Sequence record: PP496440.1 | Direction: 5' to 3' (one strand) | DNA: 64,000 bases | Part shown: piece by piece, positions 1 through 64,000 of the stretch | Layout of the letters: each line of letters starts with the position of its first letter | Position numbering within the stretch: position 1 is the first letter of the stretch | The notes under the pieces: generated by a model | Databases searched by the model: none | Told to the model about the DNA's origin: nothing | What the model saw: the letters and a program-made list of their open reading frames with translations, nothing else | Position numbers and translations under genes: made by a program

Positions 1-406
1 CCAGCAGGCTGAAATGCTGCATGAACTTCGCGTCACTGATGAACTTTAGCGCCTTCAGGTAATCGTCGGTAGCGAACTCCAGAACCATACCCATTGTAAC
101 CGGGATGATACTGATTGCGTACTCTCGATCCCCCTCGTTGATGGCAAAGCGATTAACAATCCCTCGCGCTGTCACATTGGGGCGGTGTCGATTGGAATCA
201 CCTACGGTGCCGTAAGTCAGATAAGCGAAAGGGAACGTGGGTGCCTTTTCCCTTTTCTGAACGAACACATCGTAAGCTTCTTCCCGCGTTCGAATCATGA
301 CGCTGCCTTTAGCTAGGTCCAGCCCTTCTTCGACACGACGGCATACACCCGCCAAGACGAACACCTCGATGGGCTTGATCCTTGTACTTGCTGAAGACTT
401 AGCCAT
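1..406 (-). CDS. Probable virion (neck/tail-completion-type) protein, 3' end runs off the window
   Basis: Manual translation from the ATG at 406 (MAKSSASTRIKPIEVFVLAGVCRRVEEGLDL...) stays open to position 1. It lies directly downstream of the capsid gene. Function is inferred from position only. Confidence 0.5.
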   Translation of the reverse strand, partial: MAKSSASTRIKPIEVFVLAGVCRRVEEGLDLAKGSVMIRTREEAYDVFVQKREKAPTFPFAYLTYGTVGDSNRHRPNVTARGIVNRFAINEGDREYAISIIPVTMGMVLEFATDDYLKALKFISDAKFMQHFSLL

Positions 407-417
407 TTTATACCTCG

Positions 418-454
418 AAAAAAGGGTGGGTGGGCGGTAACACCCACCCACCCT
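418..454 (-). terminator. Intrinsic terminator after the major capsid gene
   Basis: 12-bp perfect stem AGGGTGGGTGGG/CCCACCCACCCT (423-434/443-454) followed by a T-tract on the minus strand. Confidence 0.85.
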
Positions 455-475
455 ATATCACCTGACGTGCTGTGG

Positions 476-1564
476 TTACTGGCGGATAGCCTTGGTCACA
501 GTGCGAGAGTTGATGATGGACATCGCGGTCAGCTGGCTCATGGTCCAACCACGACCTGGGAAGCGCTCGGTGGTCTCGTCGATAGGGCGAGCCTCGATGC
601 CATCACGGTCGGAGTACACACCATGGTTCTCTGGCGAGGAAACCACGTACATCTCGCCACGGCCCAGCACCTTGTGCTGCGAATGACGGAACTGGTCAGT
701 GATCACTTCCAGGCCGTACACGTTGCCGATGTTGCCGGTTTGAATCAGCTCTTCGGCGTACGAGGTGGCGTTGAAAGTGTTGACCCAGCTTTCTTCGCTG
801 ATGATGTCGGTCAGGATGTCCGACGAGATCAACCAGAATGCCGCTGGCAGGCCCCACTGGGTGATGTTACTCACCATGTTGGCCAGAGCGCGGGTGGTCA
901 CTTGACCGGCGAGGATGGTCTGCTCGTTGGCTACGCCGACCGACGCATCGGCCAGACGTTTCCACAGGCGGTCTTCCGCAACCATGAACGCTTCCAGCGT
1001 GGAGATGTACGTACGGTCGAGCAGAGTGGCCGGGCCGCGAGCCAGGTCTTTCTGTTCGATGTACGGACGCGCTTGGAGGTAAAACTCTTGCGGGTAGTAC
1101 ACGTTGTCGCGAACCAGGTGGGTCGCAACTTGGGCAGGACCAGTCGAGAGGACAGCGACGGACTGCTTCATGTCCACGGTGACTTTCGGCTCTTGGCCTT
1201 GTTCCAGTTCCATGCGTTGCAGCAGACGACGTGCGAAGCCGTCACGGTTGCCGGTCACTTGCATCTCGGCGGCGAACACTTCGCCCAGTGCAACCAGCTC
1301 TTCCTTGCTGGCGAATGCGGCTTCAACCATCTCACGCTTGCGAGCGGCAGCAGCCGAAGCAGTTTCAACCTGCTTCTCGGTGGTCAGCTGGTGGCCGCTC
1401 TTGGCCGCAGCTGCGAGGGTCTGGAGCATGCCGAACAGCTCTTTGTTCGAACTGGCGTTGAACTCGCCGTTCTGGCCAACCAGCTTACCGCCGCCTGCCA
1501 TGGACAGTTCGGTGATGATGCTCGGACGGCTGACGGACAGCCCTTTAAGTTGCAATGCTTTCAT
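476..1564 (-). CDS. Major capsid protein (probable)
   Basis: 362 aa with strongly biased, high-expression codon use. It is the last gene of a scaffold-decoration-capsid series and is followed by a strong terminator. Size and composition fit an HK97-fold MCP. Confidence 0.75.
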   Translation of the reverse strand: MKALQLKGLSVSRPSIITELSMAGGGKLVGQNGEFNASSNKELFGMLQTLAAAAKSGHQLTTEKQVETASAAAARKREMVEAAFASKEELVALGEVFAAEMQVTGNRDGFARRLLQRMELEQGQEPKVTVDMKQSVAVLSTGPAQVATHLVRDNVYYPQEFYLQARPYIEQKDLARGPATLLDRTYISTLEAFMVAEDRLWKRLADASVGVANEQTILAGQVTTRALANMVSNITQWGLPAAFWLISSDILTDIISEESWVNTFNATSYAEELIQTGNIGNVYGLEVITDQFRHSQHKVLGRGEMYVVSSPENHGVYSDRDGIEARPIDETTERFPGRGWTMSQLTAMSIINSRTVTKAIRQ

Positions 1565-1627
1565 GAGGTTTTAATCCTGTGCAGGAAAATCAGAAGACCT
1601 TGTCTGTATTGATAAGGCTAACTAGCC

Positions 1628-2335
1628 TTACAGCAGGACCAGTTTCAGGAACGGATAGCCTTCATCCGGGCCTTTCAGAACAGCGACGCCTTGCAGCACG
1701 GTGCCGTTGCCACCGCTGGTGAACAGGCCGTTCGCGCCGAGGGTGACCACGGTCTCAGGGGACCAGTCAACGTTGGTGTCGAATTCGGAAGTCGCCAGTT
1801 CGCCTTTGGTAATGGCGGTGGTAATCCCGAGGAAAGCAGCGGCGGTGCGACCGGCAGACTGTTCGCCTTGCAGCGAAGCAGCTTCTACGACGGTCGGGGT
1901 GTAGCGATAGCCAGCCTGAATCGCTTGGTCTTTCTGTGCAGCGTTCAGCGTGACGGTCTTGCCGTCCGAAGCGAGGCTGAACTTGCCAGCGGTGGCAGCA
2001 TCACCAGCGGCCAGAGTGGTCTTGGTGCCGTTGGCAGCAGTAGCTACCAGACGCAGCGAACCGGCGTCGGCGACAGCCTTGTCCAGCACCAGAGTAGTGC
2101 TGTTACGGTTGGCTTCGAAACCTTGCAGCTTCGGCAGGAAGTCCGGGAACTGGGTCTGGTTGATGTTGATGCCGAAGAAGCGCTCACCGGCAACACCAGT
2201 GGAGGGCTTGACTGCCAACTCACCGTCAGCGCCGGTAGTGATAACCAGAGCGCAACCTTCGTTGGTCAATTCGATCCCTTCCGCCACTTGGACAGGTTGG
2301 GATTCGCGCAGATGAACGACGTCGAAACTGAGCAT
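1628..2335 (-). CDS. Capsid decoration / minor head protein (probable)
   Basis: 235 aa, rich in Ala/Gly/Thr and beta-strand-like segments, immediately upstream of the MCP, AGGAAC RBS. Confidence 0.55.
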   Translation of the reverse strand: MLSFDVVHLRESQPVQVAEGIELTNEGCALVITTGADGELAVKPSTGVAGERFFGININQTQFPDFLPKLQGFEANRNSTTLVLDKAVADAGSLRLVATAANGTKTTLAAGDAATAGKFSLASDGKTVTLNAAQKDQAIQAGYRYTPTVVEAASLQGEQSAGRTAAAFLGITTAITKGELATSEFDTNVDWSPETVVTLGANGLFTSGGNGTVLQGVAVLKGPDEGYPFLKLVLL

Positions 2336-2396
2336 GGTACGTTCCTCAAAGGAAGGATAGATAAAAACGGATGACTGTCTCGGGTTGAATCAACCC

Positions 2397-3926
2397 TTAA
2401 CTGATGCGGAACAGTCCGCCTTGAGCGAGTTCACGCACACGCGAGTTACCCTTCTGAACAGGTTCATTCAGGAAGGAAGCGGTGGTTACCTGGCGCAACG
2501 GGGTCTCGAGTTGGGTTTCCAACTGCGCAGTAGAAGCCTGACGGCCATTGCTGCGAGTCGAGGAACCTACCGGAGTAGTGGACGCGATGGTTTCCGCCAG
2601 ATCATTCAGGCTGCTCGGGTCACGGGCTGCCAGTGTCTGAGCCAGCGCGAGGACGTTTTGGTTATGTTCGTCTTCGGTTTCGGCCAAAGCGCTCTCAACC
2701 ATGGCTTGCGCGTTCTGTACACCAGCGGTGGTCAGATCGGCAATCAGGCGTTCCTTCACTTTGTGTGGGGTGTTGCGGAAGAACCCACGGGTCATACCAG
2801 CTGTCGCCAGCTGAAGGCCATGCAGCAGTCGTTCGGTCTGATCGCCAACGGTGTCGGCGACTTCGGCGGCAGCGACAGCCTTAGCCTTTTCTTGCACGAA
2901 TGCCATCGCCATCGCGGCAGGGGCCTTGAAGCTGTTACGCTGGAAGCCGTAGCTAGCCAGAGTTGCGTCCAAGCCGTCCTTGTTGAACGTCTGGGCGATT
3001 GCTTCCATGTAAGCTGGCTCGCCGAAGATATCGGCGTTGGCGGTTTCTGCGGTCTTGTGCAGGACAGCCACGGTCTGATCGTTGACGTTAGCCAAGATCT
3101 TGCCGTTCAGCGGGATGAATTCAGCAGTCGCATTTTCACTCAGGCCAACCGAGGACAGCGCTTCGAGAACGTCGATGTTCATATCTTCGGGCTCGTCACA
3201 TTGGTCGGGGTTCTGCGTGGACTGGATGACTTCGGCTTCTTCAACCGGTTCGTCGTCCGACTCCTCTTCTTCCTCGTCGTCAGCTTCGGCGGACGCAACC
3301 ACCGGCTTCTGCTTCGGCATGATGATCATCGGATTGTCCTCGGCGGAAGCTTCTTCCTCCAAGTCCTCGTCAGACTCATTCGATTCGTCGTCTTCCAGTT
3401 CTTCGTCGTCGGCGCTGGTGTCGTCATCGCTTAGATCCGAATCGTCTTCCGACTCTTCTTCATCATCGGCGCTGGCTTCTTCGGCGGGTTGATCGCCGTC
3501 CCATGCCCAATCGGCGTTCGCGTCTTCTTCGTCGGTAGCAGTGGTATCATCCTCTGCACCTGCGAGAGTTACGCTGGGGTTCAGTACCATCCCCGTACCG
3601 CATTCAACACAGCAGATCTCTACGTGGCCTTCTTTGTTCACCGGCATTTGCGCCAGCTCTTCATCGAACATCACGTTAGCCACGGTGCACTGACGGCACT
3701 GCGCGCTGGTAAGGCTATCTTCTTCCGACTGGTTAAAGACGGAAGCAGTGATTGCCTCAGCACGCTGTTTCATGGCTGGACTGCCGCAGTGACCGCAGAA
3801 CGGATCGCACCCCGCCAACGCTACCGTTTCCTCTTTGCAGTGACCGCACTGGTATGAAGCCAGTACAGCCTGCTTAAGGCTACGCATGGTTGGGGCGTGA
3901 GAAGCGATCATGGTGAGCTTCGGCAT
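2397..3926 (-). CDS. Prohead scaffold/core-like protein with N-terminal CxxC Zn motifs and a long acidic linker
   Basis: ATG at 3926 with GAGGAG RBS; four CxxC motifs (CGHC, CGHC, CRQC, CVEC), a D/E-rich tract and a helical C-terminus; upstream of the decoration and MCP genes. Confidence 0.55.
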   Translation of the reverse strand: MPKLTMIASHAPTMRSLKQAVLASYQCGHCKEETVALAGCDPFCGHCGSPAMKQRAEAITASVFNQSEEDSLTSAQCRQCTVANVMFDEELAQMPVNKEGHVEICCVECGTGMVLNPSVTLAGAEDDTTATDEEDANADWAWDGDQPAEEASADDEEESEDDSDLSDDDTSADDEELEDDESNESDEDLEEEASAEDNPMIIMPKQKPVVASAEADDEEEEESDDEPVEEAEVIQSTQNPDQCDEPEDMNIDVLEALSSVGLSENATAEFIPLNGKILANVNDQTVAVLHKTAETANADIFGEPAYMEAIAQTFNKDGLDATLASYGFQRNSFKAPAAMAMAFVQEKAKAVAAAEVADTVGDQTERLLHGLQLATAGMTRGFFRNTPHKVKERLIADLTTAGVQNAQAMVESALAETEDEHNQNVLALAQTLAARDPSSLNDLAETIASTTPVGSSTRSNGRQASTAQLETQLETPLRQVTTASFLNEPVQKGNSRVRELAQGGLFRIS

Positions 3927-4185
3927 GCGAAGTGCTCCTCTTGCTGTCAATGGGCTGCTACACACTATAAGCATGAGCAGATCTTCGAGCAGGCCACCTC
4001 GACGGCCCCTGCTACGGTAAACTCGGATTCACCCCTCCACGCGTATATAACGTTTTGGGAACAATTCAAATTACATACGACCAGAGTGCCATGGTGTCCA
4101 TACCTGCGTCAAAACGCCCGTTTGCCATCATGTCGGGATATGCCCAGCCATATGAGTGCTAAGTCATTGATTACCTTGACAATTT

Positions 4186-4210
4186 ATTAGGGGGTATGTG
4201 GCCCCCTAAT
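4186..4210. repeat. Perfect 9-bp inverted repeat in the divergent intergenic region
   Basis: ATTAGGGGG (4186-4194), 7-nt spacer, CCCCCTAAT (4202-4210). Confidence 0.7.
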
Positions 4211-4253
4211 TCATGGAAATTCAGGTATTTTGGCTATATCTGCGTCAAAGTGC

Positions 4254-4282
4254 TTGACAAACGCTGCCAGGCCCTGTATACT
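4254..4282 (+). promoter_or_regulatory. Sigma70-type early promoter
   Basis: TTGACA-17 nt-TATACT. Confidence 0.85.
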
Positions 4283-4345
4283 GCACGGGCGAGCTACTAT
4301 TCCAGCCCGCTACGTCCATGCCCACCGGGGCACGAAGGAACCAAC

Positions 4346-4822
4346 ATGAAGAGCATGATTCGCCGCAAAGATGGGTTTTACACGGAGTTGTTGGCCGGTG
4401 CTAAAGACCCTGTCGCCCTTTCCAAGACTGCATTCAACCGTGGACTGACCCGGATCGTTGCATCTATTACGAGCAGTGTTAAGCTGCGGTACGTAGTAGA
4501 TTCCGAAACCGGTGATGCGGAATACCGGGTGAGAGTGAAGTTTCAGAAAAGCCAGTTGACCCGCAAGGGTACTCCGGCTATCAAGGTGGGACGGGTACTG
4601 GTTCCTGTTGATCTCGACAGCATTGCAGTACATTGCACGTGTCAGGACTTTCGATTCACCTGGTACACCTATTTGAAGAACTCTGGGCACGCTGCCGGTT
4701 GGTTCAAGCAGGTGGAGTTGAAAGGATCTGGCCGCACTCGGGAAGCTGACCACGCAGGTTGCTGCAAACACGTCGCCGGTGTACTGGCAATGGTTGAGCA
4801 GAACGTTATCGTCAAGCTGTGA
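4346..4822 (+). CDS. SWIM zinc-finger protein
   Basis: ATG at 4346 with AAGGAA RBS; HCTCQDF...CCKHV matches the SWIM CxC-xn-CxH signature. Confidence 0.75.
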   Translation: MKSMIRRKDGFYTELLAGAKDPVALSKTAFNRGLTRIVASITSSVKLRYVVDSETGDAEYRVRVKFQKSQLTRKGTPAIKVGRVLVPVDLDSIAVHCTCQDFRFTWYTYLKNSGHAAGWFKQVELKGSGRTREADHAGCCKHVAGVLAMVEQNVIVKL

Positions 4823-4857
4823 CCCAGATGCAGTGAGTGTTACATGATAGAGAAAAT

Positions 4858-4892
4858 AAAACCCCACCGGTTCGCGCCGTGTGGGGTTTTTT
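4858..4892. terminator. Bidirectional intrinsic terminator
   Basis: AAAACCCCAC...GTGGGGTTTTTT between convergent genes. Confidence 0.85.
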
Positions 4893-4909
4893 ATGTCTGA
4901 AATTCAATC

Positions 4910-7696
4910 TTAGGTAAAGTCTTTCTGTGCCAGCACCAGTGGAACGCCGACAGTATCCAGTGCTATCTGTGTGAACTCCTTCAATTCTGATCTGGTAAGC
5001 TTCCGGCTCAGCATCACCCCATCGTGCTCTTGTGCTACCACGATGTCTTTGTGTCGCATGTTGAACTCTATCATCACCGCTTGCTCCATACCGCAGGTGA
5101 TGAAGTGCAGCAGCTTCGACTTCTCCTTTTGTGTCGTCCACCCATTCAGCATCTTGTCAGTATAGAAGAAGGCCACTGACCCCAGCGCATTGCGAACGCT
5201 CACTGCACTGGCGGTAGCATTGTCTGGATCAAGCCCAGCGTCCTTGATTGATCTGGACAGCGACTTGTACAGGAAGTAGTTATGCTTGGCGATCAGGTCT
5301 CGATTGACCGGCAGCTTGACGTGTTCAGTTACCTTGTAGTCCGGGTGTGCAAGGATCATGCTGGGCAGTGCCTGCATCGTCCTGATCACGGGGAAGATCA
5401 ACCGGTTGGTGGTGTAGATCAAAGCGATTGCCAGCTCCATCATCTTAATCTTGAGGGCTTGCACGTGGCTCTCATTCAACTCCAGTTCAATCGGTGCAAC
5501 CAGACCACGGATCAGTTTGTCTATGGTGTCGGGCACCACGGAAGATTTCAGGATGGACTCATGCGATGTCTTGAGGCTGGACCCGTACATGACAGAGAGG
5601 AACATCAGCTTACAGACTCCGTCGATAACCCGGATGAACTCCTTCTCCTTGCGCCACGTCTGGCCGAGCGTTTCCCCCGCGCTTTTCCATACCTGATGCA
5701 GCGCCAGTCGGTCATTCCATCTTGACTCACTTCCAGACCACTTCGGTGCTCCGTATACCCCAGCTCTCCATGGGTTCCGTACCATGACCAGCGCCGACTC
5801 CAGCAGGCCTTTGAATCCGGAGTCTTCCATCTCAGTCAGCACATGATCCGTCCACGTCTTGGATTCGTACATGCCGAAGATGGTCAACGCGCTGTCCACG
5901 TCCCGGTCCGTGAGAAACACCTTCCCGTATTCGTCTATCGTCTCGATCAGTTCCTTGCGATACCTCTTAACCAGCCCACCGATCAACATCGGGTGGCAAG
6001 ACTTGACATCGTAGTTGACGTATCCACTCTTGGTGAGGATCACCTGCTTGAGTTGGTTGGGCAGCGAACCAAAGCCCACCGGGGAGTTTATCCGGGGCGA
6101 GCGCAAGGTGGTGAAGTGATGTGCACGGTGCATGACGATCTGGTTGTGGCGGTCGCTGCTCCCTTGCTGGCAACCCAAGTTCTCCGGGTTGATCATGCGG
6201 GCCAGCGTGCGGAAGGCCCCGGAGGATATAGCGTCACCTGAGGTGTGGTGCATCCAGCTCAGCTCCGCAAGCAGGTCATTGACGGGTAGGCGTACGCTCT
6301 TGGTGGACAGCATGCGGATGTAGGCTTTTACGTTGACCGGGACAACGGGCCGGGTCGAAAGGTTTATGTTGTCGCTGATCTCCTTGTACGTCGGGTTGTT
6401 CACCACGCAAGACTGAACCATTGAAACCCGGCGTAACATCGTGCACGCCTTGATCGGCACGTTCTTATCATGGAACATGTACAGCTTGCCCGGCTGGCCG
6501 GTCAGGTTATCGTTCGCCACCAGAGACTCACCGTAGGGCAGCTGAGAACTGAATACCATAACAGCCTGCCCTCGTTCCGCGAACGCGTAGATCGCATTGG
6601 GCAGTACCCGGTTGCTACCCTTCAGATTGGTTAGCCAGCGGCCCAGCGGTTTCACGTCACGAGGCCGGCCCATCAAACGCCCATGTAGGTAGGCGTCAAC
6701 CTTATCCATGTACGAGTCAACGAACTGCGTGACCACGGGACCAGGTTCGAACGTGAATGTCTTGTGCTTCCAGTAGTCTGCCTCCGTGGTCACGGCCATC
6801 AGCCCCATGGTCTCCAGCACAGCGCGCACGGTGTCCCAGTGATACGTCATCTGACCTTTCTTCGATCCTTCGATGTTCCGCCAGTTGATCAGATTGTTGA
6901 ACCGTTTTTCACCTTGATGCGAGCCGAGCCCGTAGCCTTCCTTGACCTGATCCTTCTTGATCGCGAACTGGGTATCGTGGCTATGATCCAGATCAACGTG
7001 CAGGAACCGGGAAACAGACCGAGCGTGGTTCAGTTCCATGGGGAACGCCAGCTTGTTGGTCAGGTCCTTGGGGTTGAACGCAGGGTTCCATTGAAAGCCG
7101 TCCTTGGAGGTTCCCTTGTGCACGGCGGACACTAGATGCCGGGCCATTGAGTCGCGGGAGTCGAAGTGGCCTTTGTCGTTCACCTTATCCAGCAGCATGG
7201 GATATGCCACGACAAGGCGGGCGATCAGGAAGGCGAAGCAGTAGGCAGCAGACGGGCCGGGCGCACAGTTGCGCTCCGCCATCTTCTGGAGGAAGGTTTC
7301 GTACTGATCAAGTATGAAGTAGCCCAGACCGGGGGTGACGGCTACCGGCAGGCCAACGACGCGGCTGTCCAGCCAGCTCTTGCCACTGGGGTACAGGTTG
7401 TGCTTGGGGTTCAGCGAAGGTTCAACCACCATCATCCGCACATAGGGGACGTAGGACTGCACCCATTCAACGTTGGATTGATCTTTAGCTTCGGGGAAGT
7501 CACGGGTTACCTTTCCCACTTTGGCAATGAGATCAGTATTGAAGCGCCCTACATCCTTTACCTCAGGGGCCAGTGCGGGGTTTAGTCGAGCCGTAGCCTT
7601 GATGATGGGTACTTGGTCATACACGGGATACAAGTCTAGGGGCTTGGACAGTATGCCTGCATATTCCTTTTCCGAGAGTGGGGTGTAATCAGCCAT
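4910..7696 (-). CDS. Large protein with a C-terminal TV-Pol / family-A-related polymerase domain
   Basis: 928 aa; motif A-like NYDVKSCHP, motif B-like KLMFLSVMYG and motif C-like QEHDGVML in the correct order. Confidence 0.65.
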   Translation of the reverse strand: MADYTPLSEKEYAGILSKPLDLYPVYDQVPIIKATARLNPALAPEVKDVGRFNTDLIAKVGKVTRDFPEAKDQSNVEWVQSYVPYVRMMVVEPSLNPKHNLYPSGKSWLDSRVVGLPVAVTPGLGYFILDQYETFLQKMAERNCAPGPSAAYCFAFLIARLVVAYPMLLDKVNDKGHFDSRDSMARHLVSAVHKGTSKDGFQWNPAFNPKDLTNKLAFPMELNHARSVSRFLHVDLDHSHDTQFAIKKDQVKEGYGLGSHQGEKRFNNLINWRNIEGSKKGQMTYHWDTVRAVLETMGLMAVTTEADYWKHKTFTFEPGPVVTQFVDSYMDKVDAYLHGRLMGRPRDVKPLGRWLTNLKGSNRVLPNAIYAFAERGQAVMVFSSQLPYGESLVANDNLTGQPGKLYMFHDKNVPIKACTMLRRVSMVQSCVVNNPTYKEISDNINLSTRPVVPVNVKAYIRMLSTKSVRLPVNDLLAELSWMHHTSGDAISSGAFRTLARMINPENLGCQQGSSDRHNQIVMHRAHHFTTLRSPRINSPVGFGSLPNQLKQVILTKSGYVNYDVKSCHPMLIGGLVKRYRKELIETIDEYGKVFLTDRDVDSALTIFGMYESKTWTDHVLTEMEDSGFKGLLESALVMVRNPWRAGVYGAPKWSGSESRWNDRLALHQVWKSAGETLGQTWRKEKEFIRVIDGVCKLMFLSVMYGSSLKTSHESILKSSVVPDTIDKLIRGLVAPIELELNESHVQALKIKMMELAIALIYTTNRLIFPVIRTMQALPSMILAHPDYKVTEHVKLPVNRDLIAKHNYFLYKSLSRSIKDAGLDPDNATASAVSVRNALGSVAFFYTDKMLNGWTTQKEKSKLLHFITCGMEQAVMIEFNMRHKDIVVAQEHDGVMLSRKLTRSELKEFTQIALDTVGVPLVLAQKDFT

Positions 7697-7744
7697 TGGA
7701 TAGCTCGCGTATTACCGGAGTGAATGGAATTGAGCGTTATCAGC

Positions 7745-7753
7745 CCATTTACC
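7745..7753 (-). promoter_or_regulatory. GTAAAT-type phage promoter motif
   Basis: GGTAAATGG about 50 nt upstream of the 928-aa gene; the same motif precedes many other genes. Confidence 0.55.
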
Positions 7754-8193
7754 AGACTATATACAGAGTATCTTATGGGGGTTAAAAAGGACCATCTTGC
7801 AATTATTTGGGTCATTAATTCCCTTCCAGACCATAAACCTCTATCTGTGGATACGGGGGTAGTTAGCCCTAGATACATCCCTATTACCTGTGTATATTGC
7901 CCATGTAGACTCTATTCCCCTATCGGGAAGTATAACCTCGAAAAAGGTTCCTAGCTTGCATGGGCTGGCCCACCCACCCCCGTGGCCCACCCGACCGCCC
8001 GGTTAAGGCCATACCTAGGGATTCCTTTCTCCCAGAGGGACCCCCAGCCGCCCATCCTTCCCCTGCTCCTCCCTTTCCTTCATCATCTACACCCACCCAG
8101 CTATTGACTTACCATCTAGTGATCCTCCTTCCTCCAGCTTCTACATAGGCAGTTAGCTTCCCCATGCCTCTAAGCTCCTCCGCTTCATCATGC

Positions 8194-8258
8194 ACTTATG
8201 CTCTGTAGTACTGATTCCCCACATGCCCGTGACTTATGCTCTGGTGTCAGTATTCCCA
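8194..8258. repeat. Imperfect direct repeat with a 38-bp period
   Basis: ACTTATGCTCTG at 8194-8205 and 8232-8243, each followed by ATTCCC. Confidence 0.6.
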
Positions 8259-8469
8259 GCCTCCCAGGTGAAAGGGTGTCCATGCGCTGGGGAGTTGTCC
8301 GGGGAATAGCGCCCGTGGATAGGGCTTCCAGGCGTGCGATACGGGGAGTTTTCCGGGTATGGATGAGTCAGTATGGCGGGGAATGGGGATCGAAGCGCCT
8401 GCGAGCTTGTAGGAGCCCGTGGTTATTGGCTGGATACACGGGGCGGGGCGTGGGTTTCCTGCGGAGGTG

Positions 8470-8503
8470 AAAAAGCCCGCACGGCTTGGGACCGATACGG
8501 GCT
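8470..8503 (-). terminator. Intrinsic terminator ending the early minus-strand operon
   Basis: AGCCCG...CGGGCT stem followed by TTTT on the minus strand. Confidence 0.7.
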
Positions 8504-8509
8504 CTGGTA

Positions 8510-8653
8510 TTACTTGACGTACTCGGGATGCCTCACTTGTGGGTGACACACGAAGTCAACGGCCTGCACTGGTAAGATGAGTGGCACCGTGCCCTTGTAC
8601 TTGCGGATCAGCTGGGTGTATATCTCACCGTCCCACTTGCCCAGCTCGTTCAC
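8510..8653 (-). CDS. Possible small hypothetical protein (47 aa)
   Basis: GTG start with a weak RBS; fills the gap before the terminator; not in the ORF track. Confidence 0.3.
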   Translation of the reverse strand: MNELGKWDGEIYTQLIRKYKGTVPLILPVQAVDFVCHPQVRHPEYVK

Positions 8654-8704
8654 CTGACTAACTCTCTCATCTATAGAGAGCCTGATTGCCGCTGACCAGC
8701 AGTC

Positions 8705-8800
8705 TTACTTGGCAATGGGTCCGTCGAACGTCTGGATCGGCGTGTAGCCGTTGTGCAACGCGGTGTAGACCGCGAGCATCAGGAAGTAGCCCGTGTTCAT
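8705..8800 (-). CDS. Small hypothetical protein (31 aa)
   Basis: MNTGYFLMLAVYTALHNGYTPIQTFDGPIAK; its ATG overlaps the stop of the upstream gene (ATGA coupling). Confidence 0.5.
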   Translation of the reverse strand: MNTGYFLMLAVYTALHNGYTPIQTFDGPIAK

Positions 8801-9294
8801 TTGAGTATCTCGATAGGTGGCTTCTCAGCATCGAGACTCGGGTGGGGCTTCGGTGCTGCCGTCTGTGTGCTGCCCCTCCGCTGGCTCAGGATGATCTCGT
8901 ACAGCTCGCCGCCCGGTTTCAACGTGTCGGGGTTCTCAGTGTGCAGCACCGCGATCAGATCCATGATGTCCGTGTTGTGTCCCAGTTCCGCCGACGGGAT
9001 CATCTGGAATTCCTGACTCACGCCGGGGATCGGATCTTGCGGTCGGTACAGCGCGACCACCCTGCCTTTGCCCGGCTCGGCGCCCAGCTTGCTACCGTCT
9101 CGTCCCACCCACATCTCACGGGAGCCCGGCACACTAGCTGGCACGTATTCGATAGAACCTTCAGGGTAATGCGCGGAGAACGTGGCAACGAACCACCGCG
9201 AACTGCCCTTGTAGCAGCGGAACGGTTTGGTCTCTCTGGCGTGACGGGTCAGTGGGTTGTTCATAGGCGTAGAGTGTTCGACGATCAGTGACAT
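8797..9294 (-). CDS. Hypothetical protein
   Basis: 165-aa ORF with GAGGAA RBS and the conserved leader. Confidence 0.75.
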   Translation of the reverse strand: MSLIVEHSTPMNNPLTRHARETKPFRCYKGSSRWFVATFSAHYPEGSIEYVPASVPGSREMWVGRDGSKLGAEPGKGRVVALYRPQDPIPGVSQEFQMIPSAELGHNTDIMDLIAVLHTENPDTLKPGGELYEIILSQRRGSTQTAAPKPHPSLDAEKPPIEILK

Positions 9295-9328
9295 GGTGTA
9301 TTCCTCTTCGGGGTAGTGGGGGCTGCGG

Positions 9329-9655
9329 TTAGTCGTTGAATTCTTTGGGATCGAAGCCGTGCCGTTCGCACCAATCTCGGCGCTCCACGCTCAAGTCGCG
9401 GCCCTGATCTTTTTGCAATGCGCCCCGGCGGACCCACTCGACCAGGTCCCCCATACGCTCCCAGCGCTGGAAGCCTTGGTAGAAGTCCTCCAGATCCGCG
9501 GTGTTGTCCTTGATCAGTTGCGCGATGTGGACGGAAGGAGATGTCAGCGTCATCAGCTCGGCGTGGTCTTTCGCGAACTGGGCCAGCTTGTCGCCCACCC
9601 ACTTGTCAGCTTTGATCTGCAATTCGGTTGGGCCAAGTTCTGCTTCGTCGATCAT
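9329..9655 (-). CDS. Hypothetical protein
   Basis: 108-aa ORF, GAGGAA RBS, operon context. Confidence 0.75.
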   Translation of the reverse strand: MIDEAELGPTELQIKADKWVGDKLAQFAKDHAELMTLTSPSVHIAQLIKDNTADLEDFYQGFQRWERMGDLVEWVRRGALQKDQGRDLSVERRDWCERHGFDPKEFND

Positions 9656-9667
9656 GGTGTGTTCCTC

Positions 9668-10204
9668 TTAGTATTTCTTGATGTTCTGGCGTGCGGATGT
9701 GAGTGGTTCGTACGGCGGTGTCTCAAACCACGATACCGGATTTCCGCGTTGCAGCCCCTGCGACCACCCGGCATAGAAGTCTTCCTTAACCGAGGACTGG
9801 CGGCGGTTGGTGATCTCAATGCGTCCGGTTGTCATCAGAGTCTTGATGTCCACGAAACCCGCACGCTCAACCTCGATGTCAACTTTGCTCCAGTGCTCTT
9901 TCGTCTTGGCGAAGTCGGACACGGCTTTCGGCTTGAACAGTTTCTTGTCGGTGAAGTACACAGCGGGGTTGTTGATCTTTCCCAGTTTCCTGTCGGCTTT
10001 GCGGGTTTGGTACACGGCCTCTCTAACTACGCTGCCGATATCTGCTGCACCAATACGTGCACCCAGACATTGCCATACGGTCGGGGAGAAACACACGCGC
10101 AGCGTCTCGGCGCATTCATCGTGATTCCTCCCGGATGGCACCTTGGCTTTCAGGGTGACGTGCTTGCCAATGTCTTTTTCAGACACGTGATAAAAGCGTG
10201 GCAT
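9668..10204 (-). CDS. Putative ADP-ribosyltransferase-fold protein
   Basis: N-terminal FYHVS and RVCFS motifs resemble the ART-fold catalytic strands; AAGGAG RBS. Confidence 0.4.
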   Translation of the reverse strand: MPRFYHVSEKDIGKHVTLKAKVPSGRNHDECAETLRVCFSPTVWQCLGARIGAADIGSVVREAVYQTRKADRKLGKINNPAVYFTDKKLFKPKAVSDFAKTKEHWSKVDIEVERAGFVDIKTLMTTGRIEITNRRQSSVKEDFYAGWSQGLQRGNPVSWFETPPYEPLTSARQNIKKY

Positions 10205-10213
10205 GGGGACTCC

Positions 10214-10438
10214 TTACTCTTGGCGCAGTTTAGCGTTGAGTGTGGCGGTCCCTCTGCTGAGGATTTTCACTCGATCAACGTGGTCTAGACCTTGCTCCAC
10301 CCGACTGAGTGACTTGGGGTCTATGTCGATCAGGGTCGCTAACTGGCCGGAGCTTACGCCAGCCTTGATACGCAGCGCACGCAGTGCAGCACCATGGGCA
10401 ATCTGACGCATGCGGGCTGGGGTTTGGATAGATGGCAT
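10214..10438 (-). CDS. XRE/Cro-C1 family helix-turn-helix protein
   Basis: LRALRIKAGVSSGQLATLIDIDPKSLSRVEQG is a typical HTH_3 pattern. Confidence 0.8.
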   Translation of the reverse strand: MPSIQTPARMRQIAHGAALRALRIKAGVSSGQLATLIDIDPKSLSRVEQGLDHVDRVKILSRGTATLNAKLRQE

Positions 10439-10487
10439 ATTGCATTCCTCTTGGGATAGTGGTGCGCCGTCCGTGGCGCGTTGTCGC

Positions 10488-10649
10488 TTAGTTGATGGCC
10501 GGGAATTCGATCAGCAAATCCTTCACCTCTTGCACCGACAGCGGCAAGCCGGTGATGGGGTGAACTCTCTCGTCCCGGATGATGTCGCGCAGCCGCTGGC
10601 GCTGCTCACGGGGCGATTGGGCCTTACTGGGGGTTTTGCGTGCTGGCAT
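10488..10649 (-). CDS. Small basic hypothetical protein (53 aa)
   Basis: MPARKTPSKAQSPREQRQRLRDII...; first gene after a sigma70 promoter, with AGGAAG RBS; missing from the ORF track. Confidence 0.7.
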   Translation of the reverse strand: MPARKTPSKAQSPREQRQRLRDIIRDERVHPITGLPLSVQEVKDLLIEFPAIN

Positions 10650-10696
10650 GGTGGGGCTTCCTATTGGACAGTGGGGCGGCAGCGTGCCGCACGTGC

Positions 10697-10726
10697 ATGA
10701 TATCAGAGGGGAACCATGGGTGTCAA
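10697..10726 (-). promoter_or_regulatory. Sigma70-type early promoter
   Basis: TTGACA-18 nt-TATCAT on the minus strand. Confidence 0.75.
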
Positions 10727-10745
10727 CACCCGACCGACGCAGGTG

Positions 10746-10780
10746 AAAAAGCCCACGCAGCGGTTAGGCAGGTGGGCTTT
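10746..10780 (-). terminator. Intrinsic terminator
   Basis: AGCCCAC...GTGGGCT stem followed by TTTT on the minus strand. Confidence 0.75.
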
Positions 10781-10782
10781 GG

Positions 10783-11073
10783 TCAAACTAATCTCAATAC
10801 CGGCTTGGGTTTTTCACCTAAATCAACGGACGCGTGCAGTTCCAGATCAAGTGCGAGCCGTATCACGTCTGAGTAGGGTTCACGAGAATGCGCCCAAACG
10901 TCTGGCAGTGTCGTACGATAGATGTGGACAATCGTGTGAAGCTCTTCCTTGGCGTGAACACCTGCCCGCATCAACTGAGTAACCCGTGCACGCACCTTGG
11001 GTGTGATCCACGTGATCAGATCCTCATACGTTCCGGTCCAGATCATCACCTGATGATTAACGCGCTTCGCCAC
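10783..11073 (-). CDS. Hypothetical protein
   Basis: 96-aa ORF in a tightly packed operon. Confidence 0.7.
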   Translation of the reverse strand: MAKRVNHQVMIWTGTYEDLITWITPKVRARVTQLMRAGVHAKEELHTIVHIYRTTLPDVWAHSREPYSDVIRLALDLELHASVDLGEKPKPVLRLV

Positions 11074-11398
11074 TGGACACCTCTTTGTTGGTCAGTACCC
11101 AGCCGATGCTCAGGACCAGACGTGGCCCATGGCAAAGAACTCGGTGTCGGTTGATGTCCGGTCGGAACAAGTTGAAGCGCCCCTTGATCTTGGCTTCGGG
11201 ACATTGGAATGAGGACGTTGACCCCTTGAGCACGATGTTCAGACGCCAGTGCCGCTTGCCCTCTACAGGATCAACATGCCACGCGATGCCTTGCTTGTCC
11301 ATGTACCGGATAAGATAGCAGTCACCTGAACGCCATTGGAACAGCAGCATCTTGCGGTACTGCCCGGCCCGACCTTGAACCCACGTGAACCATTTCAT
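11057..11398 (-). CDS. Hypothetical protein
   Basis: 113-aa ORF overlapping its neighbours. Confidence 0.65.
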   Translation of the reverse strand: MKWFTWVQGRAGQYRKMLLFQWRSGDCYLIRYMDKQGIAWHVDPVEGKRHWRLNIVLKGSTSSFQCPEAKIKGRFNLFRPDINRHRVLCHGPRLVLSIGWVLTNKEVSSGEAR

Positions 11399-11727
11399 TT
11401 TGAAGACTCCGCCAGTGGCTTCCCTGATACAACAAACCAGAATCCGCTTTCCTCATCCACTTCGAACTCAGTCAGCGTGCCTTTGCTATTGGTCAGTAGA
11501 GAGACTCTACGAATAAGGTTAGTACGATCGAAGAACACCTTAAGATAAGGCCCGTTATTGTCCGTGATCAACATAGGCCTGTCATAGTCGAACGGGATTA
11601 TCACACCTGAAAGGGCGGAGCCTACATGAAGAGGGTAATGCTCAGGACCTTTATAGTCCTCGGGAGGATTGGTAGTTTCTTCAGGTACGTAGTAACCGAA
11701 TCTACCTTTAACTACCTTGATTGACAT
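11395..11727 (-). CDS. Hypothetical protein
   Basis: Start moved to ATG 11727 (MSIKVV), with GGAGG RBS. Confidence 0.7.
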   Translation of the reverse strand: MSIKVVKGRFGYYVPEETTNPPEDYKGPEHYPLHVGSALSGVIIPFDYDRPMLITDNNGPYLKVFFDRTNLIRRVSLLTNSKGTLTEFEVDEESGFWFVVSGKPLAESSK

Positions 11728-12046
11728 TACCGCCTCCGGATACTGACTCGATGGCAATTATCTCGGCACCTATGAGCAGGCTCTTCAGCCATTCCTCACC
11801 ACGCTCGTCTCCGTCTTCTACCCGAGTGTCTCCCATCATAATGAATGGGCAGTCGTTGTGCACCTCGAGCCGGTCGTAGACTATACCCACGGCAGAATCG
11901 ATGACATCCCAGCCAGTACAATTGCCGCCGATCTTCACTTCCATGACAGCGCGGAGCAACCCACATGCGAAGGTAAGCTGTACGGTCTGGAGGCAATTGC
12001 CCATAGTGTAGAACTTACCCATCTGTTCGTGATCATAGTTCAACAT
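11708..12046 (-). CDS. Hypothetical protein
   Basis: Start MLNYDH at 12046 overlaps the upstream stop; GAGGA RBS. Confidence 0.7.
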   Translation of the reverse strand: MLNYDHEQMGKFYTMGNCLQTVQLTFACGLLRAVMEVKIGGNCTGWDVIDSAVGIVYDRLEVHNDCPFIMMGDTRVEDGDERGEEWLKSLLIGAEIIAIESVSGGGNVNQGS

Positions 12047-12870
12047 TAGTCTGTCCTCTTGATGTTGCCGGGTAGGGTGTAGGACCACGGCTTGACGTAA
12101 TCTGCCGGGCGGGTGTAGCCTATCAGGTCGGTACCTTCGTACGGGCCGTGCTTCCACGGATCGGTAATCTCTGCGCGTTCAAACCCGATGGACTCGTACA
12201 GCTTGATCGCACCTTCGTTGTCCGGATCCACGTTGAGATGGTGTGGCAGTCCTTGGGTCAGTTCCCAAGACAGCAGGAAGTCCAGCATGCCGCTGGCGAC
12301 ACCGCGACGGCGGTAGTCTGGATCAACACTGATCTCCTTGACGAAGCACGCATCCACCTTCTCGCTGTCCTCGTCTTCCTTGAACATCACAACGTCCATC
12401 AGTCCGACGACCTTGTTGTGCGCGGTAACTGATACCCGTATCTCTTCCTGATCCGGTATATCACCGCTCCAGCCATTCCATCTGGCCATGGTCACGGTGT
12501 ACAGATTGTGTTGCCCGTCGTGCTTGGGACTGTGCACCTGATGCAGTGCCCGTGCATTCTTCAACTCCATCTTGTCGCCGGGCTTGATGACCGGGAATTC
12601 CAGATGCTTGATTTCCTTTTCAAGCATGATACCAATCTCGGAGTCTTTCGCTTTCTTGTCTTTGATGGTGGCTCGGTACACTGTGTCTGTGTCCGTGTTG
12701 TAAACATCCACCTTATCCGTCATCACCGTAATAGACGGCACAGCGGACCAGATGTACTCTTTGCAATGAGCTTTATCCGGGAATGCGAAGCCAACGGACT
12801 CGCCGTCTACAATGACCAGCCACGGGCAATGGCCGGGATGCGGAAACCGAAGGATCTTTTGTGTGGGCAT
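12046..12870 (-). CDS. GNAT (RimI-like) acetyltransferase with an N-terminal extension
   Basis: ISVDPDYRRRGVAS (acetyl-CoA R/QxxGxG/A motif) and LNVDPDNEGAIKLYESIGF. Confidence 0.85.
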   Translation of the reverse strand: MPTQKILRFPHPGHCPWLVIVDGESVGFAFPDKAHCKEYIWSAVPSITVMTDKVDVYNTDTDTVYRATIKDKKAKDSEIGIMLEKEIKHLEFPVIKPGDKMELKNARALHQVHSPKHDGQHNLYTVTMARWNGWSGDIPDQEEIRVSVTAHNKVVGLMDVVMFKEDEDSEKVDACFVKEISVDPDYRRRGVASGMLDFLLSWELTQGLPHHLNVDPDNEGAIKLYESIGFERAEITDPWKHGPYEGTDLIGYTRPADYVKPWSYTLPGNIKRTD

Positions 12871-12875
12871 GACAC

Positions 12876-13208
12876 TTACCTCGAAGGGGCAGGGGATTTG
12901 ATTGGTGTCACCAGCTTAAGACCGGGCGAACTGGCATTCAGACGTGGGACCGGGTTGATGGTCATCTTGGTCAACGGTGTCAATCCCAGCACACGGACTA
13001 CTTCTTCCGGCAGCTCGGCACGCGTCCACACAACTACGTCTGGAGACACAGTGGACATCACGTAGATGGGCAAGTCATTGATCGCCCGTGCTTCCACTCG
13101 GTGCACGGTCTTCAGCCGGTCCAGTGCTTCCTTGGTCAGAAAGGTGGTGAGTGACTCGACGCTACCCATCCAGGTCATGATGGGGATGTTGCGACTAGTA
13201 GAATTCAT
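12876..13208 (-). CDS. Hypothetical protein
   Basis: 110-aa ORF, operon context. Confidence 0.65.
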   Translation of the reverse strand: MNSTSRNIPIMTWMGSVESLTTFLTKEALDRLKTVHRVEARAINDLPIYVMSTVSPDVVVWTRAELPEEVVRVLGLTPLTKMTINPVPRLNASSPGLKLVTPIKSPAPSR

Positions 13209-13414
13209 TGTTCAATCCCTTGATCGAGTGGGGTTTCAAGTCTGGAGATAACCGAGTTCAACCAGATGATGCGGTTGTTGTAGCGCTGTTTCAGACGGCC
13301 TACCGGTGGATTATTCCCTTGCAGCACCCCGCACATTCTTTGCAGCTCAAGGCGAAGGGAAGCAATAGCCTGCTCGACGTGATTGCGGTCAGGATTAGAG
13401 TTCTCAGTGCTCAT
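13205..13414 (-). CDS. Hypothetical protein
   Basis: 69-aa helical ORF with AAAGGA RBS. Confidence 0.65.
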   Translation of the reverse strand: MSTENSNPDRNHVEQAIASLRLELQRMCGVLQGNNPPVGRLKQRYNNRIIWLNSVISRLETPLDQGIEQ

Positions 13415-13428
13415 GTATCTTTCCTTTA

Positions 13429-13755
13429 TTACGGTTGGGTCAATGCAGATTCAAGTTTCTTGTAGCATGCTGCGACGATTCCTCTGGACATGCGGTCAGC
13501 CGCCCAAGAGTTTTGTAGCAGCAAGTGACTGTAGTGGAACAGATCACCTTGGAGCAACAAGTCGGACAGTTCCATCCGGTTAGCCAGATGAATAGAATAG
13601 TCCTCGTCTGCCAGATCTGCCACCTTCGGACCCCACGTGGCAATCACAGCATCGAGATTGGTTGGAACGACGGCCAGTGTCAGCACCGTCTCTCCCTTCA
13701 CAACACGCAGCCCCGCCAGCGTCTTGCTCACATACCGTTCAATGGTGATGCTCAT
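13429..13755 (-). CDS. Hypothetical protein
   Basis: Start MSITIE at 13755, immediately after the upstream stop. Confidence 0.65.
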   Translation of the reverse strand: MSITIERYVSKTLAGLRVVKGETVLTLAVVPTNLDAVIATWGPKVADLADEDYSIHLANRMELSDLLLQGDLFHYSHLLLQNSWAADRMSRGIVAACYKKLESALTQP

Positions 13756-13756
13756 A

Positions 13757-14395
13757 TCAGATGTCCGCAATGATCTTCAGGATGAACGAACGTGCTGCTT
13801 CGTTCAGTGTCTCGATACCCTCCAGTGCTTTCTTCTTGGCTGGCTTATACGGTGACAGACGTTGCTCGTCTACGTGTTCTATTGCACCGTCATAGTCGAA
13901 GTCGATGAACTCTGCTGACAGCAACCAATAGGCGCACGCACGAGACGCAGCGAAGTGGAACTCCAAGAGTCCAGCGGGGTATTCTCTCATAACACCCTGA
14001 CCCTCATCATCGTGAAGACAGTACAGGGTGTTGTAATCTTTGGGGCCGCCAGTGGTGAACTGGTAAGTGCGTTCGCCGATGTCCATCTTCTCGAACTCAG
14101 CAAAGTCTGCTTCGTTGAACGGCCAGTCAACAGCCTCGATGGATTGAACGACGCCACCAATCGTCCAGGTGTAGGTGATTATTGGCGAGTCACCCATCTT
14201 ATTTATGCTGCCCTTGGAAACGGTCAGGACAGATACGTCTGGGTGCTGCATGGTCAGGAACAGGTTGCCGGTTTGCACATGAGATGGAACAAGTCCGATC
14301 TGCATGGCACGCTGATATTCGTGGCGGCAGTCCAACCTGATGTGCAGTTTCGGTTTGGGTTTGCTTACGGTTGACCTGGATAACTTTGTGGGCAT
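13757..14395 (-). CDS. Hypothetical protein
   Basis: 212-aa ORF, GAGGAA RBS, first gene after the promoter. Confidence 0.75.
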   Translation of the reverse strand: MPTKLSRSTVSKPKPKLHIRLDCRHEYQRAMQIGLVPSHVQTGNLFLTMQHPDVSVLTVSKGSINKMGDSPIITYTWTIGGVVQSIEAVDWPFNEADFAEFEKMDIGERTYQFTTGGPKDYNTLYCLHDDEGQGVMREYPAGLLEFHFAASRACAYWLLSAEFIDFDYDGAIEHVDEQRLSPYKPAKKKALEGIETLNEAARSFILKIIADI

Positions 14396-14447
14396 GGTGT
14401 CTTCCTCATTGGGTCAGTGGGCGGCGGCTTAGTGGCGCCGTGCTACC

Positions 14448-14476
14448 AGTATGGACTCATTTACCCAGCCTGTCAA
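14448..14476 (-). promoter_or_regulatory. Sigma70-type promoter with a GGGTAAATG motif in its spacer
   Basis: TTGACA-17 nt-CATACT; the spacer contains GGGTAAATG (14458-14466). Confidence 0.75.
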
Positions 14477-14483
14477 GCCCAAC

Positions 14484-14517
14484 AAAAAAGCCCACCGCCG
14501 GTTAGGGTCAGTGGGCT
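14484..14517 (-). terminator. Intrinsic terminator after rnhA
   Basis: AGCCCAC...GTGGGCT stem followed by a T-tract. Confidence 0.75.
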
Positions 14518-14521
14518 CAGG

Positions 14522-15184
14522 TCAAAACAAACTGTTCTTCGGTACACGTTGCGTCAATGCCTGCAATTCATCAAACGTAAATTGGAACCATTCATGATCT
14601 CCGGATACCAGACTATCCGTGGGCTTGGCCTTCTTAGCCTGCTTCAAGATCAGCTTTCGCTGTTCCCCGGCCAGCACGTCTGCCCGCTCATTTCCCACGT
14701 TGCCTTTGTGACCTCTTACCCATGACACCTTGGCGTTGGTTTTCTCTTTCAACGCTTTGGCGCATAACCACAAATCGAAGTTGGCGACTGCTTCCCCGTT
14801 AGCCTTGAGTCCACCTCGACGCATCCAGCCATCCAGATGCTCGGTGAATCCCTTCTGCACGTATTGGCTGTCGGTGATCACCTGAACGGGTCGTGGCACT
14901 TGCCCGAAGATCTGTCGGTGCAACATGTTGTAGCGGAAGGCGTCAGCCATGGCTGCGATAACACCTGACAGTTCCATGCGTGAGATCGTGGTGTCGTTGT
15001 ATCCGGCGGCACGGTGACTGACCTCCAGTACATTGGTCAGGTCATTGAACTGTGCACGCAGTGGAGAGAACACGGAGGCATTCAGATCCACCATGCGGAC
15101 AGCAGCCCAACCGCCGATACGATCTTTCGATCCGCAAGACCCATCGGTGTAGTACGTCAACGGTATGTTCTTCTTGCCACGCAT
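14522..15184 (-). CDS. rnhA: Ribonuclease HI
   Basis: YTDGSC, RMEL, ITDSQY, NFDLW and WVRGHKGNVGNERAD give the complete RNase H catalytic motif set. Confidence 0.95.
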   Translation of the reverse strand: MRGKKNIPLTYYTDGSCGSKDRIGGWAAVRMVDLNASVFSPLRAQFNDLTNVLEVSHRAAGYNDTTISRMELSGVIAAMADAFRYNMLHRQIFGQVPRPVQVITDSQYVQKGFTEHLDGWMRRGGLKANGEAVANFDLWLCAKALKEKTNAKVSWVRGHKGNVGNERADVLAGEQRKLILKQAKKAKPTDSLVSGDHEWFQFTFDELQALTQRVPKNSLF

Positions 15185-15193
15185 GGTAGGACC

Positions 15194-15928
15194 TTACTTG
15201 GTGATTATCTTGTAGGTGAACAACGCATCGGACAAGATGCGGTGAACCCTGTCGGCTTTGGTTACGAACAGGTCGGAAATAGCTTCCGCGTTGAGTGCGG
15301 GGTCGATCTGCCGAACGGCGCCGTCACCCATTACGTAGCCTTGATCCTGATCGCGAGTGCGTTCCTTGTCTTTCAGGATCGACAGGTGTATTGTGCTGCC
15401 GTACCGGAACATGATCTGTGCACGTCCGTGTGTGGTGCTCTGGATACGATCAACGCTGTCCACTACCACCTGGCCGTACGTTTGTGCAGCTTCCATGACG
15501 TGGGCGATCATCGGAGACGCATAACCGGGAGTGCACGCATAGCTAGAACATTTCTGCCCCAAGGTATGTTTCAGTGGATTGAACAACTGGAGGACTGGCA
15601 CGGTCTTGCTCATCGAGTGTAGACCGTTGTGGACATCAGTCTTGTCCGCCATCACATGCCAGTTGCGCAGGAAAATCTGGCTACTGGAATGGACAAGATA
15701 CGGTAGTCGCATCAAGTCCTCCATCTGATCCACGAACAGGTGAATATCTATGAGGAACTTGTTCTCAATCTTAGTCCACCGACCGGGATTGGTACGCTCG
15801 ATCTCGAGGAACCCGGTTAGGGTCAGGGCCTCTAGGATTACACCCTTGGCAAGCAGTGCGTCCCGGTCGGTCAGGTTGAACAAGGATTCGGAATGATCCC
15901 TGTCGGTGATTAAGGTAATGTAATTCAT
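15194..15928 (-). CDS. Hypothetical protein
   Basis: 244-aa ORF. Confidence 0.75.
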   Translation of the reverse strand: MNYITLITDRDHSESLFNLTDRDALLAKGVILEALTLTGFLEIERTNPGRWTKIENKFLIDIHLFVDQMEDLMRLPYLVHSSSQIFLRNWHVMADKTDVHNGLHSMSKTVPVLQLFNPLKHTLGQKCSSYACTPGYASPMIAHVMEAAQTYGQVVVDSVDRIQSTTHGRAQIMFRYGSTIHLSILKDKERTRDQDQGYVMGDGAVRQIDPALNAEAISDLFVTKADRVHRILSDALFTYKIITK

Positions 15929-15946
15929 GGTAGGGTACCTGGGTGC

Positions 15947-16255
15947 TTACAACTTCTGGGGGCTGACAGTGACAACGCGGATGTCGGCCACGCCCGCACT
16001 TATCTGCAGCTCGACTTTGATGAACAGGCTCTTGTCTTCGTTGGCATAGTAGAAGACCCCGTTGGTGCGCTTGAGGAAGAACTTGCCTTTGTTTTCACTG
16101 CGGTACACAGTGAAGTCTTCCATGTTGTCTTTCTTGAACCGGGTGTAGATCATCTCACTAGTGATCTTGGCGACGGCTTTGGTGCCGAGGTCATCCAAGT
16201 CCCACTTGATGCCTACACCGGCGGACTGTTGCACGAAACTTGCGAGGGTAGTCAT
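15947..16255 (-). CDS. Hypothetical protein
   Basis: Start MTTLAS at 16255 with GGAG RBS. Confidence 0.7.
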   Translation of the reverse strand: MTTLASFVQQSAGVGIKWDLDDLGTKAVAKITSEMIYTRFKKDNMEDFTVYRSENKGKFFLKRTNGVFYYANEDKSLFIKVELQISAGVADIRVVTVSPQKL

Positions 16256-16287
16256 TTGGTCTCCAATGGATCTTGGTTGGGAAGTGG

Positions 16288-16440
16288 TTAGCGAACCAAC
16301 ATCCACAGGCATGTTGAAAAGCTGAAGGTATCTCGGCATTCAGCCCACGTGAAGTACTCCCAGGTGAAGGCGGCGATGATGATCACGGCAATTGCGAGTA
16401 ACCCGAGATTAGTATTTAGCGCGGTACCTTTCTTACTCAT
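16288..16440 (-). CDS. Small membrane protein (50 aa)
   Basis: MSKKGTALNTNLGLLAIAVIIIAAFTWEYFTW...; ATG overlaps the upstream stop; not in the ORF track. Confidence 0.6.
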   Translation of the reverse strand: MSKKGTALNTNLGLLAIAVIIIAAFTWEYFTWAECRDTFSFSTCLWMLVR

Positions 16441-16643
16441 GGTTGACTCTCCACGCATTGGTTGAATGTTTCCTTACCTGTGTATTGAATGGCGGACCTT
16501 CCCTTGTTCTTAACAATGCGCTGCATTGCCTTGTCGATGGCTCGGTTGAAGAGTGCATAGGTTATACGCTGCCTCATCTCGGCCCGCAACTTGGGAGTGG
16601 CCCGCACAGGTAGTGTCAACGTGTATCTGTCTGCCAGTTTCAT
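16437..16643 (-). CDS. Hypothetical protein
   Basis: 68-aa basic ORF, coupled to its neighbours. Confidence 0.6.
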   Translation of the reverse strand: MKLADRYTLTLPVRATPKLRAEMRQRITYALFNRAIDKAMQRIVKNKGRSAIQYTGKETFNQCVESQP

Positions 16644-16858
16644 GGTCTATTTCCAGTCATGGGCGTGACCCCAAGATAACGACCGAGTGCCGGGATGAAC
16701 AATGGGCAAGCGCTGACACAGACCCAAGCAACGGACATGGGAAGTGATACCTCGTTTAGCATCTGCCAACCACATGCGAACAGGATGATCAGGCTGAGTA
16801 TTGCGTAGTACGCGGACCAGATGATCAACCACCAAGCCTTACGGGACACGTTCTTCAT
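16640..16858 (-). CDS. Small two-TM membrane protein
   Basis: Start MKNVSRKAWW at 16858 overlaps the helicase stop; two hydrophobic stretches. Confidence 0.65.
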   Translation of the reverse strand: MKNVSRKAWWLIIWSAYYAILSLIILFACGWQMLNEVSLPMSVAWVCVSACPLFIPALGRYLGVTPMTGNRP

Positions 16859-18462
16859 TTGTTCCACTCCTTGCGAGCCTTCAATTGGGCCTCGGTAGGG
16901 GCCACCCGGAACCGTGTGTTCTGGGGTGACAAGTTCTTGAGCAGTGTGGTGGTCACGCATTCGTGCGGCGTGATATGCAGCAGCAGGTCACTGGCTCGGG
17001 TGTACGAAACGTATTGCACGTGGGGTAGCTGACCGTCTTCACAGTCGAACCAGTCATCGATCACCGCAACCCGTTCGCTCTCCATACCCTTCGCACCCCA
17101 TGAGGTGTTCAGCTCCACACCTTTGCCGTGGTCGTTGGCAATGATCTTGGTGATGAACGTCTTCACTTCGGCGGCGCTACCCAGGTCCCAGTTGGTGACG
17201 ATGTACAGCGCAGCGTCTGCGGCATCCTTGATCAGCGGCTCCTTGGCCTCCTTGCGCAAATCATCCAAGGCCTTAACGAAGTCAAGAGTGGACTTGCGGC
17301 CACAGCGCATGGCGACACCGATCACTTGTTCCAGCACCTTGGCTTTCTTGAAGGTAACCTCCAGCCCCCGATCCATGTACTCCAGTGCGATACGGATCAG
17401 ATGCTTGTTGCGAGCGCTGACCACACGTTGCACGTCGAACTTTATCATGCTCTTGATACGGTACGGATCCTTCTTGGTGTGCGCCGTCAGCATCTTGACT
17501 TGCCCACCTTCGGCGAATGCTTCAAGCGGCACATTGGGGAAGCGACCTTTGACGAACTCAACGATCTTAGACTTAGACCGGTACGTGGTGGTCGAAGGTA
17601 GTCGCTTGGCGTTGAACTCCTTGAACATGTCAGCCATGCCCGCACTCAACCCGCCTCGGAACGCATAGATGGCCTGCCATGGATCACCGACGAAGACGAA
17701 CAACATGCCCGGCTTCAATCGGCGGAATAGGCGAAGCGTGTCGTGCTGCACAAGGTTGAAGTCTTGGAACTCATCGACGAACAACACGTCCGGCAGGATC
17801 TTCGCCAGCTTGGCGTACTGCGTGCGTATAAAGCTGTTGGCCAGAACCATGCGGCTCATATCGTTGAAGTCTACCGACGACGTGGTCTCGTCACTGGCTT
17901 CCAACGCTTCACAGATTTCAGGAAGCAGCGGCACCACCTTCTCATGCGGAATCAGGAAGCGATACTTGCCGGTGATCAGTTCCCTGATCTGCTTCTCGTT
18001 GCTGTAGGGGATACCCAATTCACGGATGCGCTCTCCGTGCCAGCGGATGTCCTTGTTCTTCCGGGGTCCATCTTGGGGGAACAGCGCATCCACCACCTGG
18101 AACCACTTGTCGAACATGATCGGTACGGCCTTGGAACCCGTCAAGGTCTTGAACAACTCCAAACCATAGCTGTGCATGGTGGAACTGGAGACTGCCCGAT
18201 CCTTAATACGCTGATCGAACACCTTGGCGTTGTCCGTGTTGAACACGATGGCGCGCATGGTCAGCTTCGGGCACTCTTTACGAATGCGGCGGATAGTCTC
18301 GATGATCAGGGTGGTCTTACCCGATCCGGCACCGGCATCGATACCCACTGCGTCTTGTGGCTTGCCGGTGTACAAGTCTTTAGGCATCGACTTGGCTTTC
18401 TTCAAGATCTCGTTGAAGATGTCATTCTGTTGCTTGGACCAAACTCTTTCAGTAGTGGACAT
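16855..18462 (-). CDS. UvrD/Rep-like SF1 helicase
   Basis: AGAGSGKTT (Walker A), VDEFQD, VGDPWQAIYAFRG, TYRS, and GAKGME...YVSYTRA. Confidence 0.9.
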   Translation of the reverse strand: MSTTERVWSKQQNDIFNEILKKAKSMPKDLYTGKPQDAVGIDAGAGSGKTTLIIETIRRIRKECPKLTMRAIVFNTDNAKVFDQRIKDRAVSSSTMHSYGLELFKTLTGSKAVPIMFDKWFQVVDALFPQDGPRKNKDIRWHGERIRELGIPYSNEKQIRELITGKYRFLIPHEKVVPLLPEICEALEASDETTSSVDFNDMSRMVLANSFIRTQYAKLAKILPDVLFVDEFQDFNLVQHDTLRLFRRLKPGMLFVFVGDPWQAIYAFRGGLSAGMADMFKEFNAKRLPSTTTYRSKSKIVEFVKGRFPNVPLEAFAEGGQVKMLTAHTKKDPYRIKSMIKFDVQRVVSARNKHLIRIALEYMDRGLEVTFKKAKVLEQVIGVAMRCGRKSTLDFVKALDDLRKEAKEPLIKDAADAALYIVTNWDLGSAAEVKTFITKIIANDHGKGVELNTSWGAKGMESERVAVIDDWFDCEDGQLPHVQYVSYTRASDLLLHITPHECVTTTLLKNLSPQNTRFRVAPTEAQLKARKEWNK

Positions 18463-18493
18463 TGGTTTACCTTAACGCTTCACGGTTTCCATC

Positions 18494-18527
18494 CATTTAC
18501 ACGAGGCCTATGCGCGTGGGGTAAATG
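18494..18527. promoter_or_regulatory. Back-to-back GTAAAT promoter motifs
   Basis: TGTAAATGG on the minus strand (18502-18494) and GGGTAAATG on the plus strand (18519-18527), between divergent genes. Confidence 0.65.
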
Positions 18528-18589
18528 AGCGTATAGCAATCGAATGCGTGGAATTAGCCCTTAACGGCGTCCCCACTAGTGGAGAACAC

Positions 18590-20068
18590 ATGAAATCTGT
18601 AGCCGTTGACTACCAAAAGATAGCCAAGGAATGCCAGTGCACCGAGCTGCCTTCCAAGGTAAGAGTTACTCGTGCACGGGTCTATCCAAACTTGAGGACG
18701 TGCCTACTCTTCCTCAAGTACGATGCCAAAGGTGAACTGGTACAAGCCGAGATCACTGCGCCGTACGACACGTCCACTGAGCCAAAGGTGAGGGTGCTCA
18801 AACATCCTGACAAGAAGTCAGACTTCCTTTCATTATATAGGGCGCTGATCCGCCACCAGATCATACCCGAGTCTATTCCGAAGAAAGGTAACGGGATTGC
18901 ACCAACGCTGGAGGTCATCGGCACACTGGTTAGCCTGCTGCCGGAACGGGATGTCGAAACCTTCCGAACCCTTACCCCGGCCATCCAGACTGGCAGCGTT
19001 ATGTACGTCCCTCTGGTTACGTCCCGGCCAATGCCCATGGTGCAACACTGGATACCTGTTGACCAGCATTCAGAGCTGGGCATGATCGAGCTGGTCGATA
19101 CGGATAGCAAGCCTTTCCTGAATCAGTGGGTCAACAGGTTGAGCAACACCGCCACCGGTTATGTGATCTACACCCCGGAAGGCTCACACGGTCAGGAACT
19201 CGCCTGCTTCCGGGTGCCCAATGTACAAGGGGAGGAACTGTGTGTGGTCAAGAAGGTTGACTTCACCCTGACTGTTGCTCGCACACTCAAGCCGGTACTG
19301 ACTGTATCCACCAAGAGTACTCGGGCAGTGTCCCGCATTCCCCTACCCCACTATCTGATGCTGCGCAATCACCACATCAAGGTGGGCACGGTTATTTCCC
19401 TGCGTCGTAACGACCGAGGTGGGTTGGTGTACCATGAGACGGTGGCCGAGGAAGGCATGACGCCCCTGCCGCTGTGTCCACACTGCCACAGTGGTTCTGT
19501 GCTGCGAGGTAGTAGCAATGACGTGTACTGCAATAACGATTCATGCCGAGGCCTAGCCATCGTGCGACTTCGTTATGTCTTGAACAACAAGCTGGACGTC
19601 AAGTACCTGAGCGACAATAAGGTAACGGCGCTGATCAATGACAAGCAGGACCTGTTCAGCTTGCTTAAGACACCGACGCACCAGTTACGGCATAGACCTG
19701 GCTTTGGTGCACGTACCGTGGACGCACTGGAGGAGAAGCTTAACACTATTGCCGGTCTTCCACTGCACACACTGGCCGAGATGTCCTGCGCTTTCTACAA
19801 CGTGGGCGTGCCCCCACTGGATGAGATGGTGTTCAAGAAGATCTTTTCCGTTATGTCGATTGACTACCTGAAAGCGCTGCCGTCTACCGGCAAGATGTAC
19901 AGTCAGCTGCTCGACATCGAAGGTATCCGCAACAACCGCGCAGTGGCTTTCCTTGCTGGCTGGCCTGCATTTCAACAGTGGATGATAGACCTGAACGCTG
20001 CCCTACAGTCTCGCAGCGCAATCTCCACCACGGTAAATAGCCCAAAACAAATTCGAGGTGTTAAATGA
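18590..20068 (+). CDS. NAD+-dependent DNA ligase-like protein with degenerate catalytic motifs
   Basis: LigA architecture: NTase-like region, OB fold (IKVGTVISLRR), Zn finger CPHC...YCNNDSC, HhH (RPGFGART). The KxDG motif is replaced by NLRT, and there is no BRCT domain. Confidence 0.75.
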   Translation: MKSVAVDYQKIAKECQCTELPSKVRVTRARVYPNLRTCLLFLKYDAKGELVQAEITAPYDTSTEPKVRVLKHPDKKSDFLSLYRALIRHQIIPESIPKKGNGIAPTLEVIGTLVSLLPERDVETFRTLTPAIQTGSVMYVPLVTSRPMPMVQHWIPVDQHSELGMIELVDTDSKPFLNQWVNRLSNTATGYVIYTPEGSHGQELACFRVPNVQGEELCVVKKVDFTLTVARTLKPVLTVSTKSTRAVSRIPLPHYLMLRNHHIKVGTVISLRRNDRGGLVYHETVAEEGMTPLPLCPHCHSGSVLRGSSNDVYCNNDSCRGLAIVRLRYVLNNKLDVKYLSDNKVTALINDKQDLFSLLKTPTHQLRHRPGFGARTVDALEEKLNTIAGLPLHTLAEMSCAFYNVGVPPLDEMVFKKIFSVMSIDYLKALPSTGKMYSQLLDIEGIRNNRAVAFLAGWPAFQQWMIDLNAALQSRSAISTTVNSPKQIRGVK

Positions 20069-20829
20069 ACGTTCAAAACAGAACTCGTATCGCTGTGCTT
20101 GTCGGCGGCGGTCTGGACTCCCACGCCTACATGGTGTTGAAAGCCGACCAGCCACAGACGGACTTCATTCATGTGGACTACGGCCAGCGGGTTGCAGTAG
20201 CCGAGAGAAACGCCGTGTTGCAAATGGCTGAGAAGCTGGGCATTGCCCGCAGTCGCGTGTACACGCTGATCTGCAACAAGAAGAATCACATGCGCAAGGT
20301 CAATGACGGTGTGGGTGTGTTGTTTGGCACCGGCCCGGTCGAGATGGACAATGCGTTTGTTAAGGGGCGTAACCTGTTCCTGATTCAGAAGGCCATCGAG
20401 CTGGGCTACGGTCACGTGCACTTGACGCTGACCCAAGAGCGTGGCCGGATGTTCCCCGATGCCGATCTGGCATTCGTCCAGCTGGTTGACAACCTGATGC
20501 ACCGCAGTTATGACGTGAGGGTATCCGCCCCCTACATCATGGAAGACAAGCATCGGGTGATGTTCAAGGCGTATCGGCATTGCCCCGAGTTCCTCGATAT
20601 GTCTTTCACGTGCTGGGTAGGTCCTTATGTGGAATGTGGCACGTGCCCGCACTGCGTCAAGAAGGAAAAGATTCGAGCCGAGATGATCGTTGAGAAAGCC
20701 GACTACGATCTCAACAAGGATGAACGTGAGGCGCAGTGGAAGCAAGTCAAGGCAGGCTACGGCGACGCGTTGAAGCCCGCTGAGACCATCAACGCGACGG
20801 TATCTGTTGCTAAGGGGGAATTTAAATGA
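20065..20829 (+). CDS. queC: QueC-like PP-loop ATPase (paralogue 1)
   Basis: VLVGGGLDS, VDYGQR, FVKGRN, FPDAD and TCW...CGTCPHC Zn motif. Confidence 0.8.
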   Translation: MNVQNRTRIAVLVGGGLDSHAYMVLKADQPQTDFIHVDYGQRVAVAERNAVLQMAEKLGIARSRVYTLICNKKNHMRKVNDGVGVLFGTGPVEMDNAFVKGRNLFLIQKAIELGYGHVHLTLTQERGRMFPDADLAFVQLVDNLMHRSYDVRVSAPYIMEDKHRVMFKAYRHCPEFLDMSFTCWVGPYVECGTCPHCVKKEKIRAEMIVEKADYDLNKDEREAQWKQVKAGYGDALKPAETINATVSVAKGEFK

Positions 20830-21548
20830 ACAAGTTCTTAGGTTGGTTCAAGCGTCTGCTGGATAAGAAACAAAAGTCAGTCACGATGACGTTGACCGAC
20901 GCCGAAGGTAAGTTGGTCACCATTCACATACCGCAAGGTGCGGGTGTCGAATACACGCTCTCGAAGTCGGGCACCCACTTGAACATCTCAGTTAAAGACG
21001 ACGTGTTCATGTTGCGCACGAATGGCGCAGGAGGCAACGGAGGTGGCGGTGGCCGTGGAAGTTCCAAACCCGGTCTCAACGGTGGCCCCGGCCATACACC
21101 TATCCCCCGGTCCCCAAGCTTCACGGGCGCTGGTACGCCGAACTACGGTCACGCAGGCGACCCGCCTGTTGGTGCTCAAGCTTCGTTCCCTATCGGCGCC
21201 CGAGCAACTGTTTCTGGTGGTGGGCGCGTTGGTGGCCTGTCAGGTGGAAGCGCAAACGGCACAATGGCTGGTGGTGGAGATGGCTTAGTTCCCTCTCCAA
21301 TCCGTAGCTCTGATCGAGCTTACCTGATTAGAGGTTTGTATTACGTCATCACGACGAAGAAGATAACGGGAGAGCAATACCCGATCCATGAGCTTCTGCA
21401 TTGGGGTAAGAAGTCAATCGAACTCATGGGCAAGTTCTCCACCGTCCGAGACGCTATCGACGAACTCAAATTGAAGACGGGTATCCCATTCGAAGACCTG
21501 ACGGACTATCAGGTTGATTCCCTTCCCAAACGACTGTGCAAGCCTTGA
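20826..21548 (+). CDS. Glycine-rich protein
   Basis: 240 aa with a central G/P/S low-complexity tract; located between the two QueC paralogues. Confidence 0.7.
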   Translation: MNKFLGWFKRLLDKKQKSVTMTLTDAEGKLVTIHIPQGAGVEYTLSKSGTHLNISVKDDVFMLRTNGAGGNGGGGGRGSSKPGLNGGPGHTPIPRSPSFTGAGTPNYGHAGDPPVGAQASFPIGARATVSGGGRVGGLSGGSANGTMAGGGDGLVPSPIRSSDRAYLIRGLYYVITTKKITGEQYPIHELLHWGKKSIELMGKFSTVRDAIDELKLKTGIPFEDLTDYQVDSLPKRLCKP

Positions 21549-21550
21549 TC

Positions 21551-21559
21551 GGGTAAATG
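21551..21559 (+). promoter_or_regulatory. GTAAAT-type promoter motif
   Basis: GGGTAAATG about 28 nt upstream of QueC-like paralogue 2. Confidence 0.55.
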
Positions 21560-21586
21560 GCCCGTAACTAATCCGGAGACACCAGC

Positions 21587-22405
21587 ATGACCACTGCGCC
21601 CCCAAAGATTATCGTTGCATTCAGCGCCGGTACAGATTCAACTACAGCGGCCTACTACTATCGCAAGCTCGGCTATCAGGTAACGCTGGCCGTGTTCGAT
21701 GACGGCGCATGCAACGATCCACTTGGCCCTCTGTACGATCCGAACAAGCCGAAGGACTTGACCAACTTCTCGGATGAGTTCTACGATTACGTACGGATTC
21801 ACCAAGAGCACACGGAAGGCCATCTTCAGTTCGACTTCGTGGAGATTCGTTATCCGCAACTCGCATTGCTGGAAGCCAACAAGACAGCCAAGCCCGGTCG
21901 GGACAATGCAGCAGCAGCAGAGGCTGACGGCTTGGGCTTCTGGGTCGGCTTCAAGGGCCTGATGGCAATGTTGCTGATGAGCCACGGCGCCGCCAATGGT
22001 TACGAGGCAGTAGTCTTCGGCCACATGCCGTACAACAACCATTACGAAGATGAGCTGCCCCAGAACTTCGAGCTGCTGCGTCAGTACATGGTTACGGCCT
22101 ATGGCAGCCGAGTGGAAATTCCTCAGATCTACCACCCATTCTATCGACCGAATTTCGATACCAAGGAAAAGGTTATTGAGCTGGCGCAGGCAATCGGCGT
22201 GCCCTTGCGAGATACCTATTCGTGCCGCCGAGGTGAAGTAGAAACCCGAGGTATCCTCCTGCCACTTCTGCGTGGCGGTAACTCCAACTACGTGAGCCCC
22301 ACCTACCGTTGGAAGCATTGTGGTACGTGTGAGAACTGTGTCGAACGCAAGCGAGCCTTCGCGGCGCTGGGCATGAAAGATCCTGCCCCTTATATGGAAC
22401 ATTGA
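21587..22405 (+). CDS. queC: QueC-like PP-loop ATPase (paralogue 2)
   Basis: VAFSAGTDS, TKEKVIELA..IGVPLRDTYSC, HCGTCENCVERKRAF. Confidence 0.8.
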   Translation: MTTAPPKIIVAFSAGTDSTTAAYYYRKLGYQVTLAVFDDGACNDPLGPLYDPNKPKDLTNFSDEFYDYVRIHQEHTEGHLQFDFVEIRYPQLALLEANKTAKPGRDNAAAAEADGLGFWVGFKGLMAMLLMSHGAANGYEAVVFGHMPYNNHYEDELPQNFELLRQYMVTAYGSRVEIPQIYHPFYRPNFDTKEKVIELAQAIGVPLRDTYSCRRGEVETRGILLPLLRGGNSNYVSPTYRWKHCGTCENCVERKRAFAALGMKDPAPYMEH

Positions 22406-22406
22406 T

Positions 22407-23423
22407 ATGGCCCTTTCAATCTGGCCGCTGACCGAAGGTGAACTCGGTCAGGGCCTCGTCAACGAACTGAATCGTACCAGCAAGGCGCTGGTGAACCGGA
22501 GTATGTGGTCTTTGCCATTGCTCCGGCGTTTGTTTTATCGGCGCACCGAGATTGGTGTCCCGGAGCTACTCCACGTCTGTACCAGCATTCATCGGGGCAA
22601 GACTTACTTCTGCCTGTTGGTGAACTTCCGAGATGTGGTGATGGGCAACCCCGAGCAATACGGATGGGACCTAGCTGGCCGGTGGTTGTTCTACGATGTG
22701 GATCTGCTGGATACCCCGGAGTTTAAACAGGTAAACGCGGCTATTCGTAAGGTGGCTACGGTCAACACGGTTACCTACGGTCAAGCATTCGTTCCGGATG
22801 AAGGTGGTATGGGGGAGGAGCACTGGATCAAGAAACTGAAAGGTAACTACCGCCCCCACATCTTCGGCGAAAAGTCAAAACAGGTTATCGTCAGTCAGAC
22901 CTGCGGACACGCGGCTACTCACGTTCTGACCGAGGCAGTGATGTCATTCGGTATCCAGCGCGCTGAGAGATTTCTCGCGGAAGGTCAGTCGGATGTCATG
23001 CCGGAGTTGTATGACCTACCCATGCAGCTAGCCGGTCTAGGCTCGATCCCTGGAACCCGGATTGGCACCGTGTCGCTCACCTGCCGGGATACCCGTGCGC
23101 TGATCGGTACCCTGTCGTTCTACGTTGTGGCAGGCTTGGGTCACAGTGATATCTTGTATATGCACGAGATGCTGATTGATCCGGATCCGAAGTGGAAGCC
23201 TCTATCGGTGGCCGTCAACTTGCACATTCAGGCAATCATGTATGTGCGCTATCTAAACAGCCGATCTGATCGGGCTTCGGACTTGGTTATCAACCTCGGA
23301 TTCAACTTGGACGAGAAGTACAACACATACAAAGAGGTGTTCCGTCCGAACAAGTCCGAAATGGAAATCTATACCGGCATGCACACCGAGCCCGGCGTCC
23401 CACTGTCCTGTTTCAAGGGGTAA
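22407..23423 (+). CDS. FemAB/GNAT-like transferase (paralogue 1)
   Basis: WIKKLKGNYR helix and C-terminal INLG...YKEVF, the pattern of FemAB/Acetyltransf_6-like proteins. Confidence 0.45.
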   Translation: MALSIWPLTEGELGQGLVNELNRTSKALVNRSMWSLPLLRRLFYRRTEIGVPELLHVCTSIHRGKTYFCLLVNFRDVVMGNPEQYGWDLAGRWLFYDVDLLDTPEFKQVNAAIRKVATVNTVTYGQAFVPDEGGMGEEHWIKKLKGNYRPHIFGEKSKQVIVSQTCGHAATHVLTEAVMSFGIQRAERFLAEGQSDVMPELYDLPMQLAGLGSIPGTRIGTVSLTCRDTRALIGTLSFYVVAGLGHSDILYMHEMLIDPDPKWKPLSVAVNLHIQAIMYVRYLNSRSDRASDLVINLGFNLDEKYNTYKEVFRPNKSEMEIYTGMHTEPGVPLSCFKG

Positions 23424-23426
23424 GAC

Positions 23427-24428
23427 ATGTACACTCCGTATTCCCAAAACAGTCTGATGCAATCGATCCCGTTGGATGACCAAGGTACATTCGCCCATCC
23501 GCCGTATACGATGGAAGGAGAGTTAACCGACGTGTGGACGAATCCAAACCTATATGGGTTCGTCAGCCTGTTGAACGGCCAGAGCAATAGCCGGGCCTAT
23601 CGAGACTGGATGACCACCCACAATCTTCCAGCCCTGTTCCTCGGTCCGCACCATGAAGACAACTTCTGGTTTGAATTCAGCACTGGTCTTGTCCCCAACT
23701 GCACGCTGGACTACAACGAGATCAACGTCCAAGGCAACCTGCAGGACTTCCTTGGGAGATTGACGTCATCTCGCCGTCGCTCCGTGCTCAAGGCAAAAGA
23801 AACGGATACGACGATCCACAAGGCAGGCTCGGTAGCCAACTTCAACCTGTATCATCCGGTAGAGGGTAGGCTGTATAGTCTGACCGTGATTCACGAACGC
23901 CGGGTGATGAAAGACATTTCAGAGTTTATCGAATCTAAACTCTGGAGTATGAAGCATACGCCTACTGACCTCACGTACGGTGCATTCACCACCCTGATGG
24001 ATTACATCCGGTTGAAGCAGCGAGATGACACGCCGCTGGGCCACCGGTTGCGCAACGTACAGCTCTTGGTTATCCGAGATGAACGCTCCGGGTTTATCGT
24101 GTCGGTACACCTGGTGGCGATCAACACGTTGAAAGATGATTCCATGAACCCCACCAAGACGTACATGCACTCCTTTGCGCGCATCACTGTTCTCCCTGCA
24201 CGTATCGCCTTACTTGCGTTGATCAAGTCGGTTCAAGAGTTAAACGTCACCAGTCAGTATGCGTCCCGTGCACTGGCGAAGATTGACTATCTTGACGTGA
24301 GCAACGTGGTGCTGTCCGAGCGAGAGCAGTACAAGTCGGACTTCTTCACCGGCAAATGCCAAGTGCGTGCGTGGGCATCCCCGGCGCTGCTGGAACGACA
24401 GTTACCTTTCGTTACGCCGATCCCGTAA
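23427..24428 (+). CDS. FemAB/GNAT-like transferase (paralogue 2)
   Basis: FLGRLTSSRRRSVLKA and YLDVS...QYKSDF. Confidence 0.5.
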   Translation: MYTPYSQNSLMQSIPLDDQGTFAHPPYTMEGELTDVWTNPNLYGFVSLLNGQSNSRAYRDWMTTHNLPALFLGPHHEDNFWFEFSTGLVPNCTLDYNEINVQGNLQDFLGRLTSSRRRSVLKAKETDTTIHKAGSVANFNLYHPVEGRLYSLTVIHERRVMKDISEFIESKLWSMKHTPTDLTYGAFTTLMDYIRLKQRDDTPLGHRLRNVQLLVIRDERSGFIVSVHLVAINTLKDDSMNPTKTYMHSFARITVLPARIALLALIKSVQELNVTSQYASRALAKIDYLDVSNVVLSEREQYKSDFFTGKCQVRAWASPALLERQLPFVTPIP

Positions 24429-24430
24429 CT

Positions 24431-24439
24431 CTGTAAATG
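24431..24439 (+). promoter_or_regulatory. GTAAAT-type promoter motif
   Basis: CTGTAAATG in the intergenic gap upstream of 24483. Confidence 0.5.
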
Positions 24440-24482
24440 ATGGGAACAGCCCCACCATCACTTCATCTCTAGGGTAGTTCCC

Positions 24483-25535
24483 ATGCAAGACTTCGATAAG
24501 ATAATGATCGATAGTAGTTTGACATCCAATCTGGTGTACGCAGGGTTGGGTAACTTGATCACGCCCCGCGCACTTGACCTGCTGATCGAACATCAGGCTG
24601 CACTGGAAAACGTATACGCCAATCTGGAAACGGCCTATCAGATTACCCCACCCTTCCCTTGTGAAGCTGCATTCAATTCCCCTGACAAAGATCCTGTGCT
24701 GGTCGCCGACTATCTGAATGCTACTCCCGCCATCCGTTGCGGAGAGCTGGCTGGATTCGAGGCAAAGCCCGGCAGTTACTACCACGCCCCCGCTGCTGGC
24801 ATTTGCCCGGAACATCGCATCGATGTACGAGGTATGTCTTTGCGTGAGTTCGACCACTATCTGGTTGAGCGTAAGGAGGTGTCACGGATCACTACCAATC
24901 TGGTGGCCGACAAGTTCCGCTGTGAGACGCATGTGTACAAAGTGGATGAAGATCATATCCTGATCCATGACGCCGAACGAGTTGGGATCAGCCAGACGGA
25001 CTTCCGCCGCATGTGGGCGCAGACCCGCCGCCGGGAAATCGCTGAAAACTATCTGCAGTACATGCCCATCGAAGATTCCGCCAAGGATGATCAGGTGGTG
25101 CGACTGATCAACGAAGACGTAGCACGGGTGTTCGCCCAGAACGTCGACTACGACCGCATGATTCCGCCCGAGCTGATCTTCGATGGTCAGGGCAAGCCGG
25201 TGCTGACCGTGCTGAAAGATTGCAACGCCAAGGTATTGGGCATTGGTGTGTACGTCATCTACAAGTCAGCTGACCCAGAGCATGACAGCGAACTGCACTG
25301 GCGTGGCGCTTTCTACGATCACGAAGATCCTCGCGTAGCATCCATGGGCATTGAACACGCTCTGGTTGCCAGCGCACTGCACACAGCGTACGCCTGCAAC
25401 GCGGTCCTCTATCTGACCAAGGCACCTAAGTCCGTGTGCGACGCATGGAAGACGGAAGTGCACCAAGGTTACGGTCTGGTCCGTAATGCGATGCCGGAAC
25501 TGTCTGACACCCCTTACATTCTGGCTATCCAGTAA
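24483..25535 (+). CDS. GNAT-like transferase resembling ATE/Fem aminoacyl-transferases (paralogue 3)
   Basis: C-terminal AFYDHEDPRVASMG...VLYLTKAP...AWK resembles the ATE_C/Fem FYDP..SLG...YLG...YK pattern. Confidence 0.4.
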   Translation: MQDFDKIMIDSSLTSNLVYAGLGNLITPRALDLLIEHQAALENVYANLETAYQITPPFPCEAAFNSPDKDPVLVADYLNATPAIRCGELAGFEAKPGSYYHAPAAGICPEHRIDVRGMSLREFDHYLVERKEVSRITTNLVADKFRCETHVYKVDEDHILIHDAERVGISQTDFRRMWAQTRRREIAENYLQYMPIEDSAKDDQVVRLINEDVARVFAQNVDYDRMIPPELIFDGQGKPVLTVLKDCNAKVLGIGVYVIYKSADPEHDSELHWRGAFYDHEDPRVASMGIEHALVASALHTAYACNAVLYLTKAPKSVCDAWKTEVHQGYGLVRNAMPELSDTPYILAIQ

Positions 25536-25540
25536 ATAGC
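25531..25540 (+). promoter_or_regulatory. GTAAAT-type promoter motif
   Basis: AGTAAATAGC overlapping the upstream stop codon, about 29 nt before the ATP-grasp gene. Confidence 0.45.
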
Positions 25541-25568
25541 CGGTAACTCCATCCATTGAGGTACTTCC

Positions 25569-27653
25569 ATGAAATCCGTGAACCCCATCTTCAAGCACGT
25601 TCCCCAGTTCGACTGGCCTGTCATCCCGCGTGCACAGTGGGAAGAGATCATCAAAGGCAAAGAGCATGTGATGTTCGACTCCTTCTCGCAGCTCGCTCAG
25701 GTGCTGGCTATCCCGGTGAGCAGTTACCAGTTCTACTTCGAAGATGGGTCCACGTTGTTCGCCGGTCCCGAAGCAACCTTCACCGCCGCGCCGTACCCGC
25801 TGTATCAGGACCTTGAATTCGTCCTGACCCCTGACGAGACGTTGGTGCCGGGTCTTGCACTGGATACCAAACCGTGGGGCCTGTACACCGACGAATGGGT
25901 GGACAACTACGAAGGTGCGGACAAGGAAGACATCGGCAACAAGACCGGGTTCGAATTCATTCCGCTGTCGGACGCCTTGAAACTGGTGGTCCTCAACACG
26001 GAGACCATGCAGCTCCAGTACACTGCAATCGAGAGCTTCACGTACGACGGCGTGACTTACGTATACCTGCTGGCTGATGGCGTGTGCTGGGTACTGGCGG
26101 GCAAGTCAGGTGGTCTGGTTGCCAGCGAGCATGACAAAGGTGCGGCGTTCATCATGGTGTCCCATCCCGAGTTCGCCGGGTGCAGCGTAGACAACATGTA
26201 TCCAAGTGAGTTCGGTGAAGCGGAAGCGACGTTCTACGTTCAAGACGAGGAACACAACTACCTGGACGCGGCTAACCGCATCTTCGAAGAAGCCAAGGAC
26301 GTAGGCGCGGGCACATTCCTGACCATTGAGACCGGGGATGGACTGCCGACCGCGCTGGCGTACAACCTGCGGTACAGTGATGTGGCCCACGTTAACCTGC
26401 CGATGCACAACATCCACCAGTTCACTTCTCTGCACGTACGACTGGGTGAGACTCCTAACTTTTCCGAGGCCCCGGAAGCGTGCCGCATGAAAGAGGTTAT
26501 GGAGTATCTGGCGGACCCTGAGTCCCCGGTAGATCATTACTGGTCGGCCATCATGGTACTGGAGAAGAACTTCCCCGGTTTCGCCGACGCCCTGAAAGAC
26601 TCCAGTGTCCCGACCCGTGACATCGTGCACTCCAAACAGGCGTTCAGCTTGGAGATCGATCGCCAGTTCGGCAAGGAAGTGGCAAGCAAGATCGGGCTGA
26701 ACACTGGCGTATTCGCTCAAGTGAAAGACCGTGATGAATGGCTGGTACGCAAACACGAGTTCCCTACCGATAAGGTGGCCGTCAAGTACAACACCAAACA
26801 CTTCATCGGAATCTTCGATAAGGACGAGGTATCGAATTCCATCAACATGTGGCTGGCCGGTCAACCCGGAGAGTCGCTGATGATCGAAGAGTACTTCGGT
26901 GAGGGCAATCAGGAATTCAACCTGTGCTATGTGATCAACGAAGAGTTCGTGCAGCCGACGCTGTTCCTGTGCGAAGTCAACAAGATCCTAGGTAATGACA
27001 CCGGCGGCAAAGGTGGCAACACGCTGGCCTGCCATGATGCTCGTATTAACAAGTACCCTGAGTTCTTCGAGCCGGTCAATGCTGCGCTTGCTAACCTGCA
27101 TGAGCACGTGGAAGGTGTGAAGGGCTGGGTTGACCTGAGCTTCATGGTCCGCGACGGAATCCCTTACTTCACAGAGTGGTGCATTCGAATTGGCTGCTCC
27201 AACAACGCCACCATCGTGCGCCAGATGGAGACCCCGCTCGACGTTCTGCTGACCAACGTGGTTAACAAGGTGCATACCGAGCTGTCTTGGAAGCACTCCA
27301 TGTCTGTCAGCGTGGACATCTACAGCATGCCGCTGTCCGCAGGCAATGATGCCAACATGCAGTTCACCGAGTCGCTGACCACGCCGGTCGAGATGGTGTC
27401 CCCGCTCAATCTGGAACTGGCGGCGGAGAGTTTCTTCGACCCGATTGATTCGGCCTGGAACGCGGTGTACGACGGCTACATTGTCGAGGCGTACAACCGA
27501 TATGGCACCGTCTCGGGGTATTCCACCAACTGGAACTTCGCCTGCAATGCGGCGTACAATCACTTGAAAGATCAGTCGGTGTTGTACGGGGCATACCGCG
27601 AAGCGCCTGCCCACCACGACCCACTGACTCTGTTCCCTTTCCTCAAGGCGTAA
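25569..27653 (+). CDS. PurD/GARS-like ATP-grasp amide ligase with an N-terminal extension
   Basis: LEIDRQFGKEV, VAVKY, MIEEYF.E..EF, NDTGGKGGNT and DLSFMVRDGIPYFTEWCIRIG parallel the PurD ATP-grasp motifs. Confidence 0.75.
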   Translation: MKSVNPIFKHVPQFDWPVIPRAQWEEIIKGKEHVMFDSFSQLAQVLAIPVSSYQFYFEDGSTLFAGPEATFTAAPYPLYQDLEFVLTPDETLVPGLALDTKPWGLYTDEWVDNYEGADKEDIGNKTGFEFIPLSDALKLVVLNTETMQLQYTAIESFTYDGVTYVYLLADGVCWVLAGKSGGLVASEHDKGAAFIMVSHPEFAGCSVDNMYPSEFGEAEATFYVQDEEHNYLDAANRIFEEAKDVGAGTFLTIETGDGLPTALAYNLRYSDVAHVNLPMHNIHQFTSLHVRLGETPNFSEAPEACRMKEVMEYLADPESPVDHYWSAIMVLEKNFPGFADALKDSSVPTRDIVHSKQAFSLEIDRQFGKEVASKIGLNTGVFAQVKDRDEWLVRKHEFPTDKVAVKYNTKHFIGIFDKDEVSNSINMWLAGQPGESLMIEEYFGEGNQEFNLCYVINEEFVQPTLFLCEVNKILGNDTGGKGGNTLACHDARINKYPEFFEPVNAALANLHEHVEGVKGWVDLSFMVRDGIPYFTEWCIRIGCSNNATIVRQMETPLDVLLTNVVNKVHTELSWKHSMSVSVDIYSMPLSAGNDANMQFTESLTTPVEMVSPLNLELAAESFFDPIDSAWNAVYDGYIVEAYNRYGTVSGYSTNWNFACNAAYNHLKDQSVLYGAYREAPAHHDPLTLFPFLKA

Positions 27654-27656
27654 TCC

Positions 27657-28820
27657 ATGAGCACTCCATTCCAAGAGTTCACCCTAGAAGGGTGGATTCG
27701 CTACATGAGAGATGAAAGCATCATCTGGCGCGCGTACGCTGATGGTCATCCGGATAAGGTCGAGTTCAGCCCGGAGTGGCGTGACGAGATGTATCGGTTG
27801 ATGGTGCAGTTCAAAGATCTGCTGCCGATGTCGTTTTCCAATCCGGTGTACGGCTTCACTGAAGGTTGGCTGGAAGGGCTCGGACTCCAGCCCTTTTATG
27901 GCGATGATCCGTTCAATCCGATGGTGCAACCGCTTAGCCACCCTCTGGTGCATGTGGGGCTTCCGTTTACTCTGAGCGAGCTGACGGCGGGCGTATGGGA
28001 CTGTCAGTCCCTGAGCGCTCACCTGGAGCGTCCGCTGCTGGTCGATACATTCGAACCGATCCCAGTGCCATCTATTAGCCTGGACGCTTACAAAGCCGTC
28101 CTGACCGTACGGGACCGGGAAGAGATCGTGATGAGTGCGGGAACCCCGGTGAACTACTTCCTCTGGTTGAATAGTCCGATCACCGAACTCAAAGACGACT
28201 TCGACGTTTATCTGGCCAGCCTGACCAAGAAGCGCCGCTACAAAGTGAAGCAGGCACTGGCGACAGTGGGCACCGAAGAGAACCCGGCTATCAGCGTCAG
28301 TACTGGATCTCGTTTCGGCGAAGGGTTGTTGTCCGATCAGGTGAACAGCATCCTCGCGACTTTCGAAGATCCGGTGGACATCGAGTGCATGCTTCTTCAG
28401 CTGCTGTTCGGGGTGGCAACCTGCAATACCCATCCGCATCTTGTCGATCTGGTTTGTGCAGACCATCAGTTGGGGATCTTCATCAGGCGCAACGGCCACA
28501 CGATGAATTTCCTCTACAACCGTGACCCGGACAACCGCGCTGACTCAGGCATCAACCTGCTGACCCAGTACGTGCGCCATCTGCACATGAACCGCCCGGA
28601 AGGTGTGATGTACGTGGACCCGACATGTCGATATCGGCCTGACGAGGACAGTATGAACACCTACAAGCGGGTGATCACCAACGAGAACCGGTATCACCCA
28701 ATGCCGTTCGTCTCGGCTGACCCTGCGCATATCGAAGGTGTGATTACCCCGGCGTTCATTGCAGGTCATTGGCAGATGTCGGCGTCCAATGGCCCGGCCA
28801 ATCCTGAGATGATGGAGTAA
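27657..28820 (+). CDS. FemAB/GNAT-like transferase (paralogue 4)
   Basis: FDVYLASLTKKRRYKVKQAL, a hallmark Acetyltransf_6/FemAB helix, and YVDP...TYKRV. Confidence 0.65.
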   Translation: MSTPFQEFTLEGWIRYMRDESIIWRAYADGHPDKVEFSPEWRDEMYRLMVQFKDLLPMSFSNPVYGFTEGWLEGLGLQPFYGDDPFNPMVQPLSHPLVHVGLPFTLSELTAGVWDCQSLSAHLERPLLVDTFEPIPVPSISLDAYKAVLTVRDREEIVMSAGTPVNYFLWLNSPITELKDDFDVYLASLTKKRRYKVKQALATVGTEENPAISVSTGSRFGEGLLSDQVNSILATFEDPVDIECMLLQLLFGVATCNTHPHLVDLVCADHQLGIFIRRNGHTMNFLYNRDPDNRADSGINLLTQYVRHLHMNRPEGVMYVDPTCRYRPDEDSMNTYKRVITNENRYHPMPFVSADPAHIEGVITPAFIAGHWQMSASNGPANPEMME

Positions 28821-28822
28821 CC

Positions 28823-29770
28823 ATGGCAAAGCACAAGGTCAAAAGGTTGGAAATCAACCACATCTACGACTTCTACCCGTTGTATCAGGTGATGTACGGG
28901 CGTGGCATGGAGACCAAAGCGTTCGAGGTCTCCAAGTTCGCCAAGATGGTGCTGGACTTCGAAGCATCAACCAGTACTCGCCGGAAGTGGGACGTGCTGG
29001 AACCTTTCAGCGGTATCAGCGAGCATGAACACTTCTTCGCTGCTACTGGCCTGAACATCGAGCACTACACCGGCATGGACATCGTGGTTCCAGATGGGGC
29101 CAAAAACGTCATTCAAGGTGACATCATCACCGACACCCTTCCGTTTCACGTCAACGCGGTGTTCGCCTTCTACTACAGCTTGCAGAATGTACGGGACGCC
29201 AAGACTGGCATGCACACGCGGGAAAAGCTGGTGGAGTTCTTCGACAACATCCTCGGCCATCTGCAAGTCAATGCGAACAAGAGCCGTATGCCCGCAGTGT
29301 TCGCTTTCCACCTTGACCAGCCTGAAGACCCTAATTACTATCTGACGTCCCGTGCCGACGTTGGAGGTGAACAGTCATGGACCGCACCCGCGTGTGGTCT
29401 GCTGGGGCAGTGGGTCAAGTGCAAGCCTACTGATACTCTGGAAGTGAAGTGCAATCTGGACACCTGGTACAACCGTGTGCAGTGCACCGCGTACGATCAG
29501 GCGGAGGATATCCAGATTCTGGTAAATGGGCGAGTAGTGGCTACCGTTGAGATCGAACAGCCGTTCACCCATCGGGTCTGGACCGAGCATGAGGTGATCG
29601 ATATCCTGCGGGGTCTGGACTACAATCTGCACTTCCACATGTACAACGGCACCATCTCCAATTACGACTTCTTGATGACCCGTTTGGAAGACAAGCCCGT
29701 TCCCGGCGATGAAGAGGCTAATACTAATCAGATGACAACTGATATGCTGGTTGTCGTTAATCCGAGGTAA
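28823..29770 (+). CDS. Class I SAM-dependent methyltransferase-like protein (paralogue 1)
   Basis: VLEPFSG, YTGMDI, IQGDI and VNAVFAFYYSL. Confidence 0.65.
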   Translation: MAKHKVKRLEINHIYDFYPLYQVMYGRGMETKAFEVSKFAKMVLDFEASTSTRRKWDVLEPFSGISEHEHFFAATGLNIEHYTGMDIVVPDGAKNVIQGDIITDTLPFHVNAVFAFYYSLQNVRDAKTGMHTREKLVEFFDNILGHLQVNANKSRMPAVFAFHLDQPEDPNYYLTSRADVGGEQSWTAPACGLLGQWVKCKPTDTLEVKCNLDTWYNRVQCTAYDQAEDIQILVNGRVVATVEIEQPFTHRVWTEHEVIDILRGLDYNLHFHMYNGTISNYDFLMTRLEDKPVPGDEEANTNQMTTDMLVVVNPR

Positions 29771-29772
29771 GA

Positions 29773-30690
29773 ATGGCTAAGCCCAAGATCCCTACACGAA
29801 CCATCCCCACGTTGTACCAAGACTGGGGATTGTACAGCGCCATCTGCGAACTGCCGCAGGAGACGATGCTGATGATGTCGCGCTTCGTGGCAGACCGGAC
29901 TATAGAGCATGCTAATAGGCATGACATAGATCGTGTGTCGATCATGGAACCTTTCAGTGGTCCTATCCCGTATTACGAACCTGATATCGACAGTTTCCTT
30001 ACTAGAGCTGGCATAGGTTTAGACACGTATGATCATGTGGAATACCTAGATCACGGTGAGCTGACCAAAAAGAACAATATCATCATCGGGGACATCACCA
30101 CCATAGATCTTAAGCAAAAGTACGATGTCATCTACGGTAGTTACGGTAGCTTGGCCTGCCTGTTGCTGGATCAGACGCATAACAAAGCGTACGAGAAATC
30201 TCACGCGGCGTTGGTCAACATTCGCGAGCACCTGAAACCCGGCGGCATCTTCGTGCTAAACGCCAATGGGTCAAGCGAGAGTCTGCTGAATAACCTGTTG
30301 AACTCTGATGAGCCGGATCAAGAGATTCGCGTCCGTCCGGGATCGCAGTTAGGTAAGGCGTTCCGAATCAAACCAGACAGTAACGCGCTGCTTCGCTTCA
30401 CCTATCATGTGGAGTACGACCGGCGCACCACCTGCACCATGTGCCACTACAGCGATATGGTGCTGTCTGTAAATGGAGTTGACATCCAGCGCTGGGAGGT
30501 GGAATCCCCGACGTATCTTGCGCCGCTGGATGAACCCGAACTAATTCGAATGGCAGGTATGGCTGGTTTCAATCTGGACAACACTGAGTTCTACGGATTG
30601 GACACCACCGGTTATCCTGCCTTCTTCAAAATGGATACGGTCTGCGACGGGTCATGGTCACCCGCCGAGTTCGTAGTCTTTCGCACCTAA
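29773..30690 (+). CDS. Class I SAM-dependent methyltransferase-like protein (paralogue 2)
   Basis: IMEPFSG, IIGDITTIDLKQKYDVI and HLKPGGIFVL. Confidence 0.8.
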   Translation: MAKPKIPTRTIPTLYQDWGLYSAICELPQETMLMMSRFVADRTIEHANRHDIDRVSIMEPFSGPIPYYEPDIDSFLTRAGIGLDTYDHVEYLDHGELTKKNNIIIGDITTIDLKQKYDVIYGSYGSLACLLLDQTHNKAYEKSHAALVNIREHLKPGGIFVLNANGSSESLLNNLLNSDEPDQEIRVRPGSQLGKAFRIKPDSNALLRFTYHVEYDRRTTCTMCHYSDMVLSVNGVDIQRWEVESPTYLAPLDEPELIRMAGMAGFNLDNTEFYGLDTTGYPAFFKMDTVCDGSWSPAEFVVFRT

Positions 30691-30700
30691 CGAGGTTCCT

Positions 30701-31906
30701 ATGAGCGTTATCATCCCCACCGTAGCGATGGAGAGTGGTCAGCCAGACATGATCATTCCGGGTTGTGCGACACCTACCCCGGTCAAGTCTTCCAAGAAGC
30801 TGTACGAACGTGAAGACTTGATGGCGTACGACAGCGAGTCGGAGCATTGGCAGAAGCAGCTGGCCCGCCGCTACGCTCACCATGGTGAGATGGTCGGTGT
30901 GTTGAACAACGTCGAGGTGGTGCCGGAAGCCACCTATCAGAACTTCGACATGAAGATCACCCCGTACACCGCGCAGTTGATGGACCAGAACGACCCCAAC
31001 TGCCCGATCCGTCTGCAGTACATGCCGACCAACAAAGAGCTGGAGTCGATTCAGCGTGAAGAGACCATGCACAACGAGCTGGGCGAGGAAGAGGACACCA
31101 TCCCCGGTACCTCGGTCGTGCACCGCTACCCGCGTCGCGTCTTGTTCCTGACCACTACCCAATGCGCCAGCTTCTGCCGTTACTGCACCCGTGCACGCAT
31201 CGTCTCCCACGGCGGCGAAGCGGCGATCACCAAGAAGCACCTTGACGCCAGCATCGACTACATCGCTGGGAACAAGGACATCGAAGACGTGCTGCTGTCC
31301 GGCGGTGACCCGTTCATCCTGCCAGACAACAAGCTCGACGAGATTCTCGGTCGTATCCGCGCCGAGGCACCTCACGTTCGCTTCCTGCGTATCGGTAGCC
31401 GACTGCCGGTACAGATGCCGACCCGTATCACTCCAGAGCTGTGCGAGATTCTGGAACGCCACAACGTCAACATGGTCAACATCCATGTGAACCATCCGAA
31501 AGAAGTGACCCCTCTGCTGGCCTCCCGGATGAAGATGTTGCGCAAAGCGGGAGTCATGCTGGGCAATCAGGCGGTCCTGCTGAAAGGCGTGAACGACTCC
31601 ATCGAGGTGATGACCGAGCTGTGCTTGCGCATGGTCGAGATGGGTGTGCGTCCGTACTACGTCTACTCCAACGATCCGGTGGCCCAGGCCGCACACTTCA
31701 CCGTGTCGCTGAAAGAGATGCTGAATATCAACGAGGGTATGCGTGGCTTCCTGTCTGGCCCGGCTATGCCAACCTTCGTGGTAGACGGCGTGGGTGGCTT
31801 GGGCAAGATGCCGGTGCAGAAAGAGTACGTCGGCTTCGATAAGAACGGCGGTATCTTCGCCCAGAACTTCGAAGGGAAAACGGCCCGCATGCCCCATCTG
31901 GAATAA
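30701..31906 (+). CDS. kamA: Lysine 2,3-aminomutase family radical SAM/PLP enzyme (KamA/EpmB)
   Basis: HRYP.RVL, CASFCRYCTR (CxxxCxxC), LSGGDP, RIGSR.P..P.RIT, NQ.VLLKGVND, PYY, and GGLGK (PLP lysine). Confidence 0.95.
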   Translation: MSVIIPTVAMESGQPDMIIPGCATPTPVKSSKKLYEREDLMAYDSESEHWQKQLARRYAHHGEMVGVLNNVEVVPEATYQNFDMKITPYTAQLMDQNDPNCPIRLQYMPTNKELESIQREETMHNELGEEEDTIPGTSVVHRYPRRVLFLTTTQCASFCRYCTRARIVSHGGEAAITKKHLDASIDYIAGNKDIEDVLLSGGDPFILPDNKLDEILGRIRAEAPHVRFLRIGSRLPVQMPTRITPELCEILERHNVNMVNIHVNHPKEVTPLLASRMKMLRKAGVMLGNQAVLLKGVNDSIEVMTELCLRMVEMGVRPYYVYSNDPVAQAAHFTVSLKEMLNINEGMRGFLSGPAMPTFVVDGVGGLGKMPVQKEYVGFDKNGGIFAQNFEGKTARMPHLE

Positions 31907-31969
31907 GCGTTCCCAGACACTCCCTAGTTCCATTGTACAAGCTTCAAATGCCCCATTTGCGCTAGGTCC

Positions 31970-31978
31970 TGTAAATGG
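31970..31978 (+). promoter_or_regulatory. GTAAAT-type promoter motif inside an inverted repeat
   Basis: TGTAAATGG; CCCCATTT (31951-31958) pairs with AAATGGGG (31973-31980). Confidence 0.55.
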
Positions 31979-32057
31979 GGTTGCTTATCAGCGTTGCAAT
32001 GTGTTACGCTGGATTGGACCCATTTTATTCCGATAACCGAAACCCCGAGGTATCACC

Positions 32058-32489
32058 ATGAGCTTCACAGTAACCGTAGCTGCACAGACCATCGCTGCCC
32101 CTGAGTCGCTGGGTAGCCCGAAAGGCATCAGCGTCCTCGAAGCCAACGAAGGCTTTGCTGTCATCGAATTCCAACGTCCTCGCGCCTCGAAGCGTGACCA
32201 GATTGCCGTCCCTCGCGTCCAGATCCTTTCCCTGAGCCACGGCAGCGCCGACGGCGACAGCGGTTACCTGATCGCTCAAGGCATGGCCGGTGTGGCCGAC
32301 GAATTCGAAGCCGCAAGCTTCACCATCGAAGGCAACGTTGCCACGTTCGTGACCGCTGAAGGCGCCACTATCGAAACCGACGCACGTCTGACCCGTATCC
32401 TCGCTTACGGCGTGGAAGAGGGCGAAAACAGCCTGCTGGGTAAGCCGGAAAAGAAAGTAAAACCGAAAGCAAGCACCAAGAAGAAGTAA
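32058..32489 (+). CDS. Hypothetical protein, probably highly expressed
   Basis: 143 aa, strongly biased codons, GAGG RBS, own terminator, Lys-rich tail. Confidence 0.8.
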   Translation: MSFTVTVAAQTIAAPESLGSPKGISVLEANEGFAVIEFQRPRASKRDQIAVPRVQILSLSHGSADGDSGYLIAQGMAGVADEFEAASFTIEGNVATFVTAEGATIETDARLTRILAYGVEEGENSLLGKPEKKVKPKASTKKK

Positions 32490-32518
32490 TCAACACGGCC
32501 CGCGCCGGTTGAACTAAG

Positions 32519-32550
32519 AAAAAGCCCCTTCCGTTTGGTTGGGGCTTTTT
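32519..32550 (+). terminator. Intrinsic terminator
   Basis: AAAAAGCCCC...GGGGCTTTTT. Confidence 0.85.
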
Positions 32551-32569
32551 CGTTATACCGAGGTGTCCC

Positions 32570-32890
32570 ATGGCTAAAGACAGATTCCTGATCTACTCCA
32601 AAAACTGCTTAGGGTGTAAACACCTCGTTGATGGAGCCAAGAAGACCTACACTGCGTGTCACTACAGTGAAGGCAACGAACGCTGCCCCGCGCAGTACGT
32701 CCAGATTATTACGGGTGTGGATATCCATGCCTTGGCTACTGAGTTGGCAGACGCCATCAGGGCTAACAATTCCAAGAAGTACGATCGGGTGAATGCCAAG
32801 ATCGGTAAATTGGACACTGTGATTGCCAGTAGTGTGAAGCTGGCCGCAGACAACCTAATAGCAGGGGCCGGTGATGGCGAAGGTAAATAG
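32570..32890 (+). CDS. Small Cys-rich hypothetical protein
   Basis: CLGCKH...CHY...RCP; GAGG RBS. Confidence 0.7.
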   Translation: MAKDRFLIYSKNCLGCKHLVDGAKKTYTACHYSEGNERCPAQYVQIITGVDIHALATELADAIRANNSKKYDRVNAKIGKLDTVIASSVKLAADNLIAGAGDGEGK

Positions 32891-34844
32891 TAAGCAGGAA
32901 GGTTACAGCGCCGACAGCGTTCGGGCATTGACCGGTCTGGAAGTAATCCGCAACAACATCTCTATGTACATCGGGTCCACTGACTCTGACGCACTGTTCA
33001 CTCTGGCTCGCGAACCGTTGGATAACGCGGTGGATGAGGCGCTGGCTGGTCGTAACGATGAAGTGTTCTTCCGTGCACACGGCACATGGAAAGGTTCAGC
33101 GTTCACGCCGACCGTCATGCTGATCGCAGACAACGGCACCGGCATCCCGATTGAGAAGCCGAAGGGTGAGACGCGTTCCGCACTGGAGATCGTGACCAGT
33201 CACGTGCACGGTGGCGGCAAGTTCAAAGACGCAGGCGCATACGCTGCATCGATTGGTACGCACGGCGTTGGTATCAAGGCAACCAACGCCCTGTCCTCCT
33301 CGTTCTCGGCGTACACGTTCCGCAACAAGAAGTGGCACGTGATTCACTACAAAGATTCCAAGTTGGTCAAGCCGCCAGCGGAAGCCAGCGCACTAGAACT
33401 GAAGTCGCTGTGGGGTGAGCTGGGTGAGACCCGGAAGCGCGGCACCGTCATTCGCTTCTCTCCAGACTACAGCTTCTTCGACAAGGGCTCGTTCCTGTCC
33501 ATTGCGGACCTGACCCACTGGTTCGAGCTGCGCGCCTACTTCAACTCAGGCATCAAGTTCCGCATGGAGTATTCCCAGTCCAAGAAGGAAGACTTCAAGG
33601 TACTGGAGTTCTACCACGATGATGGTCTGAACGACTACATGAAGATGCGCTTGAAGGAACTCAAGTGTGAGCTGATGACCGACAACCACTTCTCGGTCCA
33701 CACGCCGCATCTTGACGTGATCCTCGCATTCAGTGACGCCGATGGCTGCAAGGTGGACAGCTACACCAACACCATGTACAACTCTGTAGGCGGCAACCAC
33801 CAGCGCTCCACGTTCAACATGATCTCCGACGCGCTGGCGCCGTACGCAGGCAAGCACGACTTCCACAAGGACGACATTCGGGAAGGTGTGGTCGGCCTGA
33901 TCAACTTCAAGATCGACACGCCGAAGTTCGCCAGTCAGACCAAGGAACGTTTGGCTGACCCCCGCTTTGAGATCCTGTGCACCGAGGAACTGGAGCAAGC
34001 ACTCGCCAAGTTCTTCAAGAAGAACAAGGAGCTGGCACAGCAACTCTGTGAGCGTGCGGCTCGACTGCGTAGTCTCAAGGAGCAGTTCAGCCTGACCAAG
34101 AAGGCAGCTGGCGCCCTCAAGAAGATGCGCACTGGTTCCAACCTCCTGCCGGGTAAGCTGACCGAGGTGAAGGAATGCCCGGTAGCTGAACGTGAACTGT
34201 TCACAGTGGAAGGTGACTCCGCTGCAGGTACTGCCAAGTCCGCCCGGATGAAGAGCCCGTATCGCTATCAGGAGACGTTGGCCCTCAAGGGTAAGATCCT
34301 GAACGTGATCAAGGAAGTCCAGAAGGGTAAGGGTGACGCTATCTGGGATTCCGTGGAGGTGCAGTGCATCTTGGTGTCCATGGGCTACAAGCCGGAATCC
34401 AAAGATCCTCTCAAGGACTTGCGCATCGGCAAGTTCATCATCATGGCAGACGCCGACGATGACGGTGCCCACATCGCCATGCTGCAGATCGCCCTGATCG
34501 CCAAGTTCTTGCCCGCCATGTTCGACATGGGCATGGTGTACATCGCTGACCTGCCGAAGCGCATGGTGACAATCAAGGAGAAGGGTCGGGACAAGATGTA
34601 CTTCGGCAACACGGTCGATGAAATCCAAAAGCAGATCCCTCATATCAAGAACCCACCTATAGTGTACCTGAAAGGGCTGGGTGAGATGAGTGAAAACGCT
34701 TTGCGTGAGACGGCGTTCGACCCGGCCACCCGCAAGCTGATAAAGATCATGCCCGCGTCTGCCAGTGAACTGCTGGACATCGACCGACTCATGGGCGTAG
34801 ATACGAGCGAGCGTAAGCGCTTGCTGGGCATCGAGTCGGAATAA
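32874..34844 (+). CDS. gyrB: Type IIA DNA topoisomerase ATPase/TOPRIM subunit (GyrB/ParE-like)
   Basis: EPLDNAVDE, DNGTGIP, GTHGVG, EGDSA, PLKG-like ALKGKILN, DADDDG, and YLKGLGEM. Confidence 0.95.
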   Translation: MAKVNSKQEGYSADSVRALTGLEVIRNNISMYIGSTDSDALFTLAREPLDNAVDEALAGRNDEVFFRAHGTWKGSAFTPTVMLIADNGTGIPIEKPKGETRSALEIVTSHVHGGGKFKDAGAYAASIGTHGVGIKATNALSSSFSAYTFRNKKWHVIHYKDSKLVKPPAEASALELKSLWGELGETRKRGTVIRFSPDYSFFDKGSFLSIADLTHWFELRAYFNSGIKFRMEYSQSKKEDFKVLEFYHDDGLNDYMKMRLKELKCELMTDNHFSVHTPHLDVILAFSDADGCKVDSYTNTMYNSVGGNHQRSTFNMISDALAPYAGKHDFHKDDIREGVVGLINFKIDTPKFASQTKERLADPRFEILCTEELEQALAKFFKKNKELAQQLCERAARLRSLKEQFSLTKKAAGALKKMRTGSNLLPGKLTEVKECPVAERELFTVEGDSAAGTAKSARMKSPYRYQETLALKGKILNVIKEVQKGKGDAIWDSVEVQCILVSMGYKPESKDPLKDLRIGKFIIMADADDDGAHIAMLQIALIAKFLPAMFDMGMVYIADLPKRMVTIKEKGRDKMYFGNTVDEIQKQIPHIKNPPIVYLKGLGEMSENALRETAFDPATRKLIKIMPASASELLDIDRLMGVDTSERKRLLGIESE

Positions 34845-34901
34845 TCCGCCCCATTGCATACCCCGATCCGTTGCGCCCCGCCTGGAGCGTTATACGCGGT
34901 C

Positions 34902-34910
34902 GGGTAAATG
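34902..34910 (+). promoter_or_regulatory. GTAAAT-type promoter motif
   Basis: GGGTAAATG 20 nt upstream of 34930. Confidence 0.55.
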
Positions 34911-34929
34911 CGGGGTAGTGAGGTGAGTC

Positions 34930-35145
34930 ATGCGCAATACAACGATGAAGTCGGTCAAGTGCACGACGTGCAAAGGTGAGGGATTCACGGTGGACACGTC
35001 TCGGTCCAAAGGATCGATGGATGAACAGATCAACAAGTGCTACACGTGCAAAGGTGAGAAAGTAGTAATCGTCAAGATTGTTGATCCGTCCCCGGAAGAT
35101 CAAGTCAATCCGTACGCTGCCCTATACGAACAGGATAAGAAGTAA
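34930..35145 (+). CDS. Small DnaJ-type Zn-ribbon protein
   Basis: CTTCKGEG and CYTCKGEK (CxxCxGxG repeats). Confidence 0.75.
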   Translation: MRNTTMKSVKCTTCKGEGFTVDTSRSKGSMDEQINKCYTCKGEKVVIVKIVDPSPEDQVNPYAALYEQDKK

Positions 35146-36653
35146 TGGCGAAGGTAATCAGCAAAACGAAACTGGCCAAGGCTAAAAGTGGTATCGCGGC
35201 TGACCTGAACATTCGGGAAGTACCTCTTCTGGAATGGTCCATTGATGCCTACATCGGCACGTACGCCACTATGACGTTGGCAGACCGAGCCATCCCGGAC
35301 ATGTACGATGGCCTGATGCCGTCCGAGCGTCGAGCCATCTGGGCTGCTCACGTAGTAGGGGCTACCCCGGACAAGAAGTTCATGAAGTCGGCCCGTGTGG
35401 TAGGTGACATGATCGGTAAGTTCCACCCCCACGGTGATACCTCAGCGTACGGCACCGTGGTTAAGAGCGTGAAGCACGTGAGCAATCCGTACTTCCTCGG
35501 CCAAGGTAACTGGGGTACGTTCGAAGATCCGAAGGGTTTCGCAGCAATGCGATACACCGAGACGAAGTTGTCCAAGTACGCCATGCAGGTGTTGCTGGAC
35601 AGTGATTACCTCGCGGTCACCGAGATGATCCCCAACTATGACGGATCGCTGGAAGAACCCTTCATCCTGCCCGCACTGCTCCCCAACCTGCTGCTCAATG
35701 GTTCCTATGGTGTGGCGACAGGTGCCACCACCTACTGCCCCTCATTTGAAGCGGAAGGCGTAATCACGCTGATCCAGAAGCTGCTGAAAGGTCGTAAGCT
35801 GAAAGCCCGCGACTGCATGGCTAGCCTGGTGTTCGACAATCCGTACGGCGGCTACGCGGTCATTGATGAAGACGATGAAGAGAGTACGGAGGAACTGGTC
35901 GCCCTATTCGAAGGTGGGCAAGGCCGGGTCTACTACTCTTGCGATTACGAGCTGCTGGAAGATGAGCATGCCGCGTACATCCGAGGCTTCGTCCCCTATC
36001 AGTCGATCCTCAAGGGTGTTGAGAAGATCGCGGAGGACGAACGGGTCGCCAGCATTATTGATGACTCAGATATTGATGACGATGGAAAAGGGTTCATTGC
36101 CTACAAGATCATTTTCAAGCGCAGCGTCAGCAAGATGATGTTGCAGGAAGTGGCGGATGATGTTCTGAGTGTCTTCGACAAGATGCAGAACTTCAAGATG
36201 AACGTCAACGAACGGGCCTGGAACGAGTACGAAGGAAAGGCCGACTGTAAATTCGGGATGATGGGCGTCGTCGGTATCCTCGAGAAGTGGGTCGCATGGC
36301 GACTGGCGTTGGAACAACGCTATCTGGAGTACAAGACCACAAGGCTGGAACAACGTAACTGGTCGCTTGACCTGTTGATCCTCGCGGGCAACTCCATTGA
36401 CATCATCGCTGCTGGCCTGAAGCGTGACGACACCGAAGACTACATCAAGTCCAAGTTGAAGATCGATGACGATCAGGTGGCCTACATCCTTGAACGTAAG
36501 GTGGCCCAACTCAAGAAGCTTAATCAGGACAAGTTGAAGGCAGAGCACAAAGCCAACTTGGCCCAGATGAAGCTGAACAAGGAGTGGATCAAGACTCCAG
36601 AGGTTCCTGTGGCGGCACAACTAAAAGACTTCGCCAAGACACTGGCTGAGTAA
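35145..36653 (+). CDS. gyrA: Type IIA DNA topoisomerase breakage-reunion subunit (GyrA/ParC-like, no CTD)
   Basis: RAIPDMYDGL.P..RR, KSARVVG, GKFHPHGD, AAMRYTE (catalytic Tyr), and PNLLLNG. Confidence 0.95.
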   Translation: MAKVISKTKLAKAKSGIAADLNIREVPLLEWSIDAYIGTYATMTLADRAIPDMYDGLMPSERRAIWAAHVVGATPDKKFMKSARVVGDMIGKFHPHGDTSAYGTVVKSVKHVSNPYFLGQGNWGTFEDPKGFAAMRYTETKLSKYAMQVLLDSDYLAVTEMIPNYDGSLEEPFILPALLPNLLLNGSYGVATGATTYCPSFEAEGVITLIQKLLKGRKLKARDCMASLVFDNPYGGYAVIDEDDEESTEELVALFEGGQGRVYYSCDYELLEDEHAAYIRGFVPYQSILKGVEKIAEDERVASIIDDSDIDDDGKGFIAYKIIFKRSVSKMMLQEVADDVLSVFDKMQNFKMNVNERAWNEYEGKADCKFGMMGVVGILEKWVAWRLALEQRYLEYKTTRLEQRNWSLDLLILAGNSIDIIAAGLKRDDTEDYIKSKLKIDDDQVAYILERKVAQLKKLNQDKLKAEHKANLAQMKLNKEWIKTPEVPVAAQLKDFAKTLAE

Positions 36654-36680
36654 CCCAATCCGAAACATGAGGCACATCCC

Positions 36681-37373
36681 ATGGCGAGCACGATGGGCAT
36701 TAAAGAAGCACAAGAGATACTGGGGCTGGAACCGGGCGCTGACCTTGCCGATGTCAAAAAGGCCGTACGCAAGCTGTGTCAGAAGTTCCACCCGGACAAG
36801 GAAGGCGGCGACCCTGAGATGTTCCGGCGTGTACGGGAAGCTGGGGAGGTGCTGGAAGAAATTCTGGCGGATCACGACATCATCCCGAACGAGGAATATC
36901 TGGACGCGCTCAACTACGTCATCACCATGCTCGGCCAGAAGTACGTGGCGGCTGAGATGAACGGGATGAATGCCCGGCGTCGTGTCGCGATCAAGATGAC
37001 CAACGACGTGTTCAGCTTCCACAACCTGCAGCAAGCGGCTTTCGCAGCGGCAGCACCACCCAGTGCAGAGTCCTACGTGTTGAACGAACTCGAACAAGAG
37101 ATCAAAGTCAACATCGATGAGTTCGACGCCTCAATCGAACGGCACTCCGTTCAGGGTAAAGGGCTACGAATGCTGATGCAGAACATGCGGGCGCCTAAGA
37201 TGGCGTACTCCGTGTGGCAAGACGCTCGGGACTCCTTGGCGCAGGCCATTCGCCAGCAACGCAACAACATCCGCATGGCTAAGCTCAGGTTGCAAGCACT
37301 GGAAGAGTTCGAAGCCATCCAGCACAAGCGTAAGCAGGAAGCCATTCGTCTGGCCCATGGGGTGCGCTCATGA
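36681..37373 (+). CDS. J-domain (DnaJ-like) co-chaperone
   Basis: N-terminal ILGL...VKKAVRKLCQKFHPDK (HPD motif); helical C-terminus. Confidence 0.85.
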   Translation: MASTMGIKEAQEILGLEPGADLADVKKAVRKLCQKFHPDKEGGDPEMFRRVREAGEVLEEILADHDIIPNEEYLDALNYVITMLGQKYVAAEMNGMNARRRVAIKMTNDVFSFHNLQQAAFAAAAPPSAESYVLNELEQEIKVNIDEFDASIERHSVQGKGLRMLMQNMRAPKMAYSVWQDARDSLAQAIRQQRNNIRMAKLRLQALEEFEAIQHKRKQEAIRLAHGVRS

Positions 37374-37981
37374 TCTCGGAGCAAATGTTGCACTGGTTGA
37401 AGACCTCCGCCCCGTGGAAGCCCGTGCTGATCGTGGACATCGACGGTGTGATCTTGAACAACGAACATCGCCTGCATCACATCGTGCACACGGTGGACGG
37501 CGTTCAGGTGAACCGTACGGATGCGGACTGGGAGGCCTTCCATGCCAAAGGCTCCATGGATACGCCGGGCGCGGCAGCAGCGTTCATTGAGGCATCTTAC
37601 AACACGTTCACCCCGATCTTCGTTACGGCCCGTGTGGCCTTTGGTGAGCAGCGCAAGCACGTGCACGATATGCTGGTTAAGACGTTGCCCAAGGTCAAGG
37701 ACATCAACTGGCGTACAGGTTGCCCGTCCAAGGATGAGATCTTCCCGTTGTTCATGCGCGCGCCCAACGAGAACTGGGACACACAGAAGGTGGGCGGTGG
37801 GGACGCCATCGTGCACCACTCTGATTACAAGCGAGTGGCAATCCAGTGGCTTCGGGCTCAAGGTATAAATCCCATGGCGGGTCTGGATGACTCCCTTACC
37901 ATTTGCAAGATGTTCGCGGAGGAAGGCCTCCTGAGCTTGCGAGTTCACAACCACGTAGCAGACGCGGCGCTGATGCGCTGA
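37370..37981 (+). CDS. HAD-superfamily phosphatase (PNK 3'-phosphatase-like)
   Basis: IVDIDGVI (motif I), FVTAR, LFMR, DYK, and GLDD. Confidence 0.8.
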   Translation: MISEQMLHWLKTSAPWKPVLIVDIDGVILNNEHRLHHIVHTVDGVQVNRTDADWEAFHAKGSMDTPGAAAAFIEASYNTFTPIFVTARVAFGEQRKHVHDMLVKTLPKVKDINWRTGCPSKDEIFPLFMRAPNENWDTQKVGGGDAIVHHSDYKRVAIQWLRAQGINPMAGLDDSLTICKMFAEEGLLSLRVHNHVADAALMR

Positions 37982-37991
37982 GGATAAGAAC

Positions 37992-38264
37992 ATGAAGACT
38001 GAACAAGAAATGCAGCGCGCCAAGGTTTCCCACTCGATGGCCGCGCTTCTTAACGATGCCGTCGGTGGATCGATAGGACCTTCGTTGCGTGACCTGGGCA
38101 ATGCGGTCATGGGTAAACCGAAACACAAGCGCAAGGTGATGAACCGATCGATCAAGCGGGTCAACGCCATCGTCTCCAAACACGGCGTGTGTCCAAAGGT
38201 GCTGGCGCCGGTCCGCTTCGTGTCGTCCAAGAAGGACGTGTTCAAACTGGCTAAGATCAAATAG
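37992..38264 (+). CDS. Hypothetical basic protein
   Basis: 90-aa ORF with GAGG RBS. Confidence 0.65.
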   Translation: MKTEQEMQRAKVSHSMAALLNDAVGGSIGPSLRDLGNAVMGKPKHKRKVMNRSIKRVNAIVSKHGVCPKVLAPVRFVSSKKDVFKLAKIK

Positions 38265-38287
38265 ATCTGCTAATCGAGGGCAAGACC

Positions 38288-38428
38288 ATGAATGACTATC
38301 CCGTGTATCCGTACCACTCTGCACAGGCCATTGACTTCCGCAAGAACTTCGCAGAGGCGCGTGCCGCTGGACTCCCTGAGTTCACGTGGGAAGGTCGACG
38401 CTATACCACCAAGCGCGCAGACGATTAA
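38288..38428 (+). CDS. Small protein (46 aa) with an F..AR..G..F.W.G..Y.T motif
   Basis: MNDYPVYPYHSAQAIDFRKNFAEARAAGLPEFTWEGRRYTTKRADD; GAGG RBS; absent from the ORF track. Confidence 0.7.
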   Translation: MNDYPVYPYHSAQAIDFRKNFAEARAAGLPEFTWEGRRYTTKRADD

Positions 38429-38465
38429 ACCAATGCCCGGCCTAACCGTCGGGCATTGTTGCCTG

Positions 38466-38495
38466 TTGACATCCCGCTTCGACGTGTGGCATACT
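38466..38495 (+). promoter_or_regulatory. Sigma70-type early promoter
   Basis: TTGACA-18 nt-CATACT followed by the conserved leader. Confidence 0.75.
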
Positions 38496-38564
38496 GGCAC
38501 CATGGGGCTACCATGGCCCCGGAAATGCTGGACCGACCAGCCACTGTCCTAAGAGGAATGCACC

Positions 38565-38987
38565 ATGTCCAAGCCCGTACCGACCCTGTTCATGAAGGCC
38601 CCGTTCGAACTCATCTGGGGCAAGCCGGAAGCCGACTACGAACTGCCTGGCTCTCCGTTTGACGGCATCAACGTCAAAGGCAATGACTACGCTGCCAGCG
38701 CACAAGATCTGATGCTGCTGCACACGATGGTCGATGACTGGGCCTTCGTTCGCTTCACCGTGTTCGGCTTCGAGTTGACTCTGGATCAGATGCTGATGCT
38801 TTGCTGGTGGGAAGACAAGTGCCCGGCACACTGGTCAATGGCAGAGCATGTGGACAATCCCCAGGTTAATACTGCCAGTCATAATGAGGCAACTCTCGCC
38901 CAGCGCTGTGCCCAGATTCTTTCAGTGGCATTGGGTAGCGCGGGAAATTGCATTCTTGATATCGAGTCAAATCCCAGCAAGGTCTAA
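38565..38987 (+). CDS. Hypothetical protein
   Basis: 140 aa, GAGGAA RBS. Confidence 0.75.
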   Translation: MSKPVPTLFMKAPFELIWGKPEADYELPGSPFDGINVKGNDYAASAQDLMLLHTMVDDWAFVRFTVFGFELTLDQMLMLCWWEDKCPAHWSMAEHVDNPQVNTASHNEATLAQRCAQILSVALGSAGNCILDIESNPSKV

Positions 38988-39043
38988 TTCACACACGGAC
39001 CTTTCGGGGTCCGTTCACTTTCTGTCCCAAAGAGGAATGCAAC

Positions 39044-39397
39044 ATGAGCAGAGCACCCGTCCGCAATAAGGTCTACACGTATGGCGAAATCATCGACGAT
39101 CTGTTCCTGCGTGACACCCCGTGTCTGATGGTGTACGTCGGTGATGGGGGTAGCCCGATCAAGAGCTACTATCCCGTCAACTCTGATCTCACTTACGAGG
39201 AACTGCGTAAGCTGCCGGGCTGGGAAGATAGCCGCTGGACGTTCGTTCGTGAGACCAGTGAATGGATTCCAGTCTTCCACTGGGACAATGATCAAGGTAG
39301 CCCGACGCAACTGGTGCAGGTGAACCGTAGTGAGTACTACGATCTGGAGCACACGTCCATGGATCGTCTTATCGTAACACCGAAAGAGGTAGTCTGA
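39044..39397 (+). CDS. Hypothetical protein
   Basis: 117 aa, GAGGAA RBS. Confidence 0.75.
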   Translation: MSRAPVRNKVYTYGEIIDDLFLRDTPCLMVYVGDGGSPIKSYYPVNSDLTYEELRKLPGWEDSRWTFVRETSEWIPVFHWDNDQGSPTQLVQVNRSEYYDLEHTSMDRLIVTPKEVV

Positions 39398-39398
39398 A

Positions 39399-39863
39399 AT
39401 GATCCAGATGGCACGTGACATTGACTTTTCCCTTCCGCACTCCAGCTCCAACTCGGTCAATTTTATCTTGCGTGTGGGCAAGATAAAGAACGGTGAGCGT
39501 GTGGATTCCTTCGCGTCAGACGAGTTGAAGCTTACACTCGAATCCACCAATCTAGAAGGGGTGCTTATCAGCCTGTTGGCTAAAGCGTCCAACTTAGAGC
39601 TACCTACCGTTGCGTGGGCCGGACTTGAGTATCTTATCGAGCGTGTCCAGCGGCAGTACGATTATGCTGTTATCGAGAACAGCTTCTACCGAACCATTCA
39701 AGGCTCTGATAGTAAGGGTACGGGTATTCGCCGTAATAAGCAGGTGACCGGCAACCGGGAGTACACGTTGAAAGAGTGGGCAGCGTGCTTCCTCCGGGGC
39801 CAAGGTGCCTACCCTGAGTACGAGCGTGAGTTCTTGTCGAGCCCTTGCCCACCCCAATTCTGA
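39399..39863 (+). CDS. Hypothetical protein
   Basis: 154 aa, operon context. Confidence 0.65.
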   Translation: MIQMARDIDFSLPHSSSNSVNFILRVGKIKNGERVDSFASDELKLTLESTNLEGVLISLLAKASNLELPTVAWAGLEYLIERVQRQYDYAVIENSFYRTIQGSDSKGTGIRRNKQVTGNREYTLKEWAACFLRGQGAYPEYEREFLSSPCPPQF

Positions 39864-39872
39864 GTAACCGAT

Positions 39873-40367
39873 ATGAAGATCCAACGGATTGAAAAGACCA
39901 CGATAACTGATCTGATGCTTCGGGCATTGAGTCAGGGCTTCTTAGTCAACGCGTACCACGACAATAAGAAAAGACCAGTGGTCATGGTGGTGCGTATCCA
40001 TGAAGACAAGGTGAAGCTGGTCAGCCATACGACCGGTAAGAAGTACGTCCACATGCTGGCTCAATCTCTTGCCGATGCCCACGCATTGTTCCCCGGAGTT
40101 CGTGCCGTAGACGAACCAGTGGCAAAGAAAGACCTTACTCCCTTGCTAGTGCAGGCAATGGAACGCGGGTTCCGTATCCATGGAAGCGGGCCAAGAGAGA
40201 AGGGAGAGACTACTCACTCGGTGATGATCTCAAAGGACACCGACACTGAAATACTGGTGCTGGGCGCAGCCACCGAAGAAGATCACTGTGATGCACTGGA
40301 GAAGGTGTTGAAACTGGCGCTGGAGCGCTTCGGCCAGGTAGTCCCGATCACCAAAAATAAAGTTTGA
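39873..40367 (+). CDS. Hypothetical protein, possibly with an internal tandem duplication
   Basis: 164 aa; LMLRALSQGFLVN and LLVQAMERGFRIH look like two similar units. Confidence 0.65.
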   Translation: MKIQRIEKTTITDLMLRALSQGFLVNAYHDNKKRPVVMVVRIHEDKVKLVSHTTGKKYVHMLAQSLADAHALFPGVRAVDEPVAKKDLTPLLVQAMERGFRIHGSGPREKGETTHSVMISKDTDTEILVLGAATEEDHCDALEKVLKLALERFGQVVPITKNKV

Positions 40368-40392
40368 CAGCCAAAACTGGCTCTGATACAAT
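40364..40392 (+). promoter_or_regulatory. Sigma70-type early promoter
   Basis: TTGACA-17 nt-TACAAT. Confidence 0.85.
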
Positions 40393-40443
40393 GTATGTGC
40401 CGCGCCGTAAAGCGGCACACTACCCGAAGTGAAAGGAACCGAG

Positions 40444-41346
40444 ATGACCAAAACATTAGCGCTGGCTCCTATGGAGAAAGCAAACCTGATACAGGACGCT
40501 GAGTTCGCCGCGACCGCCATCAAAGAGTTGCTGACCCTGCTGATCGAGACCACTACTGAGTTGAAGAAAGAGCACGAAGACCCAATGTCTGCGGCCAAAG
40601 CTCGGTGTGATGAGTTGAATAAGACGGTGACCAAGATTGTGTCGTCGCACAACGCCAAGAACCCTGAATTCATGTTGGCTATCGAGTCTGTGACCCGAGT
40701 GATCAACCATACCGTCTCAATCATGGACTTGACCAAACGTCGAGGATTGAGAGTCGGTAAACCCTATCTCCTAAGCTACAAGAAAGAGCTGGCTGACAAG
40801 CTGGTTCAACTCGTAGACTTTCATCAGTTCTCAAAAGGACTGCCTGTAAAAGGGACGAAAGACGCCTTGTCTGATACCGTGGTAGCACTCGCCGCCGATG
40901 CCGACAGCATCGATGCAAAGGTGAAAGCTAGCTCGGACAACTCCAAGAACCCTGTGTTCATGATGGAGATGAATATCGTCCCGCCGTTCAACTACTTCTA
41001 CGTACAACCCCGCAAGTTCCTGCTCCACAAGCTCGCCTTCGACCGCATCGGCAAAGGTGACAACAGCGACTTCATCGTGCTGAAGAAGCAAAAGGTTCTG
41101 GTGGTGGACAACGTTGCCGCCGAGAACTACAAGATGGAACCGCTGGAGCTGGCCGCTACGCTGATCGAAGCCATCAATCTGAAACGCCCCGCTGGCACAT
41201 CAGAGCTGGCGATGGTGATGGAAGAGCATGCGTCACTCAAAGGCAGTTCAGGCTACACGTTCTACTGGGTGGTTCCTCTGCCCACGCTTCACGTGCTGCA
41301 ACCCATAATCGGCCAAGGTACCCTCGCTTGGGGCTTGGCAGTCTAA
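40444..41346 (+). CDS. Hypothetical protein
   Basis: About 300 aa, ATG 40444 after AAAGGA RBS. Confidence 0.8.
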   Translation: MTKTLALAPMEKANLIQDAEFAATAIKELLTLLIETTTELKKEHEDPMSAAKARCDELNKTVTKIVSSHNAKNPEFMLAIESVTRVINHTVSIMDLTKRRGLRVGKPYLLSYKKELADKLVQLVDFHQFSKGLPVKGTKDALSDTVVALAADADSIDAKVKASSDNSKNPVFMMEMNIVPPFNYFYVQPRKFLLHKLAFDRIGKGDNSDFIVLKKQKVLVVDNVAAENYKMEPLELAATLIEAINLKRPAGTSELAMVMEEHASLKGSSGYTFYWVVPLPTLHVLQPIIGQGTLAWGLAV

Positions 41347-41376
41347 TCCGTTCACCCACCATAAAGAGTAATTGAA

Positions 41377-41853
41377 ATGGCAAAAGGTAAAACCCCGCTG
41401 TATCTGAGCTACGTTGACACCATCAATGGTCTGCTCAACTCCATCAAGTTCTCCGCAGAACTGCCGGTGCACAAGAAGTCCATCGACCGCTCGGGCCGTA
41501 ACGTCGAGTGGTTGCGCAAGGGGATCAAGCGTGGTAAGCTGACCATCCCCGGCGTCGATATCGGCAACGAGTTCTGGAAGTTGGCCCAATTGCTGGAGGT
41601 GGAAGCTCCGGTCTACGGTACTGATGTCGTCCCCGTGATGACCGCAGTTGACCTCGGCAAGAAAGAGAGTGGTGGGTTGAAGCCTGATGAAGTTGCCACC
41701 GTCTCGGCAACCACGGACCCGTCCAAGTCTGAAGCTCGTATTCCTGCGCATAAGCGTTCGATCAGCAAGAGCCGTCACTTCGCCGAGAACTACGGCACCA
41801 ATGCAGACGTGACGGCCAGCACCAAGACGCTCGACAAGTATGAAACCCGCTAA
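41377..41853 (+). CDS. Hypothetical protein
   Basis: 158 aa. Confidence 0.75.
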   Translation: MAKGKTPLYLSYVDTINGLLNSIKFSAELPVHKKSIDRSGRNVEWLRKGIKRGKLTIPGVDIGNEFWKLAQLLEVEAPVYGTDVVPVMTAVDLGKKESGGLKPDEVATVSATTDPSKSEARIPAHKRSISKSRHFAENYGTNADVTASTKTLDKYETR

Positions 41854-42331
41854 TCTCAAAGCTCTCGGGATCGACACCAAACCCGGAGCGATGAACATTC
41901 CAGATGGAAGGTGCTGGGTGTGCCCGGCGGTAGCGGGGCTGGAAGACCATCACATCATTCCGCGACACTGCGGTGGTGAAGGTGGGCCACAAGTCAGACT
42001 GTGCGGCGTGTGCCATACGTCGATCCACAATCTGGCCAACAACAAGAAAGTGCTGGCGCAAGAGATTGAACCGCTGGAGATCCATGAGTACAACAAGGCT
42101 TGGTCCGACGCGCTGATGTTGCGTAAAGGTCATGCACTGGCGTATGTCATCGCTAAGTCCAACAAGGTGACGAAGGGGGACGCCAACAGGAAGGTTAAGT
42201 TCGCCACCACGTTCGACGGACTCACCAGCAGGCAGTTGAAGCAACTCAAGAAGAGCATGGGCTGCACAAGCCTTGACCAAACAATAGTGACGTTGATAAA
42301 ACAGGCCCACGGGCGACTGTTTAGGGGATAG
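41840..42331 (+). CDS. HNH endonuclease with a possible C-terminal ribbon-helix-helix
   Basis: CWVC...EDHHIIP..CGG....VRLCGVCHTSIH. Confidence 0.85.
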   Translation: MKPANLKALGIDTKPGAMNIPDGRCWVCPAVAGLEDHHIIPRHCGGEGGPQVRLCGVCHTSIHNLANNKKVLAQEIEPLEIHEYNKAWSDALMLRKGHALAYVIAKSNKVTKGDANRKVKFATTFDGLTSRQLKQLKKSMGCTSLDQTIVTLIKQAHGRLFRG

Positions 42332-42333
42332 AG

Positions 42334-43257
42334 ATGACCAAAAGTACTTCAGCTAACCAGAAGCAATTGAAAGACGTAGTTAGCTCACCGAAGCCATTCA
42401 ATACAAAGCTAGAGCTGTATGTAGAAGATCATTTGTATTTCGATACGAAGAAGCCGTCGATCAAGGCGTCTTTCTCCGAGCTGGGGTTACAGCCGTTCGC
42501 CAAGGCACCATCCAAAGGGTTCATCCCTAATCTGTCCAAGCTGGCCCGCTCCACCAACGGACCCGAACTGTTCCAGCATCTGGGCTCCCTCACCCAGAAC
42601 CTAGATGCCAGCCAACTACGGCTGCTGTCCGTGGTGTTCAACAACATGGCGAAGATGGAAGCCCATGGCTTGAATTTCGGCCAGAAGGTTTACGTCAACG
42701 TCTCAAGCCCGCGCATCGAGTTCGTCGAGTGCTACGTCGAGGCCATCGTGATCGGCGTCGAGTCGGAACATCCAGAGTCCCCGGTGTTCCTGAGCGTAGC
42801 CTTCGAGAAGATGGCGGCAGATGCTCCGATGTGTTGGTCAATGCCCACCAGTTCTTTCCTGACCGAACGCCAGTTCCGGCTGCTGCGTAAGAGGCTGCGT
42901 GCGGAAGGCAAGACCAGTGTACCGGACAAGATTCGCAAGGAACACTTGTGCTGGGAACGCGAGAACTTCGGTAAGCCGTCGAACCGGTTGTCCGTTGACG
43001 AGACTGTTCAAACCATCGACACCGTCTCGGAGGACTGGCTCAACAGCAACGTCCTCTCACTGCTCGATCCGTATGTGGATCCGACAGCACTGGAAGAGAC
43101 CGAAGTGGCCGATGTCGAAGTGGTTGAAGAGAAGAAGACGCGAACCCGTGGTCCACGGAATCGTCGTGCAGAAGATAAGCAGACGCTTAGCCAAACTAAG
43201 GTCAAGTCGTCTGGTTCAGTGAAGATGAGCAACAACAGCATCTCCATCGTTCACTGA
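42334..43257 (+). CDS. Hypothetical protein
   Basis: 307 aa. Confidence 0.75.
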   Translation: MTKSTSANQKQLKDVVSSPKPFNTKLELYVEDHLYFDTKKPSIKASFSELGLQPFAKAPSKGFIPNLSKLARSTNGPELFQHLGSLTQNLDASQLRLLSVVFNNMAKMEAHGLNFGQKVYVNVSSPRIEFVECYVEAIVIGVESEHPESPVFLSVAFEKMAADAPMCWSMPTSSFLTERQFRLLRKRLRAEGKTSVPDKIRKEHLCWERENFGKPSNRLSVDETVQTIDTVSEDWLNSNVLSLLDPYVDPTALEETEVADVEVVEEKKTRTRGPRNRRAEDKQTLSQTKVKSSGSVKMSNNSISIVH

Positions 43258-43321
43258 TACCGATCCGCTGTATACCTTAAGTTGCTTATACCTTCAATAC
43301 AACGAACCGAGATTCTGATAC

Positions 43322-44401
43322 ATGAAGATTACAAATGTGCATTCCACCCTACTCAATCTTGGAGTTAACCGATCACTGCTGGAGCAAGCGGTTCAGGTTA
43401 CATTGAGTGCGTTGATGCGACTGATCTCAGTTGACGCATACTGTAAGAAGATGAAGAAAGACTTCGGCATCGTGATGAACACTCAAGTGTTCAACGACAC
43501 CTTCGACAACGGCTACTATCTGAAACATGTCAAGCTTTATCTGGCGTGGTGTGTCGGCAAGAAGCTGACGGACAGCATCGACATCCGCCGGGCAGGTCGC
43601 CAGTTCGAACTGGACGCCAAAGATCGTCAGCTGGTCAACCTGATGAAACCCGCCGACCGCAAGATGGTACTGAGCAAGATCAATCCGGAAGTCGAACTGT
43701 ACGCGTCACCCAAGGTGATGGACATCAAGATTGGTGCGGCCATCGACTCGCTGACAGATCACATCGGCAAGTTCACCAACAAGAAGTTGACCTTCACCAC
43801 GAAGGGTACTGGCCGGGATAAGGATGACGTGCACAGTGATCTTCGTATCGCCGCGTTGCGTGCCGCCTACAAGACCTACCCGTTCCAGCTGTGTGACTTG
43901 CATCTCATCAACTCGATGAAGTCTGCCATCCACAACGTCGGCATCAACCTGATCCAGTCCGCCACGACCAAGAGTCGTCAAGTGATGGTCAAGGAAGATG
44001 ATGAGTTCATCATGCTGCGCGAGAACTTCGACTTCTACGGCAGCCATAACGACGTGGCGTCGGTCGTGAGCAGTTGCGGGCTGGACGGGGGCGCCGCTAT
44101 GGGCTCAGGCGGGTGTTCCACCACTGACAGCATTACGTATCAGCAGTTGGTGTCCCAAGTCAAAGGCCGGGCAGCACAGTTCCTCGTAATGCTGGCCGGT
44201 CACTACTCGGAAAGGTTCTCCGCGTACTTGCGACAGATCGGCATCAACAAAGACAATGATGAATGGTCCCAAGCAGTTCTCACCGGTCGGCGCACGTCCA
44301 TCCAGCGCTACTGTGAGATCATCGCAGACTATTGCAAAGTCCCCCACGAGATTGCCAACAAACTGCTAGCAGGTTATCGCCAGCAGATGGCCGTAATGTA
44401 A
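43322..44401 (+). CDS. Putative phage RNA polymerase sigma factor (sigma70-family region 2-like)
   Basis: DKDDVHSDLRIAALRAAYKTYP...LINSMKSAIHNVGINLI resembles sigma region 2; HTH-like C-terminus. Confidence 0.5.
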   Translation: MKITNVHSTLLNLGVNRSLLEQAVQVTLSALMRLISVDAYCKKMKKDFGIVMNTQVFNDTFDNGYYLKHVKLYLAWCVGKKLTDSIDIRRAGRQFELDAKDRQLVNLMKPADRKMVLSKINPEVELYASPKVMDIKIGAAIDSLTDHIGKFTNKKLTFTTKGTGRDKDDVHSDLRIAALRAAYKTYPFQLCDLHLINSMKSAIHNVGINLIQSATTKSRQVMVKEDDEFIMLRENFDFYGSHNDVASVVSSCGLDGGAAMGSGGCSTTDSITYQQLVSQVKGRAAQFLVMLAGHYSERFSAYLRQIGINKDNDEWSQAVLTGRRTSIQRYCEIIADYCKVPHEIANKLLAGYRQQMAVM

Positions 44402-44412
44402 GGAGAGCTGTC

Positions 44413-44628
44413 ATGCCCCGTATCGTAGTCCATCCCTCTGAGAGTCACTGGTTCAGGGGGTTAAAGTTCGCCGAGAAGTTGTATCTAAAAGATGGACTCA
44501 CTTTAGAAGAAGTTGAGACGTGTCTGAATATCAACCGACGCGCCCTTCTCCGAGATGAAGAATACCTACGGGGCGTTGATGACTATCTGGGGTATGCCCG
44601 TGAGAAGCTCCGGGCTGTCCATCACTAA
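44413..44628 (+). CDS. Hypothetical protein
   Basis: Start MPRIVV at 44413 with AGGAG RBS. Confidence 0.7.
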   Translation: MPRIVVHPSESHWFRGLKFAEKLYLKDGLTLEEVETCLNINRRALLRDEEYLRGVDDYLGYAREKLRAVHH

Positions 44629-44645
44629 TAAAAGAGGAAACGACC

Positions 44646-44783
44646 ATGCGTCGAGCCCAACGTACATCGCAAGGTTTCAAGAATGGTTCCCACAATCGTA
44701 AGATGAAGGACCACCGTAAACAACTCAACCAACCTCAGACCGAAGTACCGAAGGTTTGGGAAGCACTGGCGGAACTGGCATGA
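44646..44783 (+). CDS. Small basic hypothetical protein (45 aa)
   Basis: MRRAQRTSQGFKNGSHNRK...; GAGGAA RBS; stop overlaps the next ATG; not in the ORF track. Confidence 0.6.
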   Translation: MRRAQRTSQGFKNGSHNRKMKDHRKQLNQPQTEVPKVWEALAELA

Positions 44784-45469
44784 AAGACTACACACTGATC
44801 GTAATCTCCGGCACGCATCGCACCGGTAAGACCACCATGATGCAGGAGTTCGTCAAACAGAACCCTGAGTTCCAGATACTGCCGTTCACTGTGACCAACA
44901 TCTGGCACAATGTGTTCGGCGACCGTCCGTACACCATGGATCTGGAACCCTATGATCGTCTGCTGCTCCAGTTCGGTCTGCTTAATGCGTGGATTATGTG
45001 TGTTACAGATCACGTTGCCAAAGGTGGAAAGTGGATCGTTGATCGAGGTCCACTTGACTTCGCCACATACATGCGTCTCGGATTGATCGACTGCATGAAC
45101 CACGATGTCAATCTGCAAGCCGAACAGTTCGTGCTCAACTGCATCCAGGCCACGGCGGGGCTTGTCAGTTACGAAATCTTGGTCAGTCCTGTTCTGCACC
45201 GGATCAACGGTGATATGGTAGAAGATGATGTCACGAAGCTCACCGGCAAGGTGGGGCTGATGAATCAGACGGTGTTCCATTCCATCCTGCGTGACGTGGC
45301 CCAAGACACCCTCCGGTCCAGCATCTGCAGCGGGTACTCGGTCGGGCAACTGATCAACTTGCAAGAGTTGCCTACCGAGATCATTCATCTTGGGGATCGT
45401 GTCAATTGGCTGCGGGAGGTGATCGATGCCAAACAGAAAGGAAAGGCCCGCCTACAGCCAACCCGCTAA
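44780..45469 (+). CDS. P-loop nucleoside/nucleotide kinase-like protein
   Basis: ISGTHRTGKTT (Walker A) and IVDRGPLD. Confidence 0.75.
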   Translation: MKDYTLIVISGTHRTGKTTMMQEFVKQNPEFQILPFTVTNIWHNVFGDRPYTMDLEPYDRLLLQFGLLNAWIMCVTDHVAKGGKWIVDRGPLDFATYMRLGLIDCMNHDVNLQAEQFVLNCIQATAGLVSYEILVSPVLHRINGDMVEDDVTKLTGKVGLMNQTVFHSILRDVAQDTLRSSICSGYSVGQLINLQELPTEIIHLGDRVNWLREVIDAKQKGKARLQPTR

Positions 45470-46958
45470 GGCGTTCTCCGTCGGCGTACGGTTACTGGGG
45501 CGCCTGTGGTGGGAGCCTGCCAGCGGCAAGCATCGGCGGTTCGCCACGGTCAATCTGCCTCACGCCGCGCTCACGCTGTACATGGCAGATAGTGCGGGTG
45601 GTACGCAACTGAGCGTGACCACTCGTCTGAGCCGCCGCACATCCAAGAAAGATAAGAAGCCCAAGTCCGCATACATCAATCTTGGCCACTATCTCGACTA
45701 CCAACATGCCAGCAAGGTAGCGCTCGGGAAGCTCAAAGAGTTTCTCGACAATAATCCGGAGCACTGTGTCATGCCTGAAGTCAACACCGCAACAAAGCTG
45801 GACATCACGCTGGATCAGATGAAGTCGTTACTCGACGCTGCCGGGGTGAAAGAACATACTGCTGACACCCTGTGCCGCGTGTTCATGCCGGTCCCAATCA
45901 AAGGTGATCCTACCGATGGTCAGTCCAAACTCTCCATTGCGCTGGCAAAGCTGACCGACGACATCGACGCGATCTCCGGGATGTTCGACGCGGCAGAAGG
46001 TTTTACCGCCATGGACTTCTGTCAGGCGGACGTGGCCTTCCAGAAGTTAATGCGACTGATCAACATCAAACCCCATGACCTGGACTCGGGTGGCGAAGAG
46101 ATCAGCAAGTCGATCAATCGTTTGGTCACCAGCATGTGGCGGTTCAAGATTGATCCGGCACCCTATCTGCTGGAACTGGGTTTGGACCCAGATCAGTCCA
46201 CTGTGCTTGCCATGGAGAAGAAGCTGGTGGAAGTGTACGATGTTGAACCTGAGTTCACGCAGATGATGGAGTCCCAGTTGTCTAAGGCAGACATAGTTCG
46301 GGCTAACCAGCTTCGGTGGGGTTCAACAGACCTGAAACGTTACTTGCGAGACAACGGGTTACATATCCGTATGATCTTTAGCGACCCCGACAAAACCCCC
46401 TACGTAAAACGGTCCGTGTTCGTGTGCGATCTTGATGTCGTCAGCGTGGACGCGTTGGTAGATTCAGGTATTCTTTCGGCTAGTACCACTGAGCCTGATC
46501 TCATGTACCGAGCTTTCAACAGTCAGACGTGGAACCGTAAGCAAGCTCGTTACCTAGTCATCCAGAAAGAGACGTGGGATTTCCTTGATGCCAAAGGGTT
46601 AGAGTCCTTGGAAATTGAGGTAGCAGGATTACAACCGCATGTACTGGAAGGGTATGTTACACCGGAAAATGGAGAGTGGCCGGAAGATGTTGCCAACTAT
46701 TTGGTAGACCTGGGATTCCGGAAACACGGGCATGCAGGTAGTGAATGTTACGTCATGCGACAACCATCTGGGATTAGCAAGAACGATTTCATTCGTAATC
46801 TGATCGACGCCCGTGTACTTCGGGTCGACGGTACAGGGCACTATGCCAAAGTACGAGCCTTCACCGACGGTTTCAAGTCGAAGATTTACAAGTCCGACAT
46901 CGATGAGTATCTGATCCTCCACGTTGACAACTGGCAGACGTCGTCCACGGCGCGCTGA
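45426..46958 (+). CDS. Hypothetical protein
   Basis: 510-aa ORF with no motif I recognise. Confidence 0.8.
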   Translation: MPNRKERPAYSQPAKAFSVGVRLLGRLWWEPASGKHRRFATVNLPHAALTLYMADSAGGTQLSVTTRLSRRTSKKDKKPKSAYINLGHYLDYQHASKVALGKLKEFLDNNPEHCVMPEVNTATKLDITLDQMKSLLDAAGVKEHTADTLCRVFMPVPIKGDPTDGQSKLSIALAKLTDDIDAISGMFDAAEGFTAMDFCQADVAFQKLMRLINIKPHDLDSGGEEISKSINRLVTSMWRFKIDPAPYLLELGLDPDQSTVLAMEKKLVEVYDVEPEFTQMMESQLSKADIVRANQLRWGSTDLKRYLRDNGLHIRMIFSDPDKTPYVKRSVFVCDLDVVSVDALVDSGILSASTTEPDLMYRAFNSQTWNRKQARYLVIQKETWDFLDAKGLESLEIEVAGLQPHVLEGYVTPENGEWPEDVANYLVDLGFRKHGHAGSECYVMRQPSGISKNDFIRNLIDARVLRVDGTGHYAKVRAFTDGFKSKIYKSDIDEYLILHVDNWQTSSTAR

Positions 46959-46971
46959 CCGAGTGACCAAG

Positions 46972-47001
46972 AGCCCTGTGCCAGTACGGACGGGGCTTTT
47001 T
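46972..47001 (+). terminator. Intrinsic terminator
   Basis: AGCCCTGT...ACGGGGCT followed by TTTT. Confidence 0.75.
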
Positions 47002-47018
47002 GCATCTGAAAATAAATG

Positions 47019-47048
47019 TTGCACGCCGTAATGCCCATGTGCTATACT
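47019..47048 (+). promoter_or_regulatory. Sigma70-type early promoter (extended -10)
   Basis: TTGCAC-18 nt-TATACT with TG at the extended -10 position. Confidence 0.65.
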
Positions 47049-47093
47049 GGAATCACGGGAACTCCCCGCCACTATCCCACTGAGGAAAACGCC

Positions 47094-47357
47094 ATGACTA
47101 CTACCCAGATGAAAGCCCCAGCCCGCCCGGTCCAGTATCAGGTCGCTGTCGCCATTTTCATTACGTGCACCGCAATCTCCGTCGTGATCGGTTTGCACCA
47201 CTTGTTCTGGATGATGGTGTTCGGCTTCACCCCGGCAGGTGTGGTTGACTTTTATTCACCGATCATCTTCGGCCATGCCAACGTCACCGCCCCACTCCTG
47301 ATCGTCACGGCTCTGGTTGCCGTGTTCACTTGGCAGCTCGTTGACGTGGAGGCTTGA
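47094..47357 (+). CDS. Small membrane protein
   Basis: Start MTTTQM at 47094, GAGGAA RBS, two hydrophobic segments. Confidence 0.75.
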   Translation: MTTTQMKAPARPVQYQVAVAIFITCTAISVVIGLHHLFWMMVFGFTPAGVVDFYSPIIFGHANVTAPLLIVTALVAVFTWQLVDVEA

Positions 47358-47359
47358 TC

Positions 47360-47701
47360 ATGGGCCATCGCAGCAAGTTCCCATCGCTGGACAAGCAGGC
47401 CCGTGAACTGGAAGCCATGCGCAAGTATCTGGGCTTGGGTACATCGGTCGTCACCCCGCTAGTCGAACAGAATCTAGTTCCAGTCACCACCGTCAAGCGG
47501 GCAGGTTGGAACGTGAGCATGTGGATCATGCCGAAAGATGGATACGTCCCCGAGTTTCTGGAAGTGTTCATCACCCTCATGGACAGACAGCTCGCTTGGG
47601 ACTCGGCGATTCAGTCGATCCCTAAGACCCACAAGCTGCACTTCATCGTTGACTGCATCTACGTTTACGAAGTCAAAGAATGGCACCCGGAGAACAACTG
47701 A
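47360..47701 (+). CDS. Hypothetical protein
   Basis: ATG 47360 with GGAGG RBS. Confidence 0.7.
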   Translation: MGHRSKFPSLDKQARELEAMRKYLGLGTSVVTPLVEQNLVPVTTVKRAGWNVSMWIMPKDGYVPEFLEVFITLMDRQLAWDSAIQSIPKTHKLHFIVDCIYVYEVKEWHPENN

Positions 47702-47958
47702 TGAATGCCCAAGAAAGAGCTGCACCTAAGTTCGTGATCAAGAAAGACGGCAAGTATCACGCCGGTTCTTCTTACGCCACGGGGTACGGCTACCGCAACA
47801 GCTGGAGCAAGACGATCGAGGGTGCAAGAATCTTCGTCCCGGCGAACTCCCGTGTTAACAGTGACGCCGGTGCGCTTGAGAACATCGCCGCCCGGCTGAA
47901 AGGCAAGATAATTCAAGTTACCCTCAATGCAGCTAACCGATACGTAGAGGTACTCTGA
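47701..47958 (+). CDS. Hypothetical protein
   Basis: ATG overlaps the upstream TGA. Confidence 0.7.
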   Translation: MNAQERAAPKFVIKKDGKYHAGSSYATGYGYRNSWSKTIEGARIFVPANSRVNSDAGALENIAARLKGKIIQVTLNAANRYVEVL

Positions 47959-47959
47959 C

Positions 47960-48388
47960 ATGCAACTGACCAATCAGCAACTGACCGCCCGTGAAAAAGA
48001 GTACTGTGTGAACCGCTTGAAAGGTTACCGCAATGAGATCAAGACGCTGCGCAACTGGGAGCATCGGGACAAGGTCAAGCGGCCGCATCGCGTCCCTAGT
48101 CTTCGTGCACAGCGCATCAATGACATCCGCCGGGCGGTGTTCTACCGAGGCATCCTGCGCGGCACCGTTGAACTGCCGCTTGCCAATCTGGGCCACAACC
48201 GATTCATCACGCCCGCCGTGCCACTCGGATACACCATCACCCAGAACCGAGACGGCGTGTGGGGATGGGAGTCCGCCACTGCCCCCGAGTCGCATCGCAA
48301 GTCTGGCTTCGATATGTATCTAGTGGCGCTGATGGATTGCGTCCGGGCACAAGGTCCAACCTACGCGGCTGCTGCCGTATCGTACTAA
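47960..48388 (+). CDS. Hypothetical basic protein
   Basis: 142 aa, GAGG RBS. Confidence 0.7.
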   Translation: MQLTNQQLTAREKEYCVNRLKGYRNEIKTLRNWEHRDKVKRPHRVPSLRAQRINDIRRAVFYRGILRGTVELPLANLGHNRFITPAVPLGYTITQNRDGVWGWESATAPESHRKSGFDMYLVALMDCVRAQGPTYAAAAVSY

Positions 48389-48393
48389 CAGAC

Positions 48394-48424
48394 AGCCCAT
48401 GTGGTTTCGGCCCATGGGCTTTTT
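48394..48424 (+). terminator. Intrinsic terminator
   Basis: AGCCCATG...CATGGGCT followed by TTTT. Confidence 0.85.
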
Positions 48425-48430
48425 CCTCTT

Positions 48431-48439
48431 TGTAAATAG
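48431..48439 (+). promoter_or_regulatory. GTAAAT-type promoter motif
   Basis: TGTAAATAG directly after a terminator, 28 nt before a start codon. Confidence 0.55.
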
Positions 48440-48466
48440 TCCGTATAAATCAACGAGGTAACTGCT

Positions 48467-48943
48467 ATGAACTCTTTAACCGAACTGCTGACTGCATCCC
48501 CGTGGTATCTTATGATCCCTGCATGGGTGGTCGTTCTGGCCATTGGATGGGTTGCCATGTGGATCGTCTGGAATGTGGTGCTCCGCTTTCTCAAGTGCTA
48601 CGCCCGTGGGTTCAGCTTGGGTCTGATGACTACCTACGTGGCCCTACGTGCCGGGGCTCCAATCCAGTACTTCCTATTCTATCTCTTAGTTGAGACGATC
48701 TTCCTTGCTCCGTTCCATATGATCAAGGATGAGATGTTCTCCAGCATCCATTACTCCAGTGTGACTCTGGCCAACGGCGGCACTTGGTCCGGGACCTTCC
48801 AGTGGTACATCCGTAAGGAGATAACCCGCAAAAGCTGGAACCAATGGGAAGCAGAGATGCTGGAGGAAAAAGCCAAGCGGGCAGAGATCGCTAAGCGTAA
48901 CCGTGAAGACTATCTGCGTGACCCTGACAACTTCGACGTGTGA
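48467..48943 (+). CDS. Membrane protein
   Basis: 158 aa with hydrophobic N-terminal helices. Confidence 0.75.
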   Translation: MNSLTELLTASPWYLMIPAWVVVLAIGWVAMWIVWNVVLRFLKCYARGFSLGLMTTYVALRAGAPIQYFLFYLLVETIFLAPFHMIKDEMFSSIHYSSVTLANGGTWSGTFQWYIRKEITRKSWNQWEAEMLEEKAKRAEIAKRNREDYLRDPDNFDV

Positions 48944-48952
48944 GATCCCCGA

Positions 48953-49615
48953 GTGAATATATTCTTCGTCCACGCTGATCCTGTTATTGCCGCAAGCATG
49001 CTCTGCGACCAGCATGTGACTAAGATGATAACCGAGTCGATCCAGATGCTGTGCACGGCGCACCGGTTCTTCGGTAACGAAGATATGCCGTACGAATCGA
49101 TGAACCCGAACCATCGGTGCAACATCTGGGTCCGGGAGTCCACTGAGAACTATCGGTGGTTATGGCGGCACGCCCATGCGCTGGCGCTGGTGGCAGCGTC
49201 CCGATACGGGGCTGTACGCTCGCAGGCGGTGACTTTGTTGTCCCGACTGATCGATGCCCCGGCTGGCGTCGAACGTGGCGCCTTGACGATCCCAGCGGCT
49301 GCTATTAGTGAGCCGCCCGGTTCCCCAATCCCACCGGAGTACTTTCAAGCATGGCGGGAGAGTGTGGTGTGCTTCGAATCTGCCGTCGTTGCTTATCGCC
49401 AATTCTATGTTCAACAGAAGTCGGTGTTTGCTCGTTGGTCTGGTTCGGCACCCGCATGGTATATCCAAGGTTTGCGGCAGTACAGACTCATGCACCGACT
49501 TCGTGAACGAGACCCTAAACGACCGTGGCCGCGAGGCATGACCAAACCTGATACCTCAGTGCAATTTCGGTCGCACCCTACCCTAAGTGATTGGAGGCAC
49601 TTCCCTAATGAATAA
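48953..49615 (+). CDS. Pyrimidine-dimer DNA glycosylase (DenV-like family)
   Basis: MNIFFV..DP..AA..LCDQHVTKMITESIQML.TAH and NHRCNIWVRES..NYRWL match the family pattern. Confidence 0.75.
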   Translation: MNIFFVHADPVIAASMLCDQHVTKMITESIQMLCTAHRFFGNEDMPYESMNPNHRCNIWVRESTENYRWLWRHAHALALVAASRYGAVRSQAVTLLSRLIDAPAGVERGALTIPAAAISEPPGSPIPPEYFQAWRESVVCFESAVVAYRQFYVQQKSVFARWSGSAPAWYIQGLRQYRLMHRLRERDPKRPWPRGMTKPDTSVQFRSHPTLSDWRHFPNE

Positions 49616-49626
49616 GAGGATCTTGT

Positions 49627-49902
49627 ATGACGACCCCATTGACTGACTCTGAACTTCAGATGCTGGTTACGGCTGCACGTGATCAGATGGCTGACGTGAT
49701 CACCCGACACTTGCGCACCGTACTGCTGCCCCAGCATACCGGAACAGAGGCGGAACAAGCTCGTATCGTGGCAGAGGATTCCGGGATCGATCTGATCCAA
49801 CTGGTGTTCCTGCTGAATGGAGATTCGGCCAAGCTGTCCACGCACAAGCTGCTTGAGATTGCCATCCGCCTGCGGCTGCGCCCCGTGTTCACCCTGACCT
49901 GA
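49627..49902 (+). CDS. XRE-like HTH protein
   Basis: VAEDSGIDLIQLVFLLNG...LSTHKLLEIAIRL. Confidence 0.5.
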   Translation: MTTPLTDSELQMLVTAARDQMADVITRHLRTVLLPQHTGTEAEQARIVAEDSGIDLIQLVFLLNGDSAKLSTHKLLEIAIRLRLRPVFTLT

Positions 49903-49916
49903 TCTAGCGTCACCCT

Positions 49917-49950
49917 AACCCCGCCCGGCCATTGTGCTGCGCGGGGTTTT
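49917..49950 (+). terminator. Intrinsic terminator
   Basis: AACCCCGC...GCGGGGTT followed by TT. Confidence 0.7.
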
Positions 49951-50008
49951 CTTGCCTCTAATCGCCTAATTATGGATACACTCAGGTAAGTTTACTAGGA
50001 GTTTAATT

Positions 50009-51643
50009 ATGGCAACCCTTGGATTCAAAAGGACAGTGTCTGCCCCCGTAGGACTGGAACTTTCAGGCAACAAACTCAGTTACACCTGGTATTATCCGGA
50101 TGAAGATTATATCCGGGCTAATTTCCGTAGTCTGCAGGATATCGTGAAGAAAGGTTGGGCAGTTTGTTCCAATGCTGACCTAGTAAACTTCCCTTCGTTC
50201 GGGGAACTGGATGCGTACCATCCTACCTTGGGTGTATCTACAACACCCGTAGTGTCTATGGTAGAACTTACCACCACCCATCTGGCTGGGGATCATAAGT
50301 ACCTGCAAGCCGTCCTGCTAGGTAATATCCCGGTTCTTCTCCTTAGCGATGGCGTGAACTGGCGTAACATCTCGGCCAACAACGCCATTGTCGCCACGGA
50401 CCCCGGCGGTGAAGTAACCCCGCCAGCCCCGTTGAACGCACTCAAGATGGCAACCCAGTGGAATGCTATTCACTGGTACGTCGAGACACCTACTGATATC
50501 GTTCCAGGTGCAACCGAAGCAAGGTACGTGTCCAACATGGTCCACTTCGTCGGCGGCGGCGCCCTGAAGACCATTGCACTGAGTTTCCCTAACTGGTATC
50601 TGTACACGGGTGACGGTCCGGTTGCTAACGGAGGCAGCGCGTTGCCACTGGACAAGGCAGTTATCGAATACAACAGCATCGTTGTCCCCGTAACCTTCAA
50701 CGGTGCGCGGTCGAAGCTGATTCCAGACGGAGCTAGTGACGTAGTGTGCGATGAGATTCCTGCCAGTGCATTCGGCTTGGAAGAGATTCCTAACCTGTCC
50801 AAGTTGCTGGTGCGAACACAGTTCACCTTTGCGGCGGGCGGAAAGATTGTATTCTCGGATCGGAAAGTAAGCGCGGTACCGGGAACTCAGGTAATGGTCG
50901 GCAATACGGCCAATACCCAGTTCTCTGATATTGATTTGCCGGGTCAGATTACTTATAGTGGTACCTACCCCGAGATGAGGGTCTCAGGTTACTGTCCTTT
51001 CGTTATCGGACGGCATACCGATCCAGACGCAGTTGCCATCGCGGCCATTGGCGATTCGATCACCGTAGGCGTAGGTGATTATGAGGCCAACCCTTCCGGG
51101 ACAGGCTGGTTCCAACGTGTCATTGGCAAGTTGCCGGGCAAACCCGCAGCAATCAACCTGTCAGTGGCCGGTACTATCTCACTGGCGGGCAGCACGGATG
51201 ATCGCCTTCAGGATTACTTCAAATACTGCAACAAGGGTATCGCGTTCTACGGGACCAACGATATGTCCTTTGGTGCAACCCCTGACGGAACCCGTGACCG
51301 TCTGAAGAATCGTGTACTGCAGATGAAATCTAAGGGCATTCAGACCGTAGGGGTTGCCAAGTGCCTGATGAAAACCACGTCTACCGACGCGTGGGCTACC
51401 GAGGATAACCAGACGCTGGAATCAGCTATCTGGGGTGCGGGTAACACCATCGAACAGTTCAATGACCTGTTGCCGTTGTCTGGCTTCGACTTCGTTATCC
51501 CTTTCCTCAGCGTTCGAGGTGTAACCGACAAATATAAATGGAGACCAATGGGCACCGCTGATGGTATTCACCCCGCGGTTCAAGCGAACAAAGACATGTG
51601 CGACGAAGCGCTTCCCCTTATGCAGTCAGCCTTCTATCCGTAA
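50009..51643 (+). CDS. Virion/tail-associated protein with a C-terminal SGNH/GDSL esterase
   Basis: IGDSITVG (block I), GTND (block III) and DGIHP (block V); N-terminal part looks like a structural adaptor. Confidence 0.75.
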   Translation: MATLGFKRTVSAPVGLELSGNKLSYTWYYPDEDYIRANFRSLQDIVKKGWAVCSNADLVNFPSFGELDAYHPTLGVSTTPVVSMVELTTTHLAGDHKYLQAVLLGNIPVLLLSDGVNWRNISANNAIVATDPGGEVTPPAPLNALKMATQWNAIHWYVETPTDIVPGATEARYVSNMVHFVGGGALKTIALSFPNWYLYTGDGPVANGGSALPLDKAVIEYNSIVVPVTFNGARSKLIPDGASDVVCDEIPASAFGLEEIPNLSKLLVRTQFTFAAGGKIVFSDRKVSAVPGTQVMVGNTANTQFSDIDLPGQITYSGTYPEMRVSGYCPFVIGRHTDPDAVAIAAIGDSITVGVGDYEANPSGTGWFQRVIGKLPGKPAAINLSVAGTISLAGSTDDRLQDYFKYCNKGIAFYGTNDMSFGATPDGTRDRLKNRVLQMKSKGIQTVGVAKCLMKTTSTDAWATEDNQTLESAIWGAGNTIEQFNDLLPLSGFDFVIPFLSVRGVTDKYKWRPMGTADGIHPAVQANKDMCDEALPLMQSAFYP

Positions 51644-51647
51644 AACC

Positions 51648-51680
51648 AACCCACTTCGGCTTCGGCTGGGGTGGGTTTTT
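51648..51680 (+). terminator. Intrinsic terminator with a UUCG loop
   Basis: AACCCACTTCGGC-TTCG-GCTGGGGTGGGTT followed by TTT. Confidence 0.85.
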
Positions 51681-51705
51681 CATCTTCGTCATTCGCTTTC
51701 GCTCT

Positions 51706-51714
51706 GGTAAATAG
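51706..51714 (+). promoter_or_regulatory. GTAAAT-type promoter motif
   Basis: GGTAAATAG upstream of the DNA polymerase gene. Confidence 0.55.
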
Positions 51715-51735
51715 CACGCATGAAAGTCCCCGTTT

Positions 51736-54700
51736 TTGAAGAGGGTAACCTGTGTGTTAATATCCAGAGCGTCATTAGAGAAGTTTGATTTCGGAAGTCT
51801 GTTTGATGATCACGTCAACAACGTCGGCAAACCGTACAAGGTACAGTCAGTAAGATCCACCGATTGGTTCCAGTCCAAGGAACGTCTGCTGGTGATCATG
51901 GGTCGTCCCAACTACCGGGATGCCAAAGACGAAGTGCGCTGCATGATGGGCGCAGATGAAACCCGCATGGTGTTCGATAACCTGCTGGACTTGGCTGCGT
52001 CCAACGCTGAGGTTTATGCGAAGAAGGCAGGAATCAAGCTACGGTCCCGTAACAAGCACGCGATCATGGTCACCAACTTCCAGATTGCTGACCTGAGTTC
52101 AGCGTCGGAGGAAACAGAGTCCATCGCCAACCACGCGGCAGCTAACCGCGTCTCCATGCTGATCCATGTGACCAAACCCACCAAGGTACTGATCGTCGGG
52201 CTGTACGCCGAGTCGTACCTGATGGAACGCTCGGGCATCGAGTACCCGGCCAAGAAGCGCGGCAACCCGCATCAGGTTGAGTTCAAGGTTGAGTTCAAGC
52301 CCAACGAGAAAGAACTCAAGCGCATGCAGTCACTGGAAAAGATGCGCTCTAAGGCTTTGGTACGGGAACTGGAGAGCAACGAGTATCACCCATGGGTAAA
52401 CTTCTTCCTTGAGGAAGTGGCGCACGAAGGTGCCAAGCTGGCTGACTTCGCCAAGAAGGGTGGCACGTACTCGCTGAGCAACACGGTCCAGACGTTCTCC
52501 ACTATCGACTATGACCGGGCGTTCACCAGTGGTTCCGGCGAGAGCGACCTCGATGATGACGCGGTGGTAGAAGCCAACCTGCTCGGGTACGTGAGCCGGA
52601 ACATCGCTAACTGCCTGCTGGGCTGCAATCCATTCAGCCTGCGTCATCTGTTCAGTGAGAAGCAACCGTCCGGGCCAAAGGGTAAGCCCACGATTCAGTG
52701 CCACTATGTCGATACGCTGAAGAAGTTCGACACCCTGTGGGATAAAGTGATGGAAGCGGACCTGGTGTCCCTCGACGTTGAGACGACCGGCTTCTACCCG
52801 CACACTAACCGGTTGCTGTCACTTCAGGTAGCCACTCGTAAGGAGGAAGGTTTCTTCGTTCCGCTCTATCACAAGGACACCCCGTTCACCAAGAAGGAAC
52901 TGGAGCACATCCGTCTGCGCGTCAAAGCGTTGCTGGAACTCAAGGTTACCTATCACAAGAACCAGCGCCGCAAGCGCATGATGCTCGGCCAGAACTTCGG
53001 CTTCGACAAGAAGTGGCTGATGCACTGGTGCGACGTACGCTATCTGTACTGGCCGGTGTGGGACACTATCGCCGGTGAGTTCTGCCTCGACGACAACCTC
53101 AAGGGTCTGGTGGGTAAAGCCCTCGGCTACAAGTACACCCCGTTCTCGTTGGACTCCATTGTGGCGTCGTACGAGAACTACCACTATTTGGAATCGGAGT
53201 TCGGTAAGGAAGATCGGACGACCATTGAACATGTCAAGTTCGGTCCAGGTGAACCAGTGGTAACCTATGGTTGCATGGACGTTGTCTTCCCCATCGCCGC
53301 CATGGAACAGCAACTGAACCGTGCAGAGTGTGAGCACTGGCCGACCGGTAACTACCGGGACACTCTGTTCAACTTCATGTTGGCTCAGATGTCGAACATG
53401 ATCAAGGTGCAGTCGGGTATGTCGCACCGAGGCATCATGATGGACCAAGGTTACATGGAGTTCCAGCTGAGCGAAGAGGGTGTGTTCGCCAAGGACGTGG
53501 AACGCCTGACCCGCGAGTTGTACGCATCCAAGAATGTGAAGAAAGCGTCCGAGATGCTACGGGGCAAGAAGGGTATCCCCCAAGGTTCCCTATTCGGCAA
53601 TGCGGGCGGCGGTGGTGACGCTGCAGGTTTCAACCATGCCAAGCAGGAACACTTGGAGATACTGTTCTTCGACGTGCTCAAGCTGGCACCGGTCAACGTC
53701 AAGAAGGAGACCGATAAGCGCTCGCTGGACGATGACTTCAAGAAGGCGTACAAAGCCGTACCAGAGGTTGCGTGCTGGGCGCAGATGGGTAAGATGCAGC
53801 GGTTGCTCGATACGTTCATTCGCGCCATCTACAACCACATGAACAACGACCCAGACTATTCGGTGCACAACAGGCTCCATCCCGGCTACGGGTTCAAGGA
53901 GGTTGTGACCGGTCGATCCAACAGTAGCAAGCCGTCGCTCCAGCAGATCCCGGTGCACAGTGCCGAGGCCAAGTACGTCAAGCGGCAGTTCGTGGCCCCG
54001 ATGTGGACCTTGTTCGATGACGCTGACTATAGCTCTCACGAGGTTCGCTGCGCGGGTATCACGGCGTTCGACGAAGCTTCATGCTCGGGCTTCCGCAAGA
54101 TTCACAACATCGTACTGGATCACAGGCTGTATCCATCGAAGGACAACAAGATCGTCCTGCTCACGGCGGGCGACAGCCACAAGCAGAACTACTCCCGCTT
54201 CACCGGTCTGGATATCAAGGAATGGATCACCTTCGACTTGACCGAGGAAGGCAAGAAGAAGGCAAAGGCACTGCGACAAATCGCCAAGACCATCGTGTTC
54301 GGTGCGATCTATGGTAAGTCGGCACCCTCGCTGGCTGCAGAGCTGGGTATCAGCGTCGAGGAAGCAGAAGAGCTGCTGTTCAACTTCTTCAAGGAGTTCG
54401 CGGATCTCAAGGACTGGCTGGAGTGGACCAAAGACTATTCCAACAAGCACTTGTACACCTTCGGCCCACACGGTCGCAAGCGTCGTCTGTTCGGCTACAT
54501 CACCGGTATCAAGCGTACTCAGTCTGCGATGGAACGTCGTGCGCAGAACTCGCCAATTCAAGGCTTCGCATCGGACGTTATGTTCGACGCCGCCGAGATG
54601 TATGCGCAAAAGCAGCATGAGGTGTACGCACTGATCGAAGCCAACCGTAGCCTGCGCAAGATGCTGAGCAAGGAGCTGGAGATTGTCAATCAGTTCCCTA

Positions 54701-55161
54701 CTGGCGCCAACGTTCTGGTTCACGACTCCAGCAAGTCAGAGTCGCCGTTCAACTTCCTGCTGATGAACATGCACATCAAAGAGTGGTGTATGACCACGGG
54801 CGTCCAGAACTATCTTGAGTCCAACTTTGATATGCAGTTCTTGACCCCGTTCGGTATCGACTTCGACATCGGCGCATCGTGGGCAGACATGGAAGGCTGG
54901 GACTTCAACCCGACCACCCTGATCGGACCTCAGCCCACGGACAAAGATGGTAAGCCGGGTATGGGCATCATTGAGACGGCACTGGAGAACAGCCAGAAGA
55001 TTCACAACTACTCGTTCAACACCGACAAGGTAGCGCAAGGTATGTTCACCAGCTACCACATGCTGCGAGACGAGCTGAAGCTGGATGAACTCTTCCCGTT
55101 GAACATGAAGTATTGCGTGGACAAGGACTGGCAGGTGCCTACTCCGAAACTTCCAAAGTGA
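51736..55161 (+). CDS. polA: Family A DNA polymerase with 3'-5' exonuclease and an N-terminal accessory domain
   Basis: Exonuclease motifs LDVETTG, QNFGFD and YGCMD; polymerase motifs DADYSSHEVR, R.IAKTIVFGAIYG and VHDS. The exact start (TTG 51736 or GTG 51754) is uncertain. Confidence 0.95.
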   Translation: MKRVTCVLISRASLEKFDFGSLFDDHVNNVGKPYKVQSVRSTDWFQSKERLLVIMGRPNYRDAKDEVRCMMGADETRMVFDNLLDLAASNAEVYAKKAGIKLRSRNKHAIMVTNFQIADLSSASEETESIANHAAANRVSMLIHVTKPTKVLIVGLYAESYLMERSGIEYPAKKRGNPHQVEFKVEFKPNEKELKRMQSLEKMRSKALVRELESNEYHPWVNFFLEEVAHEGAKLADFAKKGGTYSLSNTVQTFSTIDYDRAFTSGSGESDLDDDAVVEANLLGYVSRNIANCLLGCNPFSLRHLFSEKQPSGPKGKPTIQCHYVDTLKKFDTLWDKVMEADLVSLDVETTGFYPHTNRLLSLQVATRKEEGFFVPLYHKDTPFTKKELEHIRLRVKALLELKVTYHKNQRRKRMMLGQNFGFDKKWLMHWCDVRYLYWPVWDTIAGEFCLDDNLKGLVGKALGYKYTPFSLDSIVASYENYHYLESEFGKEDRTTIEHVKFGPGEPVVTYGCMDVVFPIAAMEQQLNRAECEHWPTGNYRDTLFNFMLAQMSNMIKVQSGMSHRGIMMDQGYMEFQLSEEGVFAKDVERLTRELYASKNVKKASEMLRGKKGIPQGSLFGNAGGGGDAAGFNHAKQEHLEILFFDVLKLAPVNVKKETDKRSLDDDFKKAYKAVPEVACWAQMGKMQRLLDTFIRAIYNHMNNDPDYSVHNRLHPGYGFKEVVTGRSNSSKPSLQQIPVHSAEAKYVKRQFVAPMWTLFDDADYSSHEVRCAGITAFDEASCSGFRKIHNIVLDHRLYPSKDNKIVLLTAGDSHKQNYSRFTGLDIKEWITFDLTEEGKKKAKALRQIAKTIVFGAIYGKSAPSLAAELGISVEEAEELLFNFFKEFADLKDWLEWTKDYSNKHLYTFGPHGRKRRLFGYITGIKRTQSAMERRAQNSPIQGFASDVMFDAAEMYAQKQHEVYALIEANRSLRKMLSKELEIVNQFPTGANVLVHDSSKSESPFNFLLMNMHIKEWCMTTGVQNYLESNFDMQFLTPFGIDFDIGASWADMEGWDFNPTTLIGPQPTDKDGKPGMGIIETALENSQKIHNYSFNTDKVAQGMFTSYHMLRDELKLDELFPLNMKYCVDKDWQVPTPKLPK

Positions 55162-55168
55162 GACAACC

Positions 55169-55420
55169 ATGACTCAGATTACCAAGACGGACTTCGAGCA
55201 GGATCTGCTGCTGCTCTACGATTTCGTCAAGACAACGCAGGACAGCGAAAGCGCGTCTTCCGTATGGGACAGCTTCCGTTACGCCTATCTTCGTCTAATC
55301 CTCCTGAAGGGTATGACATTGCCACCGGCCACGAACTGGACCGAGCAGGGGATCGACAGCGCAGTTGATCTGCAGCTGGAAAGGATCCTCGGCGTGTACC
55401 GGCCACCAAAGGAGGCGTGA
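55169..55420 (+). CDS. Hypothetical protein
   Basis: 83 aa. Confidence 0.65.
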   Translation: MTQITKTDFEQDLLLLYDFVKTTQDSESASSVWDSFRYAYLRLILLKGMTLPPATNWTEQGIDSAVDLQLERILGVYRPPKEA

Positions 55421-55424
55421 CGCC

Positions 55425-55751
55425 ATGATAGGTAACGGACAAGCCTTCAATGTAAGTCAGGAACTTAAAGACGCTACTTCCAAGTACCTAGCTAGCCGGG
55501 GTCACGGCACGTCGCAAGACTGTGAGACTTCGTGGGGTGTGATGCGCTACGAGTTCCTCAAGGCTCAAGTAAAGTTCGAAGGGGAGGCACTAATAACGGA
55601 GATTACCCCGAATACCCGGATGCATCGGGGTGCCAACTTCTGGTACGACTTGACGATGCGTATTCCCGCAGCTCACCCCGGTGAGACGATTGATGACGCT
55701 ATTGACCTGTGGCTGGAAACGCTGCTAGACGTCAAGCGACCGGGTAAATAG
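55425..55751 (+). CDS. Hypothetical protein
   Basis: Start MIGNGQ at 55425 with GGAGG RBS. Confidence 0.65.
   Translation: MIGNGQAFNVSQELKDATSKYLASRGHGTSQDCETSWGVMRYEFLKAQVKFEGEALITEITPNTRMHRGANFWYDLTMRIPAAHPGETIDDAIDLWLETLLDVKRPGK
55742..55751 (+). promoter_or_regulatory. GTAAAT-type promoter motif
   Basis: GGGTAAATAG about 39 nt upstream of queE; the following GCCGGTGACT is nearly identical to the 25531 copy (GCCGGTAACT). Confidence 0.55.
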
Positions 55752-55789
55752 CCGGTGACTAACTACGTATCTATAGGGATACCGCAAAC

Positions 55790-56761
55790 ATGAAAGATAT
55801 GCGCTATACCGAACTGTTCTATTCCCTCCAAGGTGAGGGGTTGCGCGTTGGGGTGCCTTCGGTATTCTTCCGCATGTTCGGTTGCAACTTCGAGTGCAAG
55901 GGATTCTCCAATCCTGAAATGAAAGATCCCAACGTGATCCCGGCCATCAATCTGCTGGCGATCAACGACGCCGATCTGGAACTGGGCTGTGACTCTCGTT
56001 ACAGCTGGCACAAGGACTATCGCAACCTGGCCATCAAAGCTGCTCCCCATGAGGTGGCCAACACTTTGATCGACTTCACGAAAGAGAAGCACTTGGCGGC
56101 GGTGGCTCGCTGGCCCAAGCGCAATCGAGCAGGTAATGTCGTCCGCTTGATCCCCGGACTTCCTATAGATGGAGTCCTTCAGATTGCTACGCTGGCGCAC
56201 ATACCAGACTGGGTGTTCACCGGCGGCGAACCGTTCATGCAGCAAGAGCAGCTGGAAGGTCTGCTGCGTCACGCCATGTACGTTGTGGAAGAGGAGGACG
56301 TTAACTTTGGCCTGCTTGGCCTGCCGATGCTGACTTTCGAGACCAACGCCAGTATTTCGATGAGAGACTCCATGCTGGATTGTCTCAAAGATTACAACGA
56401 TGGCTTCGGCGACGTGCACTTCTCTAACAGCCCCAAGCTGTCATTCACGGGAGAGCATCGCAACGCGGCTCTGAAGCCCTACGTTATCGAGCAACAATGC
56501 TCTATCGGGGGCTCCAGTTCGTTCAAATTCGTGGTGCGCCCTGCTCGCGAAGACTTCGATGAGCTGATGGAGTTCATGCAAGAGTATCAACCCTACATGG
56601 ATGAAGGTAGTATCGAGAACATATACGTCATGCCGGTCGGCGCCAGCTTGCACCAGCAACAAGCCATCGCCACGCAGGTTGCGGAGCTGGCACTGGAATA
56701 CGGACTGTCCTACAGCCCACGGCTCCAGTGTGACCTGTGGGCCAACAAGATAGGGACGTAA
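55790..56761 (+). CDS. queE: 7-carboxy-7-deazaguanine synthase (radical SAM)
   Basis: ELFYSLQGEG...PSVFFRMFGCNFEC...CDS, VFTGGEPF, FETN, SPKL, FKFVV, and PRLQ. Confidence 0.9.
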   Translation: MKDMRYTELFYSLQGEGLRVGVPSVFFRMFGCNFECKGFSNPEMKDPNVIPAINLLAINDADLELGCDSRYSWHKDYRNLAIKAAPHEVANTLIDFTKEKHLAAVARWPKRNRAGNVVRLIPGLPIDGVLQIATLAHIPDWVFTGGEPFMQQEQLEGLLRHAMYVVEEEDVNFGLLGLPMLTFETNASISMRDSMLDCLKDYNDGFGDVHFSNSPKLSFTGEHRNAALKPYVIEQQCSIGGSSSFKFVVRPAREDFDELMEFMQEYQPYMDEGSIENIYVMPVGASLHQQQAIATQVAELALEYGLSYSPRLQCDLWANKIGT

Positions 56762-56763
56762 CC

Positions 56764-57108
56764 ATGGATTCCTTTCAAGAGTGGTTCGTTTACGACGTGA
56801 TGTTCTGGGTGACGATAGGCTTTATGCTGCTAGTTGTCTTGATCATCATGCTGGTGACGATTGTGTTGATTAAGGTGGATCAGCACATGGTAAATAAAGG
56901 TTACTGGAGTGTGCCACGACATCGAGGTGACTCGGCCTTCCTGTGGTTCCACATCACCATGACAGCAACCTTCTTTAGCCTTGTCATCACTTCTATCCTC
57001 GACTCCAAGCCCCTACTCATTATCGGAACCTTAGTGTACTGCGCTATCTCGATATACGCGCTTATCATCAGGTTCCCCACGAATACCAACAAGGACACCC
57101 CGCAATGA
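56764..57108 (+). CDS. Membrane protein
   Basis: Three hydrophobic helices; ATG 56764. Confidence 0.7.
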   Translation: MDSFQEWFVYDVMFWVTIGFMLLVVLIIMLVTIVLIKVDQHMVNKGYWSVPRHRGDSAFLWFHITMTATFFSLVITSILDSKPLLIIGTLVYCAISIYALIIRFPTNTNKDTPQ

Positions 57109-58331
57109 CGATCAAAGACCGTAAACGCCGTGAGAAGCGCAGCAACCGCGACAGCCGACTGGTTAAGTCTGCCAAGTCCCGCACCTCCAGCTGGAAATTG
57201 CACATCAACCCCGGCACGCTGGTCAAGAGCATGCAGAACGCCCTGACCATGACCAAGAGTGAGCACGTGCTGCTGACCGTCGAGACGTCGCCGGAGGGTA
57301 ATGCCCAGATCGTCATCGTCGCCACGGGTAACGACGTGCAATTCAAGCAGGTGGTAGTTGGCACCATCGATCAGCTCGGCCCAGAGCCGGGGCTGGGGCT
57401 GGACGTCAATGTTCTTACCGGTATCGCCCGTGGCCGGAAAGAGATGTGCCTGTTTACCGAGCCAGATGACACCCGCATCCACTTCTCGTCGAAGGGCGCC
57501 AATGGCCGGGCCTACTCCGGAGATGTGTGTTCGGTCCCTGATATCGCCTTCGCCGTGGACAGCATCGCCCCGAGTAAAGACGATGTGATCCTCGATCAGA
57601 GCATCCGTACCGCGCTACAGACGGCCGTAAACCGTGTGGGACTGACCGACGTGGTGGAAGGCAAGGAACTAGACCTGTGGGTACAAGCCAACATGAAGGG
57701 CTTGACCGTGGCGTGCTTCGACACTCTGCACGTAGCAACCCTGCATTTCTCCGAACTCAAGGTTAAGCGTGACTTCAACCTTAACTTGCCGCTGTCCACG
57801 TTCACTACCATTCAAGGCCTTACCGAGAGCGGTGAGTTCACCATCGGCATTGCAGACAACACCATCACGGCGTATAGCGACGAGTTCTTCGTGAGCATGC
57901 CACTGCTGCAAGAGACGGCGCGTACCCAATCGCTGGCCGACGTGTTGAGCCTGCTGCAAACCATCACCAGCAACGGCAGTCCGGAAGCCAGCTTCACGTG
58001 TTCGGTGGAAGATCTGAACACCGCGCTAGGCTCGACCAACGCGGTCTTTGAAACGGGTGCCAAGACCCGACTGACCGTCGAGAAGAAAACCGGGGTAACG
58101 ATCAACATCAAGACCAGCTACGGTCAAGTAAATGACCAAGTGGCGAACGACAACTTCACAGGCAGCGGCGAGTTTGTAATCTCGCAACCGTTGCTGGAAG
58201 ATATCCTGCGGGTGTACAGCGACGACAAGATCACCCTCAAGCTGTATAACGATAAGCCGGCCTCGCTGCTGTCGGCCACGGGTAAGGTAAAGGACTATAC
58301 CTATACCTACATCGCACTGTTGATGGATTGA
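57105..58331 (+). CDS. dnaN: DNA polymerase sliding clamp (beta-clamp-like)
   Basis: 408 aa with a three-domain alternating beta/alpha pattern (for example VVATGNDV, VACFDTLHVA); located in the replication operon. Confidence 0.6.
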   Translation: MTIKDRKRREKRSNRDSRLVKSAKSRTSSWKLHINPGTLVKSMQNALTMTKSEHVLLTVETSPEGNAQIVIVATGNDVQFKQVVVGTIDQLGPEPGLGLDVNVLTGIARGRKEMCLFTEPDDTRIHFSSKGANGRAYSGDVCSVPDIAFAVDSIAPSKDDVILDQSIRTALQTAVNRVGLTDVVEGKELDLWVQANMKGLTVACFDTLHVATLHFSELKVKRDFNLNLPLSTFTTIQGLTESGEFTIGIADNTITAYSDEFFVSMPLLQETARTQSLADVLSLLQTITSNGSPEASFTCSVEDLNTALGSTNAVFETGAKTRLTVEKKTGVTINIKTSYGQVNDQVANDNFTGSGEFVISQPLLEDILRVYSDDKITLKLYNDKPASLLSATGKVKDYTYTYIALLMD

Positions 58332-58720
58332 TGAAACCCTCGGACATCAAGCACATACCGTTGCATACGTTCGTCAAGGTGGGAGTGGCCGAATACCTGT
58401 TCCTGAACCGCAGCGCAGTTTCAGGTATCAAGCTGACCACCACCAAGATGGCGTTGGATGAGATTCCGAGCATCCATGTCCACGAGATTACCATGGGTAA
58501 AGACGGCATCCACGTAGGGTATCTGTTCAAGACACCCAAGCGAGTTGCCCACTCGGCGAAGTCGCTGATCTTCGCCCCCGCTATTTCCATAGATGCAGCC
58601 AAGCGGTGTGAGGCTGTGTTCCAAGAATTCTTTGTCGGCTTAGACTGCTGGGTGACTTCCGAAGGGGGTACGTTGTTCAACGCCCAGAAGTACGATGCCT
58701 CATTACTCAAACCATTATAA
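58331..58720 (+). CDS. Hypothetical protein
   Basis: ATG overlaps the upstream TGA. Confidence 0.7.
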   Translation: MKPSDIKHIPLHTFVKVGVAEYLFLNRSAVSGIKLTTTKMALDEIPSIHVHEITMGKDGIHVGYLFKTPKRVAHSAKSLIFAPAISIDAAKRCEAVFQEFFVGLDCWVTSEGGTLFNAQKYDASLLKPL

Positions 58721-58729
58721 GGGCCTACC

Positions 58730-59470
58730 ATGGCTATTGATGCACATAAGTATCCGTTGTTGGCGGCGGCTCAAGACCGACTCATCGAGTCTGGTCAGCG
58801 CTATTTTGCGAATGACAATATCCATCCGGTATTTGAATACCTGGACAACATGGCATTGCCTATGCCAGTCGGGGCTCAGACACTGGAGCAGATGAAGGAG
58901 GCTGTTCAAGAGAAGTACGGCGAGCTGCTGGAACTCCTCTTGATCGATTGGGCTGCGGATCATAACTCCGAAGGTACCCCGCGCCGTGTCGCCAAGATGC
59001 TGGTAGAGGAAACCTACAAGGGTCGCTATCAGCCGACGCCGAAGATCACCGCGTTCCCCAACGACAGCAAGCGTACCCAGATGATCGTGATCGGGCCGCT
59101 GCGCGTTGAGAGCCAGTGCAGCCATCACCATCAGAACATCCGGGGATGGGCATGGGTCGGTGTTATGCCGTCGGAAGATGGTACACTGATCGGTCTGTCG
59201 AAGTTCAGCCGCCTACTTGATCATATCTGCCGCCGTCCTCAGATCCAAGAGGAAATGGTTGCTCAGGTGTGTCACCAGTTGAACGATCTGGTCAAGGACA
59301 ACCTCGGTGTCGCGGTCGTGATCAACGCAGAGCACCAGTGCATGGCCGTTCGGGGCGTGCAAGAGCCGTGTGCCCAAACCGTTACGTCGGAGATGCTGGG
59401 TGCGTTCCTCGAACCTGGTGTTCGTCAGGAGTTCCTGACCTACGTGCAAATGAACCCAGCTCCATGCTAA
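58730..59470 (+). CDS. folE: GTP cyclohydrolase I
   Basis: TPRRVAKM, SQCSHH, IGLSKF.R....RRPQIQE, and AEHQCM..RGV. Confidence 0.95.
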   Translation: MAIDAHKYPLLAAAQDRLIESGQRYFANDNIHPVFEYLDNMALPMPVGAQTLEQMKEAVQEKYGELLELLLIDWAADHNSEGTPRRVAKMLVEETYKGRYQPTPKITAFPNDSKRTQMIVIGPLRVESQCSHHHQNIRGWAWVGVMPSEDGTLIGLSKFSRLLDHICRRPQIQEEMVAQVCHQLNDLVKDNLGVAVVINAEHQCMAVRGVQEPCAQTVTSEMLGAFLEPGVRQEFLTYVQMNPAPC

Positions 59471-59479
59471 GGTGACATC

Positions 59480-60061
59480 ATGGCAGTCAAGTCCACACCA
59501 AAGAAACCGGAGAAGCCACCCAAGACGGATCGGGTAGCTCGGGGCTTCTCCGCAAAGACTGAAGATCCATACAAGGATATCAACTACGTATCCCTTGGCA
59601 AGATCATGAAGTCAGTGCGTATCGATCCCGATAAGATGAAGGTGGAAATCCGCCGCATCCACAAGGATCGAAGCTCTCGCAAGCTGACCAGTATCAACGT
59701 GACAGGTGATGAGCTGTCCACAACGGGACGCCGGGATAACTCTCGCCGGTCCCGACTGGTGGAGATTGCCAGTGACTGCCGTGAAGCGCGCAACGAAGTG
59801 GCTAAGGCCTACGACGCCGTGCACATGCACATCGCGGTCACCTACGGCAAGACGTACTTCACGGAGTTCAAGGCCATCGCATCGCTCAACTCGGCGGTGT
59901 ACAACATGGAGAACTTCGTGAAGGCAGCTGACCTGCTGGGGACGCTGGACTCGGTTATCCAGATGGCAACCTTCGCCATCGAGGACATCGACAAGTCTGG
60001 TATGAACCTGACCATGGCATTGAAAGCGCTTGAACTTAAAGCGCGAGGGAAGGACTTCTAA
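59480..60061 (+). CDS. Hypothetical helical protein upstream of the helicase
   Basis: 193 aa; its position would fit a recombination mediator, but this is unproven. Confidence 0.7.
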   Translation: MAVKSTPKKPEKPPKTDRVARGFSAKTEDPYKDINYVSLGKIMKSVRIDPDKMKVEIRRIHKDRSSRKLTSINVTGDELSTTGRRDNSRRSRLVEIASDCREARNEVAKAYDAVHMHIAVTYGKTYFTEFKAIASLNSAVYNMENFVKAADLLGTLDSVIQMATFAIEDIDKSGMNLTMALKALELKARGKDF

Positions 60062-61650
60062 TGAGGCGTACTCGGCGGCGGGTGTTCAAGCCGTTCATTG
60101 AGTGCAATGCCATCTGGCTGCCGAAAAGCCAGGTGTACATGAGCACCGTGAAGCGGCTCTTCACGTTGGAGCTGGAGGACAAGCAAGTCAAGTCCAAGAA
60201 GCGTGAAGACCGGATGTACGAAGTGCAGGTGTTCCGTACGAGGAACTGGCACGGGGAGGAGATCGTCGGCCTGCCACTGGGTGACAAGAAGCGTGTGCGT
60301 CAATGTCTGATGGACAAGCACGCGGTCAACGACGCGATAGATATGCGTCCGAAGTTCGACGATGTAAGAATCAAGGCGTGCTCAACCAGTATCGTGCTGC
60401 GGGACTACCAAGATCCCGCCGTTCGCACCTTCACGACAAAGGAAATGGTCAGCGGCGTACTGCGTGCACGCCCTCGTTCCGGCAAGACGGTGATGGGTGT
60501 CGAGATCGCCATCCGTAACCGGGTGAAGACTCTGGTGCTGGTTCACCAGTCCGATCTGCTCAAGCAGTTCAAGCGTGACACCTTCGACGCACTGACTGCT
60601 GCGGGTATGCGTTCCAAGATCTGCAAGACGTGGAAAGACTTTCGGGAAACCGATTTCTGTCTGGCCACGTATCAGTCGTTCCTGAGTCCCGGCGGCAAGA
60701 AGCTGCTGCGCCGGATCGCGAACATGTTCGGCCTCGTCCTGACCGACGAGATTCACCGGGCGGCGTCCAAGGAATACAACAACGTTCTCTGCCAGCTGAA
60801 CGCACTCCAGTACATCGGTCTGACCGGTACACCGGATCGTAAAGACGGCAAGTACGACATGATCAACGTGTGCGTAGGTCCTATTCGGATCACGTGCAAG
60901 GCTCCGGCACTCAAGCCGAAAGTCCAGATGGTGTACACCGATCTTCCACAGCGGCACTTCGGCGGCAACGGCTGGACCTACATGGTCAAGTATATCGCCA
61001 CCAACAAGGCTCGCAACGAACTGATCGCAGACCATGCGGTCCGGGATATGCTGGCAGGTCATCACGTGGTTATTCCGATCACCATGATCGAACATGGCAA
61101 CCTGTTGGAAGCGCTGATCAGCAAGAAATGGGAGGCTCTTGGCAAGCACTTGCCTGTGGCTGCACGCTTCGATGGACGACTGCAAGGCAACAAGCGTGAC
61201 GCCGTGCTGGACGACATCCGAGACGGTAAATATGGTTGCACCATTGCCATGCGTTCGATGCTCACAGGCGTAAACGTTCCGCGCTGGTCTATGATCTATA
61301 CGGTCATCCCTATTGCCAATGCCCCGACGTACACTCAGGAGGTAACCCGAGTCGGTACTCCAATGGAAGGTAAGAACCGTCCAGTGGTCAAGTGCTTCCT
61401 CGATACCGAGATGACTGCGTGCGTGGCGTGCTTCCGCAAGATGTTCTTTGCGGTCCTCAACATTCGGTCTGACTTCACCGTGTCGTACGGTGTTCTCAAG
61501 TACTTTCACATGTCCGGTCGCACGATTGAGCAGGTGGCGTCAACCCCGGCGTCCAGTGCCCGTGACCCAAGCTATACCAGAAGCTCGCAGGCCATTACCC
61601 GGACAGCCACTGCTCGGGGTGGGAAGATGCGTGGCTTCGGTGGGAGATAG
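60061..61650 (+). CDS. SF2 DEAH-box helicase (UvsW-like)
   Basis: LRDYQ, ARPRSGKT, DEIH, GLTGTPDRKDG, and TGVNVP. Confidence 0.9.
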   Translation: MRRTRRRVFKPFIECNAIWLPKSQVYMSTVKRLFTLELEDKQVKSKKREDRMYEVQVFRTRNWHGEEIVGLPLGDKKRVRQCLMDKHAVNDAIDMRPKFDDVRIKACSTSIVLRDYQDPAVRTFTTKEMVSGVLRARPRSGKTVMGVEIAIRNRVKTLVLVHQSDLLKQFKRDTFDALTAAGMRSKICKTWKDFRETDFCLATYQSFLSPGGKKLLRRIANMFGLVLTDEIHRAASKEYNNVLCQLNALQYIGLTGTPDRKDGKYDMINVCVGPIRITCKAPALKPKVQMVYTDLPQRHFGGNGWTYMVKYIATNKARNELIADHAVRDMLAGHHVVIPITMIEHGNLLEALISKKWEALGKHLPVAARFDGRLQGNKRDAVLDDIRDGKYGCTIAMRSMLTGVNVPRWSMIYTVIPIANAPTYTQEVTRVGTPMEGKNRPVVKCFLDTEMTACVACFRKMFFAVLNIRSDFTVSYGVLKYFHMSGRTIEQVASTPASSARDPSYTRSSQAITRTATARGGKMRGFGGR

Positions 61651-61652
61651 TT

Positions 61653-61916
61653 ATGCGTATGCTCGTTGTCAAAGGTTACAAGGTTGAACGTGACTTAGTG
61701 CAGGTGGGACCCGTTGGTCAAGAGTTCGGAGCTAACGACGTATACGCCTATTCGTCGGGTCATCCCGGAGATAGCAATATCGAAGCCACGATAAAGGCGG
61801 CCGTTGAGACCCTTGGCTTGACCGAAGCCGACATCATCTCGATCAGCATGGTGCCATGGCAGGTTAACGGACGTGATCGCGGCAGCAACGACTATCACAT
61901 CTTCCTTCGGGGATAA
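61653..61916 (+). CDS. Hypothetical protein
   Basis: 87 aa. Confidence 0.65.
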   Translation: MRMLVVKGYKVERDLVQVGPVGQEFGANDVYAYSSGHPGDSNIEATIKAAVETLGLTEADIISISMVPWQVNGRDRGSNDYHIFLRG

Positions 61917-61928
61917 GGAAAGCAGGCC

Positions 61929-62576
61929 ATGGCTGTCAATAGCAGTATGATCAAACTCCCCAAGATGGGGAGTGTCACGTTCAAGAAGATGCAAGCGGTT
62001 AACGTGCCGATCCATCGTCTGGCCCAGTCCCACATTCAGTTTAACCTGCGAGAGAACTTGCAGGAAGATGTGTTCGTTGAACGAAACAAGGCCAAGGAAG
62101 TAAAAGACATCGTTCGACACACTGCTGCGTCTCAACTCCGGGCGTGGCAGTTGTTGATGCAAGAACCATTTGGTGAGCCGTACAGCATGTGCGTGTCCAC
62201 CTACGAGTCCGATTTCCTGCCCAAGATGGTAGCCGCCACACTGGTTGCTGCTGCCTTCGATCAGGGCGCCACCGTCAATCAGGTGGCTTGGCACACGATC
62301 ACCGGAGACGCGGTTGACTACATGCTGGTAGATCATCATGCACGGAAGAAAGACCTGAAGCTGATCGTGCTTGCCAACCTGCCAACGTCCTACGACCACA
62401 CGACCCGGATGGACAGCTCTTTGCTGAAGTATGAGAAGGTGCGGGACATCATCGAGGTGTTCCCCAATGCGGCGGTGTGCGTGGTGTCAACAGGCACCAG
62501 CCCGTCGGACCTGTTCCATAAACTTCAACTTCCTCTGGACATCGCCATCCGCCTGATGGATAAGAGACAACTATGA
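61929..62576 (+). CDS. Possible degenerate DnaC/IstB-like helicase loader
   Basis: P-loop-like alpha/beta order without an intact Walker A; overlaps the start of the DnaB-like gene. Confidence 0.35.
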   Translation: MAVNSSMIKLPKMGSVTFKKMQAVNVPIHRLAQSHIQFNLRENLQEDVFVERNKAKEVKDIVRHTAASQLRAWQLLMQEPFGEPYSMCVSTYESDFLPKMVAATLVAAAFDQGATVNQVAWHTITGDAVDYMLVDHHARKKDLKLIVLANLPTSYDHTTRMDSSLLKYEKVRDIIEVFPNAAVCVVSTGTSPSDLFHKLQLPLDIAIRLMDKRQL

Positions 62577-64000
62577 AACTGGTTAACCAACCCGCAGAAG
62601 TACGTGCAGTTGTGTCCATCTGTAAGAGCCCAACAAAGCTTCGCTACAAGCTGTTGGCTAACCTCAATGAAACTCACTTCGACTCAGACATCGCCAGCCG
62701 GGCATTCAGTCGTATCTCCACACTGGCCCGGAAGCGCGCCACACTGGTGAGCTGGGAAGACCTGTGTGAAGATCCTACGCTTCCGGACGCCACCAAGGCT
62801 GCGCTGCGCAATGCCAAAGTCAGGCCGATCAAGACCGATAAGGATATGTCCTCGCTGGTAGAGAACCTGACCTACTATCGCAAGTGCCGACTGACCTTCG
62901 AAGCAGCGCAAGCGGCCATTACCTCTTTTCAGACTGATGCGCCGAACGTAGACAACATCGTGGTAAGTCTGGCCAACGCTGTGACTGCTGCGAACACCTC
63001 CATGGCCGTGGACAGCGAACTGCTCGTCTTTGGTAAGGGTTCCAACTCCAAGGAGATGATCGACGAACTGCTGGACGGTGAAGCACCCGAGGTTATTCCG
63101 TTGGGCTTCTCCGGGTTCGATGACCGCAACGGTGGCCTGTTCCCCGGCTCGCTGGTAATCGTGGCCGGTCCATCTGGTGGGGGTAAGTCGCTGACGGCTG
63201 GTCAGATGGCGATCAACTTCACGGAAGGTGGGTATTCAACCGCTATCGTGCCGTTGGAGATGACCAAGCGTGAGCAGACTGCGCGTATCGTCGCCAACCT
63301 TGCGGACATCCCGGTCAACAAGATTCTCACGGGCAAGCTGACGCTCAACGAGAAGAAAAAGATTCGCAAGGCGATGAAGGACTACGAGCGCCGCTGCAAG
63401 AAGCTCGGTTCCTCGTACGCCATCTACGAGCCGGAAGAAGACGTCACCATCGAAAACGTGTTGGGCAACCTTCGCCCGTTCGGCCATCGCGTTGTTATCA
63501 TCGACTACGTGGGTCTGCTGGATGGTGTCGACGGCGATGACTCTTGGAGACAGCTGGGTAAAGCGGCACGCTACGCCAAGATCTGGGCCAAGCAGAACAA
63601 CGTGCTGGTCATCCTGCTGGCGCAAGCGGCAGAAGATGGTACGCTGCGTTACTCCAAGGTAATGACCGACCATGCCAACAACGCCTTCGTGTGGGTGACC
63701 ACGGAAGAGATGAAGGATCACGGCATCATTCGTGTCATGCAGCCTAAGGCACGTAACCATGATCCGGCGCCGTTCTACATCAAGATGCATTGGGGCAGTA
63801 TGAAGTGCGTCGGCCTCACGGATCAGGAAGCCGAGGAACAGATGTCGGCCAGCGGGCATCGCAACGTGGTCAATACGGAACGGCGAGGTGCACGACAAGG
63901 CGGGGATAATTCCGGGAAAGCTGGACGGACCAATAACTTGCGCCGTGAACTGCAAAACCGCAGGCAGCAAATGGGCGGCGGACAGAGACGCGCCGCGTAA
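62573..64000 (+). CDS. dnaB: DnaB-like replicative helicase
   Basis: LVIVAGPSGGGKS, PLEM, IIDYVGLL, LLAQ, and KAR. Confidence 0.9.
   Translation: MKLVNQPAEVRAVVSICKSPTKLRYKLLANLNETHFDSDIASRAFSRISTLARKRATLVSWEDLCEDPTLPDATKAALRNAKVRPIKTDKDMSSLVENLTYYRKCRLTFEAAQAAITSFQTDAPNVDNIVVSLANAVTAANTSMAVDSELLVFGKGSNSKEMIDELLDGEAPEVIPLGFSGFDDRNGGLFPGSLVIVAGPSGGGKSLTAGQMAINFTEGGYSTAIVPLEMTKREQTARIVANLADIPVNKILTGKLTLNEKKKIRKAMKDYERRCKKLGSSYAIYEPEEDVTIENVLGNLRPFGHRVVIIDYVGLLDGVDGDDSWRQLGKAARYAKIWAKQNNVLVILLAQAAEDGTLRYSKVMTDHANNAFVWVTTEEMKDHGIIRVMQPKARNHDPAPFYIKMHWGSMKCVGLTDQEAEEQMSASGHRNVVNTERRGARQGGDNSGKAGRTNNLRRELQNRRQQMGGGQRRAA

Follow-up and report, generated by a model that had tools for sequence, protein, structure and literature searches.

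A jumbo phage operon of Fem-like GNAT proteins, QueC-like ligases and a KamA homolog: a possible route for adding amino acids to a 7-deazapurine

Several described enzyme families are built from two GNAT domains in tandem. FemX/FemABX and MurM (Pfam families FemAB, Acetyltransf_6, and FemAB_like) are peptidoglycan branch transferases that carry a basic helix and a C-terminal aromatic-Lys motif; in FemX this motif is F304-K305, which we take to hold a catalytic or binding lysine and whose C-terminal counterpart was sought in the phage protein described below. The same tandem-GNAT fold occurs in the aminoacyl-phosphatidylglycerol synthases (the C-terminal domain of MprF, A-PGS, and L-PGS; DUF2156). 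Sbb17 and Sba18 (PDB: 9wqw, 9wqx, and 9wqy), actinomycete natural-product enzymes that work on an amino sugar, are aminoacyl-tRNA–dependent peptide synthases acting on streptothrisamine. The streptothricin family uses beta-lysine from a KamA-type aminomutase.

Amino acids are also attached to DNA bases. In phage Mu, the single-domain GNAT Mom works on adenine without partner enzymes; with Gly-tRNA-Gly as its donor, it makes N6-carbamoylmethyladenine in DNA (PMC13219725). As a phage GNAT that moves an amino acid from a charged tRNA to a DNA base, it is the closest functional precedent for the locus considered here, by a likeness drawn from the literature. CmoY, an asparagine-synthetase homolog and ATP-dependent amide ligase, links glycine to a base-borne carboxyl group in DNA, and the CmoX/CmoY product is a carboxymethylcytosine-glycine amide, with a single residue at cytosine C5 (PMC12783734). 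Phage 7-deazaguanine DNA pathways, in the accessible part of their description, comprise FolE, QueD, QueE, QueC, Gat-QueC, ArcS2, DpdA, and DpdL/M/N (10.1101/2023.04.13.536721); nothing in that part, nor in a text search of the paper, connects the pathways with KamA, an ATP-grasp, or Fem-like GNATs.

The locus belongs to Pseudomonas phage vB_PpuM-KoPa-5, a 201-kb jumbo phage of P. putida, and the window that was analyzed is the last 64 kb of its genome. A 12-gene operon (u1-u4 and A-H, all on the plus strand) occupies positions 18590-31906, sited among replication genes and without prior annotation in the KoPa-5 record. Neighboring genes overlap or lie no more than 54 nt apart. Consensus sites resembling promoters or terminators are not enriched over shuffled sequence, and the 64-kb window contains no tRNA genes. 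A sequence-only reading had described the stretch 22407-28820 as four paralogous FemAB/ATE-like GNAT proteins, and all four were found there as complete plus-strand open reading frames: A (22407-23423, 338 aa), B (23427-24428, 333 aa), C (24483-25535, 350 aa), and E (27657-28820, 387 aa). The larger gene D (694 aa) shares this stretch with them and encodes a PurD-like ATP-grasp protein, not a GNAT. A, B, C, and E are real genes under purifying selection, since they are kept in nine related phages and their dN/dS against phage Peetri is 0.10-0.26.

Every motif string quoted in that reading is literally present: WIKKLKGNYR (aa 140-149), NLG (296-298), and YK (308-309) in A; LTSSRRR (112-118), YLD (288-290), and YK (302-303) in B; FYD (277-279), SMG (287-289), LYL (309-311), and WK (322-323) in C; and LASLTKKRR (186-194), VDP (320-322), and YK (336-337) in E. 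Of the 123 phage ORFs that reach 200 aa, 7 match a loose two-motif version of this pattern, drawn up post hoc: B, C, and E together with four unrelated ORFs. The motifs are enriched in these genes and are not proof by themselves. BLASTP between every pair of the four proteins gives no match better than E about 2, and none of the four matches a family in Pfam, PHROGs, or NCBIfam. The suggested membership in the ATE and L/F-transferase families is not supported: the ATE_N, ATE_C, and Leu_Phe_trans profiles match none of A, B, C, and E, and for the first three this holds even with the E limit raised to 10.

The clearest assignment is that of E. A profile search found 84 relatives of this protein, and a Pfam scan of 72 relatives returned PF13480 Acetyltransf_6 in 6 (best E 3.8e-8) and PF04339 FemAB_like in 2, while E itself gives nothing in Pfam at E 0.01 or better. 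The AlphaFold2 model of E (pLDDT 87.9, pTM 0.88) has Sbb17/Sba18 as its best Foldseek matches in the PDB (E 4e-7 to 2e-6), followed by A-PGS, L-PGS, MprF, and FemX (6snr, E 5.5e-5), and the matches to Sbb17, A-PGS, MprF, and FemX have a probability of 1.0 over 309-381 alignment columns. Aminoacyl-phosphatidylglycerol synthases make up many of the best 25 matches. According to this model, E is a divergent tandem-GNAT transferase of the FemX/aminoacyl-PG synthase/Sbb17 type. The divergence is considerable: TM-scores to Sbb17/Sba18 are only 0.38-0.49 with 12-14% identity, the aminoacyl-phosphatidylglycerol synthases show no sequence-level match, and all four phage proteins lie below every Pfam threshold, with 8-14% identity to solved members. 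A basic helix and an aromatic-Lys motif near the C terminus are putative points in common with FemX/FemABX and MurM. The settings differ. E lacks a membrane domain and any lipid context, the surroundings in KoPa-5 are those of phage nucleobase metabolism instead of the cell wall, and the presumed acceptor is a deazapurine derivative where Sbb17/Sba18 use an amino sugar.

Protein A probably has the same fold. Its family profile aligns with that of E colinearly over 156-279 columns (hhalign E 5e-5, probability 66-67%), with the family motifs in the C-terminal domain from about aa 135. The AlphaFold2 model of A is of low confidence (pLDDT 52); the best 50 PDB matches that Foldseek returns for it are all GNATs, including the tandem GNAT 2wpw and FemX 1ne9. 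Structural modeling, the check put forward with the initial reading, thus bears out a tandem GNAT for E and gives exclusively GNAT matches for A, though from a poor model. The assignment of A further draws on a gene fusion in a relative: one protein of metagenomic contig L015 joins a u4-type QueC domain (PF06508, E 9e-14) to a C-terminal domain of the A-like type. In KoPa-5, u4 (21587-22405) encodes the second of the QueC-like PP-loop enzymes (47 bits for PF06508, where the cut-off is 22); it ends 1 nt before A and is its predicted functional partner.

The GNAT fold alone leaves the donor unfixed. An unlikely alternative is that these proteins, although genuinely GNAT-fold, use acyl-CoA or another activated donor, or that some of them are non-catalytic substrate-binding partners of u2, u4, and D, to which every amide bond would then be owed. 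Among the Foldseek matches of E are also the acetyl-CoA-type enzymes PamZ, 2wpw (the clavulanate tandem GNAT), and VipF, as well as plain acetyltransferases, and in bacteria ordinary Acetyltransf_1 domains accompany E-like genes as neighbors or fusion partners; the L015 fusion of an A-like domain to a QueC-like ligase would suit a substrate-presenting role. Against this, the eight best-scoring distinct PDB entries for the E model are aminoacyl-tRNA–dependent enzymes or DUF2156 relatives. The acyl-CoA signature Q/RxxGxG/A, which an ordinary GNAT of KoPa-5 carries, has no match in B, C, or E and two in A, both away from the usual position, and the CoA pyrophosphate-binding motif is missing from its usual place in all four. 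Near-invariant residues of the E family are L189, R194, K337, R338, and N342, with conservation of 90% or more at K337, R338, and R194; these three basic residues appear suited to binding an RNA acceptor end. An aminoacyl-tRNA donor stays our preferred reading.

The case for B and C is of a different order. Alignment of B with the E family by hhalign gives P 0.0013, confined to the basic-helix motif of 26-28 residues. With the E-family HMM, B ranks first among 158 non-E ORFs (P 0.0017), and 10 of 2000 shuffled sequences reach its score. Beyond the phage clade, the only homolog of B found is a B-like gene cut off by the edge of contig L016, of which the initial 43 aa are present. For C, hhalign against the E family gives P 0.24 (0.16-0.30 over the E, A, and merged profiles), compared with 0.16-0.18 for the unrelated controls u1 and u3; 639 of 2000 shuffles reach its E-family HMM score, and no homologs were found outside the phage clade. 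Inspected by eye, C runs through an acidic-aromatic helix, a basic helix, three strands, a helix, a strand, and an aromatic-Lys motif, the order of elements seen in the E model.

It is conceivable, though rather unlikely, that only E and probably A are Fem-like, and that B and/or C are unrelated, clade-specific proteins with chance motifs; the description as four paralogs would then be wrong. The restriction of the B signal to a single motif, the control-like hhalign value of C, the lack of homologs of either outside the clade (the L016 fragment apart), and the four unrelated ORFs caught by the loose pattern all fit this alternative. It is opposed by the first rank of B against the E-family HMM, by the element order that C repeats by eye, and by the two or three Fem-like paralogs that other clusters hold at the same positions, between the QueC-like and ATP-grasp genes. 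Paralogy and a FemAB-like double-GNAT fold thus hold for E and, through family profiles, probably for A; B may be a Fem-like GNAT, at the level of a hint, and C shows no Fem-superfamily homology at the sequence level. For the operon, one FemX/MprF-like double-GNAT transferase is thus established, a second is probable, and as many as four are possible.

The remaining operon genes point to nucleobase chemistry and amide bond formation. The first gene, u1 (18590-20068), matches the NCBIfam LigA model only over aa 309-409 (E 1e-6, far below the cut-off) with no adenylation-domain match, and its Vibrio phage ortholog (25% identity, E 2e-17) matches DNA_ligase_OB and HHH_5; u1 is probably a ligase-derived DNA-binding subunit. 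The following gene, u2 (20065-20829), encodes a QueC-like PP-loop ATPase of the ATP-dependent amidoligase type (PF06508, 68.6 bits against a cut-off of 22; PHROG 1550, QueC-like). Both u2 and u4 score above the PF06508 gathering threshold and are on that basis members of the QueC (7-cyano-7-deazaguanine synthase) family, with preQ0, ADG, or another amide as their predicted product. This would be the chemistry of CmoX/CmoY, carried out in KoPa-5 by the QueC family in place of the asparagine synthetase family, and on another base. Between them, the glycine-rich u3 (20826-21548, 240 aa) has no family match in Pfam, PHROGs, or NCBIfam, differs in length among related phages, is missing from the Vibrio phage module, and lies outside the conserved core.

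Gene D (25569-27653) carries an N-terminal extension of about 350 aa ahead of a region (aa 354-586) that matches NCBIfam purD at E 7e-7. Because this is far below the equivalog cut-off, the assignment is at superfamily level only. The profile of D orthologs finds four PurD entries in the PDB (E 0.003-0.6), and shorter GARS_A-type ATP-grasp genes adjoin E-like genes in contigs L006, L007, and L018; by these comparisons, D is classed as an ATP-grasp ligase of the PurD (glycinamide ribonucleotide synthetase) type. Downstream of E, the methyltransferase-like genes F (28823-29770) and G (29773-30690) are paralogs (BLASTP E 4e-8 with G as query, 3e-4 with F). F has no match among PDB sequences, and its orthologs come after E-like genes in L005, L006, L015, and L018; G weakly matches the NCBIfam daptide methyltransferase (E 0.0024). 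Rossmann SAM-type motifs can be read by eye in the F consensus.

The last gene, H (30701-31906), encodes a KamA-family radical SAM 2,3-aminomutase, scoring 275 bits against TIGR00238 (cut-off 199), with the lysine, glutamate, and arginine equivalog models all below cut-off and an EpmB model among the matches. It aligns with lysine 2,3-aminomutase 2A5H at E 2e-79 and keeps both aligned Asp residues, which presumably bind the lysine epsilon-amino group; H probably makes beta-lysine, and would thereby supply KoPa-5 with the same building block that the streptothricin family uses. Two further plus-strand genes of the window provide a deazaguanine context. FolE (GTP cyclohydrolase I; 58730-59470; PF01227, E 4e-39) catalyzes the first step of 7-deazaguanine synthesis, and a QueE-like radical SAM protein of the 7-carboxy-7-deazaguanine synthase type (55790-56761; PHROG 2076, E 3e-41) finds its closest kin beyond the clade in those Vibrio phages that also possess the E/D/KamA module. 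A bona fide QueD did not turn up in KoPa-5. The operon structure, its conservation, and the identity of E, D, H, u2, u4, FolE, and QueE at the family or fold level are established.

Reduced versions of the module occur in the Vibrio jumbo phages GR11A and GR7B and in contigs L005, L006, L007, L015, L017, and L018. What recurs is a pair of QueC-like genes or a Gat-QueC (the latter in L007), extra GNAT-like proteins, an ATP-grasp gene, and an E-like gene, with KamA and/or an F-like gene in some. Contig L018 contains a second E-like paralog (hhalign 78%, E 1.8e-5), so that more than one Fem-like gene in a cluster is the norm for modules of this kind. The Vibrio phage version adds a DUF5591 protein of the ArcS2 type, ArcS2 being a known 7-deazaguanine pathway component (10.1101/2023.04.13.536721). 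The overlap with the described phage pathways thus consists of FolE, a QueE-like and two QueC-like proteins in KoPa-5, and of Gat-QueC and ArcS2/DUF5591 in related modules. The only match to an ATE or L/F-transferase profile comes from a neighboring gene on contig L006, where ATE_C scores 17.4 bits (E 0.007), short of its cut-off of 25. Bacterial E-family genes adjoin genes for a RimK-like ATP-grasp and for ordinary GNATs, with no Que genes nearby, and the pairing of E with an ATP-grasp is therefore not tied to deazaguanine as such.

Taken as a whole, the operon is best read as a nucleobase hypermodification pathway that adds amino acids as a side chain on a deazapurine, probably 7-deazaguanine in DNA, with aminoacyl-tRNA as the likely donor of the Fem-like proteins; we put this reading at about even odds. 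FolE and the QueE-like enzyme would produce 7-carboxy-7-deazaguanine or a derivative, whose carboxyl group the two QueC-like PP-loop enzymes would adenylate and then amidate with an amine or amino acid. H would make beta-lysine, the PurD-like D would couple an amino-acid carboxyl to an amine, the Fem-like GNATs would attach further residues, most likely from aminoacyl-tRNA, and F and G would methylate the product. In the end, a deazapurine base, most likely one in the phage DNA, would bear an amino acid or a short peptide as its side chain, which may shield the genome from host nucleases. Which donor and acceptor are used, how the steps are ordered, and that DNA is the end point are all inferred; sequential addition of residues from aminoacyl-tRNA is a reasonable reading of the fold and context. 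The sequence-only reading had envisaged stepwise assembly of a short peptide. Because of the surrounding pair of QueC-like genes, PurD-like ATP-grasp, KamA, FolE, and QueE-like genes, a 7-deazapurine that carries amino acids or a peptide as a side chain is a more likely product than a free peptide.

Whether DNA is the target bears on a further alternative, which we consider improbable: that the operon makes a free peptidyl-deazapurine metabolite resembling a nucleoside antibiotic, or modifies tRNA or protein, for host takeover. An aminomutase, an ATP-grasp, a methyltransferase, and a tRNA-dependent transferase together form the enzyme set of streptothricin-type and blasticidin-type pathways, and the top structural match of E acts on a small molecule, streptothrisamine. 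EF-P beta-lysylation also uses a KamA homolog, in keeping with the EpmB model among the matches of H. A DpdA/TGT-type transglycosylase, part of the described phage pathways, is neither annotated in the 201-kb record nor present among the roughly 35 window ORFs scanned, and the isolation paper of KoPa-5 was not found to hold chemical data on the phage DNA. However, the operon sits among replication genes and is headed by a probable ligase-derived DNA-binding protein, and, as far as the accessible part of the survey extends, all phage 7-deazaguanine pathways end in DNA and some modified-DNA phages have no recognizable DpdA (10.1101/2023.04.13.536721).

Modification of DNA remains our favored reading, and its most far-reaching form can be stated, though we hold it to be distinctly unlikely. 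Whereas Mom is a lone enzyme, KoPa-5 combines up to four tandem GNATs with 7-deazaguanine genes in a multi-enzyme operon, and the phage might run an assembly line, independent of the ribosome and of NRPS, in which two PP-loop ligases, an ATP-grasp enzyme, and up to four aminoacyl-tRNA–dependent Fem-like transferases build a beta-lysine–containing, N-methylated oligopeptide on 7-deazaguanine of its own DNA. If true, no DNA base decorated with a peptide would have come before it, nor any DNA modification that draws on charged tRNAs in multiple steps.

The 12 genes considered here form a tight string on the + strand (18590–31906), with successive genes overlapping or separated by gaps of at most 54 nt, flanked by a UvrD-type helicase gene on the opposite strand on one side and by topoisomerase II genes on the other. 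The window is identical to positions 137089–201088 of PP496440.1, the record of the 201-kb P. putida KT2440/PaW85 myovirus vB_PpuM-KoPa-5, and the region recurs in eight other members of this phage's genus cluster (DNA identity 87–100%). All genes of this finding are annotated as "hypothetical protein" in the record, and promoter and terminator consensus scans over the operon gave sites no commoner than in shuffled sequence. In order, and all on the + strand, the operon encodes u1 (18590–20068, about 490 aa), a LigA-like DNA-binding protein; the QueC-like u2 (20065–20829, 254 aa); the glycine-rich u3 (20826–21548, 240 aa); a second QueC-like protein, u4 (21587–22405, 272 aa); A (22407–23423, 338 aa), a probable Fem-like GNAT; B (23427–24428, 333 aa), a possible one; C (24483–25535, 350 aa), which has no fold assignment; D (25569–27653, 694 aa), a PurD-like ATP-grasp ligase; E (27657–28820, 387 aa), a tandem GNAT of Fem type; the methyltransferase-like F (28823–29770, 315 aa) and G (29773–30690, 305 aa); and H (30701–31906, 401 aa), a KamA-family aminomutase. 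A, B, C, and E are real genes, with dN/dS values of 0.10, 0.11, 0.14, and 0.26 relative to phage Peetri. Two − strand ORFs, at 30626–31933 (435 aa) over the KamA gene and 21638–22402 (254 aa) over u4, overlap fully with these and are most likely composition artifacts (55% G+C), not genes.

The sequence-only reading had proposed A, B, C, and E as four paralogous FemAB/ATE-like GNAT proteins, each with a basic helix, a C-terminal motif, or both. All of the motif strings it listed are present at the given places, but direct comparison did not bear out the paralogy, as BLASTP gives no pair among the four an E-value below about 2, and F–G is the sole pair detected when all operon proteins are compared with each other. 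The same span also contains D, which is not a GNAT. None of the four proteins has a direct family match in Pfam, PHROGs, or NCBIfam, their matches to PDB sequences are at chance level only, and membership among the ATE or L/F-transferases found no profile support. When phage ORFs of 200 aa or more (123 in all) are screened with a loose two-motif pattern, defined post hoc, seven match, including B, C, and E; the motifs are enriched in these genes yet not diagnostic.

The clearest case for a Fem-type fold is E. A word-indexed search yielded only five relatives, which were then built into a profile; against 1.84 billion representative proteins, this profile returned 84 relatives, 60 of them at an E-value of 1e-10 or better. 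In a Pfam scan of 72 of the relatives, PF13480 (Acetyltransf_6) was matched by six (best E-value 3.8e-8) and PF04339 (FemAB_like) by two. The AlphaFold2 model of E, built from a 72-sequence alignment, is confident (pLDDT 87.9, pTM 0.88), and in the PDB Foldseek matches it best to the aminoacyl-tRNA–dependent peptide synthases Sbb17 and Sba18 (E-values 4e-7 to 2e-6), then to alanyl- and lysyl-phosphatidylglycerol synthases, the MprF C-domain, the DUF2156 protein 2hqy, and FemX, and further down to PamZ, the clavulanate tandem GNAT, and ordinary GNATs. These alignments cover the whole chain, with modest TM-scores (0.38–0.49) as expected at 8–14% identity. Near-invariant residues of the family include P174, L189 and R194 in the basic helix, K337, R338, and N342 in the YK motif, and P365. 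By the family matches, the confident model, and the Foldseek matches together, E is a divergent member of the Fem-type tandem-GNAT superfamily. A cell-wall role, as for FemX proper, was rejected because the genomic context does not suit it. No matches came from scanning IMG/VR with alignments of E and D.

For A, a word-indexed search found close orthologs within the clade of nine phages and one relative at 57%. Two more distant relatives both lie in metagenomic contigs with E-like genes: in L005, a truncated ORF upstream of a D homolog, and in L015 (Logan SRR13837215), a 492-aa ORF (L015:2–1480) of which the N-terminal 190 aa are QueC (PF06508, E-value 9e-14) and the C-terminal 290 aa are homologous to A. 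After this fusion come genes like D, F, and E, and then the beginning of a KamA homolog. The natural fusion is a functional link between the A-type domain and a QueC-like enzyme of u4 type; in the window, u4 lies upstream of A, 1 nt apart. Aligned by hhalign, the extended A family matches the E family with a probability of 66–67% (E-value 5e-5), colinear over 156 to 279 columns, pairing "HWIKKLKGNYR" of A with "YLASLTKKRRYK" of E and "YNTYKEVF" with "MNTYKRVI". For A, AlphaFold2 had a six-row alignment and gave a model of low confidence (pLDDT 52); its better part (aa 160–295) follows the strand-helix-helix-three strands-helix-strand order of a GNAT domain, and the top 50 Foldseek matches of the model are all GNAT proteins, among them the tandem GNAT 2wpw and FemX, both aligned over the full length. 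We consider A probably Fem-like. The predicted fold held for E and probably for A and stays unproven for B and C.

Outside the nine phages, B and C have no homologs, JGI metagenome scans included, save a B-like gene that the end of metagenomic contig L016 cuts off after its first 43 aa, and a word-indexed search with B returned clade members only. When B is aligned to the E family by hhalign, the basic-helix motif alone aligns (P 0.0013). Against the E-family HMM, B outscores every other non-E ORF in a set of 159 non-overlapping phage ORFs (P 0.0017), and only 10 of 2000 shuffles reach its score. Proteins from neighboring genes in other clusters failed as a bridge to A, B, or C, except for a 264-aa protein of metagenomic contig L018, a second E-like paralog (hhalign 78%, E-value 1.8e-5 to E) that also aligns, weakly but colinearly, with B (P 0.012), and a single profile combining the A and E families brought no gain in linking B or C. 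The match of C to the E family (hhalign P 0.24) is no better than those of the unrelated controls u1 and u3 (0.16–0.18), and 639 of 2000 shuffles reach its score. Read by eye, C repeats the element order of the E model, running from "EFDHYLVERKEVSR" through helices, three strands, a helix from "SMGIEHAL", and the strand "VLYL" to "AWK".

As to the amino-acid donor, GNATs that use CoA bind its pyrophosphate through a Q/RxxGxG/A motif, normally at a strand-helix junction. This motif has no match at all in B, C, or E, and the two matches in A (aa 164 and 207) lie away from the usual junction; the phage's ordinary acetyltransferase (12046–12870, − strand; Acetyltransf_1 E-value 1e-13) carries "RRRGVA". 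The absence or misplacement of the motif and the identity of E's nearest structures favor aminoacyl-tRNA as the putative donor. The window contains no tRNA genes.

The neighboring enzymes give these transferases a chemical setting. Both u2 and u4 score above the Pfam QueC threshold. D has a PurD-like ATP-grasp domain (aa 354–586, NCBIfam E-value 7e-7), and a profile of its orthologs matches PurD chains in the PDB at an E-value of 0.003. H is above the KamA-family threshold and matches lysine 2,3-aminomutase 2A5H at 2e-79, keeping both Asp residues that bind the lysine epsilon-ammonium. F and G (28823–30690, + strand) are tandem paralogs (E-value 4e-8) with a weak NCBIfam methyltransferase match and none to Pfam or PDB sequences; by eye, their consensus resembles SAM-methyltransferase motifs I–IV ("ILExFSG", "MDI", "GDI"). 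The likeness of u1 to NAD-dependent DNA ligase is confined to the C-terminal DNA-binding part: u1 and its Vibrio phage ortholog keep the OB, zinc-finger, and helix-hairpin-helix parts (the zinc-finger match being weak in the ortholog), no adenylation domain was matched in either, and a full-length ligase is encoded separately in KoPa-5 (record 121096–123075). As a subunit that binds nicks or DNA, u1 may recruit the modification enzymes. The low-complexity u3 lies between the two QueC-like genes, its gene measures 711–768 nt across sister phages, and the module of the Vibrio phages lacks it.

Further along the window, a second small cluster (55790–60061, + strand) encodes a QueE-like radical SAM protein (PHROG E-value 3e-41), two small ORFs, a 408-aa protein, the GTP cyclohydrolase I FolE (4e-39), and a 193-aa PHROG 17451 protein. 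The small ORFs (114 and 129 aa) have no family match and are possible QueD candidates. The 408-aa protein, whose ORF precedes FolE and follows the QueE-like gene, matches a sliding-clamp PHROG and was on that account rejected as DpdA. Elsewhere, directly upstream of the DNA polymerase gene, a 544-aa protein (50009–51643, + strand) carries a C-terminal GDSL/SGNH hydrolase domain (PF13472, 4e-12).

Related modules occur in other phages and in bacteria. The Vibrio phages vB_VcorM_GR11A and GR7B, which also hold the nearest relatives of the QueE-like gene outside the clade, carry a reduced, syntenic module in the order LigA-like, DUF5591 (ArcS2-type), two QueC-like, a 351-aa protein sharing the same C-terminal motif, E homolog, D homolog, and KamA. 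The DUF5591 protein of GR11A (L002:8224–9186) is above the Pfam cut-off (E-value 3e-7) and has no KoPa-5 counterpart by BLASTP; archaeal ArcS transfers lysine to preQ0, which makes this protein another link of amino acids to deazaguanine. Among the metagenomic phage-like contigs, L006 and L018 have a pair of QueC-like genes, one or two additional GNAT-like proteins, a GARS_A-type ATP-grasp, and E-like and F-like genes; L007 has a Gat-QueC, an ATP-grasp, and an E-like gene; and L005, L015, and L017 have D, E, F, G, and KamA genes. The position of the F-like gene varies: it comes after the E-like gene in L005 and L018, after the ATP-grasp gene in L006, and ahead of the E-like gene in L015 and L017. 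In two bacterial contigs (L019:5358–8571, L020:5130–7917), the E-like gene lies between a gene for a RimK-like ATP-grasp and one for a small Acetyltransf_1 GNAT; this three-gene module, which contains no Que genes, appears uncharacterized. Two family members (P0061, P0063) have an ordinary GNAT fused N-terminally to their E-like domain. The invariant core is therefore an E-like transferase and an ATP-grasp ligase, a pair that phages join to 7-deazaguanine genes.

From these parts, a pathway can be proposed. FolE and the QueE-like enzyme, with host QueD or another QueD, would yield 7-carboxy-7-deazaguanine, and the QueC-like enzymes would adenylate a carboxyl group and form an amide with ammonia or an amino-acid amine. 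H would supply beta-lysine, D would join an amino-acid carboxyl to an amine via an acyl phosphate as in PurD, E and A, perhaps with B and C, would add residues from aminoacyl-tRNA, and F and G would methylate. Stepwise tRNA-dependent peptide assembly, as first suggested, is a good hypothesis, better framed as side-chain assembly on a modified base.

The target is likely phage DNA, because the operon lies among replication genes, its first gene product is DNA-binding, and DNA is the end point of the deazaguanine pathways so far described in phages (10.1101/2023.04.13.536721). The weak point of the DNA-target reading is the absence of DpdA from the record annotation, the window ORFs scanned, and the 55790–60061 cluster; the same source describes some phages with such modifications and no recognizable DpdA (10.1101/2023.04.13.536721). 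The paper on these phages does not discuss DNA modification, and it reports that a standard kit for phage DNA gave extremely low yields with the G3 jumbo phages, so that other columns had to be used (bioRxiv 10.1101/2024.03.26.586772). A bulky or charged DNA modification could cause such yields, which in themselves prove nothing. Chemical precedents are the phage GNAT Mom, which uses Gly-tRNA to modify DNA adenine (PMC13219725), and CmoY, an asparagine-synthetase homolog and ATP-dependent amide ligase that places glycine onto the carboxyl of a DNA cytosine (PMC12783734). In the literature searched, we found no paper tying KamA, ATP-grasp, or Fem-like genes to phage deazaguanine genes; the enzyme kinds are known singly, and their combination appears to be new.

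Phage DNA hypermodifications are a main counter-defense against restriction and CRISPR and a source of new nucleic-acid chemistry. The modifications known for 7-deazaguanine are small (cyano, amido, aminomethyl, methyl, formyl, and carboxy), and Mom's is the only tRNA-dependent DNA modification found in the literature searched. With its 84 relatives, E forms a hitherto unannotated family that always occurs together with an ATP-grasp ligase, in phages as in bacteria, and is a tractable target for biochemistry; the phages and their host, P. putida KT2440/PaW85, are laboratory strains. The operon would unite deazaguanine and tRNA-dependent modification, with beta-amino-acid and ATP-grasp chemistry besides, pointing to a side chain much larger than any described.

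Follow-up and report, generated by a model that had tools for sequence, protein, structure and literature searches.

A PurD-derived ATP-grasp ligase that accompanies a lysine 2,3-aminomutase-family gene in phages, and its possible part in 7-deazaguanine hypermodification

Results

The ligase gene and its surroundings

The window, that is the whole stretch of 64,000 nucleotides analysed here, is the right-hand 64 kb of the genome (~201 kb) of a Pseudomonas putida myophage, vB_PpuM-KoPa-5, and its base 25569 corresponds to base 162657 of PP496440, in the gene KoPa5_00194. The open reading frame found there is intact, with an ATG start and 694 codons, and belongs to a series of twelve tightly spaced same-strand genes (18548-31906); 33 nt separate the stop codon of the previous gene from the GAGG of the ligase gene. 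The operon is headed by a LigA-like protein that appears to be catalytically dead. The features of the ligase gene are the following:

25558-25561, plus strand: Shine-Dalgarno GAGG, 7 nt 5' of the ligase ATG (direct sequence reading)
25569-27653, plus strand: ligase ORF, 694 aa and stop, identical to KoPa5_00194, which is annotated as a hypothetical protein
25569-25832, plus strand: N-terminal module, residues 1-88 (NPIF..V.QFDWP...R..WE / YQFYF.DG...YAGPE..FT; alignment A6, HMM search)
25833-26309, plus strand: variable acidic linker and beta-rich region, residues 89-247 (pLDDT below 50, fold not recognisable)
26310-27650, plus strand: PurD-fold ATP-grasp ligase, residues 248-694, with N, B, A and C domains (profile, structure, alignment)

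The same protein, at 100% identity, is found in vB_PpuM-KoPa-5 and Voja-6, and seven Estonian and Finnish sister phages have it at 92-99% identity; measured against the two most divergent of these, the dN/dS of the gene is 0.04-0.11, and thus it is a real, constrained coding sequence. Cultures of the phages exist, their host being P. putida KT2440, a non-pathogenic strain in wide laboratory use. The paper describing the CEPEST collection does not mention the cluster and is silent on DNA modification in KoPa-5.

A PurD fold with conserved ATP site and exchanged substrate sites

The ligase sequence gave no match in Pfam and PHROGs scans, the Pfam models GARS_N, GARS_A and GARS_C included, and GARS_A was touched weakly by 3 of 28 relatives. 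PurD structures were reached at E about 0.04 in a single-sequence search, and the NCBIfam purD model (TIGR00877) at E 7e-7 with 28.4 bits, which fails the family cut-off of 288. Using the profile A1, which comprises 28 of the 31 relatives and on which all family counts below are based, ten PurD structures were matched, 5vev being the best (E 4e-21). A first-pass annotation, made from the sequence alone, had noticed PurD-type motifs in the C-terminal 430 aa; since the profile match starts at PurD residue 8, this was correct, and the homology covers the whole enzyme with its four domains (N, B, A, C), including an ATP-grasp fold with a B-domain lid.

In one study of PurD, ATP was assigned to the residues Lys103, Lys143, Glu185, Glu192 and Lys214, Mg to Glu100, and glycine to Asp212, Arg287 and Glu292 (PMC8880213). 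In another, Asp217, Arg292, Asp295 and Glu297 are proposed as the glycine ligands, and Arg13 and Glu14 of the GGREHA loop are proposed to lie at the phosphoribosylamine site (PMC2978367). We have compared the ligase with these by alignment to E. coli PurD and by column counts over the 28 family members. Seven residues (E362, R365, K406, G479, G519, E536 and R540) are invariant, and E469, K481, D522, N545 and R644 are nearly so. E362, R365 and K406 are the equivalents of PurD Glu100, Lys103 and Lys143, and each of them is kept in 28/28, as are the Mg-binding Glu (E536) and the acyl-phosphate Arg (R540). The hinge is formed by E440 and E441, the former kept in 25/28, the ribose Glu (E449) is conserved, and the Arg of the C-domain GGR motif (R644) is present in 26/28. 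Thus the ATP-grasp set of phosphate Lys, hinge Glu, acidic Mg residues and catalytic Arg is complete, and given its invariance ATP-dependent carboxylate-amine ligation is the expected chemistry.

The four motifs GGREHA, GDPE, ExN and DHK of PurD (EC 6.3.4.13; TIGR00877; PDB 2xcl, 2yw2, 1gso, 2qk4) are, by contrast, all replaced in the phage ligase. GGREHA has become G-D-G-L-P-T, with Gly/Ser/Ala and Thr/Ser/Ala in the family columns; G-D-P-E has become G-C543-S-N545 (C in 13 and V in 10 members, N in 27); D-H-K has become E469-V-N471, whereby Lys214 is Asn; and E-x-N has become E-W-C538, the position being Met in 23 members, Cys in 5 and Asn in none. Two of the four glycine ligands are consequently replaced in all members, R540 is retained, and the Asp that binds the glycine amine has its counterpart in E469, a Glu kept in 26/28. 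The ligase also possesses features that PurD does not have: a GGKxG loop (G-G-K481-G-G for GPNTGG, Lys in 27/28), an acidic residue, D522 (27/28), at a position that holds a Mg ligand in PurT and biotin carboxylase but Gly in PurD, a glycine-rich B-loop four residues shorter, and, in this lineage, an N-terminal extension of 247 aa. At the level of the sequence, then, the machinery for ATP and acyl-phosphate is absolutely conserved and both substrate sites are exchanged, which is what would be expected of an active ligase with new substrates.

These observations bear on two alternative explanations. A divergent but genuine PurD (GAR synthetase), boosting the purine supply during infection, might be suspected because no other family comes nearly as close as PurD in sequence or in structure. 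Nevertheless, the score falls far short of the equivalog cut-off, the proposed phosphoribosylamine loop and two glycine ligands are replaced in every member, and the gene is obligately linked not to purine genes but to the aminomutase and the Fem-like gene described below. That no other purine-synthesis genes lie nearby, as had been stated in the first-pass annotation, was confirmed for the 12 kb on either side of the ligase. We regard this explanation as extremely improbable: the ligase is PurD-derived or a sister to PurD, not the PurD of the purine pathway. The second alternative is a catalytically dead scaffold or substrate-binding subunit, comparable to the LigA-like protein, by which the operon already has one apparent pseudo-enzyme. 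In its favour the ExN Asn is missing in an otherwise intact site, Lys214 is lost and the B-loop is shortened; however, seven active-site residues are invariant across members sharing only 19-42% identity, and K481, a compensating Lys, and D522, an acidic ligand of Mg, are kept in almost all of them, a pattern typical of an active enzyme, so that a dead protein appears very improbable. The Met/Cys and Asn substitutions nonetheless imply a phosphate and Mg geometry unlike that of every characterised relative, and this also weighs against the role that we propose in the Discussion.

The N-terminal 247 residues

An unknown N-terminal extension of roughly 250 aa had also been pointed out. It is real, and residues 1-247 have no match in Pfam, PHROGs, NCBIfam, PDB or the ESM Atlas; as a trait of the family it did not hold, since 13 of the 28 members are extension-free (core-only, about 420-480 aa) and the others carry unrelated extensions of 77-322 aa, which fall into at least four mutually unlike groups by BLAST. 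Between these groups hhalign gave probabilities below 17%, and HMMs of the N-terminal module and of each extension group found no free-standing counterpart among all fetched ORFs; BLAST of the extension against the neighbouring ORFs revealed no paralogy. The whole region was modelled at pLDDT below 50, and the ESM Atlas structure rows obtained for it were discarded (TM 0.35 or less).

Outside the Pseudomonas phage lineage the module of residues 1-88 is shared only with the two closest metagenomic relatives, and in the HMM search it was found in P0001-P0004 only. Within that lineage no other part of the gene is under stronger constraint: the dN/dS is 0.015 for residues 1-88 (against Peetri), compared with 0.11 for the catalytic part and 0.15 for residues 89-247. 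The extension therefore reads as a lineage-specific accessory region under purifying selection, outside the catalytic core; we infer that it is probably dispensable for catalysis and serves in docking or targeting.

A rare family confined to phages

An exhaustive HMMER search of 1.84 billion cluster representatives yielded 31 relatives of the ligase, all of them in phage-like contigs, while a word-based homolog search retrieved 3 clusters only. A scan of IMG/VR with the single ligase protein gave no match, and the signature motif (alignment A7) was scanned against 185,579 species genomes and IMG/VR without bringing up a relative, an absence limited by the pattern used. One contig (L026) carries two ligase genes in tandem. 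The ligase is thus the founder of a rare, phage-restricted ATP-grasp family derived from PurD.

The aminomutase and the beta-lysine link

The genes downstream of the ligase include the following:

27657-28820, plus strand: o387, tandem-GNAT protein of Fem/MprF/Sbb17 type, candidate aminoacyl-tRNA-dependent transferase (AF2 model, Foldseek)
28823-30690, plus strand: o315 and o305, paralogous class-I SAM methyltransferases whose nearest solved relatives are amine N,N-dimethyltransferases
30701-31906, plus strand: KamA-family lysine 2,3-aminomutase, with CxxxCxxC, carboxylate Arg, D325, D362 and PLP Lys (K369) present

The contexts of ten ligase relatives were fetched. A KamA/LAM radical-SAM gene is present in all seven contexts of ~10 kb or more, at a distance of 0-5 genes from the ligase: it lies three genes downstream in the window, is adjacent in Vibrio phage GR11A and adjacent upstream in contig L027, and occurs likewise in L019 and L020 (taken together), in L021, in L022 and in L028. 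The five remaining contigs (2.6-4.9 kb) are too short to show it. The aminomutases are 50-63% identical to that of the window, the ligases 26-39%. D325 and D362 correspond in the alignment to D293 and D330 of the Clostridium enzyme, the Asp pair that holds the epsilon-ammonium of lysine; as judged from this conserved pair, the KamA protein of the window most likely acts on a basic amino acid, lysine being the probable one. With such an obligatory neighbour beta-lysine is the obvious acid for the ligase, and the retention of E469 fits an amino-acid substrate.

The tandem-GNAT protein and other genes of the cluster

The family of o387 was detected by jackhmmer in all ten loci, the short contigs included, and its members usually abut the ligase or KamA. 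A profile search against the PDB gave no match, and the protein was identified by fold search alone: its AF2 model (pLDDT 75) matched in Foldseek, at a moderate level (E 1.6e-6 to 1e-4, TM 0.4-0.5), the streptothrisamine-bound tRNA-dependent peptide synthases Sbb17 and Sba18 as well as FemA, FemX, MprF, aaPGS and DUF2156. On the basis of this model o387 has a predicted tandem-GNAT fold and is a candidate aminoacyl-tRNA-dependent transferase. Neither BLAST nor jackhmmer revealed paralogy between o387, which alone was folded, and o338, o333 or o350. For o350 there is a weak GNAT-type lead in the Atlas. Small GNATs occur in L019, L027 and L028, and a weak match to the NCBIfam daptide methyltransferase was seen among o315 and o305.

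7-Deazaguanine genes and the genome setting

Genes related to 7-deazaguanine synthesis were found on both sides of the ligase:

20065-22405, plus strand: two QueC-like PP-loop ATPases (20065-20829 and 21587-22405) flanking an unknown 240-aa ORF
55790-59470, plus strand: QueE-like 4Fe-4S protein (55790-56761) and GTP cyclohydrolase I FolE (58730-59470), 28-31 kb downstream

Both QueC-like copies keep a PP-loop variant and the C-terminal Cys cluster. QueC-like genes upstream of the ligase number two in the window, two in GR11A and three in L021, and are found in L023 and L027 too. The phage encodes PTPS/QueD-like and TGT/DpdA-like proteins in addition, and these, together with FolE and the QueE-like protein, score above the Pfam cut-offs. 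DpdA-like genes are present in both complete phages. QueF is absent from both, and since this leaves a phage-made preQ1 amine acceptor unsupported, such an acceptor was not adopted in our main reading. In every long context the cassette is situated in a replication and nucleotide-metabolism module, between helicase and topoisomerase II.

As to the target, a base is favoured over a peptide by the 7-deazaguanine genes and by where the cassette lies, in the replication module. The conserved triad of KamA, ligase and Fem-like protein could also act on something other than DNA and make or modify a small molecule (e.g. a beta-lysyl peptide or nucleoside metabolite), a tRNA base, or a protein that is beta-lysylated as EF-P is. 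The pairing of KamA with a ligase is indeed known from EF-P beta-lysylation (EpmB was matched), the structural relatives of o387 act on streptothrisamine (Sbb17, Sba18) or on cell-envelope precursors (FemX, MprF), and in several short contigs the triad stands without QueC genes. We nevertheless consider a target other than DNA quite unlikely, as all long contexts lie in the replication module, a LigA-like DNA-binding protein heads the operon, and both the QueC-like genes and, in the complete phages, the DpdA-like genes recur.

Discussion

Because the ligase always travels with a beta-lysine-making enzyme and a protein resembling tRNA-dependent aminoacyl-transferases, its most likely function is to make an amino-acid side chain, probably one attached to a modified guanine in the DNA of the phage. 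That the ATP-grasp ligase would activate the carboxylate of beta-lysine and join it to an amine during 7-deazaguanine hypermodification is, in our estimation from the combined analysis, evenly balanced between right and wrong. The earlier suggestion, that beta-lysine or another acid is ligated to an amine on a base or peptide, has gained from the invariant ATP-grasp set and from the presence of KamA in each of the long contexts; the identity of the acid, that of the amine and DNA as the target are what we infer.

In the proposed mechanism KamA would make beta-lysine, and the PurD-like ligase and the Fem/MprF-like tandem-GNAT protein would complete the triad, which in KoPa-5 is supplemented by two N-methyltransferases and adjoined by QueC-like enzymes. 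Enzymes of the PurD/PurT/PurK clade activate the small acid, and the amine comes from the nucleotide-like partner. By analogy, ATP would phosphorylate the carboxylate of beta-lysine, either free or already tethered via one of its amines; R540, together with Mg held by E536 and D522, would stabilise the acyl-phosphate, and attack of the amine on it would give the amide. Two orders of events can be envisaged: a QueC paralogue might tether an amine of beta-lysine to the deazaguanine carboxyl and the ligase extend the chain from the free carboxylate, or the ligase might use free beta-lysine to acylate an amine of the base or of the growing chain. Fem-like transferases and N-methyltransferases could then elaborate the free amines. 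The most likely end product would be an amino-acyl or peptidyl side chain on a 7-deazaguanine that the DpdA-like enzyme inserts into the phage DNA, and it would shield this DNA from host nucleases. The full proposal, in which the triad, the QueC-like enzymes and the N-methyltransferases assemble on the 7-deazaguanine of phage DNA a peptidyl side chain that contains beta-lysine and may be N-methylated and extended in a tRNA-dependent manner, is put forward tentatively, and we lean somewhat against it as a whole. It should be considered that the QueC-like PP-loop enzymes could perform the base-linked amidation themselves and leave another step to the ligase, that the DpdA- and QueD-like genes are far from the ligase cluster, and that the structural scores behind the Fem-like assignment of o387 are moderate.

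The polarity of the reaction may also be the reverse, the ligase phosphorylating a carboxylate of the base (e.g. 7-carboxy-7-deazaguanine, CDG, free or in DNA) and beta-lysine acting as the attacking amine. QueE makes CDG, and the phage has FolE, QueD-like and QueE-like genes; phage S-B43 is documented to amidate a DNA-base carboxyl with an amino acid; and the loss of the glycine-amine ligands D295 and E297 would suit an acid without an alpha-amine. The CDG 7-carboxy group is, however, naturally activated and amidated by QueC-type PP-loop enzymes, which stand beside the ligase in one to three copies, the clade to which PurD belongs activates the small acid, and E469 is retained in nearly all members. 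On balance we find the reversed polarity rather unlikely, and activation of the beta-lysine carboxylate remains our preferred reading.

Hypermodification of phage DNA is a main route of escape from restriction and CRISPR and a source of enzymes for DNA chemistry. In the deazaguanine modifications known so far the added group is small (for example nitrile, amide, aminomethyl, formyl or methyl), and where amino acids are known to decorate DNA, the sites are pyrimidines or adenine N6. The fixed association of a PurD-derived ligase with a beta-lysine synthase and a Fem-like transferase suggests a decoration of a cationic, peptide-like kind that is much larger, as well as enzymes not yet seen in DNA modification. 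If the reading of the triad is true, DNA hypermodification would gain a new chemical class, and an ATP-grasp ligase and aminoacyl-tRNA-dependent transferases would for the first time be seen to act on a DNA base. A literature search brought up no paper that connects the 7-deazaguanine pathways of phages to an aminomutase or to an ATP-grasp ligase, and the implied pathway would be new if confirmed. The ligase is also a case of recruitment of a core purine enzyme, whose ATP machinery is kept and whose substrate sites are both exchanged.

Several known systems resemble parts of the cluster. PylB and PylC (4ffl, 4ffr), like the phage pair, couple a radical-SAM rearrangement of lysine to ATP-grasp ligation of the product; yet PylB is a methylornithine synthase and not a KamA-type 2,3-aminomutase, the acceptor of PylC is the epsilon-amine of free lysine, and PylC is structurally more distant from the phage ligase than PurD is. 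CmoY of Synechococcus phage S-B43, an ATP-dependent ligase putting glycine on a DNA base (PMC12783734), is a precedent for amino-acid ligation chemistry on phage DNA, but it is an asparagine-synthetase-like, AMP-forming PP-loop enzyme working on 5-carboxymethylcytosine, with neither an ATP-grasp fold nor a beta-amino acid (PMC12783734). Its enzyme class is that of the QueC-like proteins of the cluster, not that of the phage ligase. An analogy to blasticidin BlsI was left unused, as nothing on it was found in the literature. In the EpmB/EpmA system a KamA-family aminomutase supplies beta-lysine to a dedicated ligase, EpmA being, unlike the phage enzyme, an aminoacyl-tRNA-synthetase paralogue, and Sbb17, among the best structural matches of o387, is a Fem-like enzyme acylating an amine of a non-ribosomal scaffold; EpmB/EpmA and Sbb17/Sba18 act in bacteria on a protein or on an aminosugar antibiotic, and not in phage replication modules.

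Genes accompanying the PurD-like ligase

27657-28820 (+), o387, directly downstream of the PurD-like ligase
28823-29770 and 29773-30690, neighbouring pair of class-I methyltransferases, paralogous to each other

A member of the o387 family accompanied the PurD-like ligase in every locus, with homologs in the contexts of ligase relatives L002, L003, L004, L021 (two copies), L022, L025, L027 and L028. The family carries no annotation at the sequence level; a tandem-GNAT fold of the Fem/MprF/Sbb17-like kind is predicted for it by structural modelling, and its conserved stretch K-K-R-R-Y-K-V-K may form a patch that binds nucleic acid, either tRNA or DNA. The two methyltransferases share 23% identity (E 4e-8), and since their nearest solved or curated relatives are amine N,N-dimethyltransferases and RiPP N-terminal methyltransferases, there is a hint that the pair N-methylates side-chain amines.

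L026:192-1628 and L026:1562-2545, tandem PurD-like ligase genes on a single metagenomic contig
L023:3270-4145, gene weakly matching Amidoligase_2 (PF12224), immediately 3' of the PurD-like ligase
L023:4142-4648, QueC1-like gene, next in order

The tandem genes suggest two successive ligations in some phages. The gene with the weak Amidoligase_2 match would be a second type of amide ligase within the same cassette as the PurD-like ligase.

Putative deazaguanine-related proteins

20065-20829 and 21587-22405, two QueC-like proteins
PP496440 80008-81378 (L018:6009-7379), minus strand, TGT/DpdA-like protein, 456 aa, outside the window
PP496440 17352-18554 (L017), PTPS/QueD-like protein, 400 aa, outside the window
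57105-58328, ORF of 408 aa without family match
56764-57105, 58331-58717 and 59480-60058, neighbouring ORFs without family match

In each of the two QueC-like proteins the C-terminal Cys cluster is retained but the PP-loop is altered (G-G-G-L-D-S and S-A-G-T-D-S); as L021 additionally carries three consecutive QueC-like genes, some copies may amidate 7-carboxy-7-deazaguanine with an amine other than ammonia. The TGT/DpdA-like and PTPS/QueD-like proteins far exceed the typical length of their families and the Pfam match is confined to the C-terminal part of each, thus both contain an unexplained extra region. The four unmatched ORFs, located between or beside the QueE-like gene and FolE, may be additional members of the deazaguanine pathway.

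Head of the operon

18548-20068, LigA-like protein, 506 aa, first gene of the operon

The match of the LigA-like protein to NAD-dependent DNA ligase is confined to the OB/Zn-finger/HhH region at the centre (E 1e-6, TIGR00575 positions 394-497), and a 440-aa 'LigA' with 25% identity to it occupies the equivalent position in Vibrio phage GR11A.

What the first reader, a model, noticed from the sequence alone, without database searches (positions are those of the whole stretch)
30701..31906. Phage lysine 2,3-aminomutase retains the residues for a basic amino-acid substrate
Seen in sequence: CxxxCxxC followed by Arg, the PLP Lys in GGLGK, and Asp in both YSND and VVDG. Established: these two aspartates bind the lysine side chain in clostridial KamA and are replaced in glutamate 2,3-aminomutase. 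The C-terminal Zn-Cys cluster is absent, and no epmA or efp is in the window. Inference: it makes beta-lysine (or beta-arginine) for the adjacent ligases, an unusual function for a phage.
Basis: partly seen in the sequence, partly recalled or inferred. Interest (0 to 1): 0.7.

Follow-up and report, generated by a model that had tools for sequence, protein, structure and literature searches.

The report
Phage beta-lysine enzyme in deazaguanine cluster
A 200-kb Pseudomonas putida phage carries an intact lysine 2,3-aminomutase, always beside a rare amino-acid ligase and next to 7-deazaguanine genes, so the phage probably uses beta-lysine to build an undescribed decoration on its DNA bases.

Summary
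Window 30701-31906 (+) encodes a 401-aa KamA-family radical-SAM/PLP enzyme (KoPa5_00198 of Pseudomonas phage vB_PpuM-KoPa-5, deposited as "hypothetical"). All catalytic and lysine-binding residues of clostridial KamA are present.

Its nearest relatives are 59-68% identical short proteobacterial enzymes. One of them sits in a canonical lysine-degradation operon (kamA-kdd-kamDE-kce). The whole clade lacks the zinc cysteines, so that absence is not a phage peculiarity.

No EpmA or EF-P exists anywhere in the 201-kb genome.

The new point is context. In at least 10 diverged phage loci, KamA travels with a rare PurD-like ATP-grasp ligase. CelD/FemAB-like proteins, amine-type SAM methyltransferases and QueC-like PP-loop enzymes often accompany them. 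One relative adds beta-lysine 5,6-aminomutase (KamDE).

KoPa-5 also encodes FolE, QueD-like and QueE-like proteins and an unannotated DpdA-like transglycosylase.

Best reading: KamA makes beta-lysine, which is ligated into a tailored 7-deazaguanine DNA hypermodification. The enzyme identity is well supported. The DNA destination is inferred and needs nucleoside mass spectrometry.

The parts
30701..31906 (+). KamA-family radical SAM/PLP enzyme (g12, KoPa5_00198), predicted L-lysine 2,3-aminomutase. It has the CxxxCxxC cluster, R164, SGGD, D325, D362 and the PLP lysine K369.
25569..27653 (+). g8: 694-aa PurD-like ATP-grasp ligase. Residues ~248-694 form a complete GAR-synthetase fold; residues 1-245 are an extra N-terminal domain. 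It is the conserved partner of KamA.
   Evidence: The family profile hits only PurD structures (best 8.8e-21). ESM-Atlas structural TM is 0.82. The family is rare: 31 representatives at E<1e-10 in 1.8 billion proteins. It co-occurs with KamA.
27657..28820 (+). g9: 387-aa protein. CelD/BioF2/FemAB-like GNAT is a lead only (motif KKRRYKVKQAL). Homologues are present in most related loci.
   Evidence: ESM-Atlas features 0.94 to Acetyltransf_6/FemAB clusters. Family defined by jackhmmer. No Pfam or PDB hit. The AF2 model was unusable.
28823..29770 (+). g10: class I SAM-dependent methyltransferase-like protein, paralogue of g11.
   Evidence: The family profile hits SAM methyltransferase 1WZN (2.8e-5) and the N,N-dimethyltransferase 3BXO (9e-5). 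Motif I (LEPFSG / LELFCGAGS) is seen. Family.
29773..30690 (+). g11: class I SAM-dependent methyltransferase-like protein, paralogue of g10.
20065..20829 (+). g2: QueC-like PP-loop ATP pyrophosphatase. The PP-loop GGGLDS and the four-Cys zinc motif are kept, but it scores below the QueC equivalog cut-off.
   Evidence: Pfam QueC 68.6 bits. TIGR00364 61.9 against 150.3. Sequence. Orthologue in L023.
21587..22405 (+). g4: second, more divergent QueC-like PP-loop enzyme. It lies next to g5 here and also in L019 and L023.
   Evidence: Pfam QueC 47 bits. TIGR00364 23.7 bits..
22407..23423 (+). g5: 338-aa protein of unknown fold, conserved as the downstream neighbour of the g4-type QueC-like gene.
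   Evidence: Homologues L019:7567-8502 and L023:5470-6483. No Pfam or PDB hit.
20826..21548 (+). g3: 240-aa glycine-rich protein in the same gene string; function unknown, found only in this phage genus.
23427..25535 (+). g6 (23427-24428) and g7 (24483-25535): orphan proteins of 333 and 350 aa, co-oriented within the string; function unknown. g6 carries an RRRSVLKAKE motif resembling that of g9.
   Evidence: AF2 of g7 failed.
55790..56761 (+). QueE-like radical SAM protein (KoPa5_00231), part of the phage's 7-deazaguanine precursor pathway.
   Evidence: Record annotation. Pfam Fer4_12. 6e-68 to the GR7B radical SAM protein.
58730..59470 (+). GTP cyclohydrolase I (FolE), first step of 7-deazaguanine synthesis.
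   Evidence: Pfam GTP_cyclohydroI 134 bits. 2.8e-65 to GR7B FolE.
18548..20068 (+). g1: 506-aa protein with a partial NAD-ligase-like segment. It is the first gene of the co-oriented string and is probably a boundary gene rather than part of the module.
   Evidence: NCBIfam LigA 1e-6, residues 309-409. Homologue of the gene annotated 'DNA ligase' in GR11A.

Best explanation
KoPa5_00198 is a working L-lysine 2,3-aminomutase of the short, zinc-less proteobacterial type. During infection it converts free L-lysine to beta-lysine (3,6-diaminohexanoate).

Beta-lysine is not an end product. It feeds a conserved phage module.
- A PurD-like ATP-grasp ligase (g8) activates an amino-acid carboxylate and joins it to an amine.
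- QueC-like PP-loop enzymes (g2, g4) can adenylate a carboxyl group and form an amide.
- CelD/FemAB-like proteins (g9, perhaps g5 and g6) and two amine-type SAM methyltransferases (g10, g11) tailor the remaining amino groups.

The phage also encodes FolE, QueD-like and QueE-like proteins and a DpdA-like guanine transglycosylase. The most likely scaffold is therefore a 7-deazaguanine base, for example the carboxyl of 7-carboxy-7-deazaguanine or the nitrile of preQ0. That base would be inserted in phage DNA, giving a cationic, amino-acid-decorated 7-deazaguanine that shields the genome from host nucleases.

Shown here: enzyme family, active-site residues, orthology-level similarity to catabolic LAM, conserved gene linkage, and presence of the deazaguanine and transglycosylase genes.

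Inferred: activity, order of steps, which enzyme joins what, and that the product ends up in DNA.

My sub-confidences:
- LAM activity on lysine: ~0.85.
- Beta-lysine consumed by the g8 module: ~0.7.
- Product is a DNA 7-deazaguanine hypermodification: ~0.45.
For: Enzyme identity:
- 2A5H match 2e-79 with every cluster, SAM, PLP and lysine-binding residue kept.
- These residues are invariant in 6 phage and 118 cellular homologues.
- 59-68% identity to cellular KamA-family proteins.
- The Rhodoferax orthologue (60%) lies in kamA-kdd-x-kamD-kamE-thioesterase-kce. It gives the same NCBIfam score profile as the phage protein.
- Purifying selection: dN/dS 0.16.

Free lysine as substrate: phage-like locus L019 has QueC - g5-like - KamA - GNAT - g8 - x - KamD - KamE.

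Module linkage:
- g8 and KamA occur together in KoPa-5, GR7B, GR11A, L011, L013, L014, L019, L022, L023 and L024.
- g8 is PurD-like, and its ATP-grasp core residues are invariant in 28 sequences.
- g8-g12 are separated by only 2-10 nt.
- The gene order is kept, with dN/dS 0.06-0.26, across the genus.

Deazaguanine link:
- Two QueC or QueC-like genes sit directly upstream in KoPa-5, GR7B/GR11A, L023 and L024, and one in L019 and L022.
- FolE is adjacent in L023 and L024.
- KoPa-5 has FolE, QueE-like and QueD-like genes.
- KoPa5_00103 carries DSGGFQ and CNCPVC...HN. Together with its L023 homologue, which lies inside the KamA gene string, it hits archaeosine tRNA-guanine transglycosylase 1IQ8 at 9.9e-6.
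- The Vibrio phages and L024 carry an ArcS-like DUF5591 protein next to QueC.

Chemical precedents:
- ArcS transfers L-lysine onto preQ0 (PMC11298593).
- A phage asparagine-synthetase-like AMP-forming ligase, CmoY, joins glycine to a DNA-borne carboxyl (PMC12783734).
- The g10/g11 profile hits SAM methyltransferases including an N,N-dimethyltransferase.
Against: - No biochemical or mass-spectrometric data exist. No sequencing run was listed that could show modification signals.
- Neither KoPa-5 QueC-like protein reaches the QueC equivalog cut-off (62 and 24 bits against 150), so even preQ0 synthesis is uncertain.
- Loci L011, L013 and L014 show KamA+g8 without a visible QueC gene, though these contigs are only 10-18 kb. 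L011 and L013 instead carry a GFO/IDH/MocA oxidoreductase, which hints at sugar chemistry.
- In KoPa-5 the DpdA-like gene, QueD-like gene and FolE/QueE lie far from the KamA string.
- Several of these phages share synteny with topoisomerase II, so part of the co-occurrence reflects common descent rather than independent association.
- g9 as a FemAB-like protein rests on language-model features and a motif only. Both structure predictions failed.
- The host is an aerobe and clostridial LAM is oxygen-labile. QueE and E. coli EpmB, however, work in aerobes (established knowledge).
Confidence: 0.5

Rival explanations
1. Beta-lysine is made and ligated by the ATP-grasp/GNAT/methyltransferase module into a product that is not a DNA base. 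Candidates are a small cationic metabolite or short beta-peptide (DNA-packaging counter-ion, osmolyte like N-acetyl-beta-lysine, or an inhibitor of a host defence), or a modification of a phage or host protein. Under this reading the QueC-like genes are merely neighbours or serve as generic amide ligases.
For: - L011, L013 and L014 have KamA+g8 without a visible QueC gene.
- L011 and L013 carry a GFO/IDH/MocA oxidoreductase and a weak glycosyltransferase match.
- Small GNAT acetyltransferases sit next to KamA in GR7B, GR11A and L019, as in the AblA/AblB pair.
- The KoPa-5 QueC-like proteins are below the QueC cut-off.
- Hutinet 2019 regarded singleton phage QueC-like proteins as another PP-loop subfamily.
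Against: - QueC or QueC-like genes are immediate neighbours in six lineages, with FolE and a TGT-like gene in the same string in L023.
- The module always lies among DNA-replication genes such as ligase, helicase and topoisomerase II.
- No transporter, NRPS or precursor-peptide gene is evident.
Confidence: 0.25
2. The KamA homologue does not act on free lysine. It acts on a lysine already tethered by its epsilon-amino group to a 7-deazaguanine (a preQ0-Lys-type adduct made by an ArcS-like or QueC-like enzyme). It would migrate the alpha-amino group in situ, or serve as a functional stand-in for the radical SAM partner of ArcS (RaSEA).
For: - ArcS makes preQ0-Lys, and a radical SAM enzyme then processes it.
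- ArcS-like DUF5591 proteins lie two to five genes from KamA in GR7B, GR11A and L024.
- LAM holds its substrate by the alpha-amino and alpha-carboxylate end, which would remain free in such an adduct (established knowledge of 2A5H; inference).
Against: - 60% identity with a catabolic LAM, and invariant D293/D330 equivalents that bind a free epsilon-ammonium.
- L019 pairs KamA with KamDE, whose known substrate is free beta-lysine.
- KoPa-5 has no detectable ArcS-like protein.
Confidence: 0.1
3. The enzyme uses another amino acid (arginine, giving beta-arginine as BlsG does, or glutamate).
For: The NCBIfam arginine and glutamate 2,3-aminomutase models score almost as high as the lysine model (292 and 303 against 313 bits, all below cut-off). 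Two aspartates could also accommodate a guanidinium group (inference).
Against: - The aspartates that glutamate 2,3-aminomutase replaces are kept (the replacement itself is established knowledge, Ruzicka & Frey 2007).
- The kam-operon control enzyme gives the same score profile.
- KamDE is linked in L019.
Confidence: 0.07
4. It is an EpmB-like enzyme that supplies (R)-beta-lysine for modification of elongation factor P, or a plain auxiliary metabolic gene that degrades host lysine.
For: E. coli EpmB is a recognisable homologue (1.5e-46). The cellular orthologues are catabolic.
Against: - No EpmA or EF-P homologue in the 201-kb genome.
- EpmB model 226 bits against a cut-off of 369.
- EpmB has E at the D330 position and F at T133.
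- Pseudomonas EF-P is arginine-rhamnosylated rather than beta-lysylated (established knowledge, not tested here).
- No kdd or kce gene in any phage locus.
- Strict linkage to a ligase module.
Confidence: 0.03

Closest known systems
Clostridium subterminale lysine 2,3-aminomutase KamA (PDB 2A5H)
   Same: Radical SAM plus PLP architecture. CxxxCxxC, R134, SGGD, D293, D330 and K337 equivalents are all present. 270 bits over ~310 residues.
   Different: The phage protein lacks the C-terminal domain and all four zinc ligands (C268 is Ser; no Cys in the 32-residue tail). It has a ~40-residue N-terminal extension. It sits in a ligase and deazaguanine cluster instead of a fermentation operon.
Short proteobacterial KamA of the lysine-degradation operon (e.g. 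Rhodoferax P0085, locus L008)
   Same: 60% identity, the same length class (~393 aa), the same zinc-less architecture and the same NCBIfam score profile. This is the most likely source of the phage gene.
   Different: The cellular gene is followed by kdd, kamDE and kce for catabolism. The phage gene is followed or preceded by ATP-grasp, GNAT-like, methyltransferase and QueC-like genes. Only L019 keeps kamDE.
EpmB/EpmA/EF-P beta-lysylation system
   Same: A KamA-family enzyme makes beta-lysine that a dedicated ligase attaches to a macromolecule.
   Different: No EpmA or EF-P in the phage. The EpmB model is below cut-off. The ligase here is PurD-like, not a class II lysyl-tRNA-synthetase paralogue.
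AblA/AblB (N-epsilon-acetyl-beta-lysine osmolyte synthesis)
   Same: LAM is paired with a GNAT acetyltransferase. GR7B, GR11A and L019 have a small GNAT next to KamA. AblA is the top NCBIfam model.
   Different: The score is far below the AblA cut-off (313 against 525). KoPa-5 has no small GNAT in the string. The extra ATP-grasp, methyltransferase and QueC-like genes have no counterpart.
ArcS-RaSEA archaeosine pathway
   Same: Lysine is covalently joined to a 7-deazaguanine (preQ0) and a radical SAM enzyme belongs to the system. ArcS-like DUF5591 proteins occur in the Vibrio phage versions and in L024.
   Different: There the lysine is a transient amino donor on tRNA, and the radical SAM enzyme is not a KamA-family aminomutase. 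KoPa-5 lacks a detectable ArcS-like gene.
Phage 7-deazaguanine DNA modification systems (DpdA with FolE/QueD/QueE/QueC; dPreQ0, dADG, dG+, dPreQ1, mdPreQ1, fdPreQ1, dCDG, dDG)
   Same: KoPa-5 has FolE, QueD-like, QueE-like, QueC-like and a TGT/DpdA-like enzyme.
   Different: None of the described systems includes an aminomutase, a PurD-like ligase or FemAB-like proteins (no hit in the literature searches). The QueC paralogues here are divergent.
CmoA/CmoX/CmoY carboxymethylcytosine-glycine hypermodification (Synechococcus phage S-B43)
   Same: A carboxyl group on a DNA base serves as a handle for an AMP-forming amide ligase that adds an amino acid. Asparagine synthetase, the homologue named there, belongs to the PP-loop class on my own knowledge, which would make this a mechanistic model for the QueC-like enzymes acting on a 7-carboxy group.
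   Different: A different base (cytosine C5), a different ligase family member, glycine instead of a diamino acid, and no dedicated amino-acid-making enzyme.
Phage M6 gp53 radical SAM glycinylthymine isomerase
   Same: In the papers read here, the only described radical SAM enzyme that helps install a phage DNA hypermodification.
   Different: It is spore-photoproduct-lyase-like, not KamA-like, and acts on DNA-bound glycine. I first recalled it as KamA-like, and the paper corrected that.

Membership tests
KamA family radical SAM/PLP aminomutases (TIGR00238) | Profile score above the curated subfamily cut-off | tested here: met
   275.1 bits against a cut-off of 199.2
KamA family radical SAM/PLP aminomutases (TIGR00238) | CxxxCxxC [4Fe-4S] motif, SGGD SAM-binding motif and the PLP-binding lysine | tested here: met
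   C155/C159/C162, S200-D203 and K369 aligned to 2A5H. Invariant in 124 sequences.
L-lysine 2,3-aminomutase (EC 5.4.3.2; KamA/AblA) | Residues binding the lysine carboxylate (R134) and epsilon-ammonium (D293, D330) | tested here: met
   R164, D325 and D362
L-lysine 2,3-aminomutase (EC 5.4.3.2; KamA/AblA) | Equivalog-level profile score (TIGR03820) | tested here: not met
   312.9 bits against 525.4. The kam-operon enzyme P0085 also fails, with 320.6, so the model does not cover this clade.
L-lysine 2,3-aminomutase (EC 5.4.3.2; KamA/AblA) | Structural zinc site (C268 plus C-terminal Cys cluster) of the clostridial enzyme | tested here: not met
   Ser300 and no Cys in the tail. The same holds for all 118 cellular clade members, which have S/D/N/G/A.
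L-lysine 2,3-aminomutase (EC 5.4.3.2; KamA/AblA) | Genomic link to enzymes that use beta-lysine | tested here: met
   Cellular orthologue in kamA-kdd-kamDE-kce. Phage locus L019 carries KamDE behind the module. KoPa-5 itself has only the ligase module.
L-lysine 2,3-aminomutase (EC 5.4.3.2; KamA/AblA) | Conversion of L-lysine to beta-lysine in vitro | not testable with these tools
   Requires anaerobic reconstitution
EpmB (EF-P beta-lysylation) | Equivalog score and presence of EpmA and EF-P partners | tested here: not met
   225.6 bits against 369.3. No EpmA or EF-P homologue in the genome.
Glutamate 2,3-aminomutase | Replacement of the two lysine-binding aspartates; equivalog score | tested here: not met
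   Both Asp are retained. 303.3 bits against 650.
Arginine 2,3-aminomutase (BlsG type) | Equivalog score | tested here: not met
   292.5 bits against 600
Phage 7-deazaguanine DNA modification system | GTP cyclohydrolase I (FolE) | tested here: met
   Window 58730-59470, Pfam 134 bits
Phage 7-deazaguanine DNA modification system | QueD and QueE | tested here: inconclusive
   QueD-like PTPS 34.2 bits against 22.4, in a 400-aa protein outside the window. QueE-like: only Fer4_12 plus the PHROG-based record name.
Phage 7-deazaguanine DNA modification system | QueC (preQ0 synthase) | tested here: inconclusive
   g2 61.9 and g4 23.7 bits against a cut-off of 150.3. PP-loop and Zn-Cys motifs are kept. 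GR7B has one true QueC at 185 bits.
Phage 7-deazaguanine DNA modification system | DpdA/TGT-family guanine transglycosylase | tested here: met
   KoPa5_00103 (record 80008-81378, outside the window) has DSGGFQ and CNCPVC..HN. Its profile hits ArcTGT 1IQ8 at 9.9e-6 over both motifs. The L023 homologue has a Pfam TGT match at 6.4e-4. DNA rather than tRNA as substrate is inferred.
Phage 7-deazaguanine DNA modification system | A 7-deazaguanine nucleoside in virion DNA | not testable with these tools
   No sequencing run was listed. Needs LC-MS/MS.
PurD-type ATP-grasp ligases (for g8) | Full N/A/C-domain fold and conserved ATP-grasp core residues | tested here: met
   The profile hits only PurD structures, 8.8e-21. 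TM 0.82. E362, R365, K406, E536 and R540 are invariant in 28 sequences. It is not PurD itself: TIGR00877 28 bits against 288.

The most novel reading that the evidence does not exclude
KoPa-5-like, GR7B-like and related uncultured phages replace or decorate guanine in their DNA with a 7-deazaguanine. Its 7-substituent would be an amide or amidine-linked beta-lysine (3,5-diaminohexanoate in the L019 lineage). That side chain would be further extended, acylated and N-methylated by a PurD-like ligase, CelD/FemAB-like transferases and amine methyltransferases.

This would be the first amino-acid-conjugated purine hypermodification in DNA. It would also be the first case of a virus encoding a radical SAM aminomutase to make a non-proteinogenic building block for its genome.
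Probability: 0.38. Interest if true: 0.88.

Novelty: new variant of a known kind. Interest (0 to 1): 0.72.

Why it matters
If the reading is right, this enlarges the chemistry known for phage DNA. Every described 7-deazaguanine modification carries a small one-carbon substituent. All amino-acid-bearing hypermodifications described so far are on pyrimidines.

A beta-amino-acid side chain on a purine, built by a multi-enzyme tailoring line, would be a new anti-restriction strategy. It would also be a new substrate class for modification-dependent nucleases and glycosylases.

It would assign functions to three groups:
- a rare PurD-like ligase family, with about 30 representatives in 1.8 billion proteins;
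- divergent "QueC-like" phage proteins that earlier surveys set aside;
- several orphan families.

The hypothesis is directly testable, because the phages and their laboratory host (P. putida PaW85/KT2440) are in culture.

Even in the conservative reading, it is a clear case of a phage capturing a catabolic radical SAM enzyme and rewiring it for biosynthesis.

Tried and rejected
- AlphaFold2 of g9 with a 5-sequence alignment (mean pLDDT 39.6) and of g7 alone (33.3). Both were unusable, so no fold searches were run.
- IMG/VR scans with KamA alone and with the g8 alignment found nothing. Only the 6-sequence KamA alignment worked.
- No sequencing run was listed for the region.
- The promoter/terminator scan gave counts at chance level.
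- Pairwise hhalign among the orphan families (g3, g5, g6, g7, v116 and others) found only QueC~g2.
- Pfam, PHROGs and NCBIfam found nothing for g3, g5, g6, g7 or g9. PDB profile searches found nothing for g9 or g5.
- g5 and g7 have homologues only inside the genus in the phage collection, and for g7 also in the 5.8-billion-protein set.
- I suspected the 408-aa gene between QueE and FolE to be DpdA. It looks like a beta sliding clamp instead.
- I recalled phage M6 gp53 as KamA-like. The paper shows it is spore-photoproduct-lyase-like.
- The KamA tree did not give a well-supported single phage clade, so I draw no conclusion about the number of acquisitions. The tree lacks AblA, BlsG, glutamate-aminomutase and clostridial KamA sequences because none was available as a stored sequence.
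- Literature searches for a phage KamA or beta-lysine DNA modification found nothing.
Full report
**Origin of the window.**
The window is the last 64 kb (record 137089-201088) of Pseudomonas phage vB_PpuM-KoPa-5 (PP496440.1). This is a 201-kb myovirus of P. putida PaW85/KT2440 and one of nine closely related "G3 jumbo" phages. The finding corresponds to KoPa5_00198, deposited as "hypothetical protein".

**The observation.**
- ORF 30701-31906 (+) encodes 401 aa. It has a GAGG ribosome-binding site, and the preceding gene stops 10 nt upstream.
- Pfam finds Radical_SAM, Fer4_12 and the LAM_C domain.
- NCBIfam places the protein in the KamA subfamily (275 bits, cut-off 199). It stays below every equivalog cut-off: AblA 313/525, glutamate 2,3-aminomutase 303/650, arginine 2,3-aminomutase 292/600, EpmB 226/369.
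- The only solved structure matched is C. subterminale lysine 2,3-aminomutase 2A5H (2e-79). In that alignment the following are kept: the three cluster cysteines, R134, SGGD, D293, D330 and the PLP lysine K337.
- The zinc ligand C268 is serine, and the protein ends 32 residues after the PLP lysine without any cysteine.

**What kind of KamA it is.**
- The nearest proteins in 5.8 billion sequences, outside the phage genus, are 59-68% identical "KamA family" proteins of about 393 aa. They come from Burkholderiales (Rhodoferax, Aquabacterium, Dechloromonas, Ideonella) and Lysobacter.
- The Rhodoferax protein (60%) is the first gene of a textbook lysine-degradation operon: KamA, 3,5-diaminohexanoate dehydrogenase, an unknown gene, beta-lysine 5,6-aminomutase alpha and B12-binding beta subunits, a thioesterase, and the 3-keto-5-aminohexanoate cleavage enzyme.
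- That control protein gives almost the same NCBIfam score profile as the phage protein. Failure to reach equivalog cut-offs is therefore a property of this clade, not evidence against lysine 2,3-aminomutase function.
- In an alignment of 6 phage and 118 cellular members, all catalytic and substrate-binding positions are invariant. None has the clostridial zinc cysteines.
- E. coli EpmB differs at two of these positions (F for T133, E for D330) and is much more distant.
- No homologue of EpmA or EF-P exists in the six-frame translation of the whole phage genome.
- The gene is under purifying selection: dN/dS 0.16 against phage Peetri.
- A quick maximum-likelihood tree interleaves phage and cellular sequences with weak support. 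I do not interpret it further.

**The neighbourhood.**
KamA is the last gene of a tightly packed, co-oriented string, g1-g12, at window 18548-31906. The gaps from g8 to g12 are 2-10 nt. Order and reading frames are conserved in the most divergent genus member, with dN/dS 0.06-0.26.

- g2 and g4 are QueC-like PP-loop enzymes. Their PP-loop and zinc-cysteine motifs are intact, but their scores fall below the QueC cut-off.
- g8 (694 aa) is a PurD-like ATP-grasp ligase.
  - A 28-sequence family profile hits only glycinamide-ribonucleotide synthetase structures (8.8e-21).
  - The Atlas model of residues 248-694 superposes on PurD with TM 0.82.
  - The ATP-grasp core residues are invariant.
  - The first ~245 residues are an additional domain.
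- g10 and g11 are paralogous class I SAM methyltransferases. Their profile hits the SAM-dependent methyltransferase 1WZN (2.8e-5) and the N,N-dimethyltransferase 3BXO (9e-5), with weaker rows for other N-methyltransferases.
- g9 resembles CelD/BioF2/FemAB-type GNAT proteins by language-model features and a basic motif. That remains a lead, because the structure prediction failed.
- g3, g5, g6 and g7 have no recognisable family.

**Conservation of the module elsewhere.**
- The g8 family is very rare: 31 representatives at E<1e-10 among 1.84 billion cluster representatives.
- Wherever enough flanking DNA was available, g8 sits beside a KamA gene. The loci are:
  - Vibrio phages GR7B and GR11A;
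  - metagenomic phage-like contigs L011, L013, L014 and L019;
  - IMG/VR contigs L022, L023 and L024, of 118-210 kb.
- Family clustering gives these counts among the ten loci with a KamA gene:
  - g9-like proteins in seven (plus L020, a short contig holding g8 and a g9-like fragment);
  - g10/g11-type methyltransferases in five;
  - QueC or QueC-like genes in seven, with two paralogues in KoPa-5, GR7B, GR11A, L023 and L024;
  - the g4-type QueC plus g5 pair in KoPa-5, L019 and L023;
  - a small GNAT next to KamA in GR7B, GR11A and L019.
- Most telling is L019. Its order is QueC, g5-like, KamA, GNAT, g8, an unknown gene, then beta-lysine 5,6-aminomutase alpha and beta subunits. A phage that carries both aminomutases of the lysine pathway, but neither the dehydrogenase nor the cleavage enzyme, is evidently making a diamino acid (beta-lysine, then 3,5-diaminohexanoate) as a building block from free lysine.

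**Link to 7-deazaguanine.**
- GR7B has a true QueC (185 bits), a second QueC-like protein and an ArcS-like DUF5591 protein with a PCxxxKPY motif directly upstream of the module. FolE, a QueD-like protein and a radical SAM protein lie elsewhere in its genome.
- KoPa-5 has homologues of all three:
  - FolE at window 58730-59470 (Pfam 134 bits);
  - a QueE-like radical SAM protein at 55790-56761;
  - a QueD-like PTPS protein outside the window.
- In L023 the string reads: FolE, DUF7487, a 482-aa protein with a weak Pfam TGT match, QueC, an unknown gene, QueC, g5-like, g8-like, an unknown gene, g8-like, KamA.
- The KoPa-5 homologue of that 482-aa protein is KoPa5_00103 (record 80008-81378, annotated hypothetical; phmmer 2e-50).
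  - It carries the transglycosylase hallmark DSGGFQ, the zinc motif CNCPVC...HN and a lysine-rich tail.
  - The two-sequence profile hits archaeosine tRNA-guanine transglycosylase 1IQ8 (9.9e-6) across both motifs.
- The phage thus has the hallmarks of a 7-deazaguanine DNA-modifying phage as described by Hutinet et al. 2019.
- Neither that survey nor the 2023 follow-up mentions an aminomutase, lysine or an ATP-grasp enzyme. Ten literature searches found no description of a phage KamA module.

**Mechanistic proposal.**
Shown here:
- a lysine 2,3-aminomutase with an intact active site;
- a conserved PurD-type ligase;
- PP-loop amide-forming enzymes;
- amine-type methyltransferases;
- a deazaguanine precursor pathway and a guanine transglycosylase.

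Inferred steps:
1. KamA supplies beta-lysine.
2. Beta-lysine is joined to a 7-deazaguanine in one of two ways. One is a QueC-like enzyme that adenylates the 7-carboxyl of CDG and uses an amino group of beta-lysine instead of ammonia. The other is addition to the nitrile of preQ0, as ArcS does with lysine.
3. The PurD-like ligase uses the amino-acid carboxylate for a further amide bond.
4. GNAT-like proteins and methyltransferases cap the remaining amines.
5. The DpdA-like enzyme places the base in DNA, before or after tailoring.

Two precedents support the chemistry. ArcS transfers L-lysine to preQ0 base derivatives (PMC11298593). The phage ligase CmoY, an asparagine-synthetase homologue and AMP-forming ligase, couples glycine to a carboxyl group on DNA cytosine (PMC12783734).

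A weak circumstantial hint comes from the isolators. They obtained extremely low DNA yields from the G3 jumbo phages with a standard phage DNA kit.

**Limits.**
- Nothing here demonstrates activity or a modified base.
- Three short contigs show the KamA-g8 pair without QueC, and two of them carry sugar-type oxidoreductases. A non-DNA product is therefore a serious rival (0.25).
- Several loci share topoisomerase II synteny, so co-occurrence is partly inheritance.
- The folds of g5, g6, g7 and g9 remain unknown.

**Verdict.**
The enzyme call is solid and ordinary in itself: a new member of the lysine 2,3-aminomutases. Its recruitment into a conserved phage ligase and tailoring module tied to 7-deazaguanine genes is new and directly testable.

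Noticed in passing
PP496440.1 record 80008-81378 (-), outside the window (L004:30008-31378): KoPa5_00103, annotated hypothetical, is a TGT/DpdA-family transglycosylase. It has DSGGFQ, CNCPVC..HN and a Lys-rich C-terminal tail, and its profile hits ArcTGT 1IQ8 at 9.9e-6. This makes KoPa-5 a likely 7-deazaguanine DNA phage, which the isolation preprint does not mention (its text holds none of the words QueC, queuosine or deazaguanine).
   Followed up: yes
window 30626-31933 (-): A 435-aa open frame runs antisense across the whole KamA gene. All homology is on the + strand, so this is a shadow ORF of a GC-rich coding region.
   Followed up: partly
window 57105-58331 (+): The 408-aa hypothetical protein between the QueE-like gene and FolE looks like a beta sliding clamp by Atlas features (0.95, clusters with DNA_pol3_beta domains). 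It is not a deazaguanine enzyme.
   Followed up: partly
window 20826-21548 (+): g3 is a 240-aa protein whose middle ~100 residues are glycine/proline/serine-rich low complexity. It has the highest divergence in the string (76% identity to Peetri). No homologue was found outside the genus.
   Followed up: no
L019 (Logan SRR29134027 contig, 30.6 kb), 13090-15377 and 16908-22120: A phage-like contig encodes B12-dependent beta-lysine 5,6-aminomutase subunits KamD and KamE next to KamA and g8. Its topoisomerase II genes are interrupted by intein/Hint domains.
   Followed up: partly
L025-L078 (IMG/VR): Another 54 viral contigs carry KamA relatives (30-41% identical) without the g8, QueC or KamDE genes. 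Neighbours shared by 8-10 of these loci include a SET-domain protein, a C5 DNA methyltransferase and unknown small proteins. There may be other, unexplored uses of KamA-family enzymes in viruses.
   Followed up: partly
PP496440.1 record 24947-26044, 40595-41194, 45973-47061 (outside the window): A 365-aa thymidylate-synthase homologue with insertions (it passes TIGR03284), a dNMP phosphatase and a MazG/dUTPase-like NTP pyrophosphohydrolase. These suggest nucleotide-pool editing. Whether a pyrimidine is also modified was not examined.
   Followed up: partly
window 36681-37373 (+): A 230-aa protein with an N-terminal J domain (DnaJ-like, 1e-8) lies between topoisomerase II and a polynucleotide-kinase-like gene. 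GR7B also encodes a DnaJ-like protein.
   Followed up: no
window 12046-12870 (-): A 274-aa GNAT acetyltransferase on the opposite strand, 18 kb upstream of KamA. It is weakly similar (3e-5) to a protein near the module in L022. A link to the module is possible but unsupported.
   Followed up: no
L002 (GR7B) 5040-6047; L012 5232-6194; L024 4539-5702: ArcS-like DUF5591 proteins of only 320-390 aa stand at the head of the QueC/KamA string in the Vibrio phages and one IMG/VR contig. No TGT or PUA domain was reported for them in the scans made. Their substrate, lysine or beta-lysine, would be worth testing.
   Followed up: partly
bioRxiv 10.1101/2024.03.26.586772, methods: The isolators report extremely low DNA yield from the G3 jumbo phages with a standard phage DNA kit and had to change columns. 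They also report more than 1000-fold protection of the wild-type host by its prophages. Both would fit unusual DNA chemistry, but neither is specific evidence.
   Followed up: no
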